A stretch of 64,000 nucleotides of DNA from an uncultured Rhodospirillaceae bacterium (GTDB lineage Bacteria > Pseudomonadota > Alphaproteobacteria > CAAGCB01 > CAG-977): positions 787-64,786 of the forward strand of contig URSF01000008.1 of NCBI GenBank assembly GCA_900550445.1, written 5' to 3'. Made by a program: the position numbers and the translations under genes. This document shows positions 1 to 64,000 of this stretch, one piece after another. Below the pieces are notes generated by a model. That model was not told where the DNA came from. It ran no database searches and saw only the letters and a list, made by a program, of their open reading frames with translations. How positions within the stretch are numbered: position 1 is the first letter of the stretch; the number at the start of each line of letters is the position of its first letter.

Positions 1-17
1 AGCTGAGCTACACTCCG
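1..17 (-). tRNA. 5' end of a tRNA gene cut by the window edge (isotype undeterminable)
   Basis: Reverse complement of nt 1-17 reads CGGAGTG-TA-GCTC-AGCT. This gives a 7-nt acceptor strand, U8/A9, the D-stem and the start of the conserved D-loop. The rest lies outside the window. Confidence 0.3.
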
Positions 18-98
18 AAGAAGTGTTATTGCTTATAGCGCGAAGTTTGATATACTGCAAGAGGGTTTTATCTTTTTTTTATTTTTTTAGGTGCCGTC

Positions 99-1118
99 GT
101 GAAGAAAAATATCGCTGTCGCTGTGGCCGTTCTTTTTTTTGTCGCTGCTTTATTCTTTATTTTTTACCCGGATTCTCAGGAAAATCAGGTGCTTCCTTTT
201 TCGGACGAACCGTCCCTTCAAAGTGAAACAACCGATATTCCGTTTGAAAATCCCGGCAGGTCTGCGGACAGTGAAAAAAAGACTCCGACTGAAAATATCG
301 CGGAAAATGATTCGACTGTTCCGGCTTTGAAGGCTTCGTTTGATATTGTCCGAGTCGAAAAAGACGGCAGTATGGTCGCGGCCGGTAAGGGTACGGCCGG
401 CGCCGTCGTTTCTTTGATGGACGGCGAAAGTGTTTTAACTGAATTTACCGTCAATGAAAACGGCGAGTGGGTTTATATTCCTTCGGAACCTCTTGTTTCA
501 GGAACGCATGAAATATGGCTGCGCGACGATTCGATGAACACGCGCGACGAATCTGAAGTCGTCGTTGTTGATGTCCCCGAACCTGAGCGCGCAGGGGAAG
601 CTTTGGCTGTCATGATGTCGCCCGATGCCGAAGATGTCAGCGTTTTACAGGCGCCGGCGCCGCAGGTGCAGATTGATATTGATATCCGTTCCGTTAATTA
701 TGTTAATGACGCGTTCGTCATACGGGGGACAATTCGGGAATCCGGACGCATTAATTTATACGCCGATAATTTGTTTTTAGGCAATATTTGGGCCGAATCC
801 GGCGAGTGGTCTTTGCGTGTTCCCAGAAAACTGGAAGCCGGTCGGAAATATTTAATCCGGGCGGACAAAGTGGATTTAAAAGGAAAAGTCACCGCTCGCG
901 TTGAAGTTCCTTTTGAAATCGAAAAAGGAATCGAAAAAGCCAAACGCCGCCGTATCCGTGTCGTCAAAGGCGATTGTCTGTGGAAAATCGCAAAACATTT
1001 ATATGGTACGGGGTTTGCTTATGTGACGATTTATCAGGCCAATAAAAATCAAATTAAAAATCCCGATTTGATTTATCCGAATCAGGTTTTTGTTTTGCCG
1101 CCTAATCCGGAAAAATAA
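99..1118 (+). CDS. LysM domain-containing membrane-anchored protein
   Basis: 339-aa ORF with GTG start and N-terminal hydrophobic anchor (AVAVAVLFFVAALFFIFY). C-terminal LysM motif VVKGDCLWKIAKHLYG...YQANKNQIKNPDLIYPNQVFVLP. Confidence 0.85.
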   Translation: MKKNIAVAVAVLFFVAALFFIFYPDSQENQVLPFSDEPSLQSETTDIPFENPGRSADSEKKTPTENIAENDSTVPALKASFDIVRVEKDGSMVAAGKGTAGAVVSLMDGESVLTEFTVNENGEWVYIPSEPLVSGTHEIWLRDDSMNTRDESEVVVVDVPEPERAGEALAVMMSPDAEDVSVLQAPAPQVQIDIDIRSVNYVNDAFVIRGTIRESGRINLYADNLFLGNIWAESGEWSLRVPRKLEAGRKYLIRADKVDLKGKVTARVEVPFEIEKGIEKAKRRRIRVVKGDCLWKIAKHLYGTGFAYVTIYQANKNQIKNPDLIYPNQVFVLPPNPEK

Positions 1119-1199
1119 AGGAAAGGCGAAAAAATACTTTTTTCTCTTGAAATGTTGGCTTACAACTACAGCCGTCAATAAACTTAAAAGGAGCTTTTA

Positions 1200-1907
1200 A
1201 TGTCCCGAGTTGATTTATCCTGGCGCCGTTTTATCCTTCCTCCGATTCACCTGGAAGGTTGGCGGTTTGTCGGAGTTTTTGCCGCCGTAACCGTTTTAAT
1301 GTGGATGTTGTTCAAGCCGGTCGGCGTTGTCTGTCTGGCTTTAACGGTATGGTGCTATTTCTTTTTCCGCGATCCGCGCCGGGCCGTTCCCGCAGGCGAT
1401 ACGCTGGTTTTGTCTCCGGCAGACGGGATTGTCAGCGCGATTGCCGAAGTCGTCCCGCCCAAAGAACTGGAAATCGGCGAAGAACCGATGACGCGGATCA
1501 GCATTTTTATGAGCGTTTTCAGCGTTCACGTCAACCGGGCGCCGATGACGGGAAAAATTACGAAAATGTTTTACAGGCCTGGGGCTTTTGTTGATGTTTC
1601 TTTGGATAAAGAAAGTGAAAACAACGAACGTCAGGAATTGGCGATGGAAACCGTTACGGGACAAAAAATCGCTTTTGTTCAAATTGCCGGACTGGTTGCG
1701 CGCCGGATTCTGACTTTTGTCAAAGAAGGTGACCAGTTAAAAGCCGGAGAACGCTTCGGTTTGATTCGTTTCGGCAGCCGGCTGGACGTTTATCTGCCCA
1801 AAGGCGTCGCACCGTTGGTTCTGGAAGGCCAGACCGCGGTCGCCGGAGAAACGATTTTGGCGGACATGGCTGTTTCAGGTCCTGCGCGCAAGGGGGAAAT
1901 TGTCTGA
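1200..1907 (+). CDS. psd: phosphatidylserine decarboxylase proenzyme (short type)
   Basis: 235 aa with N-terminal TM segments. LIRFGSRLDVYLP contains the G-S autocleavage site typical of short Psd enzymes. SD AAAAGGAG lies upstream, and the gene overlaps pssA by 8 nt. Confidence 0.9.
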   Translation: MSRVDLSWRRFILPPIHLEGWRFVGVFAAVTVLMWMLFKPVGVVCLALTVWCYFFFRDPRRAVPAGDTLVLSPADGIVSAIAEVVPPKELEIGEEPMTRISIFMSVFSVHVNRAPMTGKITKMFYRPGAFVDVSLDKESENNERQELAMETVTGQKIAFVQIAGLVARRILTFVKEGDQLKAGERFGLIRFGSRLDVYLPKGVAPLVLEGQTAVAGETILADMAVSGPARKGEIV

Positions 1908-2688
1908 TATGTTAAAAGATTCCCGTAAACGAATTAAAGATCTGCCGTTAAATCGGATCGCGCCCAATCTGGTGACATTATTTGCTTTGTCGTCCGGCGT
2001 AACGTCTATTCGTTTCGCAATGGAAGGCAAATTCGAATTTGCCGTCTTTTCTATTTTAATGGCTTCTGTTTTTGATGCTTTGGACGGCCGTGTCGCGCGT
2101 ATGCTGCGCGGAACGTCCGATTTCGGGGCGGAACTGGATTCTTTGTCCGATGTTGTCTGCTTTGGCGTTGCACCCGGGCTGCTGATGTATTTCTGGGCGC
2201 TGGGAACGACGTCGCCGGTCGGCTGGATTTTTGCCTTGCTGGTGCCGATCTGCTGCGCTTTGCGTTTGGCCCGGTTCAATATTATGCTGGACGAAGGGCC
2301 TCAACCGTCTTATTGGAAACATTTCTTTGTCGGCTTGCCGGCGCCGGGCGGCGCTTATATCGCTTTGGTGCCGATTATGCTGTATTTCCACAGCGGCAAC
2401 GAATTTTTCCGCAGCGGCCCGTTTGTCGAAGCTTTTTTGTTTATCAGTGCATTTTTAATGGCTTCAAGGTTGCCGACCATTTCGTTAAAGCATTTTCGCG
2501 TTCCTGTCCGGTTCGTTGTTTTGCTGTTGGCTTTAGCCGGTTTTTATGCCGGCGCGCTGGTATATAAACCCTGGTTGACCGTCAGCACGACTTTCGTTCT
2601 TTATTTGCTCAGCGTTCCGCTTTGTTCTTATGTGTTTTTAAAGCTGAAAGCTAAAGAAGAAGGAAAAGCTGAAAAAACGCAGGAATAA
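1900..2688 (+). CDS. pssA: CDP-diacylglycerol--serine O-phosphatidyltransferase
   Basis: 262 aa, polytopic. CDP-alcohol phosphatidyltransferase signature DGRVARMLRGTSDFGAELDSLSD. Coupled to psd. Confidence 0.9.
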   Translation: MSDMLKDSRKRIKDLPLNRIAPNLVTLFALSSGVTSIRFAMEGKFEFAVFSILMASVFDALDGRVARMLRGTSDFGAELDSLSDVVCFGVAPGLLMYFWALGTTSPVGWIFALLVPICCALRLARFNIMLDEGPQPSYWKHFFVGLPAPGGAYIALVPIMLYFHSGNEFFRSGPFVEAFLFISAFLMASRLPTISLKHFRVPVRFVVLLLALAGFYAGALVYKPWLTVSTTFVLYLLSVPLCSYVFLKLKAKEEGKAEKTQE

Positions 2689-2700
2689 TAAAAGACATAA

Positions 2701-2728
2701 AAAAGGCCGGAGTTATCCGGCCTTTTTT
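2701..2728. terminator. bidirectional intrinsic terminator between convergent pssA and ABC permease
   Basis: GGCCGGA-GTTA-TCCGGCC stem-loop (2705-2722) with an A-run upstream and a T6 run downstream. Confidence 0.7.
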
Positions 2729-2750
2729 GTGTAACTGAGTTTCCAAAAGA

Positions 2751-3965
2751 TTATTGATATCTCAATGCTTCAATGGGATCCAGTTTCATGGCTTTATAAG
2801 CCGGGAAAACCCCGGAAACAACCCCGACGACAAAAGCGACGGTAAAGGATAAAATAACCGGCCACAGGCTGAAAGGAACGTCAACATGATAAATATGACC
2901 GCCCAGCTGCGAAAAACCGATACCCAAAATCAATCCGATTGTCCCGCCGATCATGGATATTAAAACGGCTTCAAATAAAAACTGAAGCATAATCCAATTG
3001 TTTGGCGCTCCCAGTGCTTTTCTGATCCCGATTTCACGCGTTCGTTCCGTAACGGAAACCAGCATCATATTGACAATCCCGATTGCGCCGACCACAAGGG
3101 AAATTGAAGCAATCGCCGCCAGCAAAATTGATAAAACCGTCCCGATCAGTTTGATGTTTTCGACGAATTCCGCAATGTTGAAAATGCGGAAATCGTCCGG
3201 GTCTTCATCTTTGATTTTATGGCGGGCACGCAAAAAGCGTGTAATCCGCTGTTCAACAAGGTTTAAGTTTTCCGTTTCCGAAAATTTAACGGCAATATGA
3301 TTGACGGCGTTTAGTTTGGCATAACGGTTAAAACGTCTTTGAACGGTCAGCAGCGGCATCATAACCGCCGAGTCCTGATTAGCGCCTCCCGTGCTGGAGC
3401 CTTTTTCTTTTAAAACGCCGACGATATTGAACGGCTGGTTTTTAATGCGGATCGTTTTCCCGATCGGATCTTCGTAAGGATACAGTTCCGTCATGACTTC
3501 GTGGCCGATAACGACGTTTGTCGTTCCCTTGCGGATATCTTGCTGGTCTAACCCGCGGCCTTTGGCTATTTCCCAGTTAGCCGTTTTCATGTAATCGGGA
3601 GTCGTTCCGGTGATGGAAACGCTCCAGTTATACGGGCCGTTGATCGCCTGGGCGCTGGTACTGAGCACCGGCGCAACGACGTCAAGTCCTCGCAGTGTTT
3701 TTAATGCGATGGCATCGTCCAATGTAATGGACGTCATGGGTTCAGAGGTCCTGACGGCAGCCCTGGGACGTTGAGAACGGATAATCAGCAAGTTTGCGCC
3801 CATAGCGACAAAACGTTCCTGAATGATATTCTGTACGGTCTGGCCGGCGGCAACCATCATGACGACCGCGCAGACGCCGATGATAATTCCCAGTGTTGTT
3901 AAAAAAGACCGCAGTTTGTTTCCTGTCATGGACAGGCAGGCTTCATGAAAAATGGCTTTAATCAT
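2751..3965 (-). CDS. MacB/FtsX-type ABC transporter permease
   Basis: 404 aa: N-terminal TM, ~230-aa periplasmic domain, C-terminal 3-TM FtsX-like domain. Overlaps the upstream ATPase gene by 4 nt. Confidence 0.9.
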   Translation of the reverse strand: MIKAIFHEACLSMTGNKLRSFLTTLGIIIGVCAVVMMVAAGQTVQNIIQERFVAMGANLLIIRSQRPRAAVRTSEPMTSITLDDAIALKTLRGLDVVAPVLSTSAQAINGPYNWSVSITGTTPDYMKTANWEIAKGRGLDQQDIRKGTTNVVIGHEVMTELYPYEDPIGKTIRIKNQPFNIVGVLKEKGSSTGGANQDSAVMMPLLTVQRRFNRYAKLNAVNHIAVKFSETENLNLVEQRITRFLRARHKIKDEDPDDFRIFNIAEFVENIKLIGTVLSILLAAIASISLVVGAIGIVNMMLVSVTERTREIGIRKALGAPNNWIMLQFLFEAVLISMIGGTIGLILGIGFSQLGGHIYHVDVPFSLWPVILSFTVAFVVGVVSGVFPAYKAMKLDPIEALRYQ

Positions 3966-4681
3966 TTCTGCTGTTCCATATAAGCATTAACATCACCGTC
4001 ATAAGCGACCTGTCCGTCAACAATCCTGACCAGGCGGCGCGCATATTGGGCAATATCGGGTTCATGCGTTACCAGAACGATCGTAATGCCTTGTTCCCGG
4101 TTAAGTTGTTGCAGAAAAAGCATAATTTCATCGCTGGTTTTGCTGTCCAGATTACCGGTCGGTTCGTCGGCCAAAATCATTTCCGGATTATTGATCAAAG
4201 CGCGGGCGATTGCTACACGCTGCTGCATACCGCCTGAAATCTGATTGGGAAAACGATCCGTAAAGCCTTTCAATCCGACAAGTTCCAATTTTTCGACGGC
4301 GCGTTTGATGCGTTCTTCTTTTGTCGTATCATTTGCGTAAATCAAAGGCAGAGAAACGTTATCCGTCAGTGTTCGGCGCATCAAAAGGTTAAATCCCTGA
4401 AACACAAAACCGATCATGTGATTGCGGATATAAGCCTGTTCATTGTCGTTCATGGCGGAAACTTCTTTGCCGCCCAGAATATACGTTCCCGATGTCGGGC
4501 GGTCCAGGCAACCCAGAACATTCATAAATGTCGATTTGCCGGCCCCGGAAGGCCCCATAATGGCAACGAATTCCCCTTCTTCCACGGTCATGTTGACGTT
4601 TTTTAATACGTCCTGTTTCATGCCGCCGCCCATAAAGTAGGTTTTACAGACGTCTTTGATCTCTATGACCTTTTTGCTCAT
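3962..4681 (-). CDS. ABC transporter ATP-binding protein (MacB/LolD type)
   Basis: Walker A GPSGAGKST, signature ISGGMQQRVAIARAL, Walker B ILADEPTGNLD, H-loop VTHE. Confidence 0.95.
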   Translation of the reverse strand: MSKKVIEIKDVCKTYFMGGGMKQDVLKNVNMTVEEGEFVAIMGPSGAGKSTFMNVLGCLDRPTSGTYILGGKEVSAMNDNEQAYIRNHMIGFVFQGFNLLMRRTLTDNVSLPLIYANDTTKEERIKRAVEKLELVGLKGFTDRFPNQISGGMQQRVAIARALINNPEMILADEPTGNLDSKTSDEIMLFLQQLNREQGITIVLVTHEPDIAQYARRLVRIVDGQVAYDGDVNAYMEQQK

Positions 4682-5835
4682 GGAGGCCCTCCGCGTTTGG
4701 CCGAAGCGGTTGTTGACAGGTCTTCCAGAATTACTTTTTCGCCTTCTGTCAGTCCGTCAAGGATTTCCGTTACCAGTAAATTGGAAATGCCTTTTGTTAC
4801 TTTGCGGGCAACCGGTTTGTTGTCCTGCAGAACGTAGACAATTTCCTGATTGGGCTTTAATGTTTTGCGTTCCTGAATCAGGCGCTGGCGGTCGGCGTTC
4901 GATATTTTTCTGGTTGATTTGATGCCCTGGCTGGCGGGACGGAATTGAAAGGCCATGTTTTGCAGTCTTAAAACGCTGGGTTTTTCTTCAACCGTAATGG
5001 TGACATAGGCCGTCATGCCCGGCAAAAGACGCAGATCATCGTTCGATATGGAAATAACGACCGTATACATGACGACGTTTGAATCTTCTGTCGGCTGCAG
5101 ACGAACCTGAGAAACGGTTCCTTTGAAAATATCGGCAGGGAAGGTGTCAACCGTAAAGTTAACCAAAAGCCCCGGTTTGATCTGACCGATATCGGCTTCG
5201 GAAATTTCGGCTTCAATCTGCATTTTGGTCAGATCTTCCGCGATTGTAAACAGTTCGGGCGTCTGGAAACTGGACGCGACGGTCTGGCCTTCTTCGACTT
5301 CTTTGGTGACGATAATGCCGTTGACGGGCGAAATGATGTTCGCGTACCCCAGGTTGCGTTTTGCTTTTTTGGCCTGCGCTATTGCTTTATCGTAAGTCGC
5401 CTGCGCGTTGACAACGTCCAGATCGGCTTCTTCCCATTCGTAACGGGCGATAAAGTTTTGTTCGTACAATTCTTTATTGCGTTTTGCGTTTAATTTCGCG
5501 TAATCCAGTTTTGCTTTGGCGTCTGTTACGGCCGCCTGCGCTTCTTTTAAGTCTTCGGCCAGCGTAAACGTTTCCAGCTGAGCGATCAGGTCGCCTTTTT
5601 TTACGATGGAATTATAATCGACGAATACTTTTTCAATAATGCCGGACACCTGCGTGCCGACGCTGACGATATTGACCGGCTGAATTGTACCGGAAGCTGT
5701 TACGTCAACGCGGATCGGACCGCGGGAAACCGTCGTCGTATCGTAAACGATATCGGATTTTTTACCGAAATGTTTGTAATAAAGACCGGCACCGGCCAAA
5801 GCCAAAACGATAAGAATAACAAACGCTTTTTTCAT
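4678..5835 (-). CDS. efflux periplasmic adaptor subunit (MacA/HlyD family)
   Basis: 385 aa with N-terminal anchor, long coiled-coil hairpin region (AQAAVTDAKAKLDYAKLNAKRNKELYEQ...) and beta-barrel C-terminal part. 4-nt overlap with the ATPase gene. Confidence 0.9.
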   Translation of the reverse strand: MKKAFVILIVLALAGAGLYYKHFGKKSDIVYDTTTVSRGPIRVDVTASGTIQPVNIVSVGTQVSGIIEKVFVDYNSIVKKGDLIAQLETFTLAEDLKEAQAAVTDAKAKLDYAKLNAKRNKELYEQNFIARYEWEEADLDVVNAQATYDKAIAQAKKAKRNLGYANIISPVNGIIVTKEVEEGQTVASSFQTPELFTIAEDLTKMQIEAEISEADIGQIKPGLLVNFTVDTFPADIFKGTVSQVRLQPTEDSNVVMYTVVISISNDDLRLLPGMTAYVTITVEEKPSVLRLQNMAFQFRPASQGIKSTRKISNADRQRLIQERKTLKPNQEIVYVLQDNKPVARKVTKGISNLLVTEILDGLTEGEKVILEDLSTTASAKRGGPP

Positions 5836-5838
5836 GGG

Positions 5839-7209
5839 TTAAAATCCTTTTTTCGTTCTGAAGGGATCAATCAGCCCGATTTTCCTGATAATATTTGTCT
5901 TGGCAATCAAGAGTTCATAAAAAGAACGGCTTCTGGTCGAACGAACGTCGGCCAGCCTTGACTGCGCGTCTAAAACGGTCAGAATGCTTCCTTTGCCGGC
6001 TTTGTACGCGCCTAAGGCGACTTTGGCATTTTGATCCGCGGAAGCAAACATGGTTAAAGAAATTTCATAGGTTTTCTTGGCGGTGAAAAAGTTTTGAAAA
6101 GTTGTCCAGACTTCATGCCTGATATCGTTTTCCAGCTGCTTGAGTTCCGCTTTTTTCTGTTCCAGCTGATAACGCGCCTGAGAAATCTGATATTGGTTTT
6201 TAAATCCCGTAAACAGCGGCACCGTCATCGTCAGTCCGACGGAACTGGAGTAAGAGCGTTGTCCGCCCTTTGTCAATTCGTCGTCGGCGTTCAGACCGGC
6301 CGACACGGCGAAAGACGGCGCGTTTTTTGATTTTTGCAGCTCTATTGTCGATTCGGCTTGTTTGATTGCGGCTTTTTGGGACAGAATATCGGCGCGATTG
6401 TTCAAAGCCGTTTGAAACAGAGCGTCAATGTCCTGCGGCAGGGAAAAATAATCCATGGAATATTTTTCTTCGTACAGTTCCAGCTGCTGATCCGGGGTGA
6501 AGTTGAGTAAAACGGCCAGTCGTCCTTTGGCCAATTCCAAAGCTTCCTCGGCTTTGGTAACGCTCAGCTGCGCTTCGGAATAAGACGTTTCCGCCTGCAG
6601 CTTGTCTGACAGGGCCGCCAGTCCCAGTTCATAACGCTTGGACGCCGCTTCGTAAGCGGACAGTGCGGATTCCAAAGTCGCGTTGGAATTTTTATATTCT
6701 TCCTGTGCGGCGAAAACCAGATAGTAAGCTTCCGCCGCGTCGAATATCAGGCTTTGCAGGGTGTCGGAACGCGTTGCCAAAGCGGCGTTCAGGGATTGTC
6801 TGACAATTTCCGTTGACGCTTCCCGCCCGCCGAAGTCGTACAGCAGCCAGTCCAAAGATACGCCCGCCGTCACCGGAGAAGCATTTGAATCCCTGCCGTG
6901 CCGGACATGGGTGTCCGTCTGGCGTATGCCGGCCGATAAATCTATTGTCGGCAGATAGTCCGCTTTGGCTTGTCCGTATTCGGCAGCCGAGGCCAAAGCG
7001 CCCATATAAAGTTGGCGGGTTTGCGGATTTTGGCATAATGCCAGATTGATAACGTCTGCCAAACGCAGTTTTTCGGCCGTAATGTTTGACGAAGAACAAA
7101 CCGGAGCAGTCGGCAAAACCGGCACCGTTTTTTCAACGTCAAACGGATCTGCCGCCGCTGTCGTACAAAACCCCGCGAAAACTAAAAAGATCAAAAAGTA
7201 AATTTTCAT
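5839..7209 (-). CDS. TolC-family outer membrane efflux protein
   Basis: Two internal repeats of TolC-type helical/beta segments. The likely start is the ATG at 7209 (MKIYFLIFLVFAGFCTTAAA signal peptide), not the ORF-track start at 7257. Confidence 0.85.
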   Translation of the reverse strand: MKIYFLIFLVFAGFCTTAAADPFDVEKTVPVLPTAPVCSSSNITAEKLRLADVINLALCQNPQTRQLYMGALASAAEYGQAKADYLPTIDLSAGIRQTDTHVRHGRDSNASPVTAGVSLDWLLYDFGGREASTEIVRQSLNAALATRSDTLQSLIFDAAEAYYLVFAAQEEYKNSNATLESALSAYEAASKRYELGLAALSDKLQAETSYSEAQLSVTKAEEALELAKGRLAVLLNFTPDQQLELYEEKYSMDYFSLPQDIDALFQTALNNRADILSQKAAIKQAESTIELQKSKNAPSFAVSAGLNADDELTKGGQRSYSSSVGLTMTVPLFTGFKNQYQISQARYQLEQKKAELKQLENDIRHEVWTTFQNFFTAKKTYEISLTMFASADQNAKVALGAYKAGKGSILTVLDAQSRLADVRSTRSRSFYELLIAKTNIIRKIGLIDPFRTKKGF

Positions 7210-7313
7210 TATCCCGTTATTCCGTCGAAAAGGAAAAAGGTTCTTTTTGTTTGACATTGTTTTTTAATACGTCCAAAGTCAACGTTATCTTATTCCATTG
7301 TAAAGAGTCAACG

Positions 7314-8810
7314 ATGTTTCATTCTTTCTTTAAAGGGAAAAAAATTAAAGGATTGTTTTCCTTATGTTTTTTCTTCGCCTTATGTTTTATCCTTAACGCA
7401 TGTAAAGAAGAAAAACTTGCGAAATATGTTTTCTTTTTTATCGGCGACGGGGCTTCGTACGCGCAACGGCGTTTAACCGAACTGGCCGGCGGGGACCGGC
7501 TGTTTATCAATACGCTGCCGATTCAAGGCAGTGCAACGACGGCGGCCGTCCAGTCGAATCTGGCGGATACGGCGGCTTCGGCCGGGGCGCTGGCTTCCGG
7601 AAAGCTGGGAAAAGAAGGAATGGTTTCCATGCTGGGAGAAAATGATCCCGCCGTTCCGTTAATAACGTCCGTCGCCGTGCAAAACGGTTATGCCGTCGGC
7701 ATTATTACGGATTCTTCTCTGGACGGCGTTGTTCCCGCGTCTTTTTACGCTCATTCTGCCAAAAAACAGAATTATTACGACATCGCCGTTCAAGCCAAAG
7801 ACAGCGGCGTTGCTTTGATGATGGGGCAGGCTTTTAAACGTCAGAAATCGTTCAAAAAAGAAGATTTAAGCGTCGTTTTGAAATCAGGCGGGTATAAACA
7901 GATTTCTTCGCTGAAGGGGCAGGAAAAGTTGCCTGCGGGCAAAGTCGTCGCGGCGTTTAAAAATATTCCTTTCGCCATTGACGCAAAGCCGGATTCTCCG
8001 TCTTTGGCCGGTTTCGTTGAAAAAGCCGTTGAAAAATTCAAAACGGAAAAAGGTTTCGTTTTAATCACAATCGCCGGAAAAATGAATCAGGCGGCGGAAA
8101 TGCATGATACGGCGGCTTTGATCCGGGAAATGGACGCTTTTGATCAGGCGGTGAAAAAAGCGTATGATTTTTATCGCGAACGGCCGCAGGAAACTTTGAT
8201 CGTCGTTACCGGAACGGTTGAAACGGGCGGTATGACGCTGGGAATTGACAATTCCGCGGATCTGAACGTCGGTGTTTTTAAAAGTCAGAAAATTTCGGCG
8301 GAAGCGTTTAAAACTGCCGTTAACCGTTTTCGTAAACGTCGGCAGATCGGGGCGACTCTGGAAAATTTTATGCCGCAGATCGAAAAAAATTTCGGATTGC
8401 GGCTGTTATCCAAAGAGCAGAAAAAAGAATTGACGAATCAGGCGGGAAAAGGAAACGAAGACGCCAAACTGGCTTTGGACATGAATTTGAACGCTGTGGA
8501 ACTGTCCGCGCTACGCGAAGCATTTCGATACAGTATGGCGGAACCGGCAAAACGACCGAAAACCGAAGCTTATTTAAATAAATACGGAAAATATGATCCC
8601 TTACAGACGGCGCCGATCAAAATTCTGGCGCGGCGGGCGGGCGTCGGATATTCGACGTTTGGTCAGACTGCCGTGCCGATTCCTGTTTCCGCCGTCGGAA
8701 ATGGCGCTTTTTTCTTTATGGGAAGTTATCCGCAAACGGCTTTGTTCGGAAAAATTCTGGGCGCTATGGGGCTGACGACCGTGCCGGCCGATCAGAAAAA
8801 AGAACCGTAG
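7314..8810 (+). CDS. alkaline phosphatase-family lipoprotein, probably catalytically degenerate
   Basis: Start reassigned to ATG 7314 because the ORF-track start overlaps tolC. Lipobox FILNAC. PhoA-like motif order: FFFIGDG, ADTAASAGALASGK, GIITDSSLDGVVPASFYAHS, TLIVVTGTVETGG, FGQTAVPIPVSAVGNGA. Confidence 0.75.
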   Translation: MFHSFFKGKKIKGLFSLCFFFALCFILNACKEEKLAKYVFFFIGDGASYAQRRLTELAGGDRLFINTLPIQGSATTAAVQSNLADTAASAGALASGKLGKEGMVSMLGENDPAVPLITSVAVQNGYAVGIITDSSLDGVVPASFYAHSAKKQNYYDIAVQAKDSGVALMMGQAFKRQKSFKKEDLSVVLKSGGYKQISSLKGQEKLPAGKVVAAFKNIPFAIDAKPDSPSLAGFVEKAVEKFKTEKGFVLITIAGKMNQAAEMHDTAALIREMDAFDQAVKKAYDFYRERPQETLIVVTGTVETGGMTLGIDNSADLNVGVFKSQKISAEAFKTAVNRFRKRRQIGATLENFMPQIEKNFGLRLLSKEQKKELTNQAGKGNEDAKLALDMNLNAVELSALREAFRYSMAEPAKRPKTEAYLNKYGKYDPLQTAPIKILARRAGVGYSTFGQTAVPIPVSAVGNGAFFFMGSYPQTALFGKILGAMGLTTVPADQKKEP

Positions 8811-10179
8811 TTTCTTCGGCTTTTCTTTCTTTTTCCAGGCGGCTGTATTTTCTGAACTGCCGGACGGCAATCGGAATTGAAATCAGAAAGCCAAGAAAAT
8901 CTGCCGCCGGAAAAGCGTAAAAAACGCCTTCCAGGCCTAAGTAACGCGGCAGAATGATCAATCCGGGAATGATAAAAATCAGCTGGCGGCTGAGTGCTAA
9001 AAACGTCGCCGTGCGGGGGCATCTGGTCGCTTGCAGCAGAAACGTCGTTGCGACAGGCAGGCCGATCAGCGGATACAGTAAGCTGAGAATCTTCAAAGAA
9101 TTCGATCCGATCGTAATCAATTCCTGATCGCTGCGGTTAAATATCTGTATAATTTGAACGGAAAATAACTGCAAAATACTGCAGCTGATAATAAAAAACA
9201 GTGTCGAAATCATCAATGTCAGCCGGTAGATTTTTAACAGGCGGCCATATTTTTTCGCTCCCAGGTTAAAGCTGATGACAGGCTGAGCACCTTCACACAG
9301 GCCGATCACGGGCATAAACAGCAGAATTGTTACGGCAATCGTCGCGCCCATGGCGGAAACGGCTATGTCGCCGCCGTACAGAACAAGCGATTTGTTGATG
9401 ATCGTCTGCATTAATCCGTTGGCCAGCTGAATCATAAACGGAGCCGTACCGACAAAACAGATCATCAGCAAAATTTTAACGGAAAAAGAGGCATATCTTT
9501 TTCTGAACCGGTAAGGGGCTTTTGACGACAGAAAAAAAGAAAATGCCCAGAGAAAAGAAACAACCTGAGCTATGACCGTAGCATAGGCGGCTCCAGCAAT
9601 TCCCCAGTGAAAAATGAAAATAAAAACCGGATCCAAAATAGTGTTCGTGACGGCGCCGATCAGCATGGTATACATGGCGATATGGGGAAAACCGCTGGCT
9701 CGGATAAAGTTATTCAGCGTCATGTTCGTCATCATGAACAATGCACCGCACAGTGTGATTTTTAAATAAGTTTTGGCATACGGCATGATTGTCGGCGTCG
9801 CGCCGTAAAGTTTCAGCAGAGATTCCAAAAATAAAAAATGAATAATGATAAAAATAATTGCCAACAGTCCGATCAGCATAACGGCGTTGGTAAAAATCCG
9901 TTCGGCTCGGGGAATCTTTTTTTGTCCCAAACTGACGGCAAAATTAACGCTGCCGCCGATACCGACCATTAATCCGAAAGCCATTTGCAGGACGGTTGTC
10001 GGAAAGGAAACGGCAACTCCGGCCAATCCCAAAGCCCCGATTCCGTTGCCGATAAAAATACGGTCGACCAGATTATAAGACGCATTAATCAACAGGCCGA
10101 TTACGGCTGGCAGAGCAAATGTCCATAATAATCGGGGAATGGGGTCTGTTCCCAGCTGCAGTCGTCTTGTGTCCGTCAT
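8764..10179 (-). CDS. MATE family efflux transporter
   Basis: 471 aa with 12 predicted TM. N-terminus PIPRLLWTFALPAVIGLLINASYNLVDRIFIG is typical of MATE proteins. Confidence 0.9.
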   Translation of the reverse strand: MTDTRRLQLGTDPIPRLLWTFALPAVIGLLINASYNLVDRIFIGNGIGALGLAGVAVSFPTTVLQMAFGLMVGIGGSVNFAVSLGQKKIPRAERIFTNAVMLIGLLAIIFIIIHFLFLESLLKLYGATPTIMPYAKTYLKITLCGALFMMTNMTLNNFIRASGFPHIAMYTMLIGAVTNTILDPVFIFIFHWGIAGAAYATVIAQVVSFLWAFSFFLSSKAPYRFRKRYASFSVKILLMICFVGTAPFMIQLANGLMQTIINKSLVLYGGDIAVSAMGATIAVTILLFMPVIGLCEGAQPVISFNLGAKKYGRLLKIYRLTLMISTLFFIISCSILQLFSVQIIQIFNRSDQELITIGSNSLKILSLLYPLIGLPVATTFLLQATRCPRTATFLALSRQLIFIIPGLIILPRYLGLEGVFYAFPAADFLGFLISIPIAVRQFRKYSRLEKERKAEETTVLFSDRPARSSAP

Positions 10180-10227
10180 TGTTTTTCCTGTTCCTTATCG
10201 ACGATTGGAACAGGTGTATAGGGAATT

Positions 10228-12468
10228 TTATTTTTTATCCAGTAAAAAAGGATTCTTTTTTTCAAAAACGGCAAAGGCAAGAATCAGCGGCGCGGCGGCG
10301 ATCATCGGCATGGCGTAACGCAGCAGTCCATTGACCGGCGAAGCGACGCAGACCAAAATATTGATCAGCACCGGAACAAAAGGCGCGGCGCTTTTTTCTT
10401 TTTTCCGGCATAGCAGGTAAATCCACAGCAATATGCTGAAGTTTGTATAAAACGCGCAACTGTAAAACAGATTTAAAATCGGGATATACCATAAAAAAGA
10501 ATAATAAAGCCAGTCTGATATATCTTTGAGCGGTAAAGCGTCGCCGCCTGTTTCCGACGTATTCAGCCATTCCGTCAGAACAACGACCCGGGAAGGCAGT
10601 GAAAGCAGGTTGGGAATAAAGGTATAGTACTGTGACGATTGGCTTAAAAATGCCTGAAAATAAGTGACGGGGTGTTTGAAAAACATCTTTGCCCAGACGA
10701 AAAGATAATTCGCCAGAAAAGCGTTTTCCTTTTCCGCGTCATTCAGTTTGTATGTTTTTTTGACAGGGTCGGAAGAATAACGGTAATAATTTCTGCCGAG
10801 TTCATGGAACGAAAGCACGCGGTCAATCGTCAGGTATTCTTCGGCGGTGATTTCCGTTCCGTGTCGTTTTACGTAAAACGCCGTTTGTTGAAACGGAATT
10901 GAGAATATTTCTTTTTTACTGCCGGGCGGAAATCCCATGGCGGGAAAAACGTATTGTGTCAGGGCGGGGTAAACGGTTAAAACCGTTAAAAAAGCAATCC
11001 CTGCCGTTTTTTTATGCGAAGTGCGGAAAAATAAAAAAAGCAGCGTCGGCAGGATAATGTAAACGCCGTTGTTGCGCAGCAGGCATACCATTAATCCCGT
11101 CAATATATAAGAAATCAGATTTTTGAAAAAACGACCTCTGTCGTTTTCCGTGACAAGCGATATCGTCTGCAGTAAAAACAGAGTGAAAAAGGCGCTGTAA
11201 GGGACGTCTTTTACTCCCCAGATCATGAATATGCCGAAAGGAACCGCGGCAAAAAAGATTAAAGTTCCCGCCTGAAAAAGCACGGGCAATTCCCAGCGTC
11301 TGATTTTTTTCTGGCAGGCGGCAAAAACCGCGGCGCAAATAAGGCTTTGCAATAAAATATAAAGAAAAGCGCCCAGCCGGCCGTCTTTTAAAAACAGACC
11401 GGTCTTAAAACAGATTCCCATTAAAAAAGTCGATAAAAACGGGTGATGCTGGGATTGTTCGGAAATACCCGAAATTTGCGCCAGCTGCAGAACCATATCC
11501 GGCGAGATGCGGCCGGGGTAGTAAATCAGGGCTAAAATCAGATATACGCTCAGAATAAGGCAGAAGGAAACGGCAAAAGTATATTTTTGATAAAATCTGA
11601 ACCATCGGGCGGAAAAATCATTTCGCCGTGTTCCCAGATAATCCCAAAACCTGAACAGATAAGAACAAAGCGCATAAGTCAGAGCCGTTTCGCCGGCAAC
11701 GGAAACGACAGAAAACAGCATATTATTTTTGATAACCGAAAAAGTAAGAGAAAAACGCAGGCTGTAAGCAAAAAGGGATAATAAACTGAAAATCAGGCTG
11801 AAACCGAAAAGAAGGCCTTTTTCCTTTTTGTTTAATCGGTTTTCTTCGGCTTTACGGTAAAAAACGTATAAACCCGCAGTCAGCAGCAAAGTGAAAAAGG
11901 TATTTTCTTTTCCCAGATTGGTATCGAAATAAAAAGAAAAGCAAAAGTATCCCGCAATCGCCGCGGCCGTGGCGCGAGCTGCCTTAAACCGGAAAAGACA
12001 ATAAAACGCGATAAAGGAAAAAAACGCCGAAACAAAAGCGGCAAAGAAAGAAAACTTTGTTTTTCCTTCAATGTCTAACGGCGTTGTCAGAGACAGTTCA
12101 AAAGTGTCCGGCGTAATCAGGTCGTTTTCTTCCAGCTGCAAGACCCGGGTTGTTTTCCCTTCAATCCTGATTTGGTCAATCTTTATCTGTTGCTGCGGCT
12201 GAACGGAAAACGTCAAAATCATTTGGTGCAGTTTTTGGGCGGGAACATCAAAAAAGACAAAATCCGACGTTTTCGGGCAAAAGTTTTTTTCTAAAAAGTA
12301 TTTTTGAATATTTTCATTTTCGTTCTGCGTATAGTTCAGATAAACTCGGGCGCCCGTGTCGGATAAGGCATGAAAGCTGACGCGGACTGTCGGCGTCAGG
12401 TAAAAAGGAGCGATCGGCAGCATAAAAAAGAGCGTGCAGATCAGGCTGAAAACGATATGTTTTTTCAT
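10228..12468 (-). CDS. large polytopic membrane protein, uncharacterised (paralog B)
   Basis: 746 aa: signal-anchor, ~140-aa extracytoplasmic domain, then >10 TM segments. Shares blocks with the upstream paralog (HHPFLSTFLMGICF, FSIPFQQTAFYVKRHGTEITAEEY, ASPVNGLLRY). Confidence 0.8.
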   Translation of the reverse strand: MKKHIVFSLICTLFFMLPIAPFYLTPTVRVSFHALSDTGARVYLNYTQNENENIQKYFLEKNFCPKTSDFVFFDVPAQKLHQMILTFSVQPQQQIKIDQIRIEGKTTRVLQLEENDLITPDTFELSLTTPLDIEGKTKFSFFAAFVSAFFSFIAFYCLFRFKAARATAAAIAGYFCFSFYFDTNLGKENTFFTLLLTAGLYVFYRKAEENRLNKKEKGLLFGFSLIFSLLSLFAYSLRFSLTFSVIKNNMLFSVVSVAGETALTYALCSYLFRFWDYLGTRRNDFSARWFRFYQKYTFAVSFCLILSVYLILALIYYPGRISPDMVLQLAQISGISEQSQHHPFLSTFLMGICFKTGLFLKDGRLGAFLYILLQSLICAAVFAACQKKIRRWELPVLFQAGTLIFFAAVPFGIFMIWGVKDVPYSAFFTLFLLQTISLVTENDRGRFFKNLISYILTGLMVCLLRNNGVYIILPTLLFLFFRTSHKKTAGIAFLTVLTVYPALTQYVFPAMGFPPGSKKEIFSIPFQQTAFYVKRHGTEITAEEYLTIDRVLSFHELGRNYYRYSSDPVKKTYKLNDAEKENAFLANYLFVWAKMFFKHPVTYFQAFLSQSSQYYTFIPNLLSLPSRVVVLTEWLNTSETGGDALPLKDISDWLYYSFLWYIPILNLFYSCAFYTNFSILLWIYLLCRKKEKSAAPFVPVLINILVCVASPVNGLLRYAMPMIAAAPLILAFAVFEKKNPFLLDKK

Positions 12469-14720
12469 TGACGGTCCTCCGCCTGTTTTTCAGTGTTTAT
12501 TTGCGGCGCGGCGCAAAAGGCAAAAACAACGGGCATGGCGGTAATAACCGGCAGATACAGGCGCAACAGTCCGTTTAACGGAGAAGCGACGCATATCAGA
12601 ACAGACATCGCCGACGCCGTCAGGAAAAGCAGTTTTTTCCGCCGGCCGGACGTGTAAACATAAAGTCCGAGCAGCACCAGAAGCCAGGTATAAACCGGTG
12701 CTCTGACGCCCGTGTAAAGCAGGGAGGAAGCCATTTCGTTATTATAAAACACGCCGACAGCCGTTCTGGCATTTTCAAATTTGTCGGGAAAAACGGTACA
12801 AAACAAAGGATCGAAAGGTTCCTGCTGCTCTATGACAAAATACGGTGTAAAGGCATAATAACCGAAGCTGTTGGCCATAGTCGCCTGAATACCTGTCAGC
12901 GGGTGTCTGAAAAACAGTTTGACCGCGGTTTTCAAATAGGCTGCCAGTTTTTTGTTTTCTTCGGGATCTCCTTCTATTTTATAGGTTTTTTTAGTATGTG
13001 CCGCGGTAAACGGCGCATAATCGCGTATGATTTCCGGAATGTCCAAAATTCGGCTGATTATCCGGTATTCTTCTGCCGTAATGTCGGACGGGTGGGTTTT
13101 CAGGTAACGCGCCGTTTGTTGGAACGGAATGGATAAGGCTTCTTTTTTCGGGCCCGGCGCATATCCTAATGACAGAAAAACAACCTGATTAAGCAAAAAG
13201 AAGCAGCAGACGGCCGTTCCCGTTAAAAGGGCCGTTATTTTTTTCGTTTTGACGGGAATATCCGAAAACAGCAGCAAAGCTGCGGTTGTCGGCAGAGCGA
13301 CGAATATTCCGTTGCGCCGCAGCAGGCAGACCAGCAGAAAAACAACGGCATAAGCGCAGAGTTGTTTTTTATCGGCGAAATATTTTTCAGGATCATGCAG
13401 ACCGGACAGTGTCTGCAGTACAAAAAGGGTCGTCATGCCGGCGTAAAGCGTGTCTTTCATATCCCAAACGGCGATAAAACCGCCGATCGGGTAAATGGAA
13501 AAGAAAATCAGGCTGATCAGTTGAAAGTAAAAATTTAATCCCAGCTGTTTTATGCGGTTCAGGCATAATGCGAAAACAAAAGCACAGAAGCAGGACTGCA
13601 GCGCGGTATAAAAATAAATGCCGAGGTTATAGTCTTTGATCCGGCTGCCTGCTTGGAAACAGGCGCTGAGCAAAAATGTCGACAATACCGGGTGTCTTTG
13701 CGATTTTGTCAGCAGATCCATCGTCTGTTTAATTTGGCCTTTGGAATCCCAGGGAAAAATACCGGGATAATATATAAAATGCCAGGGCAGCCAGCAGGCC
13801 AGAATAATTAAAAAAGCGCATAACACCGTATGGCGCCGGTAAAAATCAATCAGACGCGGTATATACTGTCGTCCCGTATACGGTTTTAAAAAGAATCCGT
13901 CGGACATAAATTTAAAAAAACACAGGCCGACGGCATAAAACAAAATTCCCTGTCCGACAGCGCCCGCCGTGCAAAGCAAGGCGTTTTGCGCAATGAAATC
14001 CCATGAATCAAAACGATACAGAGAAAGAGATAAAAGATTAACCGTGCCAAAGATAATCCCGGCCGTCGCCAAAGGAAAATTCAGCGGCGTTTCTTTTGTA
14101 TAAAGGCGGTTGTAAAAAAAGAACAAAAAGGCAAAAATCAAAGTTCCGAAAAGCATATTCAGCTGCGCCGGGTTGATATTGCAGCTTAATGAAATTCCCG
14201 TGTAGCCGGCGGCTGCCGCAAATAAAAGGCGTGCTGTCCCGTTGTTTTTCAGGGCAAAGAAAAGCAGCGAAGCTGATATGAAGATGAAAATGAATAAAGC
14301 GGTATCAAAATGCCGGTCTGCTGTAAACGAGAGTTCGTTAAAGGAAAACGTTTCATTTTTTTCAACGGGAAAAACGATTTCCGTTCGGCCGGGGGCGGGA
14401 AAAAACGTCTTTTCGGTCTGCCCGCGCAAATGCAATTCGCCCACCCGGATATTCATGTCGGTGTGCACTTCAAAATTAATGTTTATGGCGGACAGCTCCG
14501 GCGTCTGTATCGTAAAACGCAGTTTTTGCCGGTCTTTGACGGAAAATGTTGTCAGATGAACGGGGCTGTCCGTTCCCGCCGGAACATAAGAAAGTTGCGC
14601 TTTGATCAACGAAGGTGTTGAAATCTCCGTTTCAGCCTGAATGACCGGCCGGAAATAAACCGGAATCGTAAGAATCAGAATCGCTGCAATACCGAAAAAA
14701 TAAAAAAAGAATGTTTTCAT
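12465..14720 (-). CDS. large polytopic membrane protein, uncharacterised (paralog A)
   Basis: 751 aa with the same architecture as 10228-12468 (RHPVLSTFLLSACF, LSIPFQQTARYLKTHPSDITAEEY, ASPLNGLLRLY). 4-nt stop/start overlap with the paralog. Confidence 0.8.
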   Translation of the reverse strand: MKTFFFYFFGIAAILILTIPVYFRPVIQAETEISTPSLIKAQLSYVPAGTDSPVHLTTFSVKDRQKLRFTIQTPELSAININFEVHTDMNIRVGELHLRGQTEKTFFPAPGRTEIVFPVEKNETFSFNELSFTADRHFDTALFIFIFISASLLFFALKNNGTARLLFAAAAGYTGISLSCNINPAQLNMLFGTLIFAFLFFFYNRLYTKETPLNFPLATAGIIFGTVNLLSLSLYRFDSWDFIAQNALLCTAGAVGQGILFYAVGLCFFKFMSDGFFLKPYTGRQYIPRLIDFYRRHTVLCAFLIILACWLPWHFIYYPGIFPWDSKGQIKQTMDLLTKSQRHPVLSTFLLSACFQAGSRIKDYNLGIYFYTALQSCFCAFVFALCLNRIKQLGLNFYFQLISLIFFSIYPIGGFIAVWDMKDTLYAGMTTLFVLQTLSGLHDPEKYFADKKQLCAYAVVFLLVCLLRRNGIFVALPTTAALLLFSDIPVKTKKITALLTGTAVCCFFLLNQVVFLSLGYAPGPKKEALSIPFQQTARYLKTHPSDITAEEYRIISRILDIPEIIRDYAPFTAAHTKKTYKIEGDPEENKKLAAYLKTAVKLFFRHPLTGIQATMANSFGYYAFTPYFVIEQQEPFDPLFCTVFPDKFENARTAVGVFYNNEMASSLLYTGVRAPVYTWLLVLLGLYVYTSGRRKKLLFLTASAMSVLICVASPLNGLLRLYLPVITAMPVVFAFCAAPQINTEKQAEDRQ

Positions 14721-14801
14721 AAGAGATGCTTTTCTGTCAGGTCGGTCTCAGCATATCAGGTTTTAATTCATTTTAAAAATTTTTTATATTGAAATGCAAT
14801 T

Positions 14802-14829
14802 AAAAAACCCCGCGGCGCCGCGGGATTTT
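14802..14829. terminator. GC-rich hairpin flanked by A-run and T-run
   Basis: CCCGCGG-CG-CCGCGGG palindrome (14809-14824) preceded by A6 and followed by ATTTT. Lies between the AKR gene and the membrane-protein pair. Confidence 0.5.
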
Positions 14830-14896
14830 GAATTTAAATACGGCAAATGCGAAACGTCGTTTTTTCGGCCGGGATTAAATGAAAAAAGCGTTTACG

Positions 14897-14930
14897 AAAA
14901 AGGCGGCCGTTGTTTCGTTAAACGGCCGCC
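14897..14930 (-). terminator. intrinsic terminator of the aldo/keto reductase gene
   Basis: GGCGGCCGTT...AACGGCCGCC 10-bp stem (14902-14930) followed on the minus strand by T5, 26 nt after the stop codon. Confidence 0.7.
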
Positions 14931-14955
14931 TTGTATAAGTCGGAACAATGTCGTT

Positions 14956-16116
14956 TTATTTTCCGACCAGAGCGGATTGTACGGCATCATAGCGGTCGCC
15001 CATTATTTTGATGTCTGCCGCGGCCTGATTTAATTCTTCGATTTCCGCAGAAGACAGTTTAAATTCGGGTGTGCGCAGGTTTTCTTCCAGATGGGATAAT
15101 TTGGTTGTTCCGGGGATCGGCACAATCTGATCATTTTGCGCCATCAGCCAGCCCAAAGCAATTTGGGCGGGCGTAGATCCTCTGGTCCGTCCGAAAGCGT
15201 TGAGTTTTTCGACAAGCCGCAGATTGTGGCGGATTGCCTGCGGGGTAAAGCGGGGCAGTGTCTGCCGGTTGTCGTTTTGAGGATCAAAACGGGTATATTC
15301 GGTAATGGATCCCGTTAAAAAGCCGCGGCAAAGCGGGCTGTAAGGGACAAAACCGATGCCGAGTTCTTTTAACGTCGGCAAAAGGTCGTTTTCCGGACGG
15401 CGCCACATCAGGGAATATTCGCTTTGCACGGCTGTGACCGGGTATTCTTTGTGGGCTTTGCGCAAAGTGTCCGCGCCGATTTCGCACAGCCCGAAATGGC
15501 GGACTTTGCCTTCTTTGATCAGTTCTCCGACAGTACCGGCGACGTCCTCGATCGGGGTGTTGACGTCAAATCTGTGTTGGTAAAACAGGCCGATCGAATC
15601 TGTTTTTAAACGTTTCAGGCATTCGTCGCAGACTTGCCGGATATGTTCGGGCCGGCTGTCTTCGTGACTGAGGTCGCGTTTGCCGTCTTTATATGCGTGC
15701 CCGAATTTGGTCGCAATGATGACTTTGTCCTTATAAGGAGACAGCGCTTCGCCGACAAGTTCCTCGTTGGTAAAGGGACCGTAGCCTTCCGCCGTGTCAA
15801 AAAAAGTAACGCCGTGGTCAACGGCCTGATGCAGCAGTTTAATCAGTTCTTTTTTTTCGGGGTGTTCGCCGCGGTGATAATTCAGTCCCATACAGCCGAA
15901 TCCGACTTCGGAAACTTTTAAAGCCGCTTTGCCGCTGCCCAGAATCCTTTGGCCTTCGCTGACCGGCGGATCGGAAAGAACGCGGTCGGACATACGGGAA
16001 ACCGCCGCCGCTTTGGCCGTGCCGGCCGCCGCGCCGAGAACCATGCTTCCGGTAACCAGAAAGCCCGTTTTTAAAAAATCACGGCGGTTAAAATCAGAAG
16101 TTTTATTGTTTGACAT
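14956..16116 (-). CDS. aldo/keto reductase with twin-arginine signal peptide
   Basis: 386 aa. N-terminus SDFNRRDFLKTGFLVTGSMVLGAAAGTAKA matches the Tat consensus. The AKR body includes GFGCMGL, FFDTAEGYG and IPGTTKLSHLEEN. Confidence 0.9.
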   Translation of the reverse strand: MSNNKTSDFNRRDFLKTGFLVTGSMVLGAAAGTAKAAAVSRMSDRVLSDPPVSEGQRILGSGKAALKVSEVGFGCMGLNYHRGEHPEKKELIKLLHQAVDHGVTFFDTAEGYGPFTNEELVGEALSPYKDKVIIATKFGHAYKDGKRDLSHEDSRPEHIRQVCDECLKRLKTDSIGLFYQHRFDVNTPIEDVAGTVGELIKEGKVRHFGLCEIGADTLRKAHKEYPVTAVQSEYSLMWRRPENDLLPTLKELGIGFVPYSPLCRGFLTGSITEYTRFDPQNDNRQTLPRFTPQAIRHNLRLVEKLNAFGRTRGSTPAQIALGWLMAQNDQIVPIPGTTKLSHLEENLRTPEFKLSSAEIEELNQAAADIKIMGDRYDAVQSALVGK

Positions 16117-16134
16117 TGTTTTCTCCTTTCAAAA

Positions 16135-17262
16135 TCAATCCAGTCCTTTTGCATGCAGCCAGCCGGACAGCAGATCCGCTATTTCAACGTTGTTTAAATC
16201 GGAAAACGGAAAATGAGTGTTGCCTTTAACGCCTGCTTCGGGTAGGTGCACAACCGTTACGTCGCCGCCGCGTTTGTTAACCGCGTCCGCCCAGCGGCGG
16301 GCGATCCGCAGGCGTTGATGCCAGCGTTTTTGTTCTTCGGTATATCTGTCGTCCGATCCCATAAAATCGCCGTAGTAGATAATAATGGGAAATTTTGTAT
16401 ACGCAGTTAGTTCGGCTTCGGAAACTTCTACGGTTTCTCCTTGTCCTGATTCCGTTTTTTCTGCGGTTGGGTTTTCTTCTTTAACAAACGGAAAGCTGCC
16501 GCCGGGTTCGTAAGCGGCGATTGCTTTGATTTTTTCGCTTTTCAGAGCGGTAAACCACCCGACGGCGCCGCTGTCGACGACGGCGGCAACATGAGTAATG
16601 ATATTGTAGGTTCCGAAAACATCAAGCTTTGACAATTCTTTTCCAAGCCAACTTTCCAATTCTTTTTGAATAGCGGAACGGTCTGACACGATAAGCGGAA
16701 GAGATGCCAGATCTTCTTTGGTAATGTTTCTTTTAGCGGCAAGCGGGCTTTTCGCCTGAAACAAAAGCCCCCATTTTTCCTTTACCGGCATGCGAAGATA
16801 GTCAAATTTGCTAACATCTGTCGGTTCAAGCAATACTCCAAAATCAAGCAAACCCTGTTCCAGCTTTTCTTTGATATAATCGGCGCTGTTCGTATAAAAA
16901 TGATATTGCACTTTGGGATATTTACGGCGAAAGCTGTCAAAAATAGGAGTTAAAGACTGTAATGCCGTCAGACCGCCGCCGCCGATGGAAATGATTCCAC
17001 CGGTTTCGGTTTGTTCTTCAAATTCATTTTTAATTTTCGCTATCAGAGATGTTACTTCTTCGGCGCGCTGTCGCAGCATAATACCGGCATCTGTTAAAAC
17101 AAGGCGTTTGCCTCGAATAAAGAGCTGCGTACCAAGTTCTTCTTCGAGTTGAGACATTTGCCTGCTGAGCGCCGGTTGAGCAATATGCAAAACCTCAGCC
17201 GCCCGGGATATGTTTTCCTCTCTGACAACAACCAAAAAATTTTTTAATATTCTTAATTCCAT
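16135..17262 (-). CDS. LysR-family regulator fused in frame to the C-terminal third of an alpha/beta hydrolase (chimeric ORF)
   Basis: Residues 1-~235 form a LysR wHTH (ISRAAEVLHIAQPALSRQMSQLEEELG) plus most of the substrate-binding domain. Residues ~236-375 (GWFTALKSEKIKAIAAYEPGG ... VKGNTHFPFSDLNN) look like the Asp/His-bearing C-terminal part of an esterase, with no GxSxG elbow. Confidence 0.7.
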   Translation of the reverse strand: MELRILKNFLVVVREENISRAAEVLHIAQPALSRQMSQLEEELGTQLFIRGKRLVLTDAGIMLRQRAEEVTSLIAKIKNEFEEQTETGGIISIGGGGLTALQSLTPIFDSFRRKYPKVQYHFYTNSADYIKEKLEQGLLDFGVLLEPTDVSKFDYLRMPVKEKWGLLFQAKSPLAAKRNITKEDLASLPLIVSDRSAIQKELESWLGKELSKLDVFGTYNIITHVAAVVDSGAVGWFTALKSEKIKAIAAYEPGGSFPFVKEENPTAEKTESGQGETVEVSEAELTAYTKFPIIIYYGDFMGSDDRYTEEQKRWHQRLRIARRWADAVNKRGGDVTVVHLPEAGVKGNTHFPFSDLNNVEIADLLSGWLHAKGLD

Positions 17263-17449
17263 CCTCGCCGTATTATTGATATAAACGAGTGATTAAATTT
17301 TTAATAAAATTTAAAAAATAAAGAAGTATAAGTAAACGAGTTCGGAAAATTCTCCCAAAATGCAATTTTAAAATTTACAACATTTGAACTCAGTTGGGCG
17401 CTTGATGCTTAAAAGAAAAACAGTCCCCCGGAGTGGGAGCTGTTAACTA

Positions 17450-17685
17450 TGGCTGGGGAACTCGGAGGTATGATTTTGATTTTTTGATGATATTAAATGA
17501 CGGATTTCTGGGATTTTTAACAAGATGTTTTTCCCTTTTTATAAAAAATATTAGCAGTTTTGTTAGTATGTTTATCACGTTAAATTATGCCTTTGAGATT
17601 GTAAACGGAGAAAAAGGAAAACTATAAAAATCTTTAAGGACAATTATAATTGAATGCCGTAAAAAGCCGGAATCGCCTGTGAAAT
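17450..17685 (-). repeat. inverted relic copy of the tRNA-Gln island right end (attR-like)
   Basis: By eye this is a near-colinear reverse-complement match to 42555-42793. It includes the tRNA-Gln 3'-end fragment TGGCTGGGGAAC (17450-17461). Confidence 0.75.
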
Positions 17686-17807
17686 GCAAGTTCGGCAAAC
17701 CGCTAAAGAAAATAAAATCCGAAAATGTGATCATTTGTTCAAAATGTCCGGATTAGGACGAAAACTGTTTATGATTATCTCTATCCTTGAACATTGGGTA
17801 AGCACCT

Positions 17808-17896
17808 CCTTTTTATCAAGGCTTCTTCTCCTCTTTCTCCCTTGCCATAAAAAAAGCGCCTTATCGGCGCTTTTAAATGGCTTAAGAGAAAGGGAT
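17808..17896. repeat. direct repeat copy A (~89 bp) of tRNA-Ser 3' end plus its downstream terminator
   Basis: Almost identical to 17972-18060: CTTTTTATCAAGGCTTCTTCTCCTCTTTCTCCCT(T/C)GCCATAAAAAAAGCGCCTTATCGGCGCTTTTAAATGGC...GAGAAAGGGATT. Confidence 0.85.
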
Positions 17897-17947
17897 TGTT
17901 CACTTTCGTTCACCCCTCAAGGGGGTCGCTCGGACTATCGTCCTGCG
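17878..17947 (-). pseudogene. degenerate, internally deleted tRNA-Ser copy
   Basis: The minus strand reads ...GATAGTCCGAGCGACC...CAATCCCTTTCTCTTAAGCCA, against GATGTCCGAGAGGCC...GAATCCCTTTCTCTCCGCCA in the intact gene. The acceptor no longer pairs and the anticodon arm is missing. Confidence 0.5.
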
Positions 17948-17971
17948 CGTCGTCACCAAAGGTGACCGAAC

Positions 17972-18060
17972 CCTTTTTATCAAGGCTTCTTCTCCTCTTT
18001 CTCCCTCGCCATAAAAAAAGCGCCTTATCGGCGCTTTTAAATGGCGGAGAGAAAGGGATT
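17972..18060. repeat. direct repeat copy B (contains the real tRNA-Ser 3' end and terminator)
   Basis: See copy A. The period between copies is ~165 bp. Confidence 0.85.
18013..18038 (-). terminator. intrinsic terminator of tRNA-Ser
   Basis: Minus strand AAAAGCGCCGATAAGGCGCTTTTTTT, immediately after the CCA end. Confidence 0.7.
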
Positions 18061-18133
18061 CGAACCCTTGATAGGCTTTGACACCTATACTTGATTTCCA
18101 ATCAAGCTCCTTCGGCCTCTCGGACATCTCTCC
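18042..18133 (-). tRNA. tRNA-Ser (anticodon GGA), CCA encoded
   Basis: Manual fold: acceptor GGAGAGA/TCTCTCC, anticodon stem CTTGA/TCAAG with loop TTGGAAA, long variable arm ATAGG...CCTAT, T-arm AAGGG-TTCGAAT-CCCTT, discriminator G, then CCA. Confidence 0.9.
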
Positions 18134-18291
18134 TTAATCGGATAGGGGTACAAATACCCCATTCACTGCTAAAAAACAACATTTTTTTTATTTTTTCTTC
18201 TGATAGTTCATTTTTTCCTTGTATTTTTAATCTTTTTTAAAAATATTCTTTTTATCTTGAATAAAGAAAAAAACAAAACAGAAGGTTAAAC

Positions 18292-18567
18292 ATGTTTTTG
18301 GGACGTCTTTTGGGGTGGACCTTTCTTTTACTGGCTGTATTCACCGCTTCAGCCGAAGCCGTCGCCGCCCTCAGTACCGGCGAATATATCAGTCTGGCGA
18401 CCTCTGACGTTCTGACCATTATTACCGGAATTTCTCCGCAGACCGCGGATACGTTTACCGGACGGTTGCTGCTCTGGCCGGCCTGGGCCAGCATCGGATT
18501 GACCGGGCTGGTTCTGATTTTCCTGTGCCGCAAAAAGAAATATAAAAACTCCTTTTCGGTAAAATAA
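18292..18567 (+). CDS. small hypothetical membrane protein
   Basis: 91 aa with a signal-like N-terminus (WTFLLLAVFTASAEA), a C-terminal TM and a KKKYK tail. Weak SD GAAGG. No recognisable family. Confidence 0.45.
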   Translation: MFLGRLLGWTFLLLAVFTASAEAVAALSTGEYISLATSDVLTIITGISPQTADTFTGRLLLWPAWASIGLTGLVLIFLCRKKKYKNSFSVK

Positions 18568-18568
18568 T

Positions 18569-20371
18569 TTATTCGTCCCCGATTCTTAACGCGGAAATAA
18601 AGGCTGACTGCGGAATTTCGACCTTACCGAACTGCCGCATCTTTTTCTTGCCCTCTTTCTGCTTTTCCAGCAGCTTGCGCTTTCTGGTAATATCGCCGCC
18701 ATAGCATTTTGACGTAACGTCCTTGCGGAAAGCCGCGATATCCTCGCGCGCAATAATTTTTCCGCCGATTGCCGCCTGAATGGGAATCTTAAATTGATGA
18801 CGCGGAATTAAAACCTTTAACCGCTCGCAAATCTGCCGGCCGCGACGTTCCGCGTCTGACCGGTGCGCTAAAAACGACAAAGCGTCAACGGTTTCTCCGT
18901 TTACCAAAATCGTTACTTTCACCAGATCTCCAGTCTGATAGCCGGCGACTTCGTAATCAAAACTGGCATAACCGCGCGTAATTGATTTTAAACGGTCATA
19001 AAAATCAAACACGATTTCATTTAATGGCAGGTCATAAACCAACATCGCCCGCGATCCGACATAAGTCAGATCTTTTTGCACGCCGCGGCGTTCCGTACAC
19101 AGCTGCAAAACAGAGCCCAGATACTCATCGGGCACCAAAATGGACGCGTTGACCCAGGGTTCTTCAATCGAATCGATTTTCGTCACTTCCGGGAAATCCG
19201 CCGGATTATGCAATTCTTTTAACGTTCCGTCCGTCATATGCATTTTGTAAACAACGCTTGGCGCCGTTGTAATCAAATCAAGCCCGAATTCGCGTTCCAA
19301 ACGCTCTTCAATGATTTCCATATGCAAAAGTCCCAGAAAACCACACCTGAATCCCTGGCCCAACGCCGCAGATTTTTCCGGCGTAAATTCAAAACTGGCG
19401 TCGTTCAGCTGCAGCTTGCCCAAAGCGTCGCGCAGATTTTCGTAATAACTGGTATCCAGAGGGAACATCGAACAAAATACGACAGGCACACTGGGTTTGA
19501 AGCCGGGCAGAGCCTCTGCCGCGGGGCGCTTGTCGTCCGTAATCGTATCGCCGACTTTGGTATCGCCGACCGTTTTAATGCCGGCGGTGATAAATCCCAG
19601 CTCTCCGGCAGTCAGCTGCCCGATATCTTTCATTTTAGGCGTAAAGATGCCGACTCGTTCGACTTCATGCGTCGTGCCGTTTGCCATCATTCTGATTTTC
19701 ATGCCTTTTTTCAAAACGCCGTCTTTGACTCTCACCAGAATAATAACCCCCAGATACGGATCGTACCAGGAATCGACTAGCATCGCTTTCAACGGCGCTT
19801 CCGCATCACCCTGCGGCGCGGGCAACTGTGTAACAATGCTTTCCAAAACATCATCAATACCAACGCCTGTTTTAGCGGAAGTTTCAACCGCATTTGACGT
19901 ATCAATACCGATCACATCTTCAATTTGCGCTTTAACTTCTTCCGGGTGCGCCGCCGGCAGATCAATTTTGTTGATAACGGTCACCAATTCGTGATTCGCG
20001 TCCAAAGCTTTATAGACGTTTGCCAAAGTCTGCGCTTCCACCCCCTGTGAAGCGTCAACGACCAGTAAAGAACCTTCGCAAGCGGCCAAAGACCGGCTGA
20101 CTTCATACGTAAAATCGACATGCCCCGGCGTGTCAATCAGGTTCAGCTGATATTCCCGCCCGTCTTTGGCTTTATAGTTCAGCCGGACCGTCTGCGCTTT
20201 AATCGTAATCCCGCGTTCGCGTTCCAGATCCATGGAATCCAATATCTGATCGCGCATTTCGCGTTCGGTCAACCCGCCGCATCTTTGGATCAGGCGGTCG
20301 GCCAAAGTCGATTTGCCGTGGTCAATATGAGCCACAATGGAAAAATTGCGAATATGAGATAAATCCGTCAT
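18569..20371 (-). CDS. lepA: translation elongation factor 4
   Basis: 600 aa. G-domain motifs [17 protein letters not shown] and NKID, plus the LepA-specific C-terminal domain (...[24 protein letters not shown]). Confidence 0.97.
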
Positions 20372-20511
20372 TTAAAACCTTCATTCAACAAACAACTGGC
20401 AATAACATATATGAAACCGTCGTATGATTAAACAAAATCTTTTTTCCCCTCTTTTATTTTCTGTTTTATTTATGCTATCCTGTTAAAAAGTTTAAAAAAA
20501 GGGTCTTAAAC

Positions 20512-21138
20512 ATGACAGCATTTTTTGATTTGTTCCTTCCGTCGTTTACGATGCTGTTTGTCACTATGGATCCGATCGGCAACATGCCGATTTTCATGAG
20601 CCTGACGGAAAGCCCGCGTCCGGGATATCGGTTATTAATGGCCAAACGATCTGTTTTGATCGGCTTTTCCGTTATGTTTTTTTTCGCTTATGCCGGCGAA
20701 GCTTTTTTAAATCTGCTGGGGATATCGATACCGGCGTTTCGTATTGCGGGCGGAATTATGCTGTTTATTGTCGCTCTGCAAATGATTTTTATTGACGAAC
20801 AAAAAGAAAAAGCGGCTGAAGAAGCTTCTGATCACCCGTATGAAAACGACGTATCCGTTTTTCCTTTGGCGGTTCCTTTAATCGCGGGCCCCGGCTCAAT
20901 TGCTTCGATTATACTTTTGATGTCCGAAAGACATGGTAACATCAGCCAACAGGCGTATGTTATCGGATCGCTGATTGCCGTTTGCTTAATTACCTATTTT
21001 TTATTCAGACTGTCGAATCACTTTGCCCGCCTGTTCGGCCAGACGATCAACACGGTTATTTCCAAACTGCTCGGCATTATTTTAGGCGCGATGGCGTCAC
21101 AGTTTATTATAGACGGCGTACACGGCCTGATCGCATAA
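20512..21138 (+). CDS. marC: MarC-family (UPF0056) integral membrane protein
   Basis: 208 aa with 6 TM. N-terminal FVTMDPIGNMPIFMSL and PLAVPLIAGPGSI motifs are typical of MarC/YhgN proteins. Confidence 0.85.
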   Translation: MTAFFDLFLPSFTMLFVTMDPIGNMPIFMSLTESPRPGYRLLMAKRSVLIGFSVMFFFAYAGEAFLNLLGISIPAFRIAGGIMLFIVALQMIFIDEQKEKAAEEASDHPYENDVSVFPLAVPLIAGPGSIASIILLMSERHGNISQQAYVIGSLIAVCLITYFLFRLSNHFARLFGQTINTVISKLLGIILGAMASQFIIDGVHGLIA

Positions 21139-21205
21139 TAAAAAAATTCAAAAAAACTCTTGTCAAAAAAAGCGTGAAGGGTTATATAAATCATAAATTA
21201 TTCAT

Positions 21206-21279
21206 TGGGGAATAGTTTAATGGTAGAACAGCGGACTCTGACTCCGTTAGTCTTGGTTCGAGTCCAGGTTCCCCAGCCA
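21206..21279 (+). tRNA. tRNA-Gln (anticodon CTG), CCA encoded
   Basis: Manual fold: acceptor TGGGGAA/TTCCCCA, D-arm GTTT-AATGGTA-GAAC, anticodon stem GCGGA/TCCGT with loop CTCTGAC, T-loop TTCGAGT, discriminator G, then CCA. Confidence 0.9.
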
Positions 21280-21486
21280 CCTTGAAAGCCAAGTCGTTGA
21301 AAACAAACGAACTTGGCTTTTTTATGCTCGGGGAAATGTTAGCAGTGCTAACAAAACTGCTAACAAACCTTGTTAGCACGGGCGGTTGTCATGACATTGT
21401 ACAATCGCGGCTATTCTTATTATGCCATACTGCGTGTTTCCCGAAACGCCTGCCATTCTTCCGGTAAAAAACAGGTCTGGATTTCT
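21263..21486 (+). repeat. attL plus left copy of the ~220-bp direct repeat (tRNA 3' end, terminator, integrase 5' end)
   Basis: TCCAGGTTCCCCAGCCAC (21263-21280) recurs exactly at 42776-42793. Similarity then continues, with mismatches, through the terminator and the first ~95 nt of int. Confidence 0.85.
21287..21324 (+). terminator. intrinsic terminator of tRNA-Gln
   Basis: AGCCAAGTCGTT...ACGAACTTGGCT stem followed by T6. Duplicated at 42800-42836. Confidence 0.75.
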
Positions 21487-23115
21487 TTGCGAACGACAGA
21501 CAAAAAAATAGCTCAACAACGTTATATTGTGGTAGCATCGAAAATCTTAAATCAAGAGTTAAGCAAACATCAAAAACGTGAAAAAATGGGCTACAACAAA
21601 GACGACAATACTTTGGACTTTGACAGGCAGCAGGCAGAAACCTTCGCTTATGAATGGCTGTTGAATGCCATCAATGAGGAAAAAGCCAAACAAGCGGGTA
21701 AGGTGCTGACTTCCGAACCTTATATGCAACAGTTTGCCATGTTGCGTTCGAAGTATTCTTTGGCGGATTATTCGGATATGGAAAAAACGGTCAGCTTGTT
21801 TTTGTTGCGCAACGGCTACCCGTTTCCTTCGGAAGAAACTGCCGATATTTTGTTTGAAGCTTTTATGCGTGCCGTTTTGCAGTTTTGTTCTTTTATGGCG
21901 AAAATGGCCGCCGGGGAGACCCAAAATTTCCCCGAACGTCTGTTAAGCGGTGTCCCGGCGGCTATTACGTTCGGATCTTATGCATCAGGAATAACGACAA
22001 CAACGGCTAAGCCGCTCAAACCCGACCTGACATTGGTTCAGTTGGCAGAAACGTATAACAACCTGGAATCCCGCAAAAATGCGACAAAGGATTCACAGGA
22101 GCGCATCTTAGCCAAAACTCGCGTTTGGCAAGAGCTGCTCGGAAAAGAAAAGACCATTCGCACGCTTACCAGTGACGACCTGCAAAAAGCGGTGGCGGAA
22201 CTCCCCTTTATCACCAAAGGCTTTGCGCGGACACATCAAGGAAACTACAACGTATTTCACGACATAGCAGAGGGTCGCAAACACCCCTCAAAACGCATTT
22301 CTTCCAAGACATTGGGGGAATATATCAGCATTGTGAAAAAACTGTTGTCCTGGGCTGTGCGTTTCAAGTACCTGCAGGAAAACCCTTTTGATTGCGTTGA
22401 CGTACCGGTTGCGAAAAACGATGACGAAGGCGTTAAAAGGCTTCCCTTTACGTTAAATCAATTAAACGCAATTTTTCACGCGCCGATATATACGGGGTGT
22501 CGCGATGATAAATCGGGATATAACATTGTCGGGGAAGCTCACCCCCGCCGCGCACGATTTTGGGTGCCGTTATTAGGATTGTTTACCGGAGCCAGATGTA
22601 ACGAGCTGTGCCAGTTATTGCCGTCAGACATTCATCAAACGGAGGGTGTTTGGGTTATCAGCATTAACGATGAAGGCGACAAACACGTTAAGACAAAAGC
22701 CGGCATTCGCGAAATCCCCGTTCACCCTGAGCTGATAAAGATGGGCTTTTTGGATTATGTTCGGCAAATGAGAAGGGAAAAGCGACTGTTTCCGGAACTG
22801 AAACCTAATGCCCGAGGAGCCTATTCGGACGAGATGTCCCGTTGGTTCGGTCGTTTTTTAGAAACCGTCAACCGGACATTAAAGGCGAAAGACCGAATGG
22901 GGCAAGGTCATGTTTTCCACAGTTTTCGACACACGTTTCGTACCGAGTTGCGCAATAACGATGCAAGCAATGAGCACGTTCTGCGCTTAGGCGGTTGGGA
23001 GCGCGGTTCTTCTTTGGCTGACCATTACGGGACGATCAGCATGAAAGTCCTTGAGAAGACAATGATTGAAAAAGTCCGATATGACGGTCTGGATTTAAAT
23101 CATTTGTACGTATAG
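21391..23115 (+). CDS. int: tyrosine-type site-specific integrase
   Basis: ~575 aa from the ATG at 21391 (the ORF track starts at TTG 21370). Catalytic signature TGARCNELCQL, HSFRHTFRTEL and LGGWERGSSLADHYG (R...HxxR...W/H...Y). Confidence 0.9.
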   Translation: MTLYNRGYSYYAILRVSRNACHSSGKKQVWISLRTTDKKIAQQRYIVVASKILNQELSKHQKREKMGYNKDDNTLDFDRQQAETFAYEWLLNAINEEKAKQAGKVLTSEPYMQQFAMLRSKYSLADYSDMEKTVSLFLLRNGYPFPSEETADILFEAFMRAVLQFCSFMAKMAAGETQNFPERLLSGVPAAITFGSYASGITTTTAKPLKPDLTLVQLAETYNNLESRKNATKDSQERILAKTRVWQELLGKEKTIRTLTSDDLQKAVAELPFITKGFARTHQGNYNVFHDIAEGRKHPSKRISSKTLGEYISIVKKLLSWAVRFKYLQENPFDCVDVPVAKNDDEGVKRLPFTLNQLNAIFHAPIYTGCRDDKSGYNIVGEAHPRRARFWVPLLGLFTGARCNELCQLLPSDIHQTEGVWVISINDEGDKHVKTKAGIREIPVHPELIKMGFLDYVRQMRREKRLFPELKPNARGAYSDEMSRWFGRFLETVNRTLKAKDRMGQGHVFHSFRHTFRTELRNNDASNEHVLRLGGWERGSSLADHYGTISMKVLEKTMIEKVRYDGLDLNHLYV

Positions 23116-23642
23116 CAAGGAAAGAAACGCGGCATTTTAGCGAATCGCTTTTGCTTTCACAGCGCAACAGATTTGCAACTTATAGATGAATCAATTACAA
23201 CAAAAACAGCCTTGATGGGCATTTTTGAAGATGGGCTGTTTTTTTGAGAATTTTGAGCGGTTTAACATATTGAAAATAAAAAGAATTTTGTTGTTCTTTT
23301 TTTTGGATAAAAAAGTTTTTTTTCTTCCATTTTTTGTGGTTTTTTGCTAATATAATTAAGTAATCAACAAATGGATTTTTTCCAAATTGCGGGCGTTTGT
23401 TGGTTGAACTTCGTTAACCCGCTAAAGAGGAGGCCAAAATGGCAATAATTCTAAAATCTCCATCACCATAAATATATAGATAAAACTGTTGCACGGTTTC
23501 ATGTGTGTATGTGTTTATTTCGCATTAACACATGTTGCTTCTTTGCGCACGTTATAAATCTATATCTTAACTTCGTTAATATTGGCGAATGCGTTTGCCA
23601 ATACAGTGTAATTTTGTGCCCAAAAGGCTGAAAGGTCAAAGC

Positions 23643-24329
23643 ATGTTTAATTTAAATACCGGTGATAATCACAGTAATCAAACACAAGCGGAAAGCATCG
23701 TAGATAAGGCTATTCTCGAAATCCGGGGATATATTAAAACGGAAGAAGATTCCTATAAAAAACATCAGGAAACGGGGATCGATTTGCTTGTTTCTTTATG
23801 TCAAAAAACGGCTCAGATAAAAAAGTCTGACACCGCTAAAAAGGAGCTAAAGGAAAGAGCAAATGAAATCATAAAGCGGGTTACAAAAAACGGCAAACAA
23901 CCGGTTTGTAACAGCCTCTTTTTAAAGCTCTTCTATGTCTGTTTTTATCGCGATGACAATGAGAGTGTGACGTCAAATGCGTTTTCTCAAAAGAAGATGA
24001 CCTATTACAACGCATATCTGTATTGTGACAGGAAATATGGAAATGAAGATTCTTCATTTTCTAACTTAAAAGAGAAGCTTCAAGATGACGGGATTACATC
24101 CGTTCGGAAATTATATGAGCTGTATTCTAAAGAATATTCGGATAGAAACAAAGAGGATCGTACGAAATATCCGACCTTTACTCATAAGGACAAACTCTTT
24201 TCCATACATTCGAAACTTTTCAAAAAAGTTGTGGATGAGGATAAAGAATTTGTCGAAACTTTTGAGGAAAACGGTTTCGAAATAACAGTTCAGGTTTCCA
24301 AAAAATCGTACGAGAAGGCCGCTTCTTAA
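23643..24329 (+). CDS. hypothetical protein (island cargo)
   Basis: 228 aa from the internal ATG (MFNLNTGDNH...). Lys/Glu-rich with no motif I recognise. First gene of a co-directional trio with the next two. Confidence 0.55.
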   Translation: MFNLNTGDNHSNQTQAESIVDKAILEIRGYIKTEEDSYKKHQETGIDLLVSLCQKTAQIKKSDTAKKELKERANEIIKRVTKNGKQPVCNSLFLKLFYVCFYRDDNESVTSNAFSQKKMTYYNAYLYCDRKYGNEDSSFSNLKEKLQDDGITSVRKLYELYSKEYSDRNKEDRTKYPTFTHKDKLFSIHSKLFKKVVDEDKEFVETFEENGFEITVQVSKKSYEKAAS

Positions 24330-24526
24330 ATCTAACGACTGTTCGCTTGATGCATGAATAAAACGCATCAAGCGAATAATTGCACGTTCTGTCATGGAGG
24401 TGTGAAGATGTATCAAGCGAACATCTCCTGTGTAGCTGTACGCGGGAACAGAAGCGTAAGGCTATGTTTCGTGTATATGTGCAAATGTGTATCAAACGAA
24501 CACTTAATTGTTTATGGAGAATGCTA

Positions 24527-25351
24527 ATGAAAAAAGTTCAAATTACTAAAATAAAGAAAAAAAACCGATCAAAACAAACAAGACGTCATGTACTGTTTGC
24601 AGAAGAATTTGATAAAAATGCAAAATATCAATTAAAGAAGCTAAGCAAAGCTATAACCGAATATGAAGAAAATGCAGGAGAAGCAGGAAAGCTTCTTAAA
24701 CGCATATCAGGTAATAGTAAGATTTTAATTCAGCCAAGGGCACTAGCTCCTTTTGCTAAGAGAATAACATCAAAACTTAACGAGTACGGATGTAATTCGG
24801 CATATATGTTTACTATTATCATAGGAGACCTTTTATTTGGAATAGATGACCTTGAAAGGAAATCCAAGGAAATTGCAAATTTCAGAAGGCAGGTTCAGGA
24901 ATGGTTAGAAGGCTATGACTATATAGCAACCGTCGCTTTTGATTTTTTCAACAATGTAAAATTTGCCAATAGCGGGACATGTGTGTCTCCTCATATTCAC
25001 GGGATCTTTTTTGATGAAATAAAGAAAAGAGGCAAAGAAAAGATAAGCAGGAAAATCAAGAATGATTCGGAGGAAAACTGCATTCTAAGGCCTTTTGAAA
25101 TTAAAGAGTACAGCAGGCTGATTGATGCGGTTCATTATGCTTTCAAGGGCCCTTTTGGCGGGAAGAATTACTATGAAATCGTTGAGGGGAAAAAGGGGAA
25201 AAAAGTTCGCAAAAGAACACCTCTAACATTGAAGGACTTGATAACCATTATTCAAAACTTCAAAGACACCCCTATAGACGCATACTGTTTCGCCGGAGGG
25301 AAGGGCATTAGTCTCTTACAAGAAATTCGTAAGGAGATGAAGAATGCATAA
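24527..25351 (+). CDS. putative HUH-superfamily (rolling-circle Rep-like) endonuclease
   Basis: Start chosen at ATG 24527, 6 nt after GGAGA. Three ordered motifs: YMFTIIIG (motif 1-like), SPHIHGIFF (HUH), VHYAFKG (YxxK). 8-nt overlap with the helicase gene. Confidence 0.4.
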   Translation: MKKVQITKIKKKNRSKQTRRHVLFAEEFDKNAKYQLKKLSKAITEYEENAGEAGKLLKRISGNSKILIQPRALAPFAKRITSKLNEYGCNSAYMFTIIIGDLLFGIDDLERKSKEIANFRRQVQEWLEGYDYIATVAFDFFNNVKFANSGTCVSPHIHGIFFDEIKKRGKEKISRKIKNDSEENCILRPFEIKEYSRLIDAVHYAFKGPFGGKNYYEIVEGKKGKKVRKRTPLTLKDLITIIQNFKDTPIDAYCFAGGKGISLLQEIRKEMKNA

Positions 25352-26633
25352 ATTAACTAAAGAACAAAACGATGTCGTGTTTTGCAATAAACCCCGCATT
25401 TACATAAATGCGGGGGCAGGAACCGGTAAGACCAGTACGATATTAACCTCTATTGCTCAGCGGATTGAAGAGGCGGTTCCACCTTCCAATATTCTTGTTT
25501 TGGCATACAATAAAAAGATACAGCAGGAAATTCAAAAAAAAGTTCCGAGGAATGTTCTTGTCTGCACCTTTCATGCGTTTGCGAAGAAAGAATTAAAACG
25601 ATATATGCAAAAAGTTCCAGACCTGCTCTCTCCGGAAGAGACGGAAGCGTTGATTATTCGTGCAAAGAAAGAAACAAAAACAAAGGGGAAAAGCGAAGAT
25701 TTTGTGCAAGCCGTTTTGGCGGCGAGAGAGAATCCCTCATATTTAAAAAAATTTAAACCTGCGTATCGAACTGTTTATGAGAGGTATGGTTCTCTTTTAA
25801 AAGAAACCCATCGATTTGATTTTGCGAAGTTAATCCGGAAACTTATTTTTGTTTTAAAAAAAGATGAGGTTTTTCTGAAAGAACTTCAATCTCGGTACAC
25901 GCACATTTATATTGACGAGTTCCAAGACATTTCTAGGAAAAGATTGAAGCTGTTAGAATGTTTAACATCCGAGCGAACACATCTCTTTTGTGTCGGAGAT
26001 TCCGATCAATCCATTTACGGTTGGAATGGAATTGACGAAAAAAACGTTGAAATCGCCATAAAGATATTAAAATTAAGAGTTTTTAATTTGACGCGAAGCT
26101 ATCGTTTGCCCACAAAAATTGTTTGTGCGGTAAATCAATTATTGAAGCACAATCAAAACCCTTTAAGGAAGAGTTTAACTTCTGCCAAAAAGGCTGATGG
26201 AATAATAAAGGTCTTAAGCTTTTCTAAAGGAGAAGAAGAGATTTCTTTTATAAAACAGAAGATAAAGGCGTTGCGTCAAAAAGGCATTCTCGACAAGGAT
26301 ATTGCTTTATTATTTCGAGTAAAAAAAATGTGCACGGAATATAAAAATTGTTTGCAAGTGAATTGTTATTTTTCAACAGTTCATCAAGCAAAGGGATTGG
26401 AATTTAAATATGTTTTTGTCGTAGGAGCCGAAGACGGTCTTTTCCCGTGTATTCCAAACATGAACAAATTGAGTGAAAAAGAGTGCGCGGTGAAAATGCG
26501 GGAAGAAAGAAGGATTTTTGCAGAAGCAATCACACGAGCCTCTAAGGGAGTTTATATTACACACTTAAATAAGTGCCTGCGTAAAAACAGAATAGCTACT
26601 CCTTCTCCCTTTTTGTCCGAATTAAAGCTATAA
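25344..26633 (+). CDS. minimal UvrD/Rep-type SF1 helicase
   Basis: 429 aa. Motif I AGAGTGKTS, II YIDEFQD, III VGDSDQSIYGWNG, IV LTRSYR, VI VHQAKGLEFKYVFVVG. SD AAGGAG lies 7 nt upstream. Confidence 0.85.
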   Translation: MHKLTKEQNDVVFCNKPRIYINAGAGTGKTSTILTSIAQRIEEAVPPSNILVLAYNKKIQQEIQKKVPRNVLVCTFHAFAKKELKRYMQKVPDLLSPEETEALIIRAKKETKTKGKSEDFVQAVLAARENPSYLKKFKPAYRTVYERYGSLLKETHRFDFAKLIRKLIFVLKKDEVFLKELQSRYTHIYIDEFQDISRKRLKLLECLTSERTHLFCVGDSDQSIYGWNGIDEKNVEIAIKILKLRVFNLTRSYRLPTKIVCAVNQLLKHNQNPLRKSLTSAKKADGIIKVLSFSKGEEEISFIKQKIKALRQKGILDKDIALLFRVKKMCTEYKNCLQVNCYFSTVHQAKGLEFKYVFVVGAEDGLFPCIPNMNKLSEKECAVKMREERRIFAEAITRASKGVYITHLNKCLRKNRIATPSPFLSELKL

Positions 26634-26649
26634 TGAGCATGCTCATTAT
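26630..26649. repeat. 20-bp perfect palindrome, copy 1
   Basis: ATAATGAGCATGCTCATTAT. It overlaps the helicase stop codon. Confidence 0.9.
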
Positions 26650-26957
26650 GCCCCCACGATTGATAAGGTGCAGAAGGAAGAATGACTGTATGTCTGCTGA
26701 ATTAGAGGCAACGGGTATCCGGTAACTATTAAATTGGTCAATCTTATGTGCACCGGCGCCGGCTTTTCGACGATTTTTCGATACAGTGATAAAATGGTCG
26801 AAATTCTTAAAAGCATCAATTAAGATGAGCTCTTAAAAAAAAGAATTTAACCAAAAAAATATTTATAATGTATTTGTTTTTACGGTTATAGTCGTAAAAA
26901 TATTTGATTGAAGATGTGTTTTGCGGTATTATCTTTTTGCGGTTTGGAGAAGAACAT

Positions 26958-28166
26958 ATGATTTTAAGACCTGATTATATTAATGCAATAACCCCGTATA
27001 TTGACGCACCGTTTGTTAAAATTCTGACAGGTATCCGACGTTCCGGAAAATCAACCATATTAAAAATGTTGGCTGAGGAACTGAAGGGGCGCGGTGTTCC
27101 TGAGAAAAATATTATAACGTACAAGCTTGATAACATTGAGTATGAGGATATAACGGCAAAGGCCTTTTATGACAGAGTAAAAACGGAACTTGCGCAAACC
27201 GGTAAAACGTATTTGTTTTTTGATGAAATTCAGGAAATCCCGTCATGGGAGAAAATTGTCAATGATTTAATGCAAAATGAAAACGTCGATATCTGTGTTA
27301 CCGGTTCGAACTCTCGAATGTTATCGTCTGAAATATCAACATACTTAACCGGCAGGTATGTTTCTTTTTTAGTGTATCCTTTATCTTTTACAGAATTTTT
27401 GACCTTTAAAAAACAATACACGCAGATTAAAGACCCGCATCAGGAGTTGCTTGATTATATTCAATGCGGCGGTTTTCCGGCGACACGTCTAAAGGAATAC
27501 ACCCCTGATGAAGTCTATACGATTGTTCGGGATATTTATTCGTCAACAATTTACACCGATATCGTCAAACGCAATCAGATCAGAAAAGCAGATTTGTTAG
27601 AACGTGTCGTGCGTTATACATTCAGCAATATCGGTCAGACATTCTCAGCTTATTCCATTGCGAAATACTTGAAATCGGAAAACAGAAAAATTGATAACGA
27701 AACAATTTACAGTTATTTGGAAAAGCTCGAAAAAGCCTTTATTTTGTTCAGATGCTCCCGTTATGATTTGCAGGGTAAAGAGATACTGAAAACACAGGAA
27801 AAATTTTATGTGGCTGACCCTACTTTGCGTTATGCGGTTTTGGGGTACTCTCCGGACAGCGTGGCCGGCATGCTTGAAAACATCATCTATTTAGAACTTC
27901 GCAGAAGGGGATATTCCGTATATGTCGGAAAAACTTTAAAGGGAGAAATTGATTTTGTGGCGACCAAGCAAAATGAAAAGATTTATGTACAGGTAACACA
28001 GAAAATTAACAACCATGAAACCGAATTGCGCGAATACTCTCGATTGTTGGACATTCAGGACAACTATCCTAAATACGTTTTAAGAACCGATGATTTTGCA
28101 AAGGGAAACTATCAAGGGATCCGCACAATGCACGTAGCCGACTTTTTGTTGGATAACAGCTTTTAA
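26958..28166 (+). CDS. AAA-type ATPase of the DUF4143 class (COG1373-like)
   Basis: Start at ATG 26958, 7 nt after GGAGA. P-loop GIRRSGKSTIL, Walker B YLFFDEIQ. The C-terminal part resembles DUF4143 proteins. Confidence 0.8.
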   Translation: MILRPDYINAITPYIDAPFVKILTGIRRSGKSTILKMLAEELKGRGVPEKNIITYKLDNIEYEDITAKAFYDRVKTELAQTGKTYLFFDEIQEIPSWEKIVNDLMQNENVDICVTGSNSRMLSSEISTYLTGRYVSFLVYPLSFTEFLTFKKQYTQIKDPHQELLDYIQCGGFPATRLKEYTPDEVYTIVRDIYSSTIYTDIVKRNQIRKADLLERVVRYTFSNIGQTFSAYSIAKYLKSENRKIDNETIYSYLEKLEKAFILFRCSRYDLQGKEILKTQEKFYVADPTLRYAVLGYSPDSVAGMLENIIYLELRRRGYSVYVGKTLKGEIDFVATKQNEKIYVQVTQKINNHETELREYSRLLDIQDNYPKYVLRTDDFAKGNYQGIRTMHVADFLLDNSF

Positions 28167-28185
28167 AATGAGCATACTCATTATG
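28166..28185. repeat. palindrome copy 2 (imperfect)
   Basis: AAATGAGCATACTCATTAT, directly after the ATPase stop codon. Confidence 0.8.
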
Positions 28186-28215
28186 TCATCTTGACGATTT
28201 TTTTATAAGAACTTT

Positions 28216-28237
28216 CATAATGAGCATGCTCATTATG
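28216..28237. repeat. 22-bp perfect palindrome, copy 3
   Basis: CATAATGAGCATGCTCATTATG. Confidence 0.9.
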
Positions 28238-28311
28238 TCGCCAGATTTCCGTTGTTAGTAACTAACCGATTTTTTGATGTTTTTATAATTGCATTTCTCT
28301 GTTAGTTACAA

Positions 28312-28905
28312 TCACCCAATCGACTGCAAGGCCTGAATAATGTTTTTCGGATTTGACCGGTAGTAACCGGATAAGGTACTAACCGACGAATGTCCGGATA
28401 TCTGCTGAATTAAAGGCAACGGGTATCCGGCATCCATCAGTCGGGTCAACACGGTCGCTCTTAAACTATGGCACCGATACTGGTTATCAAGTCCGACCGC
28501 ATCAAACACCTGCCTGAACATATAGATGATCTGTTGCTTCGACAGAAAGCCGCCTTTGTTTGACCGAAACAGATAGTCATCAGAGCTAACCGACGGATTT
28601 AAACCCGAAAGGTATTTCGAATACCGTTTCAGCTCTTTGCGCAGTCGGTCGTTTATATAAACCTGTAACGACTTCTTGTGCCCCTTGTTTTGTTCGGGTT
28701 GTAACAAGAAACTGTCACGCGGCACCCAACCCTCATCATAAACTTGACCGATGGTCAGCTTCTGAACCGAGTGCACCCGTAAAGCTGTGTTCAACATAAA
28801 CTCAAACATCGCTCGATTGCGTTCACCGTTCGGCATGTCGTCAATACACCGTAAACAGTTTTTGATGTCGATTTCAGTTAACAATTTTGCTTTACCCCGT
28901 TTCAT
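28312..28905 (-). CDS. short (catalytic-domain-only) tyrosine recombinase
   Basis: 197 aa from the ATG at 28905 (SD GGGAGG). Motifs: NTALRVHSV (Arg I), HSLRATVLT (HxxR), GHSSVSTLSGYY (H...Y). There is no N-terminal core-binding domain, and the size is that of FimB/FimE. Confidence 0.8.
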   Translation of the reverse strand: MKRGKAKLLTEIDIKNCLRCIDDMPNGERNRAMFEFMLNTALRVHSVQKLTIGQVYDEGWVPRDSFLLQPEQNKGHKKSLQVYINDRLRKELKRYSKYLSGLNPSVSSDDYLFRSNKGGFLSKQQIIYMFRQVFDAVGLDNQYRCHSLRATVLTRLMDAGYPLPLIQQISGHSSVSTLSGYYRSNPKNIIQALQSIG

Positions 28906-29010
28906 GGCGTTACCTCCCAAAAATCTTCATTAAAGTAAAAATCCTTTATGTTAATGAATATGTCGTTTTTTACCCCTGTTTTTGTTGTTTTTAAAAACCG
29001 CAGGATTCTG

Positions 29011-29055
29011 CGAAAAAATAAAAAAATCTGAATTAATGTGTATTAATTCAGATTT
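29011..29055 (-). terminator. intrinsic terminator of the 29043-29934 operon
   Basis: 14-bp perfect stem AAATCTGAATTAAT/ATTAATTCAGATTT (29024-29055) followed on the minus strand by a T-rich run. It includes the stop codon. Confidence 0.7.
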
Positions 29056-29576
29056 CGTAATCGCAAATAATAGATGCCGTCCGTTCGAAGCGTGTATCTT
29101 GTCCGATAACCGACAGAAACTTCCTTTAACGGCAAACTCGCCATGTGAGCACTGTCGATCAGCTTTATCCGTTCCGCCTCAATTCGGTCGAATGCCGAAT
29201 AATGGTCAAGCGCATTTGAAAAAAATCGGACAATGACCCCGTTGTTGCAACTGCGTTCGTGTTCCATATCAAAAAGTACGGTTTCAAAGTCGGGTGTTTT
29301 GTGTCGGTACGGTCGCATCACTTCGATTTGCTTGTCGTATACGTCATGAAGAACTTTATTTAACCGACGCGCAAGCTTCATTACCTCTTTGTGTTCGGCT
29401 CCGTTCAGCATCAGATCCTTCAAATCAGCCGAAGACAGGTTTTCAATAATATCGTCCGCAACAGCCTGCGTTTGCAAGCGGGTTAATTTAAATCCCGTTG
29501 ACCGAACCGCGTTAATCAAAGCATACAGGGAGCAAAGCCGGTCAAGCTCCCCTTGTTTATATGGCCTAATATTCAT
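29043..29576 (-). CDS. hypothetical protein, possible papain-fold Cys peptidase-like
   Basis: 177 aa. N-terminal GELDRLCSLYALINAV (candidate nucleophile Cys) and later LDHYSAF (candidate His). 11-nt overlap with the upstream DUF3768 gene. Confidence 0.55.
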   Translation of the reverse strand: MNIRPYKQGELDRLCSLYALINAVRSTGFKLTRLQTQAVADDIIENLSSADLKDLMLNGAEHKEVMKLARRLNKVLHDVYDKQIEVMRPYRHKTPDFETVLFDMEHERSCNNGVIVRFFSNALDHYSAFDRIEAERIKLIDSAHMASLPLKEVSVGYRTRYTLRTDGIYYLRLRNLN

Positions 29577-29919
29577 CAGCCCTCATCACCGTTAAAACAC
29601 GACGGGTAACAGTTTCATCACTGGGATCGGGAGACAAACATTCCAGATCAATATCGTAGTAATCAATCTTCCAAAAATAAGCCGTACCATTCAGGTCAAT
29701 TTTACCGAAGTCGTGTTCACCGTACGGGTCGTTGTTACCGTTAAACTCATTAAAGGTACGGACAAGGTTCATTAAAGTTATCAGCTCCGATTGAGGCAAA
29801 CTTGATACCCCTGAGGTCATGAATACTTGTCCGCCGATAAACGTTCGTCTGAACCGGTCGTTTAATACCTGTATTTTTAAGGTTTTTTCGTCAAAATGAC
29901 GTTTATTTTCATGGCTCAT
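29566..29919 (-). CDS. DUF3768-like protein
   Basis: ~117 aa from the ATG at 29919 (the ORF track starts at GTG 29934). The block NDPYGEHDFGKIDLNGTAYFWKIDYYD...DPSDETVTRRVLTVMRADEY matches my recollection of DUF3768. Confidence 0.65.
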   Translation of the reverse strand: MSHENKRHFDEKTLKIQVLNDRFRRTFIGGQVFMTSGVSSLPQSELITLMNLVRTFNEFNGNNDPYGEHDFGKIDLNGTAYFWKIDYYDIDLECLSPDPSDETVTRRVLTVMRADEY

Positions 29920-30007
29920 AACTTTAACCCCCACCCCTTAAAAAACGCACAAAAGTATCCTGCCGCCAAGAAGCGGTTAAACAGTTTCAAATTGTGCGAG
30001 ATTGCTC

Positions 30008-30048
30008 AAAAAAAAATACCTACCACCGTTTTTTCGATGGTAGGTATA
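30008..30048 (-). terminator. intrinsic terminator of the 30113-30964 operon
   Basis: ATACCTACCA/TGGTAGGTAT 10-bp stem (30016-30048) followed on the minus strand by T8. Confidence 0.65.
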
Positions 30049-30112
30049 GTATACAAAAAACAGGTCAAATTGTCAAATTATTGCCGTTTTTCAATATGTT
30101 AGTCGTTTCCGC

Positions 30113-30613
30113 CTAAGCTGTTTTCGCCAGATTAAATAATCGATATAAAGCCGTATCTTTTTTCAAACGAACCGTCTCCGGAAATTCGTCATAGTTCAAA
30201 CTGTCGGTCAACAACCCGATGGTACTGATCGATTGTTCCCAGTGCAGGGCAACAAACTCGTCTTGGGGGTGCAGATAGCCTCCGATTATAAATGAGTTAA
30301 ACTCCTCTGAATAGCTCATGCCAAAAATGTACAGGGTTTCCTTTCCTTTTCTTTGCACCCAGTATTCGGATCGTTCCCAGAGCTTATACAGATTGTTCAC
30401 AGAAAGAATAACCTGTTCATCGTTGTTCTCTATTCCGATACCGTCGATAAACGTGTTGGGCGGATAAACGGGAATACCTTTTAAATACTTCGGAAAGTCT
30501 TCAATCACTTTACGAAGCTTGTCTTTATCAACATTTTGAAAAGCGTAATCCCTGTCTTCCGGGCTTAGGATATAAGAGCGGAGCTGCTCTTTCATTGTCT
30601 TATTCTTTTTCAT
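30113..30613 (-). CDS. hypothetical protein
   Basis: 166-aa ORF, 3-nt gap from the upstream gene. No family recognised with confidence. Confidence 0.55.
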   Translation of the reverse strand: MKKNKTMKEQLRSYILSPEDRDYAFQNVDKDKLRKVIEDFPKYLKGIPVYPPNTFIDGIGIENNDEQVILSVNNLYKLWERSEYWVQRKGKETLYIFGMSYSEEFNSFIIGGYLHPQDEFVALHWEQSISTIGLLTDSLNYDEFPETVRLKKDTALYRLFNLAKTA

Positions 30614-30616
30614 GGG

Positions 30617-30964
30617 CTATTTCCTCCTGTTTCGACGGACGGTGTTTCGTTTTCTTTCCTGTCGCTCCTGATAGTAGCTTGAGCTTTCATAAGTGGCACG
30701 TCTGAGCCATCTAGACGCCCTCAGCATTTCTGAAATCGGTGCCGTCGCAACATTAAAAATGCCCTTTATTTCATAGAAAATATCGTAAAGACTTTCAGGC
30801 AGTTTGGGCAGGTAATATCCTTTCTGATATGCCCATTGGTATCGGATAAGATATTTTCTCAGTTCTTGCTGATTGTATGTGTGGTGCGGCCGTTTATTTT
30901 TACCGGTAATACCGCACTGACCGTAGCCGACATAGCTGTAGTTATTGAATTTTTTTCTATACAT
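30617..30964 (-). CDS. hypothetical protein with a basic C-terminal tail
   Basis: 115-aa ORF. The tail is QERQERKRNTVRRNRRK. No family recognised. Confidence 0.5.
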   Translation of the reverse strand: MYRKKFNNYSYVGYGQCGITGKNKRPHHTYNQQELRKYLIRYQWAYQKGYYLPKLPESLYDIFYEIKGIFNVATAPISEMLRASRWLRRATYESSSYYQERQERKRNTVRRNRRK

Positions 30965-31067
30965 GTTTTACCTCGCGAGTAAAAAATAACCACCCGACAA
31001 CCGTGTGGTTTTCATGTATAAAATTATTCAATTACCAAAATGAGGGGGCTTACTCTTTTAAAAACAA

Positions 31068-31733
31068 TCAATAACAGAGAAGTTTCTTTTCGAACTTTGC
31101 TTTAATTTCTTTCCAGTTCGGCATTTTCGAAGACAGGAGCCTGTAAAAATCTTCATCATGCCGCGGATAAAAGGTATGGCAAAGTTCGTGAATAATAACG
31201 TAATCAATCGCTTGCTTACTCGCTTTAATCAGATCGGGATTCAAAACGATTTCGTGTCGTTTCAAGTAACTGCCCCAACGCTTTTTCAGGCGTCTGATCT
31301 TTAATTCGGGCGGCGACAAATTCGGAAAAGACTTTAAACATTCCGTCAGCCGTTGTGTGAAAACGACTTTTGCCCGCGACAAAAGCCAACGTTGAAAATC
31401 GGCCGTGATTTCATCGGATTTTTGTGGCGCTGAGGATAAAATATACAACCTGTTTTTCGTTATTTTAACGCGGTTTTTATAAGCAGCTTTTTCGATAATG
31501 ACCTGATATTGACGCCCCAGATACAAGACGGAAGATCCTGAAAGAAATTCCGTCGGTTCTTTTCTGTTGAACTGTTGAAAATATTTTTTTTGCTTTTCGA
31601 TCCATGCTTCTTTGCGTTTAATGAACGCGTTAATCTGTGTATCGCTTGCCTCTGTCGGTGCTTTTATCACAACGGACAGATCGGGATGAACTTCTGCCGC
31701 AATCGATTTTCGAAGTTCCCTTATAATATTCAT
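31068..31733 (-). CDS. DUF45/YgjP-type zinc metallopeptidase (M48-like)
   Basis: 221 aa. HExxH in VIIHELCHTFYPRHDEDF. 1-nt overlap with hsdR. This family is commonly found next to hsdR. Confidence 0.85.
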   Translation of the reverse strand: MNIIRELRKSIAAEVHPDLSVVIKAPTEASDTQINAFIKRKEAWIEKQKKYFQQFNRKEPTEFLSGSSVLYLGRQYQVIIEKAAYKNRVKITKNRLYILSSAPQKSDEITADFQRWLLSRAKVVFTQRLTECLKSFPNLSPPELKIRRLKKRWGSYLKRHEIVLNPDLIKASKQAIDYVIIHELCHTFYPRHDEDFYRLLSSKMPNWKEIKAKFEKKLLCY

Positions 31734-34700
31734 CAGAGCATATCCTTGTTCTGCACCGCAAGATTCCAGGCTGTTTGCGCAATTTGTTCCACGGTATCGG
31801 CGTTTAATTTTTCTTCGACCTCGTCAAACAAATAGTCTTCAATATCATTGATTACATTGCGTCGGACGCTTAAATCGTTTTGAAAATCAACGATTTTACG
31901 ACTTTGGATAATATGGACGATTTTAGAAATGATCGCATTGTACGTTTCGTCCGGCACATTTAGAAATGGCTTGATGTTGCGATAAAAGGGGTGAAAGGTC
32001 TTTGTGGTTCTGAACATTTCGGGAATATCCGAATCCGTATAATCCTCTACGGCCTGCTGATACGCCTTGGCTTGATTAAGCAGAGCCTTCAAGTCTTCTT
32101 GTTTCGCTGTTTTCAAATCGGAAAGAAGTTTTTCGATCAGATCGCTGAATTTTTTATAAAAGATCTCGTCCTGTCCCCATTTTTCCCGAATGACCTTTTT
32201 TGTCTGAGCCAAGATCGCATCAGCTTTTGATCTGTCCGACAAACCGTTTTTCTGATCTTCGATATAACGGTTAAACTCCTGCATATCGGACAGGCTGATT
32301 TCTTTGGACAGGATTTCTGCCTCGCCCGCGTTGACATATTTATCCAGCAGTTTGATAATCTGATCTTTGTATTTTGAAAAGTCGACCGTTTGCGCGCATG
32401 CCAGTTGGGTTGTTTTTTTGATTTCGATATATTTTTTCAAAGTAAAACGGTATCGTTCCAACGTATCAGCGTCGACTTTATCGTAAAAATCGTACAAAGA
32501 CGTGCAGACGGAAAACTGATTGATACAAGCATTCACGTCTTCATAAAAAGCCTCGCGAATTCGTTCGTCGTTTTTCAACAACATAACGTAGGCGTCCGTA
32601 TTATTCTTATCTGTGACGGGGGAAAAAGCGGCATCCAAGCGATCAAAGATATTTTTTAATAATTCGATTTGACTGTCCGTGTCCAGCAGAGCGTTTTCAA
32701 TATCTTTTGGATCGAAATTTGAAAACAGTTCAAGGGCGTTTTTCAGATTTTTCGCGTTTTTGGAATAATCGATGATCAGTCCGGCTTTTTTGCATTGTTT
32801 GCCCGCATCACCGTTAAAGACGCGGTTGACACGTGCGATTGCTTGCAACAGATTATGATCCTTTAGCTGTTTTGCCAAATACAACACCGTGTCGCGCGGT
32901 GCATCGAAACCGGTCAAAAGTTTGTCTACGACGATCAAGAGTTCGCATCCTTCAGGATTCTTTTTATAGTCCCGAATGATTTGTTTTTCGCGCGTTTCCA
33001 AAGATCCGTATTTGTGTTTTTGTTCAGAAAGGTAGTCCGTAACGACTTTTTTATGATCGGCAAGAGCATCGTCAGCGCCATCTTCCGCAGGCGAGTCCGA
33101 AATTACGACTTCACAACGCAAATCCCCCAACATTTCAAACGCTTTTTTGAACATAACGGCGGCATATTTACTGGGCGCGACAAGCTGACCTTTCAGCCCC
33201 GTATCTCTGAAATTTTCCATAAAATGATCAAACACATCCAAAGCAATCATTTCTATGCGTTGCGCCGTTTCTTCCAATACGGATGCCGATACGCATTTTT
33301 TATTGAAATCTGCGCGTTGCTCCGGCGTCATTTTATCGAATATGCGTTCGTAAAATTTATCGGCGTTCGGGTTGACCGTCTGTTCAACAAAGCGCCCCTG
33401 ATAGATCAAAGGCAAAACGGCTCCGTCGGCTTCTGCTTCCGAAATCGTATATTCGTCAATCAATCCGCCAAATTTGTTGATGGATTGAGATTTAGTCAGG
33501 AAGCCGTCTTTTGTCTTTATCTTTTTCATCAACGGCGTGCCGGTAAACGCGATCTGACATGCACGAGGGAGGATTTGGTTCATCATGCCGTTGGCATCAC
33601 CGCCCTGAGTACGATGCGCTTCGTCAATCAAAACGAACAGGTTTTCATCGTTGTCGGTAAAATCCGTTTTCTGGTCGAACTTATGCACCAACGTTGTAAT
33701 GACGTCCGACGTTTTTGACCGTATTTTTTCGATCAGGTCGTTGCAGGACGTCGCCTGCTGAACGCCTTTTTTGATGTTGCACGCGGCGAAAGTATCACGA
33801 ATTTGCACGTCAAGATCACGGCGATCGGTTACGACGATAATGCGCGGATTTTTAACGGTTTCGATCAGGTTTTTAACCAACATCACCATCGTTAGCGATT
33901 TTCCCGATCCCTGCGTGTGCCAGATCAGTCCTCCGTGGCGTTTGCCGTTTTCGTCGCGTTCTTTAACGCGTTTTATTGTTTTTTTTATGGCGAAGAACTG
34001 CTGATATCGTGCGATTTTTTTGACGCCGTTATCGTAGACGATAAAGTTTTTCACAAGCTCAATCAATCGTTCGGGACGCAGAATGCTAAAGATGCCGCGA
34101 TCCTGTTGTGTCGGCGTTTCCTTTGGTTTTTGCAAATAAGCCCCGCGTAACAGGTCGGCGCCGATCTGTTTGACAATGTCAGGGTCTACGGGACGATTGA
34201 CGCTGTCAAGCACTGCGGCGGTAAATGAATCGTCCGCCCCCCGTTCTTTCCAATGCGAATAAAATTCGAACGGCGTCAACATCGTTCCATATCTGATTTG
34301 ACTGATGTTCGAACAGACTAACAGCTGAGGGAACAAAAAGAATTTAGGTGTTTGCCCCTGTTTTTGATTGCGAACCATCTGATAAACCGCTTCGTCCACG
34401 GAAACGGAGGCTTTTTTGTTTTCGATAACGGCAAAGGGAATACCGTTGACAAACAGGACGATATCGGGGCGACGATTACGATCTTCCGAAATTTCAAATT
34501 CCGCAACGACGTGATAAGTATTTTTCGTCGGATCGTCCCAGTTGATAAAGCGCATTTGGGGCGAAGTTTTTTTCCCGTTTAACAGTTCAGACACGGCTTT
34601 TCCGCTTAAAAGGTCGGAAAATATATTTTCCGATGCGGCGATCATACCGTCGTCAAGCCGAACTTTTTCCAAAGAAAAAATCGCTTCGCGAATGCTTTTG

Positions 34701-34894
34701 TCGGAAATGGTTTCATCGTTGATTGCGCGGACGGCGTTAAACGCGATATCGCGCAGGATATACTGATTTTTGCCGTCGCGTAATTCGTTGACCTTGTGGC
34801 GCGGGATATAGCGATAGCCCAGATTGATCAGCTGAAGCAAAGCGGGAATCTGCGACGAAGACGCTTCGTCAAAATCGGGAAGTGAGAAAGTCAT
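31733..34894 (-). CDS. hsdR: type I restriction endonuclease subunit R
   Basis: 1053 aa. N-terminal nuclease region, SF2 motor with HTQGSGKS (motif I) and LIDEAHRTQGG (DEAH), and a helical C-terminal domain. Confidence 0.95.
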   Translation of the reverse strand: MTFSLPDFDEASSSQIPALLQLINLGYRYIPRHKVNELRDGKNQYILRDIAFNAVRAINDETISDKSIREAIFSLEKVRLDDGMIAASENIFSDLLSGKAVSELLNGKKTSPQMRFINWDDPTKNTYHVVAEFEISEDRNRRPDIVLFVNGIPFAVIENKKASVSVDEAVYQMVRNQKQGQTPKFFLFPQLLVCSNISQIRYGTMLTPFEFYSHWKERGADDSFTAAVLDSVNRPVDPDIVKQIGADLLRGAYLQKPKETPTQQDRGIFSILRPERLIELVKNFIVYDNGVKKIARYQQFFAIKKTIKRVKERDENGKRHGGLIWHTQGSGKSLTMVMLVKNLIETVKNPRIIVVTDRRDLDVQIRDTFAACNIKKGVQQATSCNDLIEKIRSKTSDVITTLVHKFDQKTDFTDNDENLFVLIDEAHRTQGGDANGMMNQILPRACQIAFTGTPLMKKIKTKDGFLTKSQSINKFGGLIDEYTISEAEADGAVLPLIYQGRFVEQTVNPNADKFYERIFDKMTPEQRADFNKKCVSASVLEETAQRIEMIALDVFDHFMENFRDTGLKGQLVAPSKYAAVMFKKAFEMLGDLRCEVVISDSPAEDGADDALADHKKVVTDYLSEQKHKYGSLETREKQIIRDYKKNPEGCELLIVVDKLLTGFDAPRDTVLYLAKQLKDHNLLQAIARVNRVFNGDAGKQCKKAGLIIDYSKNAKNLKNALELFSNFDPKDIENALLDTDSQIELLKNIFDRLDAAFSPVTDKNNTDAYVMLLKNDERIREAFYEDVNACINQFSVCTSLYDFYDKVDADTLERYRFTLKKYIEIKKTTQLACAQTVDFSKYKDQIIKLLDKYVNAGEAEILSKEISLSDMQEFNRYIEDQKNGLSDRSKADAILAQTKKVIREKWGQDEIFYKKFSDLIEKLLSDLKTAKQEDLKALLNQAKAYQQAVEDYTDSDIPEMFRTTKTFHPFYRNIKPFLNVPDETYNAIISKIVHIIQSRKIVDFQNDLSVRRNVINDIEDYLFDEVEEKLNADTVEQIAQTAWNLAVQNKDML

Positions 34895-34921
34895 GACCGC
34901 TTTTCCTTTCGTTACATAAAA

Positions 34922-35881
34922 TTAAATTAAATCATAATTTCGCGTTATATAGGGCTTTGTTTCAGCTATATCATAAAGATTATCGATAATTTTCCCATTT
35001 TGAAAATGGAAGGGAACCGTAAAGGCGCCGGAATAAGAACGCTTTCCTTCAATGACGGGAATATAAAAATCATTTGTGTTTTCTATTCTATAATCAAGGG
35101 AACTTCTTGCTAATTGGGAACAGGTATCAATTTCGTTATATAAAGACATGGGGGAATAACGTACGGCAAACAGAATTAACTTAGCGGCGATTGCATTGAG
35201 GCAATTTTCAAGCGTTGCCAGATGAAAAACCTTATTTCCTTTGTGCTTTAAATTGTTATAAGCATCGTACCAAGGTATTGATTTAGTCGGTTCTTTTGCA
35301 TTCCAATTTTCAAAGGGGCAACATTTAAACGGGTTGGCATACCCGACTAATGATATTTTATATTTAGTTAAATCAACTAAATCCAATAATTTAACATAGT
35401 CAGATGTTCTTTCATTTTTTCCTAAATTATACAGTTTAAAGCTGTTTTCAATTTCCGTACAGGAAAGAATGAGTAATTCTTTTATCTTATGGCTATACGT
35501 TCTTAATCCTTCTGCGGAAGGTTCTACATAAAGCAATATCTCTTGTAATTTTTGGATAAGAATTCCTAAATCCCGCTTTGCTCTGCACAGCTCGACAGTA
35601 GTAAAAGCCAACTCATCTTGGATTTTGACATTTAAAAACGGTTTCCAGATATGTTTGTTTTTTATACCTATATCCATTCTTTCTTTTTTTATTATTTCAT
35701 ATTCAAAATAATTTTTTATAACATCTTCTATGTCATGCGAGTTATCAAAAATAGTCGTGTTTATTATCTGCGGAGCAAAATCATATTTATCAATTTGTAA
35801 AAAAACATTTTGCCGTTTTTCATTTTCATATGCGATTAAGCGATACTTTTCTTTTTTAGAAAAATAAACATCTGTTTTCAT
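34922..35881 (-). CDS. hypothetical protein inserted between hsdS and hsdR
   Basis: 319-aa ORF in strongly AT-rich DNA. 1-nt gap from hsdS and 27 nt from hsdR. No P-loop. Conserved-looking block IPWYDAYNNLKHKG...ATLENCLNAIAA. Confidence 0.65.
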   Translation of the reverse strand: MKTDVYFSKKEKYRLIAYENEKRQNVFLQIDKYDFAPQIINTTIFDNSHDIEDVIKNYFEYEIIKKERMDIGIKNKHIWKPFLNVKIQDELAFTTVELCRAKRDLGILIQKLQEILLYVEPSAEGLRTYSHKIKELLILSCTEIENSFKLYNLGKNERTSDYVKLLDLVDLTKYKISLVGYANPFKCCPFENWNAKEPTKSIPWYDAYNNLKHKGNKVFHLATLENCLNAIAAKLILFAVRYSPMSLYNEIDTCSQLARSSLDYRIENTNDFYIPVIEGKRSYSGAFTVPFHFQNGKIIDNLYDIAETKPYITRNYDLI

Positions 35882-35882
35882 T

Positions 35883-37097
35883 TTAATTCACTTTCACTCG
35901 GATTTTCCCGGTCAGAAGTTTTTGCATCAGGGCTTTTTTTTCCAGTTTAAAAGCCTCCAGTTTTTTGTTTAACAGTTCGATTTCTTCATCGGCTTTGGAA
36001 AGAATGTCCGCGATAGCCTTTTGCTCTTCCTGGCAAGGGCATTGAATAGGCAAAGATTTAATAATTTCTGCAGATAAATTTCCTTGCCCACCCTGTAAAT
36101 ATTTTCTTAAAATATTTTTCTTTTTATTTTGCAATAGGCAGCATAAAAAATATGAACCTATATATTGGCTGCGAATACATAAAATTGCCTGATTAATTGC
36201 ACCATCTATTTTTGAAATATTTACTTCTCCACTTGTTGCCCCATATAATGCATATAGCACATCTCCTTTGGATACTAATTTTGCAGATGAGCTTTCTAAC
36301 GCTTTGTTTGTAATAAAAAGTTCAGTCCTACCCAAATGTATTTCACCTGAACGAATAAAGGGGATGTTTCCTCCATAATATGTCTGATTTTTTACAGACG
36401 GAGTGCCCCCCGAAAAAGTTTTACAAACATCCCCCAACTTAACTTCGTACCAAGGGGTGGAGAAGCCTTTGAGGCGGTGTTTGCCGGTAAGGAGCTGTTG
36501 CATCAAGGCTTTTTTCTGAATTTTCTTTTTTTCAATCAACGCCGACAATTTTTCAATGCCTTCATCCCAACAGCTTAAAATCTCCGCAATCTTCTCTTGC
36601 TCTGCTAATGGGGGAAGAAGAATTGGAAGTAAGGAATATTCTTCAGAGTTTATACCTGGCTGACCACTTCTCATTGAATAAACCTTTACCCAATTCCAAT
36701 ATTTTTGCGTGTGGCTATACAGAAAAAGAAAGTATGGATTTATTTTGTTTTCATCTAAGATAAATCTTATTAAGTATCCTGCAAAAGCTATTTTTTCATT
36801 TGTAATACCATGCAAATATGTTTTCCCGACTGTAGCTCCAGTCCTTGCAAATAAAAGATTATTTTTAGAAAGTAATTTTTCTAATTTATAGTATTTAACA
36901 GACACTCGACCTTCGCTAATATATTTACCATCTTCTGAAATATCTGTTATTCTTAAATATAAGGGGAGATCTCTATTAAATGGGACGGCAGATTCATTTA
37001 GACCATAATCCGGACTATTTAAGCAAAGCTCTCCCAGCTTTTTAACACTCCACCCCTCAGGAATCTTCTGATCAATCTTTGTCATTAGCTTTAACAT
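35883..37097 (-). CDS. hsdS: type I R-M specificity subunit, two TRDs
   Basis: 404 aa. The two conserved helical spacers are IQKKALMQQLLTGKHRLKG and LEKKALMQKLLTGKIRVK, with two variable TRDs. Confidence 0.9.
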   Translation of the reverse strand: MLKLMTKIDQKIPEGWSVKKLGELCLNSPDYGLNESAVPFNRDLPLYLRITDISEDGKYISEGRVSVKYYKLEKLLSKNNLLFARTGATVGKTYLHGITNEKIAFAGYLIRFILDENKINPYFLFLYSHTQKYWNWVKVYSMRSGQPGINSEEYSLLPILLPPLAEQEKIAEILSCWDEGIEKLSALIEKKKIQKKALMQQLLTGKHRLKGFSTPWYEVKLGDVCKTFSGGTPSVKNQTYYGGNIPFIRSGEIHLGRTELFITNKALESSSAKLVSKGDVLYALYGATSGEVNISKIDGAINQAILCIRSQYIGSYFLCCLLQNKKKNILRKYLQGGQGNLSAEIIKSLPIQCPCQEEQKAIADILSKADEEIELLNKKLEAFKLEKKALMQKLLTGKIRVKVN

Positions 37098-38950
37098 CCT
37101 TTTGTTTTTTGTATAATGGCTTCTGTTAATTTTTTTAATAAAGGATGTTTTGTTTCAAAACTAGATGTGTTAAACTTTTCAGCCAGATCACTTTTTAGTT
37201 TATAAATAATCTCATCAGATTTATCGTTCAATCCATTTTTATGAAGAAAAATTTTTATTTTTTCCAAAATAGGGCGAGATGTATTTTCATCTTCAAAATT
37301 GAGTTCAGCATTTTCCTTTTTGATAAGAGGATTAAGACACGCTTTAATGAACTCTAGATTCAATGTATCTTCTATTGTCCCTCCAACAATAATATCTCCA
37401 CACAAGTCTCTAATAGTCATTACATTGGATGGTGAAAATGGAGCCCCTAACTCTATAATTTTTTCTTTATATTTTTTTCCATCATCGTCGTCATCTACAA
37501 TAACAATACAATCAACATCTGAATATTTTAATAACGAGGCAACCTGAACAATGTTTCCTCCTTGCCCATTTGTAATTCCAATGCAAGAGTTCACATCAAC
37601 TTTTTTTATACTTTTTCTTAATAGGTTAAAGTCAGATTTCCCTTCAACTAACACTTTATACGGTGTCAGTAAATCTTTAAGAACATTGATGCCAAAACCC
37701 ATTCTTAAAACTTCTTCATCTGCTAATATGATATCTTCTCTTATTTGCTTTATCTGAGTTTTCCCTTTTGATTTTTTGACAATAAAGTGGCGACTCATAT
37801 TTTTATTATCAATCATAAAAGGAGAATGAGTGGCGACAAAAACGTAATTATTTTTTCCAATCTTAATAAGTTCATCTCGCATATACCGGATTCCCGATGG
37901 ATGCAGGTGATTTTCTGGCTCATCAATTATAATAATTTGATCTTTACATTTTTCTTTTTTGTTTGAAATTGATAAATGGAGAATTAAAGATATAAAATGC
38001 TTAAACCCCTGGCTCCTTTCATCCATTCCAAAAAACTCATCTTCATTATCTTTATCCGTTATATATACATTTAATATTTTAGTTGAATTTTCTATCTCTA
38101 CATCAATTGAAACCCCATGCTCCTTCCATACTTCATTGATATATTTAGTTGCATTTTTGCTGAGTTGCCGAGATAGCGTACGTGTTTCTGCTGGTGTAAG
38201 AGATGATATTTTTTCTTGAATTTTCTCTTTAGTATCTAAATCACAAAGAGCAAATAAATTTGTCAAAGGAATCGAAATAGAATTATCTGCAGCAAATGCG
38301 TTTAAATCAATAGACTTTGTTATTAGATACTTTTCTTCAGCTTTCCATATTGATAATTCTTGATTAGGTGTTTTTAAGTTTGAAAAAACGTATTTTTGCA
38401 AAAGTTCAAATAAATTATCTTCATCTAATAAAGTGTATGACTTTTTTTCTTCTTCTGTTATTCCGTCATTATCTTTTATAGTGCATAATTTTTCATTTGG
38501 ATTTTGGCTTTGCTGTATCATAGCAAAAGAAAATTGGCTTATATCAAATGGCTCCCACAATATATTATAGACAGAAGAAAATGATGTCTTATCTTTCTCT
38601 AAGAAGACATTTTTTTCATATTCAGTTATTTTAAATACTTTTTCAAATTTAGGAGAACAATTTACATATTTTTTTAATTCTTTTTTCCATTCGTCTTCTT
38701 TATTAAATTTATATCTATAATACAAATCTACATATTTTTCTTTTGAATCTCTATATGCTATATCTTTAAATTTATATGTTTTTTTATTAATTGTCTCTGA
38801 CAGTAATGAAATTGCATCTAATAAATTACTTTTTCCGGCTTCATTTAATCCGACAAATACAGAAGTCCAACTATCTCCGTATTTCTCAATGGGGATAACG
38901 ACATCATAAATTGATTTATAATTACGTATTTCTATTTCACTTAAATACAT
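37091..38950 (-). CDS. OLD-family ATP-dependent endonuclease (ABC-type ATPase + TOPRIM)
   Basis: 619 aa. Walker A GLNEAGKSNLLDAI, Walker B IIIIDEPENHLHP, VATHSP. TOPRIM Glu in VLVEGKSD and the acidic DxD cluster VIVDDDDDG. 7-nt overlap with hsdS and 13 nt after hsdM. Confidence 0.85.
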   Translation of the reverse strand: MYLSEIEIRNYKSIYDVVIPIEKYGDSWTSVFVGLNEAGKSNLLDAISLLSETINKKTYKFKDIAYRDSKEKYVDLYYRYKFNKEDEWKKELKKYVNCSPKFEKVFKITEYEKNVFLEKDKTSFSSVYNILWEPFDISQFSFAMIQQSQNPNEKLCTIKDNDGITEEEKKSYTLLDEDNLFELLQKYVFSNLKTPNQELSIWKAEEKYLITKSIDLNAFAADNSISIPLTNLFALCDLDTKEKIQEKISSLTPAETRTLSRQLSKNATKYINEVWKEHGVSIDVEIENSTKILNVYITDKDNEDEFFGMDERSQGFKHFISLILHLSISNKKEKCKDQIIIIDEPENHLHPSGIRYMRDELIKIGKNNYVFVATHSPFMIDNKNMSRHFIVKKSKGKTQIKQIREDIILADEEVLRMGFGINVLKDLLTPYKVLVEGKSDFNLLRKSIKKVDVNSCIGITNGQGGNIVQVASLLKYSDVDCIVIVDDDDDGKKYKEKIIELGAPFSPSNVMTIRDLCGDIIVGGTIEDTLNLEFIKACLNPLIKKENAELNFEDENTSRPILEKIKIFLHKNGLNDKSDEIIYKLKSDLAEKFNTSSFETKHPLLKKLTEAIIQKTKGC

Positions 38951-38963
38951 TTTAACTCCTTTC

Positions 38964-40463
38964 TTAGATTTCTAATTCTTTAAGATATGCAGACATTTTG
39001 TCCTGAACAGCACTAAGTTGTGCTTCCAAATCGGCGATTTCGGCTTTGACGGCGGACAAGTCAATTTCCTCTTCCTCCTCAAACGTATCGACATAACGCG
39101 GAATATTCAGGTTAAAGTCGTTTTCTTCAATCTCGTCAAAGCTTGCCAAATGCGAAAATTTTTCAATTTCCGAACGGTTTTTATAAGTCTCAAATATCTT
39201 GGTGATGTGCTCCGGTTCAAGCGTGTTTTGATTTTTTCCCGCCTTAAATTCTTTGCTGGCATCAATAAACAAGACGTCTTTTCGTTCTTGATTTTTACCG
39301 CCTTCCTGTCGGGACTTGTCAAAAATCAAAATGGCGACGGGAATTCCCGTCGTTTGGAACAATCCTGCCGGCAAACCGATAACCGCATCCAGCAGATTTT
39401 CCTTTATCAGCGCTTGGCGGATGCGCCCCTCCGAACTGCCGCGAAACAAAACACCGTGCGGAACAATTACCGCAACGCGCCCCGATTTTTCTTTGGCGGT
39501 GGCGATCATATGCGAAATAAACGCATAATCCCCCTTGCTGGCCGGAGGCATTCCGCGATCAAAACGATGATAGATGTCATTTTCCAAATGCTTTTCGCCC
39601 CATTTATCTAAAGAAAAAGGAGGGTTTGCGACAATCACATCGAACTGCATCAGTTTTTCATCCTCTTTCAGCAAAGGATTGTTCAGCGTGTCTCCCCATT
39701 CCAAACGGGCGGAATCTTTGTGGTGCAAAAACATATTCATACGCGCCAGATTGTACGTCGCTCCGGTTTTTTCCTGACCGTACAAGGCATAGTCTTTGGA
39801 TTCTTGTTTTTCGACTTCTTCGCCCGCCAACAAAAGCAGACCGCCCGAACCGCAGGTCGGGTCGCAAATGCGATCCCCGGGCTTTGGCATCGCCAGTTTT
39901 GCCAGCAATGACGCAACGACTTTCGGGGTGTAGAACTCACCCGCCTTTTTCCCCGCATCCGACCCAAAGCGTTCGATCAGATACATATACGCGTTACCCA
40001 GCAGGTCGCCGTCAACTTCCGACAGGTCAACTTTGCTAAAATCACTGATCATATCCCGCAACATTTTGTTACGTTGTGATGTCTGACCCAAAACGGACTG
40101 GCTATTAAAATCAACCGTAAAAATATCGTGCAAAGGTCCGTTTGCCTCTTCAATTTTATGTAACGCGATGTTCAGAAGTTCGCCTATATTGTCCGCGTTC
40201 TGGTTTTCATAAATGTCGGAAAAGGTCGCCCCCTCAGGCAAAACAAAGCGCGCGTTTTTCAGTTTCAACGCAATGCGATCTTTGTCGTCACCGTAACGGT
40301 CTTTCAGTTTTTTGACTTCGGCTTGCTTGATGTCGCTGATATATTTAAAGAATAAAAACGCTAAAATATAATCCTTAAAAATACTGCTATCCACAACGCC
40401 CCGCGCAGAATCCGCAGCGTTCCACAGCAGTTTATTCAATTCGTCTTGAGTTAAAACAGCCAT
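38964..40463 (-). CDS. hsdM: type I R-M DNA methyltransferase subunit M
   Basis: 499 aa. HsdM N-terminal domain, AdoMet motif ICDPTCGSGGLL, catalytic VIVANPPFS. Confidence 0.95.
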   Translation of the reverse strand: MAVLTQDELNKLLWNAADSARGVVDSSIFKDYILAFLFFKYISDIKQAEVKKLKDRYGDDKDRIALKLKNARFVLPEGATFSDIYENQNADNIGELLNIALHKIEEANGPLHDIFTVDFNSQSVLGQTSQRNKMLRDMISDFSKVDLSEVDGDLLGNAYMYLIERFGSDAGKKAGEFYTPKVVASLLAKLAMPKPGDRICDPTCGSGGLLLLAGEEVEKQESKDYALYGQEKTGATYNLARMNMFLHHKDSARLEWGDTLNNPLLKEDEKLMQFDVIVANPPFSLDKWGEKHLENDIYHRFDRGMPPASKGDYAFISHMIATAKEKSGRVAVIVPHGVLFRGSSEGRIRQALIKENLLDAVIGLPAGLFQTTGIPVAILIFDKSRQEGGKNQERKDVLFIDASKEFKAGKNQNTLEPEHITKIFETYKNRSEIEKFSHLASFDEIEENDFNLNIPRYVDTFEEEEEIDLSAVKAEIADLEAQLSAVQDKMSAYLKELEI

Positions 40464-40464
40464 T

Positions 40465-41019
40465 TTATATCTCCGTATTTAAAGACAATTCCAATAATTT
40501 TGCTTTTTTCTCTGCCAAACGTCGCGACAATTCCTTTTCCTTTAAAAGCAAAAAGTATGTTTCCGCAAGAAGTTTCTGCCGTTTCAAGGGCAACGGCGGA
40601 ATATCCAAACTTTCAATGCCCGATCGAACAATAGCCTGCAAAGTGCCGGGATTCCTGCGAGAGGACATTTGTGCTTGTCCCGATTTTGAATTAAGATAAA
40701 AAACCAGAAACTTGGGCAAAAAATGTTTGTCCCGAACGGAAAGCACAAACAACAAATTGGAAGCAATGGCGTCATGAGCACCTTGATACAGTGCGGCTTT
40801 AAATTCGCCTCTGCTTGACAGAAGAACGTCCTCTGCCTTTAACAGATAATCCTTCTTGAAATGTTTGGGAGTGAAACAAACCGGGACATCCGCGATAATC
40901 CCGCCGCCGATCACGTCCTTCGGCTGAACAACTTGATATAATCCGTCCGACATATTCGGCACTGCTCCTCGAAAAGGATAGCCTGCTCTGATTTCGGCAA
41001 TGTCACAAAGTCGTGTCAA
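40465..41019 (-). CDS. half-size HsdS-like protein (single TRD + one conserved helix)
   Basis: 184 aa. N-terminus LCDIAEIRAGYPFRG is typical of S-subunit TRDs. C-terminal coiled helix LLKEKELSRRLAEKKAKLLELSL. 1-nt gap from hsdM. Confidence 0.75.
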   Translation of the reverse strand: MTRLCDIAEIRAGYPFRGAVPNMSDGLYQVVQPKDVIGGGIIADVPVCFTPKHFKKDYLLKAEDVLLSSRGEFKAALYQGAHDAIASNLLFVLSVRDKHFLPKFLVFYLNSKSGQAQMSSRRNPGTLQAIVRSGIESLDIPPLPLKRQKLLAETYFLLLKEKELSRRLAEKKAKLLELSLNTEI

Positions 41020-41253
41020 TGTAATTCCTCCAGGTTTTTAAACAGAATAGATAAAACAGATGGAAATTACAATAGAAAAAAAACGCACTTTTTTATTGAC
41101 AGCGACGCCGCAAAAAGATATCTCTAAAAAAAGAGGGCGGAAGTCCGCCCTCTTTGACAGCCGGAACAACGCCCGACAATCTTTCGCAAATTTTGTTTTA
41201 TCGCGTTATTTCCGCCGCTGTCAAGGTTTAAACTTTATTAAGCGGAGGTCTGT

Positions 41254-41544
41254 ATGACAGCGAACATGACAATAGCATCAGATATTTTGAAACACGTAGG
41301 TTGGGATTCCAAGTCCGATTGGTATGTCGGAATTGCGTCGGATGCATCAACCCGTTTATTTCATGACCACAACGTTGACGAAAAAAACGGTCGTTGGATT
41401 TATCGTGACGCCCAAAGCGAAACGGACGCACGAGACACGGAACGATACTTGTTGCAGAATTATCCTTTTCAAGGCGGTACGGGCGGCGGAAATTATCCAC
41501 GCTATGTTTATGCGTATAAAATCACCCCTACGACCAAAGAATAG
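41254..41544 (+). CDS. small hypothetical protein (possibly GIY-YIG-like)
   Basis: 96 aa. WYVGIASDASTRLFHDH ... ARDTERYLL ... YVYAYK loosely recalls the GIY-YIG motif order. Confidence 0.4.
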   Translation: MTANMTIASDILKHVGWDSKSDWYVGIASDASTRLFHDHNVDEKNGRWIYRDAQSETDARDTERYLLQNYPFQGGTGGGNYPRYVYAYKITPTTKE

Positions 41545-41714
41545 TATCAGCTCTGCATTTATCGGGTGTCCGTAAATATGGGATTCCGGTAAGACGACAT
41601 AAACGCTTTGGCCTATTTAAGTCCCAAAAGGTTTTTATAACGGAAGTTTTCAATATGTCCGCATATGCAGATAATTAAGAAAGATTTATGCGACGTGAAA
41701 GGCAGGTGATATAT

Positions 41715-41891
41715 ATGGCAACAAATCCGCCGAAGGGCGACGGACACCGTAACGGTGCAATCAAAGATCGGTCTCAGGTTTATAATCCGAAAACAGATCG
41801 TTGGGTTAAACGCGATGCCGATACGGGGCGGTTTATTGACCAAAAGGCCGATGACAAACCGTTTATAAGCGTTCGCAAAGAAAAGCAATAA
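41715..41891 (+). CDS. small conserved hypothetical protein
   Basis: 58 aa from the ATG at 41715 (SD AGGTGA). Sequence MATNPPKGDGHRNGAIKDRSQVYNPKTDRWVKRDADTGRFID..., followed by a terminator. Confidence 0.5.
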   Translation: MATNPPKGDGHRNGAIKDRSQVYNPKTDRWVKRDADTGRFIDQKADDKPFISVRKEKQ

Positions 41892-41905
41892 TTCTTAAAA
41901 AAAAG

Positions 41906-41938
41906 CCGCTCTGATAAAAATCAGGGCGGTAGCTTTTT
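41906..41938 (+). terminator. intrinsic terminator
   Basis: CCGCTCTGAT-AAAA-ATCAGGGCGG (1 mismatch) followed by TAGCTTTTT. Confidence 0.55.
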
Positions 41939-42199
41939 AGTGCTGTTTTGGGAATTTGTTTTTGAGGCTTTTAAACAGTTTTAAAAAAAAGATGTTTAAG
42001 CAAACTGATAAAAACACTCCTGTTTAATATCGACTTTAAACCTGTTTTTATATCGGCATACGATCGGGAATGATTTCGAGATTGCTAAGCTACGAAGGCA
42101 AGTTCAAGAAGGATTATCAAGACCATACCGGTTTGATTAACTTCTGGGTCGTTTTACCTGAAATACGCAGGCGGGGCATTAAGGTTCCGCCTGTTTTGT

Positions 42200-42541
42200 T
42201 TATTCCTCTGCCGATTTAAACCAGTTTTTTCGTCTGTGTTCAAGGGCGTTCAGTACTTTTAAAACGTTGCCGACCTGAACGGTCGTATCCCCGTGCAACA
42301 GCTTTAAAACCGTCGGCTTGGACAGTTTCGCCTCTTTGGCCAGGACGTCCGCAGAAACGCCCAATATCGTTTTGTAACGGTTTATTTGTTCGACAATAAT
42401 GCGCCACTTTAAAATGTCGGTCACTTTATCGTTCGTGAAATCGATTTTCGGAACGCCGTACGTTTTTCGTTTTTGTTTGCTGTTGCGTTTCTTTTTTACA
42501 AAATCAAAATCGGTATCAACATCATCAAAATCAGCTGTCAT
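42200..42541 (-). CDS. HTH DNA-binding protein (XRE-like) at the island right end
   Basis: 113 aa. LGVSADVLAKEAKLSKPTVLKLLHG is a helix-turn-helix. Acidic N-terminus, then a basic linker. Confidence 0.65.
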   Translation of the reverse strand: MTADFDDVDTDFDFVKKKRNSKQKRKTYGVPKIDFTNDKVTDILKWRIIVEQINRYKTILGVSADVLAKEAKLSKPTVLKLLHGDTTVQVGNVLKVLNALEHRRKNWFKSAEE

Positions 42542-42775
42542 GGCGTCTCCCGTTTTCTTTACAGGCTATTCCGGCTTTTTATGTTAGTCAATTATAATTA
42601 TCTTTAAGGATTTTTATATTTATCCCTTTTCTCTGTTTACAAGATTAAGGGTATGATTTAACGTGATAAATATGCTAACAAAACTGCTAACATTTTTTTA
42701 TGAAAAGGAGCTCAAGACTTGATAAAAACCGCAAAAATCCGTCATTTAACGTCATCAAAAAATCAAAATCATACC

Positions 42776-42996
42776 TCCAGGTTCCCCAGCCACTTTGAAA
42801 GCCAAGTCGTTGAAAAAACGAACTTGGCTTTTTTATGATCGGGGAAATGTTAGTGGTACTAATAAAGCTGCTAACGATGTTCGTTCGCACAGGCGATTGT
42901 CATGACATTGTACAATCGCGGTTATTCTTAATTATGCCATTCTGTACGTTTCTTGAAATACCTGTCTTTCTCCTGATGAAAAACAGATCTGGATTT
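42776..42996 (+). repeat. attR plus right copy of the ~220-bp direct repeat
   Basis: Exact 18-nt core TCCAGGTTCCCCAGCCAC, a copy of the tRNA terminator, and a diverged copy of the int 5' end. Confidence 0.85.
42902..42996 (+). pseudogene. integrase 5' stub (remnant of an older element)
   Basis: ATGACATTGTACAATCGCGGTTATTCTTAA gives MTLYNRGYS*, against MTLYNRGYSYYAIL in the intact int. Homology stops at about 42996. Confidence 0.75.
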
Positions 42997-43434
42997 AAGC
43001 CATCTGTATGTGTAGGTACGAACGGCATTTAGCTTTAAAAGACTTTCTGAAAAGGAGGCTTCTTTAAAAAGGAAACACATTTAGGCAGATTTTTCACATA
43101 TTTTTCGAGCCCTTACAATTTTCCTATAAAGTTTGCGCTTTCTACAGAAATCTACAGGACATTTGAAAGGGCCGTTGGCGCATTGGGAACTTTAAATGCC
43201 CTTGAATTAAAATACATCACGAGATGTATAACAGAGGGGCTTTTGGGGAGTTGTTTTTTGGGAATAAAAAAGAGAAAATCAATCACCGCTAAATTAACTC
43301 TGAAATACACGTTTGAATCATAAGAAACATGAAAGCCGCTTATTATGAAAACGTTTAGAAGAAGAAAAAAATTCCTTGACATTTTAGCAAAAATAATAAC
43401 AATATGTGATATGCTGAAAATACACTTATTGTCT

Positions 43435-43461
43435 AAGCAGGATATGATGCCTGCTTTTTTT
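43435..43461 (+). terminator. hairpin plus T-run in the leader of the tail-fibre gene
   Basis: AAGCAGG-ATATGATG-CCTGCTT followed by T6, ending 14 nt before ATG 43475. A TTGACA box lies at 43376-43381. Confidence 0.45.
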
Positions 43462-43474
43462 ATGGGAAAAAATA

Positions 43475-44377
43475 ATGACGGTAAGCACAACAATAAATAA
43501 AATGTCTTATATCGGAAACGGAATTGCCACAAGCTTTGCCATTCCTTTTCCTTATTTAGACATTTCTCATTTAAAGGTGTATCAGCTTTTAAATGACATT
43601 CAGACAGAAAGAACGGATTGGACGGTTCAAAACGGCAATCTGATTTTTGAAACGGCTCCGGTGATGGACGCTCAGATTGTGATTATTCGGGAATTGCCTT
43701 TTATTCAAGAAACCGATTATCAGGAAAACGAAATACTGGCAGCAGAAACTTTGGAGAAAAACTTTGATGCTTTAACAATGCAAATACAGCAGTTGAAGGA
43801 ACAAGCCGACAGAGCCGTGACGGTGGATCTGTTTGACGAAACGGCCGCTTCGGATTTACTGCCTAGCATCAGATCTGCTGTTTCCAATGCCGCCGAGTAT
43901 GCTCAATCGTCGGCAGAACAAGCAAATAATGCCGCACAATCCGCCCAAACAGCAACGGAAAAAGCTTTAATCGCGACAAACAAGGCTCAAGAAGCGATAA
44001 ATACATTGGCAAACAAAGCTGATAAAAGTGTATATGCTTCAAAAACCGTTCGCGGTGTGGCAATGTGGGCAAACACGTATTCTAATGTGACAGAAAATCG
44101 TCCTGCTACAGTTATCATCAGTTATGTCAACGGTTCTTCTTGGTATCGTTTGTGGTCCGACGGTTGGATCGAACAAGGCTTTTCAATTTCCGGCGATTCA
44201 AATATGTTAAATTGGCCGAAGCCTTTTTCTAATACAAATTATACGGTAACGAGTACCCCTGTTGTATATAATAATTATGGAGTGCAGGCTGTTTCCATTA
44301 CATCAAAAACCGCGGCAGGGATTGTCTGGGCTGGAACGAATTATTCCTCGACCTGTTGGTATGCCTGCGGTTATTAA
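43475..44377 (+). CDS. phage tail fibre protein with T7 gp17-like N-terminal adaptor domain
   Basis: 300 aa. The N-terminus (YIGNGIATSFAIPFPYLDISHLKVY ... IVIIRELPFIQETDYQEN ... LTMQIQQLKEQADR) parallels the T7 gp17 N-terminal region. It has an Ala/Gln-rich coiled coil and a C-terminal tip with WYRLWSDGWIEQG. Confidence 0.75.
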   Translation: MTVSTTINKMSYIGNGIATSFAIPFPYLDISHLKVYQLLNDIQTERTDWTVQNGNLIFETAPVMDAQIVIIRELPFIQETDYQENEILAAETLEKNFDALTMQIQQLKEQADRAVTVDLFDETAASDLLPSIRSAVSNAAEYAQSSAEQANNAAQSAQTATEKALIATNKAQEAINTLANKADKSVYASKTVRGVAMWANTYSNVTENRPATVIISYVNGSSWYRLWSDGWIEQGFSISGDSNMLNWPKPFSNTNYTVTSTPVVYNNYGVQAVSITSKTAAGIVWAGTNYSSTCWYACGY

Positions 44378-44391
44378 TGGGAGATTGATCA

Positions 44392-44721
44392 ATGAAAACA
44401 CTACGACAGATTTCTGACGAACAACCTGTTCTGTATGCACAAATGGCTTTAGAGGCAAACAATGCAGGGAAATTGTTGATTGTTGATAATAACGATCAGT
44501 TGCAGTTGGCAGACTATCCGGAAAAAACAGATGAGGAAAAAGCCGCTGATATCAGAAAACACAGAAATGCTTTATTGGAGGCGACTGATAAATATATGTT
44601 GGAAGATTTTCCGATTTCAACAGAAAAGAAACAAGCCTATAAAGACTATCGCCAACAACTGCGTGATATAACGGCGACAGAAAATTTTCCGTACGATATA
44701 AAATTTCCGGTAATGCCGTAA
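44392..44721 (+). CDS. tail fibre assembly chaperone
   Basis: 109 aa. RKHRNALLEATDKYMLEDFPIS...AYKDYRQQLRDITATENFPYDIKFPVMP is the typical Tfa C-terminal signature. Confidence 0.75.
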   Translation: MKTLRQISDEQPVLYAQMALEANNAGKLLIVDNNDQLQLADYPEKTDEEKAADIRKHRNALLEATDKYMLEDFPISTEKKQAYKDYRQQLRDITATENFPYDIKFPVMP

Positions 44722-44726
44722 TGAAA

Positions 44727-44768
44727 TAGCATCACCGCCTAAATGGCGGTGATGCTATTGTTTTTATT
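44727..44768. terminator. strong hairpin terminator between convergent tfa and the acyltransferase gene
   Basis: TAGCATCACCGCC-TAAAT-GGCGGTGATGCTA (13-bp stem) followed by TTGTTTTTATT. Confidence 0.8.
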
Positions 44769-45903
44769 AAAAAACAGAATGGGTATCTTTTGCAATCTTT
44801 TCTAAAAAAAGCCTTATCGGTTTTTCAACAAAAGCATAACAGATAATACCGACACTTACGGTAATGATTATACATAATATATAAATACCCATCATTGCGA
44901 TATCAGGCAAGTTTGACAAATCTGAATAAAAGAATTCAATTCCTTTTCTAAAAAAAATAAAACAGACTTCTTGCATTATATATGTTGCGTAAGAAATATC
45001 TCCTAATTTTCCAAAAAATTTGCGATCTAAAAAATTTGACAGATAAGATTTTTTCAACATAAATACCAGAATCAGAGCTGCAATGCTCAGCGTCATCAGC
45101 AGATCATTTTGATATTTAAAATAATGAAAAGCCACATTCCTGAAAACAAAGATAAACAGTACTGTTTCAATGATACCAAAAATCATTTTTTCTTTTTTGA
45201 TCGGGGAAAGAAAATGTTTTGATAAAATATCATACATATGTCCCACACCCAATCCCAACCCCATTTCTGAGACAGCCCGCAACATTCCAAAATTGAGCAA
45301 AGAGTAAAATGTCGGTTTAAGATGAGCGTTAAAGGATCCGTTGTTTCCATGAACCATTAAAACAAAAGCGAAATAAGCGATTAAAGAGACCGTCAGAAAA
45401 AATCCTCGCTCCGAAAGAACAGAGTGTAAAATATAATAAAATAGACAGCTCCAGAACAGAGAAGAAACAAACCATGCCGAAGCATTATTGCCAAAAACCA
45501 ACGTCAATCCACTGTTTTGTAAAAATAGTAAATTTAATATATTACTGTATTTTTCAAATGCGACCAATTCGAGTAATGAAGCGCACCAAAAACAAAAGAT
45601 GGAAAAAAATAACAGAGGCCATAAGCGCATAAACTTTTTCCAGACAAAAGAATTTATACTATTTGGCGACCTTTTAAGAGTTCTTTGCAACCAGACACCA
45701 CTGAGTATAAAAAAGAATTCAACCCCCATGTATCCTTTTGCGGCATATGAACGCATTGTAGCTATCAGCGGGGACACGTGAACAAAATCAACAAACAATC
45801 CCGTCAAACAGGAGAGGTGATGATTTATAATGACGAGCGCGAACAGAAATCTTAAAAAATCCAAATTATAAAATCTGGTTGCGGATTCTTTATCTTTCCA
45901 CAT
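44767..45903 (-). CDS. acyltransferase family 3 membrane O-acyltransferase
   Basis: 378 aa with ~10 TM. N-terminal RFYNLDFLRFLFALVIINHH is typical of OafA/Acyl_transf_3 proteins. 14-nt overlap with the upstream gene. Confidence 0.85.
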   Translation of the reverse strand: MWKDKESATRFYNLDFLRFLFALVIINHHLSCLTGLFVDFVHVSPLIATMRSYAAKGYMGVEFFFILSGVWLQRTLKRSPNSINSFVWKKFMRLWPLLFFSIFCFWCASLLELVAFEKYSNILNLLFLQNSGLTLVFGNNASAWFVSSLFWSCLFYYILHSVLSERGFFLTVSLIAYFAFVLMVHGNNGSFNAHLKPTFYSLLNFGMLRAVSEMGLGLGVGHMYDILSKHFLSPIKKEKMIFGIIETVLFIFVFRNVAFHYFKYQNDLLMTLSIAALILVFMLKKSYLSNFLDRKFFGKLGDISYATYIMQEVCFIFFRKGIEFFYSDLSNLPDIAMMGIYILCIIITVSVGIICYAFVEKPIRLFLEKIAKDTHSVF

Positions 45904-47074
45904 TTATGATCCTTGATAATTCTTTGATTAAATCATGCCCGTCCCAAATCACATCAATGTTCAGAGCTTTTCCTATAGGAACAATACGATCAATTCCTCG
46001 TGTATTTGAAGCGATAAGAGCGCTGCACAATTTTTCAGGATCAATGCCGAAATATGTAATTGTCTGAAATTTTTCTGTAATGACTGCGAATAATTCTTTT
46101 TCGTCCTTTAAAGCGTATTCGAAAAAATATCCGCCTTTGCCGCGGTGATTGACAATGTCCGACGTTAATGTTTTCAATTCTTCGCGATACAGCAAATTAT
46201 CATGATGCGTGCAGCGTTCCATATTATTGTTTAAAATGCTTTCCGTACAAAACAGTGTATATTTATCAACCGCAACAGCATCTTGCAGCGTGTATTTTTC
46301 TCGGGCTGTACGCTCTGCCGCCGTCCAGAATTTTTCACGAGCCGCCTTGCTGTCGTTCAGCCACAAGATTGTTTGTGCGGAAGAACAGGCATTCTGATCC
46401 ATCAGCCACGTGTCGTTATAAAAGTTCTCGGATAAACGTTTCATTTGCGTTTCATCAGCATTTAAAACGGCGTCGGCATCAATCATCGCAATCGAGTACC
46501 GGTCGGCAAAAGCAATATCAACGCATCTGGGAAGGGCCGGCAGAGATTTAATGTTTTCGATTGTTTTGTCTCCTCCCCAGATCATACGCGCGTCCGCGAT
46601 TTTACAAAACTCTGCCGTTATTTCGTCACTGCGGGGGTAACGTACAAAAGCCGTTCTTTTTTCAATTTCCGGATATCTTTGCAATATTTCTTTTATTGTT
46701 GCGCACAAAGCGTCAACCTGCGGAAAAATTTTAGACGGCAAACGGACAATGTTTGCGTTGCCGGCCAATAATCCGAATACATATGTAAAAGCAAAATTGA
46801 CGGGAATATTTGACGGTGCGATATGAAAACACAGTCCGCGCCCCAAACGTCTTTCCGTCGAACCGAAATCGGATTTTAATTTTTGCAGGTTGGCTTTACG
46901 TCCCCAAAAAGCCAACGCCGACAAATCGGGAAAAACACGTATCAAAGGCGATTTCATCAGTGTCGCAGATATTTCCGCGATAAAAGCGCATACGCTGTCG
47001 TTGTAAACAGGCAGTGGAGTCCGATTTATATCCGACGTTCCGACAATATAATCAACGTTTTTCATAGGTATCAC
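45890..47074 (-). CDS. LuxC-like acyl-CoA/acyl-ACP reductase
   Basis: 394 aa. HIAPSNIPVNFAFTYVFGLLAGNANIVRLPSK resembles the LuxC family core. Confidence 0.7.
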   Translation of the reverse strand: MIPMKNVDYIVGTSDINRTPLPVYNDSVCAFIAEISATLMKSPLIRVFPDLSALAFWGRKANLQKLKSDFGSTERRLGRGLCFHIAPSNIPVNFAFTYVFGLLAGNANIVRLPSKIFPQVDALCATIKEILQRYPEIEKRTAFVRYPRSDEITAEFCKIADARMIWGGDKTIENIKSLPALPRCVDIAFADRYSIAMIDADAVLNADETQMKRLSENFYNDTWLMDQNACSSAQTILWLNDSKAAREKFWTAAERTAREKYTLQDAVAVDKYTLFCTESILNNNMERCTHHDNLLYREELKTLTSDIVNHRGKGGYFFEYALKDEKELFAVITEKFQTITYFGIDPEKLCSALIASNTRGIDRIVPIGKALNIDVIWDGHDLIKELSRIINVER

Positions 47075-48128
47075 TGCACCCTCTCAATTCAGCGCTTTTA
47101 ATGCGCCCGTGAATTTTGAAATACTTTCCTTTACGCCCGCAGGGACAATTGTCAATACCTAAAATTTCACCTTCATCTTCGGTTAATAAAACGTGACCGG
47201 GGTACGATGTAGGCAAAACGGATAATAATTCCATCAGCCCTTTTTCTCCGATATCGGCGGAACTGAAATCTTTGGGACGGCGAATAATTACGTCGGAATA
47301 ATTGGAACAGTGCATATGCCCGTGTTCGCATTCGACAAAAACGGATCCAAGTTGTTCCGCCATTCCGTAGTAATTATAAACTTTGACATTTCCTAATCTT
47401 GCTTGCACACGGCGGTTAAATTCCAAAGCGTCAACCGCTTGGTCTTTTAATTTTTTCCAACCGCCGATATGAAATAAAACGGCGTTTTGCGCATTGAATG
47501 AGATATTTTTTTCTTCCAAAGCGCGAACAACAAACTGCCAAATCATATACGTGTAGCCGAACATTAAAATCGGTTCGTTTTTGTGTTCTTCAAAAAAAGA
47601 GGAAACCTTCTCAAGATCAATATTCATTTCGGCGTCCAAAGCGTAAGTGCTGTTACGCCCGAAAATCGAAAAACCGATAATGCCGGCGCCTCTGGCGGAA
47701 TACATCGACCGGTCTTTTTTTATCATTTCCGTGTCCAGCAACAATAAAGGCAAACGCTGTTTGCCGATAAACGAAGAGATAATCTCATTGAGTGTTTTGC
47801 TTTGAGCTCGAACGTTATCCGCGCTTAAAAAAATCTTGGACACAGCTTGACCGGACGTCCCTGACGAAGTCAGTGTCTTTGTGATTTGTTCTTGAGGAAC
47901 GGATCGTAATTCAAACTCTTTAAACAACCGGACGGGAATAAAAGGAAGCTCTGCACAGGTATGATTTTTTGACGCATCGAAAGACAAAGCGTTTAATATC
48001 CGAGCGTATTCGGGACAGTTGGCGTAATGCCAATGTGTCAAATCCGATAGGATTTCAGACAAAGCCCGTTCTTTTTGAGAAGCTCCAAGCGAATAAGGAG
48101 CCAATTGAAACAAATCATTCAACGTCAT
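47052..48128 (-). CDS. LuxE-like acyl-protein synthetase (adenylate-forming)
   Basis: 358 aa. TSSGTSGQAVSKIF P-loop-like motif, HWHYANCPEYARIL N-terminal block, and C-terminal C..CGRKGKYFKIHGR. Confidence 0.7.
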   Translation of the reverse strand: MTLNDLFQLAPYSLGASQKERALSEILSDLTHWHYANCPEYARILNALSFDASKNHTCAELPFIPVRLFKEFELRSVPQEQITKTLTSSGTSGQAVSKIFLSADNVRAQSKTLNEIISSFIGKQRLPLLLLDTEMIKKDRSMYSARGAGIIGFSIFGRNSTYALDAEMNIDLEKVSSFFEEHKNEPILMFGYTYMIWQFVVRALEEKNISFNAQNAVLFHIGGWKKLKDQAVDALEFNRRVQARLGNVKVYNYYGMAEQLGSVFVECEHGHMHCSNYSDVIIRRPKDFSSADIGEKGLMELLSVLPTSYPGHVLLTEDEGEILGIDNCPCGRKGKYFKIHGRIKSAELRGCSDTYEKR

Positions 48129-48765
48129 GACTTACCTCTTTAATAAAGATATCCTGCGGTTCGGAAAAAACGGCTCCAAAAGCCGCATAAACATTCATTA
48201 CGGCAGTGTTTTGCGTACTGATACGTCCTTCTAATTTTTTATAACCGCGTTGTTTCGCAACTTTACAGGCGTTGGCGTATAAAGCCATTGCCGCTCCTGT
48301 CATGCGGTATTTTTCAGATACGGCGGCCAAATGTACAAACAGTGTATCCGCAGATGTTTCTTTCAAAGCCAAAAATCCGATCGGCAATTCTTTAAACAAA
48401 GCCACAAAAACCGCGTCTAATTCATCTACCCATTGTTTTAAAACCATTCCGGAAATATCTGTCGAACAATCGGGAAGTATATGAAAACGGCGATCATAAA
48501 CAAAAGATTCAACCGCTATTTTCAGAATATCCTCTTTGTATCGTGTCGTTTCGATAATCGGCAAACGGATAAACTTATCCAGATCCGTCTCGCATTTCGC
48601 AAGGCTGATAGCCGTTTTAACCGTTCTGTCGGCTAAAAAAAATCCTTGACGCTGATATATCGTCTCCGTTTCGGCATTTGTCGGTTTGACGATGCGCAAA
48701 ACCGAAACACCGTCGGTTTTTGTTTCATCATCGCTTATTACGATATTGCCATACGTTAAAATCAT
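48115..48765 (-). CDS. GNAT-fold acyltransferase
   Basis: 216 aa. Acyl-CoA-binding core HLAAVSEKYRMTGAAMALYANACKVAKQRGYKKLEGRISTQNTAVMNVY. Confidence 0.6.
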   Translation of the reverse strand: MILTYGNIVISDDETKTDGVSVLRIVKPTNAETETIYQRQGFFLADRTVKTAISLAKCETDLDKFIRLPIIETTRYKEDILKIAVESFVYDRRFHILPDCSTDISGMVLKQWVDELDAVFVALFKELPIGFLALKETSADTLFVHLAAVSEKYRMTGAAMALYANACKVAKQRGYKKLEGRISTQNTAVMNVYAAFGAVFSEPQDIFIKEVSHDVE

Positions 48766-50195
48766 TTATCATCTAATTCCGCATAAAGTGTTTTACCGGC
48801 ATCGTTTTTAGGAATTTCAGCCAAGTATTCAACGTGAAACGCCGTAAAATTCAAATGTGTTTTTTCCGCTACAAAAGACTGAATTTCTTTTAACTTTGTT
48901 TCGTCGGTGATAAAAATTTTCATTGCGTCGTCTTTGCCTGCGCAAGCACAATCAAAGTCCGGATAATGCGTTTTAATTAGCCGTTCCGTTTCATCAAGAT
49001 TGACGCGATTGCCGAAAATTTTTAAAAATCGCTTTTTGCGACCGACAATATAAAAATATCCGTCAGCATCGAATTTAGCCATGTCACCTGTTTGCAATAT
49101 TCCGCCGCGTTCGTCGCCTTTAATCAAATCTTCTCCGCAAACGGCATAGCCGAGTGTAACGTTATCGCCTTTATAGAGCAATTCCCCGACCGTGTCAGGT
49201 GTCGTGATTTGCTCTCCTTTGTCGTCAATCAAAGTCAGCGTGCCGCCCGGAATCGCGATGCCCATCGATCCCTTTTTCACCAAAGCTTTATCCGCCGGCA
49301 AATATGCCATGCGTGCGGTTGCTTCCGCTTGTCCGTACATGACAACGAACTTTTTTCCTTCTCGTTCAGCATATTCCGCGAATTTTTGATGCAAGTCGGG
49401 CAGGATTTTACCGCCGGCTTGGGTCATTGTCCGCAAATCAGGCAGTTTTCTGCGAAAGAACATTAGCTTGTCCAACATTTCGTAAGTATATGGCACACCG
49501 CCGAAAGAAGTCGCTTTCTGTTTCGTAAACAAATTCCAAAACTCGCGCTGCATCAATGTTGATCGAGTAAGGATAATGGTGGCTCCTACCGCAAAATGCG
49601 TATTGATAATCGATAAACCGTAAGTGTAGTTCATCGGCAATGTCGTAATCGCGCGTTCCGTTGAATCCAAGGCTAAATATTCAACGATAGATGACGTGTT
49701 CGCTTTGATGTTTTTATAGCTTTGGCGCACAAACTTGGGTGATCCCGTCGACCCAGAAGTCGTCAGCAGTAAAGCCAATTCTTCATACAACGGATAAACG
49801 TGCTCGTCTGTTCGTTTAAGCAATGAGTAGCCGTTTGAAGAATAGATGATATCCCCTGTGAAATCTTTGGTTTTGTCTGAAGGCAGCCAAAGATAATCGG
49901 GTTTGTAATGATTTAGAAAATTATTCAATAATTCTAAATCAATATGCTCATCCAACATCAACGGCACAATACCGTGATTTAAAAAAGCGATATATCCGAT
50001 CAAAGATCCGATTGTATTGGAACATAAGTTGAAAACCAAACAACGGGAAGGGATATGCGCAACCAAAGCTTTTGCCGCTTCGTCGATTTGCGCGTAAGAA
50101 AATGTTTCTTCGTTTTCGGTTACAACCGCTGTTTTATCTTTAAACTCAAGCAAATTCCACATTGTATTTTGCAAGGATTTCTTTCCCTTTTTCAT
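48762..50195 (-). CDS. AMP-dependent synthetase/ligase (ACP-loading type)
   Basis: 477 aa. LLLTTSGSTGSPKFV (A3), YGQAE, GDMAKFDADGYFYIVGRKKRFLKIFGNRV (A8). The start is uncertain because the ORF overlaps the ACP gene end. Confidence 0.9.
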   Translation of the reverse strand: MKKGKKSLQNTMWNLLEFKDKTAVVTENEETFSYAQIDEAAKALVAHIPSRCLVFNLCSNTIGSLIGYIAFLNHGIVPLMLDEHIDLELLNNFLNHYKPDYLWLPSDKTKDFTGDIIYSSNGYSLLKRTDEHVYPLYEELALLLTTSGSTGSPKFVRQSYKNIKANTSSIVEYLALDSTERAITTLPMNYTYGLSIINTHFAVGATIILTRSTLMQREFWNLFTKQKATSFGGVPYTYEMLDKLMFFRRKLPDLRTMTQAGGKILPDLHQKFAEYAEREGKKFVVMYGQAEATARMAYLPADKALVKKGSMGIAIPGGTLTLIDDKGEQITTPDTVGELLYKGDNVTLGYAVCGEDLIKGDERGGILQTGDMAKFDADGYFYIVGRKKRFLKIFGNRVNLDETERLIKTHYPDFDCACAGKDDAMKIFITDETKLKEIQSFVAEKTHLNFTAFHVEYLAEIPKNDAGKTLYAELDDK

Positions 50196-50385
50196 AGCTG
50201 TTTAAATCGACGATGTCGTCGGGTTCCAACATAATGTCGAAAGCCTCTTCAATTTGGGCGACCAACCCCATGTGACCGACAGAATCCCATGCATCAATTG
50301 CTTGAAATGTCAGGCTTTTGGCTGTTTCAGGCTCTATATCAAAAGCCTGACAAAATGCGTTGGCGTATTTTTCTTCGTTTGTCAT
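50146..50385 (-). CDS. acyl carrier protein
   Basis: 79 aa. Phosphopantetheine site AWDSVGHMGLV. Confidence 0.85.
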   Translation of the reverse strand: MTNEEKYANAFCQAFDIEPETAKSLTFQAIDAWDSVGHMGLVAQIEEAFDIMLEPDDIVDLNSYEKGKEILAKYNVEFA

Positions 50386-51362
50386 TTACAAATCTCCTCA
50401 TAAGTGTTTTTTATTTTTAAAGCAATTTTTTCGGGCGTAAGATCATGAACGTCATGCATATAAGCATACTCTCCGGCATGCGGATAAAATGGCTTCGTCC
50501 CGATTATTAAATGCGCGGGACGTTGGCTTTTTAACGCCATCGTTTCTTCAATCGCACTGCCTAATCCCCCGATTGTCGAATGTTCCTCAACGGAAACAAT
50601 CAATTTTGCATCACAGGCGGTTGTAACAGCCTGAACGTCTAAAGGCTTGATGGTATGGATATCAACCACTTTAACGGATATATCGTTTTCTTCAAGCTTT
50701 TCAGCGGCTTTTAACGCATTATGAACCATACTTCCCGTCGCCATTATGACAACATCTGAACCGTCGCGCAAAGTTATCGCTTTACCGATTTCAAAATCGA
50801 AATCTTTTTGATACACGATCGGATTATTCATTGTTCCCGACAAACGAAGGTATACGGGAGCGGAAATCTTTGCCGCCGCTTCCACGGCCTTTTCCGTTTC
50901 CAATCCGTCGGCCGGAGAAAGAATGATCATATTATTGATCGCCCGAAGAGCCGCAATATCTTCCAATGCATAATGCGTTGTCCCGAACATACCAAATGAA
51001 AATCCGGCGCCAAAACCGACCAGTTTCACATTTTCGCGCATATATCCCAAAAAGTGCCGAACCTGTTCACAAGAACGTAACGACGCAAAGTTTGAAAATG
51101 TCGCCGCAAACGGTATTTTGCCGCAAGAAGCCAGTCCGGCCGCAATTCCGATCATATTTTGTTCGGCAATTCCGGTATTATAAAAACGTTGCGGAAAAGT
51201 CTTTTGGAATCTGTCCAGTCCGGAGGTATTACATAAATCCGCCGCTAACGCGACGATATTTTCGTTTTGTTCAGCCAATCGCGTTAAGGTTGTTCCAAAA
51301 ACCCCTCTTTGCCCTAACATGGATAAAGTACGCAAATAAGAAGGTTTAATTTCCATAACCAC
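50382..51362 (-). CDS. transketolase, C-terminal (pyrimidine-binding) subunit
   Basis: 326 aa. FYNTGIAEQNMIGIAAGLA and the FGMFGTTHYALEDIA blocks. Confidence 0.9.
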   Translation of the reverse strand: MVMEIKPSYLRTLSMLGQRGVFGTTLTRLAEQNENIVALAADLCNTSGLDRFQKTFPQRFYNTGIAEQNMIGIAAGLASCGKIPFAATFSNFASLRSCEQVRHFLGYMRENVKLVGFGAGFSFGMFGTTHYALEDIAALRAINNMIILSPADGLETEKAVEAAAKISAPVYLRLSGTMNNPIVYQKDFDFEIGKAITLRDGSDVVIMATGSMVHNALKAAEKLEENDISVKVVDIHTIKPLDVQAVTTACDAKLIVSVEEHSTIGGLGSAIEETMALKSQRPAHLIIGTKPFYPHAGEYAYMHDVHDLTPEKIALKIKNTYEEICK

Positions 51363-52140
51363 CCTCCGTTATTTCTGAAATCGCCTGCGTTAGCTGTGCT
51401 TGTGTTAATTTCCCGTGATGCCATTCGCGGGCGTTTTCCATAAAAGAAACGCCTTTTCCTTTAACCGTATGCGCCAAAATGACTTTCGGTTGATTATGTG
51501 CTTGCGACAATTTGATTTTTAACGCTTGCACATCATGTCCGTTACATTCTTCAACAATCCAACCGCAAGCTTCCCACATTTTTTTTATATCAAACGTTAA
51601 AATGTCAGCGGATTTCCCATCTGCCTGCATTCCGTTCAGATCGACAATGACGGTCAAATCTTGGATTTTCCGATGACCGGCGAACATGGCACTTTCCCAA
51701 ATGCTGCCTTCGTTACATTCTCCGTCACCTAAAATGACGAAAACCCTTCTTCCCGCCAAAGCCAAACCGATGCCGTAAGACAAGCCCATACCCAGACTGC
51801 CGCCTGAAAATTCAATTCTTTTTTCAATGTTTTTTGACGGTTGTCCCGGAAAGTCGCCTCCGTTTTCTTCAAAAGAATCATAGTCTTTCTGCGAAATCAA
51901 ACCGGTTTCATACAATGCGGCGTACAAAGCCAATCCGGCATGACCTTTGCTTAAAATCAAACGATCCCGCGCTTCGTCAAAAGGATCGGATTTATTATAT
52001 TTTAATATGCCGTTATATAATGCCGTCAGTATTTCCACACATGATAAAGACGGCGCAATATGCGCGCCGTTATTACCGGCTTTAAAAGCGGACGTCAGAA
52101 TATTTTTACGCATGTTTTCAGCAAATGTCACATCTTCCAT
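51346..52140 (-). CDS. transketolase, N-terminal (ThDP-binding) subunit
   Basis: 264 aa. HIAPSLSCVEIL, SKGHAGLALYA and the ThDP motif GDGECNEGSIWE. Confidence 0.9.
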   Translation of the reverse strand: MEDVTFAENMRKNILTSAFKAGNNGAHIAPSLSCVEILTALYNGILKYNKSDPFDEARDRLILSKGHAGLALYAALYETGLISQKDYDSFEENGGDFPGQPSKNIEKRIEFSGGSLGMGLSYGIGLALAGRRVFVILGDGECNEGSIWESAMFAGHRKIQDLTVIVDLNGMQADGKSADILTFDIKKMWEACGWIVEECNGHDVQALKIKLSQAHNQPKVILAHTVKGKGVSFMENAREWHHGKLTQAQLTQAISEITEGGYGN

Positions 52141-52901
52141 TATAAACCTCCGTCTATGCGAATCACCTGGCCATTAATGAAGGACGATCTGTCCGAAGCT
52201 AAAAAAACGGCCGTGTCCGCAACTTCTTTCGGCGTGCCAAAACGTTTCATCGGCGTTAAATCTTTAGTCTTTTCCAATTCGTCAGCGGGCATCGTTTGCA
52301 AGATTTCTGTTTCAATCACACCGGGAGCAATACAATTCGATCGTATGCCTTGCGCCCCCAATTCATTGGCGATAACGCGCGACATCGCGATTAAAGCCGC
52401 CTTGGCCGAACCATATATCGCTTTCCCGGGATTCCCGTCCAATGCCGCCATGGAAGCTATGTTCACAATACTGCCGTGTCCTTGACGAACCATCAAATTG
52501 GAAATCATTTGCGTTAAGAAAAACGGCGCAAAAAAGTCCGTTTCAAAAATATCTCTCAAAGCTTTTTCTGCGGACATTTGAAACGAAGCGTTATGCATCA
52601 CGCCGGCATTGTTTATCAAAGCGTCCACCGGCAATTTTGAAGATCGAATTGATATGATCGCTTTTTTTACCGCTTCTTTGTCCGTCATATCAAAATAAAC
52701 GGGGCGAATTTCGATTTGATGTTTTACAGACAAATCCGAAACCAACTTGATAAAATCGGGCGTTTCCCGACGCGCATGAGCCCATACGGAAGCACCGTTC
52801 TCGACGCATTTTTCTAAAATGGCTTTGCCGATTCCACGATTCGTTCCCGTAATTAAAATATTTTTTCCTCTAAGCATTGTTTCCTTCCTTAAAGAAATCA
52901 A
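52140..52901 (-). CDS. SDR-family oxidoreductase (FabG-like)
   Basis: TGTNRGIG cofactor motif, NNAG, YGSAKAA catalytic YxxxK. Confidence 0.9.
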   Translation of the reverse strand: MISLRKETMLRGKNILITGTNRGIGKAILEKCVENGASVWAHARRETPDFIKLVSDLSVKHQIEIRPVYFDMTDKEAVKKAIISIRSSKLPVDALINNAGVMHNASFQMSAEKALRDIFETDFFAPFFLTQMISNLMVRQGHGSIVNIASMAALDGNPGKAIYGSAKAALIAMSRVIANELGAQGIRSNCIAPGVIETEILQTMPADELEKTKDLTPMKRFGTPKEVADTAVFLASDRSSFINGQVIRIDGGL

Positions 52902-54012
52902 TCCAATACTTGATTTTTTCTTCTCGCGTCATTTTATCCGAAGGCGTCTGATATAAACGAATCCCCCCGACATAAGTTTTAGACGTATTAACAACGCAAA
53001 ATCCCCAAGACAATCCCACACCGAATGTCGCCATACATAATGTGTTGACCGGATTATCCTTTAACTGTCTGCAAATGTCGGTCGTCACCGAAGCCGAACT
53101 GCAATTGCCATACTGTGTGAACGTTTCCGTCGACCATTTTTCCTTAGGCAGTTTGGCATACATGGCAACAGTTCGCACAATCTGTTTGTTTGCCTGATGG
53201 AACGCAAAATAATCAATCTCTTCCGTTTTTTTGCCGGCATATTCCAAAATTTCGTTAATACCGCGGGGACCGACGTCCGTTGTAAACTTAAAAACGTCCA
53301 TACCCTTCATGATATCGTCCCATAAATGCCAGACATTACCCGTGGCATCTGTGATTTCCAAAGAGGAAATATCTTCGCGCACGGGCAAATCGTAACCGCC
53401 CGCGGGCGCAATCAGCTTATCCCAATCTTTTCCGCGTGTCCCCGTATAAAAATAAGCCGTGTTTTCATCATCGGTATATTCCAATAACGTCGCGGACCCC
53501 GCATCGCCGAACAACATATTGGAATTGCGATTGCGCCGATCCGAATGTCTGCTGACAATATCGCCGGCCAAAACCAAACATTTCGAAGCGGTTTTTGCCG
53601 AAATCATCGAATGAGCCAACATTAATCCGTGAACGTAAGCCGAACAAGCCAACCCGGAAACATCAAAGCAAGTGCATTCCTCTTTTAATCCCAATCTGCC
53701 GTGCAACACGCATGCGGACGCGGGATAATGATAATCATGTGAGGCGGAAACAACGATCAAAGCGTCAATCGTATTTTTATCAATATTCAAACGCTCAAAT
53801 AAATCGTTTGCGGCGGCTTCGCATAAATCCGCGTTCGTCGTGCGTTCATCGGCCACATAACGCGTCCCCAATCCCAGAATTTTTTTATTACGTTCCAACA
53901 ACTTAAGATCATTGTTAAAGAACTCGATTTCGTCATCGATATTGATAAAATGTTCCGGAACGACAGCGGTAATGCCGGTGATTTTGACGTGCTCGAACTT
54001 GGATTTAGGCAT
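52870..54012 (-). CDS. KAS III (FabH)-like condensing enzyme, copy 2
   Basis: 380 aa. Cys in DVSGLACSAYVHG, His in FHQANKQIV, Asn in YGNCSSASV. Has a ~45-aa C-terminal extension shared with copy 1. Confidence 0.85.
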   Translation of the reverse strand: MPKSKFEHVKITGITAVVPEHFINIDDEIEFFNNDLKLLERNKKILGLGTRYVADERTTNADLCEAAANDLFERLNIDKNTIDALIVVSASHDYHYPASACVLHGRLGLKEECTCFDVSGLACSAYVHGLMLAHSMISAKTASKCLVLAGDIVSRHSDRRNRNSNMLFGDAGSATLLEYTDDENTAYFYTGTRGKDWDKLIAPAGGYDLPVREDISSLEITDATGNVWHLWDDIMKGMDVFKFTTDVGPRGINEILEYAGKKTEEIDYFAFHQANKQIVRTVAMYAKLPKEKWSTETFTQYGNCSSASVTTDICRQLKDNPVNTLCMATFGVGLSWGFCVVNTSKTYVGGIRLYQTPSDKMTREEKIKYWIDFFKEGNNA

Positions 54013-54023
54013 AAAAAAACTCC

Positions 54024-54764
54024 CTAACGACTGGCGCAGTCAACAACATAATTCTGACCGGTAATCCATTTGGCCTTATCGGACAACAAAAATACGACAA
54101 CATTGGCGACATCTTGCGGTTCGCCAAACCCCATCGGATAAAATTGACGCACTTTATCCATGATTTCAGGAATTCTTTGTGTCATGGGCGTATCTATATC
54201 AGACGGTGAAACCGTATTAAAACGAATACCCTTCGGAGCAAATTCTTTGGCAATCGCCACCATGGAGGCGACCAAAGCCGCTTTTGATCCCGAATAAGAA
54301 ATAATCGCTTTGGCCGGACGGTCGTAAGCACATGATGATATGGAAACAAAGCTGGAACCGGCACCGATGTTTACGCGTTTGTCGGCAAAGCCTTTGGCCA
54401 TCATGACGGGGGCAAAATAATTAATCTCAAACAGCTGTTTCATCGCATCAACATCTAATGCGCGCAACGGACGCGTTTCCGTTATGCCGGCGCAACAGGC
54501 GACACCTTTGAATTTACCGTATTTGTCTTTCAGCATGTTCATGAATTCAGGCAAAGCCGCAACATCTTGCGCCAAATCCTTTTGTTCGCAAAAAAACTTT
54601 TCGGGAAAAGCCGCTTTGTTCCGAACAGTATCAAGAGCTGCCGCATTACGAGCGATTCCAACAACCGTCGCTCCTTTCGCGTTCAAAGTTAATGCGACAG
54701 CTTCTCCGATTCCCGAAGAAGCCCCCGTAACAATAAAAAAATCCGTGTTATTGAAGGTAGGCAC
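54024..54764 (-). CDS. SDR-family oxidoreductase
   Basis: TGASSGIG and YSGSKAA. Paralog of 56540-57271. Confidence 0.9.
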   Translation of the reverse strand: MPTFNNTDFFIVTGASSGIGEAVALTLNAKGATVVGIARNAAALDTVRNKAAFPEKFFCEQKDLAQDVAALPEFMNMLKDKYGKFKGVACCAGITETRPLRALDVDAMKQLFEINYFAPVMMAKGFADKRVNIGAGSSFVSISSCAYDRPAKAIISYSGSKAALVASMVAIAKEFAPKGIRFNTVSPSDIDTPMTQRIPEIMDKVRQFYPMGFGEPQDVANVVVFLLSDKAKWITGQNYVVDCASR

Positions 54765-55180
54765 TACTGTTTCTCCTTTAATTGAACCAATTCGACGATC
54801 ATCGAATTACGAAACGCCAGATAACACCATGCCGCAATATCGGTATTGTCTTCGTCAACATAAGTGATCGGAACTAAAAACATTCCGCCGTTTTCTCGGA
54901 TCATTTTTTCTGCGTCGGCATTAATATCATCACTGATATAGGCAAAATGAAAAATTTTGCGCTTGGCCTGCAAATGAGGACTGACAGGCCCTTCCTTATT
55001 CAGATTAGTCACCAGTTCCAAATCAGGTTGTCCTTCCGCTTTTAAAAATTGAACCTGAATTTCCGACGACACGTCCATCCGTTTTTCCCCGTTGGGCATA
55101 TAACCGAATAAGGAAAAAAAGCCGATGTCTTTATCAATGTTTTTTGAAGCAATCCCTATATGATGCAAAGCTTTAATCAT
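54764..55180 (-). CDS. VOC/glyoxalase-fold protein (epimerase-like)
   Basis: 138 aa. LHHIGIASKNIDK N-terminal metal-ligand motif, typical of methylmalonyl-CoA epimerase/glyoxalase I folds. Confidence 0.7.
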   Translation of the reverse strand: MIKALHHIGIASKNIDKDIGFFSLFGYMPNGEKRMDVSSEIQVQFLKAEGQPDLELVTNLNKEGPVSPHLQAKRKIFHFAYISDDINADAEKMIRENGGMFLVPITYVDEDNTDIAAWCYLAFRNSMIVELVQLKEKQ

Positions 55181-55395
55181 AATCCGGCCTTTTTCGCAAT
55201 ATCTCCGATTGTTGTGACTTCATGATAATCTTTCATGGTCGTCTTGACGCCGAACGATTTTTCCAAAAAAGCCATCGTTGCCATTACGGACAAAGAATCC
55301 CATTCATCCAAATCTTCCAAAACCGTTTCGTAAGACAAATCTTCTTCTGTCTGCAAAACATCTTGCATTTCCGCCAAAAATTCTTCTTTAGTCAT
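55177..55395 (-). CDS. acyl carrier protein
   Basis: 72 aa. Phosphopantetheine site EWDSLSVMATM. Confidence 0.85.
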   Translation of the reverse strand: MTKEEFLAEMQDVLQTEEDLSYETVLEDLDEWDSLSVMATMAFLEKSFGVKTTMKDYHEVTTIGDIAKKAGL

Positions 55396-56536
55396 GTTCT
55401 TCTCCTTTAAAGTAGTTTATCCAATTCATAATTTGTTCCGATCGCGTTTTTCCGTTTTTCGGAACGGTGTAAGTTGAAATGCCTCCGTTGTACATTTCTG
55501 ATAAATCAACCGCCGCTCCGCCCCATGACAATCCGATCCCGAATGTGCAAAGAACCGTGTTTCCGATTGTTTTTCCGACAGCTTGATCACATAAAACCGT
55601 CACGACTGAATTAACCGAATTATTTGCATATCTTGAAAAGGTTTCTGTCGGTGCTTTTTCAAACGGTATTCCCGCTTTCGCAACGATCATTTCGACAATT
55701 TGTTTGTTTGCCTGATGAATGGCAAACAAATCAACGTCTTGTATCGTCCAAGCTGCGGCATTCATCGTATCCGACAATAACTTGGGAGCGACTTCCATTG
55801 TGAAATTAAAAACGTCTTCTCCTTTCATCAATCCCTGATCCGCAGTCCAAATGTTGCCGTTTCCGTCTACCACGGAAAGATCAAAGTCTTTTTTTTGGTA
55901 CGGCAAACGTTGCCCGCCGAACGGGTGGATTATTTTGTCCCAGTTCTTTCCGTCAGTCCCGGTGACGAAAAATGACTTGGGCGCTCCTTTCTCATATTTT
56001 AAAATTGTCGCGGATACGGCGTCTCCGAAAACAGGCGCTATTTTTCTGTTTTGAACCCGTATGTCATGAGCGGGATTATCTCCGGTCAACAACAAAGCCG
56101 TTTTAAAAGCTCCGGACGACATTAATCCCGATGCACACATCAAAGCATGTACATATCCGGAACAGCCCAGATTGATGCTTAAACAGGTACAGCTTTTGTT
56201 CAGTTCCAACAAACCGTGAACGATACAGGCATCGCTGGGACGCGGATAATCCGGATTTTGATTAACGAAAATCAGTAAATCTATTTCATCGGGAGAAATT
56301 CCCATTTCCTGTAATAACTTAACAGCAGCGTCTGTCGCCATATCCGTAACGGTTGTGTTTTGATCGGCAATATACCGTTTCCCGTATCCGATCATTTTTT
56401 TTGCGCGCGCCAATTTTTTTGGATTATCGTCAAAATATTCCAGTTCGTCATCAATATTGACACAGTGTTCCGGAATAACAGTTTTTATTCCTTTTATTTG
56501 AATATTTTCAAAACAAGTCGTTGTCATGACGGTCAC
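55388..56536 (-). CDS. KAS III (FabH)-like condensing enzyme, copy 1
   Basis: 382 aa. Cys in NLGCSGYVHA, His in IHQANKQIV, Asn in YANNSVNSV. Confidence 0.85.
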   Translation of the reverse strand: MTVMTTTCFENIQIKGIKTVIPEHCVNIDDELEYFDDNPKKLARAKKMIGYGKRYIADQNTTVTDMATDAAVKLLQEMGISPDEIDLLIFVNQNPDYPRPSDACIVHGLLELNKSCTCLSINLGCSGYVHALMCASGLMSSGAFKTALLLTGDNPAHDIRVQNRKIAPVFGDAVSATILKYEKGAPKSFFVTGTDGKNWDKIIHPFGGQRLPYQKKDFDLSVVDGNGNIWTADQGLMKGEDVFNFTMEVAPKLLSDTMNAAAWTIQDVDLFAIHQANKQIVEMIVAKAGIPFEKAPTETFSRYANNSVNSVVTVLCDQAVGKTIGNTVLCTFGIGLSWGGAAVDLSEMYNGGISTYTVPKNGKTRSEQIMNWINYFKGEEHD

Positions 56537-56539
56537 CCA

Positions 56540-57271
56540 TTAAAAACTGCAACAATCCAGAACGTAATTTTGTCCTGTTATCCAAGAAGCTTCTTTAGAA
56601 AGTAAAAATGCCGCCAGCTCTGCCACATCGATCGGTTCACCGAAACCCATCGGATATTGTTGTATCTGCGAATCAATATATTCCTGCGGAGATTTCGATG
56701 TGCGAATATTAGAAGGCAGAATACAGTTCATCCGAATTTTATTTTTTGCATACTCCTTAGCCATAGATTTAACGGCCGCACATAAAGCCGCTTTGCTGCC
56801 GGCATAGGCTAAGTGCCCTTTATCTGAAATATAAGCTGCGGCAGACGACAAGAAAACCATCGAAGTACCCGCACCGATATTGTTTCGTTTATCGGCCATT
56901 CCCTTAGCCAAAAAAATTGGAGCCAAATAATTAATATTCAGTGTGTTTTGTACGGTGTTTATATCTGTTATTGCCAAAGGCTGAATTGGAACAACGCCCG
57001 CGCAGTAAACCATTCCGCTGAATTTACCATATTTTTCTTTCAACTTTTTAACATAAGAGGATAAGTCTTCAATATTCGCCGTTAAATCTTTCTGCTCAAC
57101 AAAAACATTTTCCGGACGGAAGGCATTTGATTTCATTTCGTTCAACCGCCCTGTATCCCGTCCGATACCGATAACCGTTGCTCCCAGTCGATTTAGAAAC
57201 AAAGCGATTTCTTTTCCTATTCCGGAAGAAGCTCCTGTTATAATAAAGCGTTGTTTTGATGAAAATAACAT
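56540..57271 (-). CDS. SDR-family oxidoreductase
   Basis: TGASSGIG and YAGSKAA. Confidence 0.9.
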   Translation of the reverse strand: MLFSSKQRFIITGASSGIGKEIALFLNRLGATVIGIGRDTGRLNEMKSNAFRPENVFVEQKDLTANIEDLSSYVKKLKEKYGKFSGMVYCAGVVPIQPLAITDINTVQNTLNINYLAPIFLAKGMADKRNNIGAGTSMVFLSSAAAYISDKGHLAYAGSKAALCAAVKSMAKEYAKNKIRMNCILPSNIRTSKSPQEYIDSQIQQYPMGFGEPIDVAELAAFLLSKEASWITGQNYVLDCCSF

Positions 57272-57294
57272 TTAAAATAACTCTCTTTAAAAGA

Positions 57295-58395
57295 TCATAT
57301 TTTTTTTAGCATATTTTTCAGAAGATTATATTTCTTCTTGTTTTTTTTGCATTTTTTTCCAAAAGTAATAATTGAAAGAATTCTATATACAATGCTTCCT
57401 CCCTTTAATACTTTTTTTATCAGTTTTGGGTTGTTCAAAATTTGATATGTAAGTCCTTCTTCGATTGAAGACAAATCTTCTTGATCATAAGGACGATTTG
57501 ACCAGTCATAATAAGATCCTCTATTTCTTATCAATCTTTCAATTACGTCGTATTTCCCGAAATAAATAGAGGCCAAAACAATATTATGAATAATTTCTGC
57601 TCTTTTATTATCAATTTCCATGCCGAAACGTTCCTGACATTCATCTAGAAAAGCCAAAAATGTTTCTCCTCTGTGCAACCAAAAACGGTTTGTTGAAAAA
57701 GGATCACAAAGCAGCCGACCGAACCAAATACCGTTTTTTTGAACACGCCATACGGACATTTCTTTTTTTATAAATCCGAAATTTCCTTTCTGCAAATGTG
57801 ACAGGTGCATAAACCAATCACCCGGATCTATATTACGTTTCGGCCACCAGTCCTCTATTTTATCGTCCGTCCTGTTAAATCGCCAGCGATACATAATACT
57901 GGCATTTGAAATAAAGTTTTCTTGTTCCAGCAGATCTTTTAAGGTAATAACATCAGGATTCCCGGGTATTTCAGGACATTTTACTATATCCGCATGAGAG
58001 CCATCTGAAAAAACAGTTTTATGTTGATGGAAACAGCCTGCAAAATCAGGATGGGAATCTAAAAAATCAACCTGCATTTGCAGTTTATTCGGATCAGTCC
58101 AATAATCATCTCCTTCACAATTCGCAAAATATTCACAATCGACGGCTTTCCAGCTATCGGAATAATTTTCCTGAGCGTTTGTATTTACTGTTCGTAATAA
58201 TGGTTTAATAATGTCGGGATATTTTTGGGCATATTCCTTAATAATTTCCTGAGTCCCATCGGTTGAAGCGTCATCATTCACATGAACTTCAAAAGGAAAG
58301 TTCGTTTTTTGCATGACGAAACCTTCCAAGGCATCTCGAATATAATTTACTTGATTATACGTGCAGCAATTTACATAAACGCGAGGTTTGTTCAT
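57295..58395 (-). CDS. family 2 glycosyltransferase
   Basis: 366 aa. N-terminal GT-A fold with CCTYNQVNYIRDALEGF...HVNDDASTDGT and a DxD-like GDDYW. Confidence 0.85.
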   Translation of the reverse strand: MNKPRVYVNCCTYNQVNYIRDALEGFVMQKTNFPFEVHVNDDASTDGTQEIIKEYAQKYPDIIKPLLRTVNTNAQENYSDSWKAVDCEYFANCEGDDYWTDPNKLQMQVDFLDSHPDFAGCFHQHKTVFSDGSHADIVKCPEIPGNPDVITLKDLLEQENFISNASIMYRWRFNRTDDKIEDWWPKRNIDPGDWFMHLSHLQKGNFGFIKKEMSVWRVQKNGIWFGRLLCDPFSTNRFWLHRGETFLAFLDECQERFGMEIDNKRAEIIHNIVLASIYFGKYDVIERLIRNRGSYYDWSNRPYDQEDLSSIEEGLTYQILNNPKLIKKVLKGGSIVYRILSIITFGKKCKKNKKKYNLLKNMLKKI

Positions 58396-58397
58396 TT

Positions 58398-58946
58398 TTA
58401 TTCACCCCTTACCCAATTGAAAAATTTTTCTTTTTGTGAATTAAAAATATCTTTTTTCAAAATAAAATATATTTCATTTTCATCTTCACCGACAACTTCG
58501 TGTCCTGTAATTTTATGCCATCGAATGACTTTTTTATTTGTTTTCAAAACATCACACTTCTTTATTTCCATTCCCAAAACATTGAATGCGTATCCGTCAC
58601 CCAACAAGGGGGCTTCCAGCATTTCTTCTGCAGAACTGCCGTCCTGCATTGCCCAACGACCTCCCGTATAAGAAGTTCCTTCAATGTTATAAATTGATGT
58701 CATACCGATCGGTTCATGATTTTTGTTTTCAATAATAAGTAGATATTCAGATTCGCTTTCCGTGCTTTTACGGATAAACGTTTTTTGTCGTTCAATATCG
58801 TTCAACACGGCGTGACAAAAACATTTTGCTTTTTTGGGATTATTTCTTAAAGCCAACATAAATTCGGCATCTTGTTGTGTAGCCAAACGAAGATTGACAA
58901 ATTTTCCTTGTAATGTTTCCGGCTTTTGTAAAGTTTTCATTTTCAA
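58398..58946 (-). CDS. GNAT N-acyltransferase (RimJ/RimL-like), paralog 1
   Basis: 182 aa. Paralogous to 60321-60854 (GKFVNLR/GKYVNLR, SIYNI, GRWAM/GRWCM blocks). Confidence 0.75.
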   Translation of the reverse strand: MKMKTLQKPETLQGKFVNLRLATQQDAEFMLALRNNPKKAKCFCHAVLNDIERQKTFIRKSTESESEYLLIIENKNHEPIGMTSIYNIEGTSYTGGRWAMQDGSSAEEMLEAPLLGDGYAFNVLGMEIKKCDVLKTNKKVIRWHKITGHEVVGEDENEIYFILKKDIFNSQKEKFFNWVRGE

Positions 58947-59164
58947 CCTGTCAATTTATGATTCAATCGGTATCGGGGATTAAAAAATCTAAAATCCGCC
59001 GGAATAAAATTGATTCTTTTTTGAATACCGCCGTCACCCCATAACCAATCAAAAGGTCCGGCTTTTTTTCTTAACTTCAAAACCAACATTGCTGCAGTCG
59101 GGCAAGCTTGTCCCGACGAAATAACCGCATCATATTGTTTCGGGTTTTCAGACGCAAACATCAA
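58943..59164 (-). pseudogene. 73-aa N-terminal fragment of a DUF1796-like protein
   Basis: ISSGQACPTAAMLVLKLRKKAGPFDWLWG resembles the N-terminus of 62597-63352 ([14 protein letters not shown]...GLFSW), but the ORF stops after 73 codons at the GNAT start. Confidence 0.35.
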
Positions 59165-59170
59165 GCCCTC

Positions 59171-60304
59171 TCATTTTGCGTATTTTTTAACCATTTCAGC
59201 GACATATGTCACATCGTCATGTGTTAAACGCATATGCAGGGGTAACGACAAAGTATGTTCGGAAGCGTGCAAAGAATTCGGACAGGTTCCTTTGGCATAA
59301 GCGTACATTTTGTATTCAGTGTTATCACGATAATGAACGCCAGGGAAAATGCCGACTTCATTCAAAGAAAGCAATAATTCGTCTCTGTTTTCAACTAAAA
59401 TCTGATATAAATGACGTGAGGATTCACAATTTGGAGCGCACGGAATAGAACGAACTTTGTTGCAGTTTTCAAAGGCTGCATCATACCAACCAGCCATCGT
59501 GCGGCGATAAGCATTATCTCTGTCCAAATATTTTAATGAAACCAAACCGATTGAAGCCATTATAGAATTACCGTGATCTTTATGTCCGATATATTCAACA
59601 TCGTATTTCCATTTATATGCACCGCCGCCGGCAGATCGAGCAAAAGTATCTTTGTTAATACCCAGCCATGATTTTTTACGCACAATTTCATCATTTTCGG
59701 CGTCTTTAAAACAGATCATACCGCTATCGCCTGTCGGACAATTTTTAACAGCCTGATATGAATATATAATAACATCGGCATCTGTTCCGGGCAAAGAACC
59801 GTCCGTATAGCGTGTTCCCGCCATATGAGCCGCATCCAAAATTAGTTTTAAACCCCGTTCTTTACAAATTTTTGCAATATCGGCGTAGCGTCTGGTATTT
59901 CCGCCTAAACCAACGAACATAACGGCCTTTGTTTTGGCGGTAATTCGTTCTTCAACGGATTTCGGGTCTAAACACAGGTATTCGTCAACATCTGCAAAAA
60001 CGACTTTCATCTTGTTATATAAAATAGCATGATTCGTCGAAACGAATGTCATTGGTGTCGATATGATTTCGTCACCGTCCTGCCAACCGTTTTGTTCTTT
60101 TAAAACATTAACAGCCAAGTCTAATCCGACAGTTGCGGAATTTAAATAATGAGCATGGGGCAAACCAGTATATTCTTTCCATTTTTCTTCCAACTGAATG
60201 GTTTTAAAACCTAATCCGGTCCATCCTTTTTCTAAGCATTCTCGAATTTCTTCTAAACATTCTTCTGTTCTGAAAGTAGGAACAAACAATTGAATTTGTT
60301 TCAT
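59171..60304 (-). CDS. DegT/DnrJ/EryC1-type PLP-dependent sugar aminotransferase
   Basis: 377 aa. Candidate PLP-Lys in YSYQAVKNCPTGDSG. DAAHMAG block. Confidence 0.9.
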   Translation of the reverse strand: MKQIQLFVPTFRTEECLEEIRECLEKGWTGLGFKTIQLEEKWKEYTGLPHAHYLNSATVGLDLAVNVLKEQNGWQDGDEIISTPMTFVSTNHAILYNKMKVVFADVDEYLCLDPKSVEERITAKTKAVMFVGLGGNTRRYADIAKICKERGLKLILDAAHMAGTRYTDGSLPGTDADVIIYSYQAVKNCPTGDSGMICFKDAENDEIVRKKSWLGINKDTFARSAGGGAYKWKYDVEYIGHKDHGNSIMASIGLVSLKYLDRDNAYRRTMAGWYDAAFENCNKVRSIPCAPNCESSRHLYQILVENRDELLLSLNEVGIFPGVHYRDNTEYKMYAYAKGTCPNSLHASEHTLSLPLHMRLTHDDVTYVAEMVKKYAK

Positions 60305-60320
60305 TTTTTTCTCCTTTTTT

Positions 60321-60854
60321 TTATAAAAGGTCTAAAAACCGCTGTTTGTTTTGATTAAACATGTCACGCGTCATTTCAAAAAAGATATCTTCTTTACCTT
60401 CTTTGATATAACGAGTTCCCCATATTTCATGGTAGCGCAGTACTTTTTTATTGTTTTTTCGGACGTCATAGTAATCTTTACGCAAATTCAGAACGTTAAA
60501 AGCGTAGTTCCATCCGAGAATAGAGCTTTCCAGAACTTCTTCCGGTAAAGAATGTTCAACCATACACCAACGACCGCTGGTAAATTCATCTTCATGAATA
60601 TTATATATGGAAACTGTCCCCAAAGGCGTTCCGTCTTTGCGTTCTATGATAAAATAGTATTCATTGTCCAAAGTCAGATATCGTTTGATATAATCAATTT
60701 GCTTTTGTAAATTATTTTCTGTTTTATGAAGAAATTTTACCGCTTTACCTGTAGTGCGCAGCTGCAAGATAAAAGCCGCGTCGTCAATGGTTACTTCGCG
60801 CAGATTAACGTACTTTCCTTCGATCGGTTTGAAATCATGCGTATTTTTAATCAT
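60321..60854 (-). CDS. GNAT N-acyltransferase, paralog 2
   Basis: 177 aa. See 58398-58946. Confidence 0.75.
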   Translation of the reverse strand: MIKNTHDFKPIEGKYVNLREVTIDDAAFILQLRTTGKAVKFLHKTENNLQKQIDYIKRYLTLDNEYYFIIERKDGTPLGTVSIYNIHEDEFTSGRWCMVEHSLPEEVLESSILGWNYAFNVLNLRKDYYDVRKNNKKVLRYHEIWGTRYIKEGKEDIFFEMTRDMFNQNKQRFLDLL

Positions 60855-61713
60855 GAAGTTCCTCGTTTAGAAAAGTTTGATAATCCCGTATGTAATCAGC
60901 TTCGCTGTAATAATCAGACGCCAGAACCAGCAATACGCAATCTGATGAAAAGTCGTGCATTTCCCGCCAGACAAGACCTTCAATAAACAGTCCCTTTGCC
61001 GGATGATCCAGTAAAAATTCTTCTGTTTTATTTTTGTACTCGCATTTGATTTTTACGCCGCCGGAAACGGCGATCAAAAGCTGCTTTAAATCCCGATGAG
61101 CGTGTTTGCCTCGAGACACACCTGTTTTTGTGTCAAAGATATAATAAACGCGTTTGACGTTAAACGGCAGATTTTTCCCGTTTTCCAATGCAATCAATGA
61201 ACCGCGATCATCGCCATGAACGTCTAAGGACATTAAAGAGACTTTGGGGGCAGTTTTCTTTTGAGAAAATTGAATTGTATTGCCTATGACAACCGCATCG
61301 GCAGGAACGTTTTTCGTAACAACGGATCCGGCGCCGATAATTGAATTTTCCCCGATTGTTAATCCGGGAAGAATGGTCGCGTTCGCGCCGATCGACGCCC
61401 CTTTTTTTATCAAAGTCCTTTCTAACAGAAAGTGACTGTTACCGGAACGGGGATATCTGTCATTGCAAAAAGTGACGTTTGATCCGATAAAAACGTTGTC
61501 TTCCAATGTAATGCCGTTCCACAACTGAACGCCGCATTTGACCGTTACGTTGTTGCCGATCAAAACGTCATTTTCTATAAAACAATGCGAACAAATATTA
61601 CAGCCCGAACCTATCCGCGCATTTGGCAAAACGACGCAATATTGCCAGATCTTAGTGCTGTCCCCAATATTTTCAGATTGAACATCTGACAAAGAATGGA
61701 TGAAAATACTCAT
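60847..61713 (-). CDS. bifunctional hexapeptide N-acetyltransferase / sugar 3,4-ketoisomerase (FdtC-FdtA, WxcM/FdtD-like)
   Basis: 288 aa. The N-terminal left-handed beta-helix repeats end at about residue 150. The C-terminal cupin has LDVHGDDRGSLIALE...VKRVYYIFD...RGKHAHR. Confidence 0.8.
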   Translation of the reverse strand: MSIFIHSLSDVQSENIGDSTKIWQYCVVLPNARIGSGCNICSHCFIENDVLIGNNVTVKCGVQLWNGITLEDNVFIGSNVTFCNDRYPRSGNSHFLLERTLIKKGASIGANATILPGLTIGENSIIGAGSVVTKNVPADAVVIGNTIQFSQKKTAPKVSLMSLDVHGDDRGSLIALENGKNLPFNVKRVYYIFDTKTGVSRGKHAHRDLKQLLIAVSGGVKIKCEYKNKTEEFLLDHPAKGLFIEGLVWREMHDFSSDCVLLVLASDYYSEADYIRDYQTFLNEELHD

Positions 61714-62594
61714 TTTTTTCCCCGGATAAAATTACGTACTTTTTTCCATTTGGCGCGCCAACCGAAACGTTTGCACCACTGCCGCTTCCACTGCTTTTTA
61801 TATCCGTGAGTAAAGCAATATTCTTTTTCATGCTTGTAAATTTGATGATAAATTTCTAATGTTTTGGCTTTAAATTCGGGATTGGAAACTGTATTGTTTC
61901 CGTGCCAGCGATAAGAAAACAAAATTTCGGGAATATATTTATATTTGCCGATCTTGGTCAGCTGAAGATGCATATACCAATCTTCCAAAAAAATGCTTTC
62001 ATCAAATTTACCGGCGTCAAGCATCGCTTGCCTTGAATATAAATATCCGTTCGGAATGTAATTCCCTTTTAACAAGTCCGCGTAAGAACCGAACTGCGGA
62101 TGTCTGTTATCATCGGGATTGATATGCAATTCGTCTCCAAATGTTTTATAGACGGCCTGATTTTCGAGTACGATTTCTCTGTTTTTTCCCCAATAAACAC
62201 GTTTTGAATCCGCATCTATGATTTCGTTGTCTCCGACAGCCAGAACATAATCCGGATTCTTCATCAAAAAAGTGCAAAGCGTTTCTATCGCATGCGGTTT
62301 TGCAACGTCGTCAGACGCTATCGTGAAAATATATTTTCCCCGCGCCATATCTATCAATTTATTGCCGGTGATTTTTGTTCCTTGATTTTTTTGCGTTTCA
62401 AAAACGACCCTGACAAACCGTTTTTCACATTCGGGTTTCAGAGATTGCAAAATCTCAAAAGTCCTGTCTGTTGACCCGTCGTCAATGACCAGCAATTCGA
62501 TGTTTTCATAAGTCTGCGCGATAATGGAGCGGATACATTCTTCGATGTATCGTTCATGGTTGTAAGCGGATATCGTTACGGAAACCAGATCCAT
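61710..62594 (-). CDS. family 2 glycosyltransferase
   Basis: 294 aa. VSVTISAYNHERYIEECIRSI...LVIDDGSTDRT, then ASDDV. Confidence 0.85.
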   Translation of the reverse strand: MDLVSVTISAYNHERYIEECIRSIIAQTYENIELLVIDDGSTDRTFEILQSLKPECEKRFVRVVFETQKNQGTKITGNKLIDMARGKYIFTIASDDVAKPHAIETLCTFLMKNPDYVLAVGDNEIIDADSKRVYWGKNREIVLENQAVYKTFGDELHINPDDNRHPQFGSYADLLKGNYIPNGYLYSRQAMLDAGKFDESIFLEDWYMHLQLTKIGKYKYIPEILFSYRWHGNNTVSNPEFKAKTLEIYHQIYKHEKEYCFTHGYKKQWKRQWCKRFGWRAKWKKVRNFIRGKK

Positions 62595-62596
62595 GT

Positions 62597-63352
62597 TTAA
62601 TCTTCCTCGAACTTATATTTTTTTGTTTTTTTGAGTTTGAATGCCGGCGCGAATTCTTTAAAAATTTTTTTCCAGGCTTTTCTGTCGTTTTTCTTGTCCG
62701 TTACTTTGTTTTCGGGCGTAAAAAAATCGACCCGCCGGATAAAAATATGTCCGTTCGCAAATTTACTTTCCGTCAATTCCGCAAAAGTTGATTTCTGCAG
62801 CACAATCAACAAATCAAATTCATTTTTAATTTGCTGTTTAAGCGTTTCATACAGTTCCGTTACCTGCCGGCAAAAAACGTTTTCATCGGTTTCGTCATGA
62901 ATTGAATATTTGTAAATATAGAGATTTTTTTTGCCGTCCCGGCCTATGGTTTTAAACTTTTCTTTTAAATAAGCCGTTCTGGTTGTTAAATCGGCTTTGT
63001 CCGCGTTCAAAGTTTCAATGTCTGTCGTATCTGTCATTTGAGTGCGGCCGTGAAAAAATACGGACGAATTCAGGTCTTTCCACATCGGGGGAACGGCTTC
63101 CCATTCGCCTGTGCCGATCCTGTCAAAATCTTTTAAAGCCCGGGTTAAAGTGGAGATATTTGTATTGTTCGTCCAGGAAAAAAGGCCGGATTCCACAAAT
63201 CTGTACTGCTGGAAAAACTGAAACGACGGTTCACAGTTATATCCCAAAGACTGGATATGACCGTAACGTCTGACGTTTTTTGAACGAAACAGATTAAATA
63301 TGTTCATTATTGGTTTGCCGGATCGGTATGGGTTATCTGTATTCATTGACAA
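62597..63352 (-). CDS. DUF1796-like hypothetical protein
   Basis: 251 aa. N-terminal [15 protein letters not shown]...GLFSW pattern as I recall it for DUF1796. Lys-rich tail. Confidence 0.5.
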
Positions 63353-64000
63353 TCCTTACGATTTCTTTTATTTCCGCGCCGGTCATGACGGGGGATATCG
63401 GCAAAGAAATAATTGTCCGGTGAATTTCTTCGCTGATCGGGTAAGACCGGTCGTTCCATTCGGCATAGGCTTCTTGTTTATGCGGCGGAGTCGGGTAATG
63501 AATGATCGTCTGTACGCCTTTGTCGGTCAGGTACTGCTGAAAACGCTCACGTTCCCGTGTGCGTACGACAAAAACATGCCACACTGCGGCTTTTTCATCA
63601 TAAGTTTGCGGCAGGATAATCAGCGGATTGGTAATATTTTTTCTGTAATACGACGCGATTTCGCGGCGGCGCGCGTTGTCCGCGTCCAAATGCGGCAGTT
63701 TGACGTCCAGCACCGCCGCCTGCAGTTCGTCTAAACGGCTGTTCGTGCCTTTGTAAATGTGGTGATATTTTCTGTCCGAGCCGTAATTCGCCAAAGCTTT
63801 GACTTTTTTATACACGTTTTCATCGTTTGTCACGACTGCGCCGCCGTCGCCCATGCAGCCGAGATTTTTACCCGGATAAAACGAAAACGCCCCCGCGTCC
63901 GACAAATTGCCGACGCGTTTGTTCTGATAAAACGCCCCGTGCGCCTGCGCGCAGTCTTCAAATACTTTCAAACCGTATTTTTTGGCGATTTCCCAAACCT
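63333..64000 (-). CDS. DegT-type sugar aminotransferase (5' end outside the window)
   Basis: The reading frame stays open to the window edge. [18 protein letters not shown] (PLP-Lys) and IISLPISP blocks. Confidence 0.85.

Follow-up and report, generated by a model that had tools for sequence, protein, structure and literature searches.

What is made by a set of condensing enzymes, reductases and a dedicated carrier protein that lies amongst genes for sugar modification? The question is raised by seven genes (positions 52140-57271) in the 64,000-nucleotide stretch of DNA analysed here, referred to as the window, which derives from an uncultured Rhodospirillaceae bacterium. These genes probably represent, with a likelihood that we put at roughly 60%, the carrier-protein-based 'condensation half' of a cassette making a hydroxylated acyl group for amino-sugar N-acylation in a surface glycan. 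Beyond membership of protein families, function is inferred from sequence, both for this organism and for all carriers of the cassette.

Organization of the locus

The seven genes are tightly packed within a ~20-kb sugar-modification operon. A preliminary description of this DNA gave their order as SDR, KASIII, ACP, VOC, SDR, KASIII, SDR, and the open reading frames were found in that order, all on the minus strand (Table 1). Neighbouring genes abut or overlap, with a largest gap of 11 nt, and the start of SDR2 overlaps the stop of the VOC gene by 1 nt. The true starts of SDR3 and KAS-A are likely the ATG codons at 52877 and 56527, respectively.

Table 1. Features of the seven-gene set and of the surrounding operon, with their positions in the window
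Feature	Position	Strand	Evidence
SDR1, classical short-chain dehydrogenase (SDR), probably beta-ketoacyl-ACP reductase in first KAS unit	56540..57271	-	Pfam adh_short_C2, E 6e-37
KAS-A, KAS III-type, first of pair	55388..56536	-	Pfam ACP_syn_III + ACP_syn_III_C
ACP1, dedicated acyl carrier protein, 72 aa	55177..55395	-	Pfam PP-binding, 28.8 bits (cut-off 20.8)
VOC-fold metalloenzyme	54764..55180	-	Pfam Glyoxalase_4, 39.1 bits (cut-off 27)
SDR2, VOC-associated reductase	54024..54764	-	Pfam adh_short_C2, E 1e-43
KAS-B, KAS III-type, second of pair	52870..54012	-	Pfam ACP_syn_III + ACP_syn_III_C
SDR3, FabG-like reductase	52140..52901	-	Pfam adh_short_C2, E 4e-55
TK_N, part of split transketolase-like ThDP enzyme (whole 50382..52140)	51346-52140	-	Pfam Transketolase_N, Transket_pyr, Transketolase_C (for the pair)
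TK_C, part of split transketolase-like ThDP enzyme	50382-51362	-	Pfam (domains of the pair: see TK_N)
ACP2	50146-50385	-	Pfam; motif WDSV
AMP-ligase	48762-50195	-	Pfam
GNAT of Lux half, weakly WecD-like	48115-48765	-	Pfam
LuxE-like	47052-48128	-	Pfam
LuxC-like	45890-47074	-	Pfam
GNAT, weakly PseH-like, candidate acyl-transfer gene	58398-58946	-	Pfam
Aminotransferase, PseC/ArnB/WecE-like, candidate acceptor-sugar gene	59171-60304	-	Pfam
Second GNAT, weakly PseH-like, candidate acyl-transfer gene	60321-60854	-	Pfam
LbH-FdtA fusion, LbH part of NeuD/PglB/VioB family	60847-61713	-	Pfam

Pfam searches of the operon also identified DegT aminotransferases, an FdtA/LbH fusion, GT2s and GNATs; the window holds two DegT aminotransferases and two paralogous PseH-like GNATs of 40-42% identity. 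The carrier proteins of the operon are ACP1 (motif WDSLS) and ACP2 (motif WDSV). A 73-aa ORF (58943-59164) was rejected as a further ACP, having neither a PP-binding domain nor an Asp-Ser-Leu-type serine. Dehydratase, enoyl-reductase and malonyl-transferase domains, already reported as missing, were sought by Pfam across the whole operon and none was found, and the operon contains no flippase, polymerase or initiating transferase. Its GT2s are devoid of membrane segments; soluble GT2s together with the lack of a flippase or polymerase fit cytoplasmic protein glycosylation, though they do not prove it, and the glycan may be carried by flagellin, LPS or another target. Two long flagellin-like proteins with Ser/Thr-rich middles are encoded on other contigs of the genome.

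A two-component system and R-M and phage remnants border the operon, and an acyl-ACP thioesterase gene lies ~4 kb upstream, beyond the two-component system. The GC content of the operon is 36-44%, compared with 48% for the genome, a draft of 51 contigs that is 87.6% complete. The housekeeping fabD-fabG-acpP and plsX-fabH genes are located on other contigs, and the cassette set is clearly separate from housekeeping fatty acid synthesis (FAS).

The condensing enzymes

Alignments showed KAS-A and KAS-B, which share 42% identity, to be catalytically intact KAS III-type enzymes. The Cys/His/Asn triad that had been reported for both aligned with C112, H244 and N274 of E. coli FabH and was kept in all 125 KAS compared, and R151 of FabH was also invariant in the two proteins. 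Identity to FabH was 24-29%; the position of E. coli FabH Phe87 is occupied by Arg in KAS-A and Tyr in KAS-B, and both proteins have a ~20-aa insertion and a C-terminal extension that are absent from FabH. The shared extension noted in the preliminary description is real and common to both, but measures ~37 aa rather than ~45. Within it, P357 and W370 never vary, and R363, E365 and I367 show conservation of 90% or more, when both paralogues are aligned, and the AF2 model of KAS-B (pLDDT 94.3) renders it as a strand (347-354) and a helix (363-375). Foldseek searches with this model returned 4efi, 3gwa, FabHB, BioZ and PqsD as best matches, all of the top 50 being KAS III-class enzymes.

Neither protein is an orthologue of housekeeping FabH, as their scores against the NCBIfam FabH profile TIGR00747 (139.9 and 157.8 bits) fall below its cut-off of 292.1, and a phylogeny of the kind proposed at the outset separated every glycan-locus KAS from E. 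coli FabH and from the FabH of this genome with a support of 100. The KAS-A clade (support 100) is always the first KAS in cassettes that also have KAS-B. In the KAS-B clade (support 98-99), ACP2 and the AMP-ligase lie downstream wherever the sequence beyond KAS-B is long enough, apart from L017, a short contig in which the TK genes are inverted. What had been regarded as a local duplication of KAS units is thus a pair of ancient sister clades, kept together across phyla.

Reductases, carrier protein and VOC protein

All three SDRs retained FabG residues G12/G16/G18 of the TGxxxGxG cofactor motif, S138, Y151 and K155 when aligned, identifying them as intact classical SDRs, and the WDSLS motif of ACP1 aligned with the DSL of AcpP, so that the phosphopantetheine-attachment serine is present. 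The condensing-enzyme, ketoreductase and carrier genes therefore have their catalytic residues intact (KAS triad, SDR Ser/Tyr/Lys), as had been supposed. ACP1 is amongst the best-conserved cassette proteins, being 65-99% identical across cassettes.

SDR1 and SDR2 are paralogues, as proposed earlier, with 49% identity, whilst the FabG-like SDR3 is 27-29% identical to them. The best NCBIfam match of SDR3 was FabG (TIGR01830), yet SDR3, SDR2 and SDR1 scored 199.7, 116.8 and 100.7 bits, all below the cut-off of 297.75, and none qualified as a FabG equivalog. SDR1 grouped (support 95) with the SDR located between ACP1 and VOC in L101 and L102. The interval between the two KAS genes contains one SDR here and, judging by gene spacing, also in three sister species, so that an SDR1 is expected in front of KAS-A in those species too. 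SDR1 probably acts as beta-ketoacyl-ACP reductase for the first KAS unit.

The SDR2 clade (11 rows, support 99) places nine of its ten other members directly between VOC and KAS-B; in the tenth, L014, another SDR intervenes. SDR3 forms a clade of its own, positioned between KAS-B and TK_N, and was present in 11 of 13 transketolase-containing architectures as against none of the four without transketolase. It belongs with the transketolase/Lux half, its occurrence following the transketolase and not a KAS. The earlier proposal that each condensation is followed by its own ketoreduction accordingly does not accommodate the third SDR, and it also conflicts with most related cassettes, in which two KAS and one ACP1 are accompanied by one SDR1/2-type reductase.

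In the VOC protein, H7, E55, H78 and E130 were invariant across 37 homologues, giving a complete H/E/H/E metal site. Its AF2 model (pLDDT 93.6) matched 2qh0 best in Foldseek (TM 0.82), followed by MMCEs (TM 0.74-0.80), and the Glyoxalase_4 score, four metal ligands and fold place it in the VOC superfamily, with the methylmalonyl-CoA epimerase/clostridial glyoxalase I architecture. An epimerase function, as suggested previously, would fit this fold class. The protein scored 34.8 bits against the methylmalonyl-CoA epimerase profile TIGR03081, far below the cut-off of 114.95, and in profile comparisons clostridial GlxI (8e-18) was a better match than human MCEE (3.5e-7). Every complete Lux-linked cassette having a VOC gene also had a second SDR1/2-type (SDR2-type) reductase, adjacent to it except in L014.

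Distribution of the cassette

The seven genes are not a local novelty, but a version of a widespread, horizontally mobile cassette. The KAS-A and KAS-B pair recurs in many phyla, mostly in gut and rumen MAGs; approximately half of the sister species possess it, as does one of 300 other genomes of the class. The conserved order is KAS-A, ACP1, SDR, (VOC, SDR), KAS-B, SDR3, split transketolase, ACP2, AMP-ligase, GNAT, LuxE, LuxC. The split transketolase is kept next to KAS-B/SDR3 in 13 architectures and is replaced in L023, L024 and L026 by an AHAS-like ThDP enzyme with FabA-like and NeuB-like genes; the ACP2/AMP-ligase/GNAT/LuxE/LuxC module is 51-92% identical across loci.

Other arrangements include loci of the form VOC-KAS-KAS-ACP-SDR-GNAT, which have one ACP, one reductase and one transferase. 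In L021 and L027, the gene after VOC-KAS-KAS-ACP-SDR is of the GNAT3a type; L010 and L020 have a gene of this type beside the cassette. Single KAS-ACP-SDR units were the commonest relatives. In nearly all of the ~100 loci examined, the KAS units adjoin aminotransferase, sugar-dehydratase, glycosyltransferase or N-acyltransferase genes, and the neighbours of related cassettes include NDP-hexose 2,3-dehydratase, aminotransferase, Hexapep acyltransferase, GT4/GT2 and ABC-2 transporter genes.

Proposed pathway

Given intact condensing, reducing and carrier genes that are separate from FAS and have amino-sugar neighbours, an ACP-bound beta-hydroxy or polyhydroxy acyl chain is the natural reading. 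The 3-hydroxy- or polyhydroxy-acyl-ACP product put forward in the preliminary description is retained to that extent; the scheme of one reductase per condensation attached to it is at odds with SDR3. We favour a line of two rounds of ACP-bound condensation and ketoreduction that would feed amino-sugar N-acylation. That both KAS act in turn on one ACP is suggested by the combination of two KAS, one ACP1 and one SDR1/2-type reductase in most cassettes, by the VOC-KAS-KAS-ACP-SDR-GNAT loci and by the wfp genes discussed below. Malonyl groups would be loaded on ACP1 by housekeeping FabD, after which KAS-A would make a beta-ketoacyl-ACP1 and an SDR1/2-type reductase would reduce it, a step corresponding to that of the single KAS/ACP/KR units giving 3-hydroxybutanoyl. 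KAS-B could then carry out a second Claisen condensation that, upon reduction, would yield a 3,5-dihydroxy-type short chain, and a GNAT (PseH- or WecD-like) or LbH acyltransferase may move this chain from ACP to the sugar amine.

The VOC protein and SDR2 may constitute an optional tailoring pair, in which VOC most likely forms a metal-stabilised enolate at the carbon adjacent to the thioester, leading to epimerisation or to a 1,2-shift; the product would then be reduced by SDR2. SDR3 probably works with the transketolase/LuxCE half rather than with a KAS. The AMP-ligase, ACP2, LuxE, LuxC and TK of this half probably provide the chain or build on it, and KAS-B would be the enzyme that joins the two halves of the cassette. 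Which KAS acts first cannot be told from gene order alone, and a strict order of KAS-A then KAS-B is weakened by the presence of KAS-B without KAS-A in L015, L020 and L022, which indicates that KAS-B does not need the product of KAS-A.

Alternative interpretations

Those same three loci would also suit two parallel lines, in which KAS-A, ACP1 and SDR1 make one 3-hydroxyacyl group and KAS-B, with SDR2 or SDR3 and ACP2, makes another, each having its own GNAT and a different amino sugar as target. The two DegT aminotransferases and two paralogous GNATs of the window would be in keeping with a pair of distinct acyl groups, ACP2 adjoins KAS-B-clade genes in nearly all cases, and in many loci a single KAS-ACP-SDR unit stands on its own. 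However, most related two-KAS cassettes show one aminotransferase gene in the stretch fetched (L003, L006 and L098; L009 has two), loci that combine two KAS but lack the Lux half carry one ACP, one reductase and one GNAT, and a single C6 chain is made at the sole two-KAS locus whose product is known (PMC6519341). We consider two separate lines unlikely.

Departures from the condensation line as a whole appear less plausible. The insertion and C-terminal extension that set the two proteins apart from FabH might signify that one or both are acyltransferases of the CerJ/ChlB6 type, passing an acyl group from carrier to sugar instead of condensing. Natural-product pathways do include KAS III-like acyltransferases that act on sugars; such enzymes replace Asn or Cys, whereas the triad for malonyl decarboxylation is invariant in 125 of 125 relatives here. 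All structural neighbours, namely FabH, BioZ and PqsD, are genuine condensing enzymes, and the operon and related loci already have GNAT and LbH N-acyltransferases, making this reading very unlikely. It is also very unlikely that the product is a free small polyketide or lipid, such as a signal or secondary metabolite, and that the position of the set amongst sugar genes is incidental. Sets of KAS III, ACP, KR and AMP-ligase do occur in small-molecule pathways, and an acyl-ACP thioesterase gene lies upstream of the operon, but that gene is separated by the two-component system, the window's cassette contains no thioesterase or cyclase, and KAS units lie beside sugar or N-acyltransferase genes in almost all of the loci; genetic evidence from Pseudomonas syringae connects the simple unit with the N-acyl group of a sugar (PMC3927599).

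Comparison with known systems

A close parallel to the favoured two-round line is provided by the Flavobacterium psychrophilum wfp O-polysaccharide genes, in which the predicted functions are two KAS III (wfpC/wfpE), an ACP (wfpD), a KR (wfpF) and an acyltransferase (wfpG) (PMC6519341, Table S1). As in the window, two different KAS III, a dedicated ACP, a ketoreductase and an N-acyltransferase lie beside a sugar aminotransferase, and there is no dehydratase or enoyl reductase. Associated with the wfpC-G genes is a 3,5-dihydroxyhexanoyl group of proven structure (PMC6519341), the product on an amino sugar that is expected from two rounds of condensation and reduction. The notion that the present system is more elaborate than known decorations was hence mistaken, since 3,5-dihydroxyhexanoyl amino sugars are already on record, as is a two-KAS III/ACP/KR gene set (PMC6519341, PMC12024518). 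The wfp locus differs in having one reductase, a PglD-like (LbH) transferase rather than a GNAT, no VOC and no transketolase/ACP2/AMP-ligase/LuxE/LuxC half; compared by gene descriptions and lengths, its KAS proteins of 333 and 350 aa probably lack the ~37-aa tail.

In simpler systems, a KAS III, ACP and ketoreductase by a DegT aminotransferase and an acyltransferase give an N-(3-hydroxybutanoyl) amino sugar, as supported by mass spectrometry of mutants (PMC3927599, PMC4020848). Deletion of vioR in the P. syringae vioS/vioR/acp/vioB cluster leads to loss of N-(3-hydroxybutanoyl)viosamine (PMC3927599). This cluster and orfB-orfD of the P. aeruginosa PAK flagellin glycosylation island share the layout of the single KAS-ACP-SDR relatives; unlike the window, these islands, whose target is flagellin, have one KAS, one reductase, no VOC and no Lux/TK half. 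The window, like related loci, holds the gene set of both the vioS/vioR/acp and wfpC-G types, namely KAS III, ACP, KR, aminotransferase and N-acyltransferase with neither DH nor ER.

The other half of the cassette also has counterparts in glycan loci, the rfbK-O genes of V. cholerae O1 being the same kind of ACP/reductase/AMP-ligase/LuxE/LuxC set. A set of ACP, SDR, AMP-ligase, LuxE and LuxC occurs in Aeromonas (group II) and enterobacterial flagellin glycosylation islands, where its putative role is to tailor an acyl substituent (PMC7874193, PMC4875605). These modules share ACP2, the SDR3-like (FabG-like) reductase, AMP-ligase, LuxE and LuxC with the window, but are without KAS III, ACP1, VOC and the split transketolase.

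Relative to housekeeping FAS, the cassette genes are accessory and lie in a low-GC island, and KAS-A and KAS-B differ from FabH by the extra insertion, the C-terminal strand and helix and the replacement of Phe87. The folds and catalytic residues of FabH, FabG and AcpP are nonetheless common to the cassette proteins, and the decarboxylative Claisen condensation and NADPH-dependent ketoreduction of type II FAS, conducted on a phosphopantetheinyl carrier, are likely to be the mechanism of the cassette as well.

Genetic organisation of the operon

The source genome is a draft of 2.16 Mb in 51 contigs (87.6% complete), in which the operon comprises about 24 genes on the minus strand. Open reading frames and Pfam matches bore out both the content and the order of the seven-gene set listed in the preliminary description, consisting of three reductases (SDR1 to SDR3), two KAS III-type condensing enzymes (KAS-A and KAS-B), a carrier protein (ACP1) and a VOC protein. 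Adjacent genes from SDR1 to SDR3 either overlap by 1-32 nt or are separated by 3-11 nt; a promoter and terminator scan inside the operon gave no signal above chance, and the only strong hairpin in the scan was located at the operon end. The aminotransferases and acyltransferases encoded in the rest of the operon are two DegT proteins, an LbH-FdtA fusion (a NeuD/PglB/VioB-type acyltransferase with a 3,4-ketoisomerase), two PseH-like GNATs, a WecD-like GNAT and a membrane O-acyltransferase. Both glycosyltransferases are soluble GT2 proteins, and no flippase, polymerase or initiating transferase is encoded in the operon. Approximately 4 kb upstream on the same strand, an acyl-ACP thioesterase gene adjoins genes for a YgiW-like BOF protein and a QseB/QseC-like two-component system.

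Features of the operon and of related regions (window coordinates unless a locus or contig is named)
Feature	Position	Strand	Remarks
DegT aminotransferase	start ~64433	-	First operon gene; start just beyond the right end of the window
251-aa protein	62597-63352		
73-aa putative ORF	58943-59164	-	Between second aminotransferase and a GNAT gene
366-aa GT2	57295-58395	-	Soluble
SDR1	56540-57271	-	Clear Pfam match; 1st of seven in transcription order
KAS-A	55388-56536	-	Clear Pfam match; 2nd of seven
ACP1	55177-55395	-	Clear Pfam match; 3rd of seven
VOC	54764-55180	-	Clear Pfam match; 4th of seven
SDR2	54024-54764	-	Clear Pfam match; 5th of seven
KAS-B	52870-54012	-	Clear Pfam match; 6th of seven
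SDR3	52140-52901	-	Clear Pfam match; 7th of seven
ACP2	50146-50385		
Membrane acyltransferase	44767-45903	-	Last operon gene, before the strong hairpin
Strong hairpin	44725-44759		
Acyl-ACP thioesterase	L002:3648-4382	-	
Flagellin-like ORF, 651 aa	C34:6286-8238		Source genome (G000)
Flagellin-like ORF, 509 aa	C16:38236-39762		Source genome (G000)
Cassette copy with KAS-B, lacking KAS-A and ACP1	L008:7078-9254		MAG labelled Cellulosilyticum
Transketolase-less locus	L024:11392-15418		

The operon is distinct from the housekeeping plsX-fabH and fabD-fabG-acpP genes, located on contigs C25 and C7. Within the genus, about 8 of 15 species have the KAS pair, as do some sister genera; of 300 other genomes sampled across the class, only one has it. 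A megablast search with the 5.1-kb region as query returned no match in any complete E. coli genome. The GC content of the operon (36-44%, window positions 44000-64000) is low relative to that of the whole genome (48%), and directly next to it are a phage tail-fibre remnant and a type I restriction-modification island, all of which fits horizontal acquisition. Two long flagellin-like ORFs on other contigs of the source genome, with conserved N- and C-termini and Ser/Thr-rich middles, are candidate acceptors should the operon glycosylate flagellin; a lipid-linked polysaccharide is the alternative target. In other hosts the neighbours of the cassette are ABC-2 exporters or numerous GT4 genes, hence it looks like a plug-in serving different glycoconjugates.

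Catalytic residues and the C-terminal extension

Alignment to E. coli FabH (from MG1655), the check that the preliminary description had itself named for its claim of intact condensing enzymes, revealed no loss of catalytic residues. KAS-A and KAS-B retain C112, H244 and N274, along with R151, which contacts CoA in FabH, and the Cys/His/Asn triad was present in every member of a 125-sequence alignment of glycan-locus KAS and two FabH proteins. FabH W32 is lost in both paralogues, whilst the position of Phe87, which sets the limit on primer size in FabH, is occupied by Arg in KAS-A and Tyr in KAS-B. All three reductases carry the glycine motif and the Ser/Tyr/Lys residues of FabG, and the attachment serine is present in ACP1 (WDSLS) and in ACP2 (WDSV), the second carrier protein of the operon. 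The 73-aa putative ORF was rejected as a further ACP, having neither a PP-binding match nor the serine motif; it had no Pfam or NCBIfam match and no similarity to the 251-aa protein.

Relative to FabH, both paralogues contain an insertion of about 20 aa after FabH residue ~200 and extend about 37 aa past the FabH end. P357 and W370 of this extension are invariant across the two, with R363, E365 and I367 nearly so. An AlphaFold model of KAS-B (pLDDT 94.3, from a 74-sequence alignment) confidently predicted the extension to form one additional beta-strand (residues 347-354) and an alpha-helix (residues 363-375); the nearest solved structures were 4efi and 3gwa, both uncharacterised Burkholderia KAS III proteins, followed by FabH, BioZ and PqsD. 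The tail occurs in 72 of 125 KAS sequences and is thus not unique to the window, being found in both paralogue clades and in single KAS-ACP-SDR units such as that of L058, with L047 lacking it. The analysis delimits a subfamily of KAS III proteins in which this additional strand and helix are conserved, and our literature search found no paper describing the tail.

Distribution and phylogeny of the cassette

KAS-B homologues number in the thousands, most of them exactly 380 aa in length. The cassette was surveyed through homologue gene neighbourhoods, 80 loci identified by scanning species-representative genomes, and a synteny table; as loci were gathered by KAS-B similarity, the sample is skewed toward cassettes containing KAS-B. 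The recurring block runs from KAS-A through ACP1, an SDR, KAS-B, SDR3 and a split transketolase-like enzyme (TK_N, TK_C) to ACP2, an optional metallo-beta-lactamase-fold gene, an AMP-ligase, an optional GNAT, LuxE and LuxC. The block was embedded in sugar-nucleotide and glycan genes in all loci surveyed. Its hosts, mostly gut or rumen MAGs, belong to the Alphaproteobacteria, Gastranaerophilales, Desulfovibrionaceae and Spirochaetia, with one Enterobacterales MAG, and simpler KAS units were also seen in Opitutales, Mucispirillum and Campylobacteraceae.

The phylogeny of the KAS proteins was inferred with FastTree (124 rows) and IQ-TREE (58 rows), with supports given as SH-like values rather than bootstraps. 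E. coli FabH and the FabH of the source genome split from all glycan-locus KAS (100). Members of the KAS-A clade (100) are always the first KAS of a pair, and those of the KAS-B clade (98-99) always lie directly upstream of the SDR3, transketolase and ACP2 genes. The two clades are sisters inside a group (99) that also contains the second KAS of VOC-KAS-KAS-ACP-SDR-GNAT loci. The repeated KAS and SDR units had been described as duplicated, yet they are not a local duplication, KAS-A and KAS-B being sister clades within a cassette conserved across hosts. The cassette is modular, since in L019, L024, L057 and L064 a KAS of the 'single-unit' clade replaces KAS-A in first position. The L008 locus, with KAS-B and neither KAS-A nor ACP1, was dropped as proof that KAS-B acts alone; a DDE transposase lies directly upstream of its VOC gene, so it is probably an IS-truncated copy of the cassette.

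A gene of about 230 aa with the metallo-beta-lactamase fold, located between ACP2 and the AMP-ligase, was present in none of six VOC architectures (the window included) vs 9 of 15 others; the two genes could stand in an either/or relation, on which we do not rely given the small number and the relatedness of the loci. In the transketolase-less loci L023, L024 and L026, four genes occupy the position between KAS-B/ACP2 and the AMP-ligase, encoding a 162-aa FabA-like dehydratase, a 592-aa AHAS-like ThDP enzyme, a 344-aa NeuB-like aldolase and a protein with the metallo-beta-lactamase fold. This exchange of one ThDP enzyme for another suggests a carboligation role for the transketolase. In many hosts, relatives of the 366-aa GT2 (33-46% identical) are encoded next to KAS units or immediately behind LuxC (L012, L013, L023, L054, L058, L060, L063, L068 and L087), reminiscent of Aeromonas, where the conserved Fgi-1 GT2 lies downstream of luxC; the 366-aa GT2 may be a transferase specific for the acylated sugar.

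Assignment of the reductases and the VOC protein

In the SDR tree, SDR2 fell within an 11-row clade (99). Nine of the other ten members have VOC and KAS-B as their immediate neighbours; in L014 another SDR intervenes. SDR1 clustered with the reductase located between ACP1 and VOC in L101 and L102. The canonical 'extended' cassette (L098-L102) has the order KAS-A, ACP1, SDR1, VOC, SDR2, KAS-B, SDR3; the window has this gene content, but with SDR1 relocated ahead of KAS-A. In three sister species the KAS-A to KAS-B spacing matches that of the window, with room for one SDR only, hence they probably have the same SDR1-first arrangement. Another species of the genus (G011) has the canonical extended spacing, and others (L092, L093) have the basic cassette without VOC.

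SDR3 is a member of a distinct, FabG-like clade located between KAS-B and TK_N. Of 13 architectures with a transketolase, 11 include SDR3, compared with none of the four that lack one. It directly precedes ACP2 in L014 and L022, a placement matching the ACP/FabG-like/AMP-ligase/LuxE/LuxC module known from flagellin glycosylation islands of Aeromonas and enterobacteria (PMC7874193, PMC4875605). On these grounds, SDR3 is assigned to the downstream, transketolase/LuxCE half of the cassette rather than to a KAS.

Close homologues of the VOC protein are few (31), and the cassette was their context in every case examined. All 37 sequences compared share H7, E55, H78 and E130. The predicted structure (pLDDT 93.6) was nearest to glyoxalase I of Clostridium acetobutylicum (TM 0.82), resembled methylmalonyl-CoA epimerases (TM 0.74-0.80) and differed from glyoxalase I of the E. 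coli type, which is domain-swapped (TM 0.37). The family profile likewise matched clostridial glyoxalase I (8e-18) and human MCEE (3.5e-7), and fell far short of the NCBIfam epimerase cut-off. Both clostridial glyoxalase I and methylmalonyl-CoA epimerase abstract a proton adjacent to a (hemi)thioester carbon, which makes it reasonable, by analogy and with roughly even chances, that the VOC protein acts at the alpha-carbon (C2) of an acyl thioester. Epimerisation, as previously suggested, is one option among others rather than a finding.

Proposed construction of the acyl chain

Beyond family membership, we infer all functions. Our favoured reading (probability about 0.6) is a dedicated line based on ACP1, on which two decarboxylative condensations with ketoreduction, and without dehydration, would yield a short hydroxylated acyl-ACP, to be transferred to a sugar amine by a GNAT or the LbH enzyme. 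That the condensing chemistry feeds sugar N-acylation is the part that we consider quite likely; a strictly sequential, two-round chain on ACP1 falls a little below an even chance, and priming of KAS-B from ACP2 is a more tentative proposal.

Alternatively, the KAS pair could be the junction of a hybrid chain-building line that would be new for glycans. The AMP-ligase would place a carboxylic, possibly dicarboxylic, acid onto ACP2, and LuxE and LuxC would convert the carboxylate to an aldehyde, which the split transketolase (in some variants an AHAS-like ThDP enzyme and a NeuB-like aldolase) would lengthen through carboligation. Following reduction of the ketol by SDR3, the sugar-like acyl group on ACP2 would serve as the KAS-B starter and be elongated on ACP1, with a further C2 unit added and tailored by KAS-A, SDR1, VOC and SDR2. 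We regard this hybrid line as unlikely; if true, many gut bacteria would carry a long polyhydroxylated N-acyl chain on their surface amino sugars.

The window presents, in compact and complete form, a cassette common to gut and rumen Alphaproteobacteria, Gastranaerophilales, Desulfovibrionaceae, Spirochaetia and others. The modules assigned here (KAS-A/ACP1/SDR1; VOC/SDR2; KAS-B; SDR3/TK/ACP2/ligase/LuxCE) replace the vague label of 'fatty-acid genes in glycosylation islands' with specific targets for reconstitution.

Comparison with known systems

The dominant epitopes of O-antigens and flagellar glycans include the N-acyl groups carried by bacterial amino sugars. To our knowledge, no enzyme for amino-sugar N-acyl chains longer than 3-hydroxybutanoyl has ever been assayed, glycan-locus KAS of the kind found here included. 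Literature searches found no paper describing the full transketolase/LuxE/LuxC/ACP/KAS cassette in an O-antigen or flagellin context, nor any describing the link of KAS to the transketolase/LuxCE half or the VOC/SDR2 add-on.

The acyl-building genes themselves have several precedents, hence the preliminary claim of an elaboration surpassing the single 3-hydroxybutyryl decorations known on amino sugars was too strong. In the vioS/vioR/acp/vioB genes of P. syringae, deletion of vioR abolished N-(3-hydroxybutanoyl)viosamine (PMC3927599). The orfB-D genes of the P. aeruginosa PAK island are another precedent (PMC4020848); the presence of transketolase and Lux genes in that island was considered and dropped, as the gene table of that paper names none for orfA-orfI and lists as FAS-type genes an ACP, a KAS and a KR only. 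The wfpC-G genes of F. psychrophilum encode two KAS III proteins, one ACP, one KR and a PglD-like transferase, and go with a proven 3,5-dihydroxyhexanoyl group (PMC6519341), which V. cholerae O100 also bears (PMC12024518).
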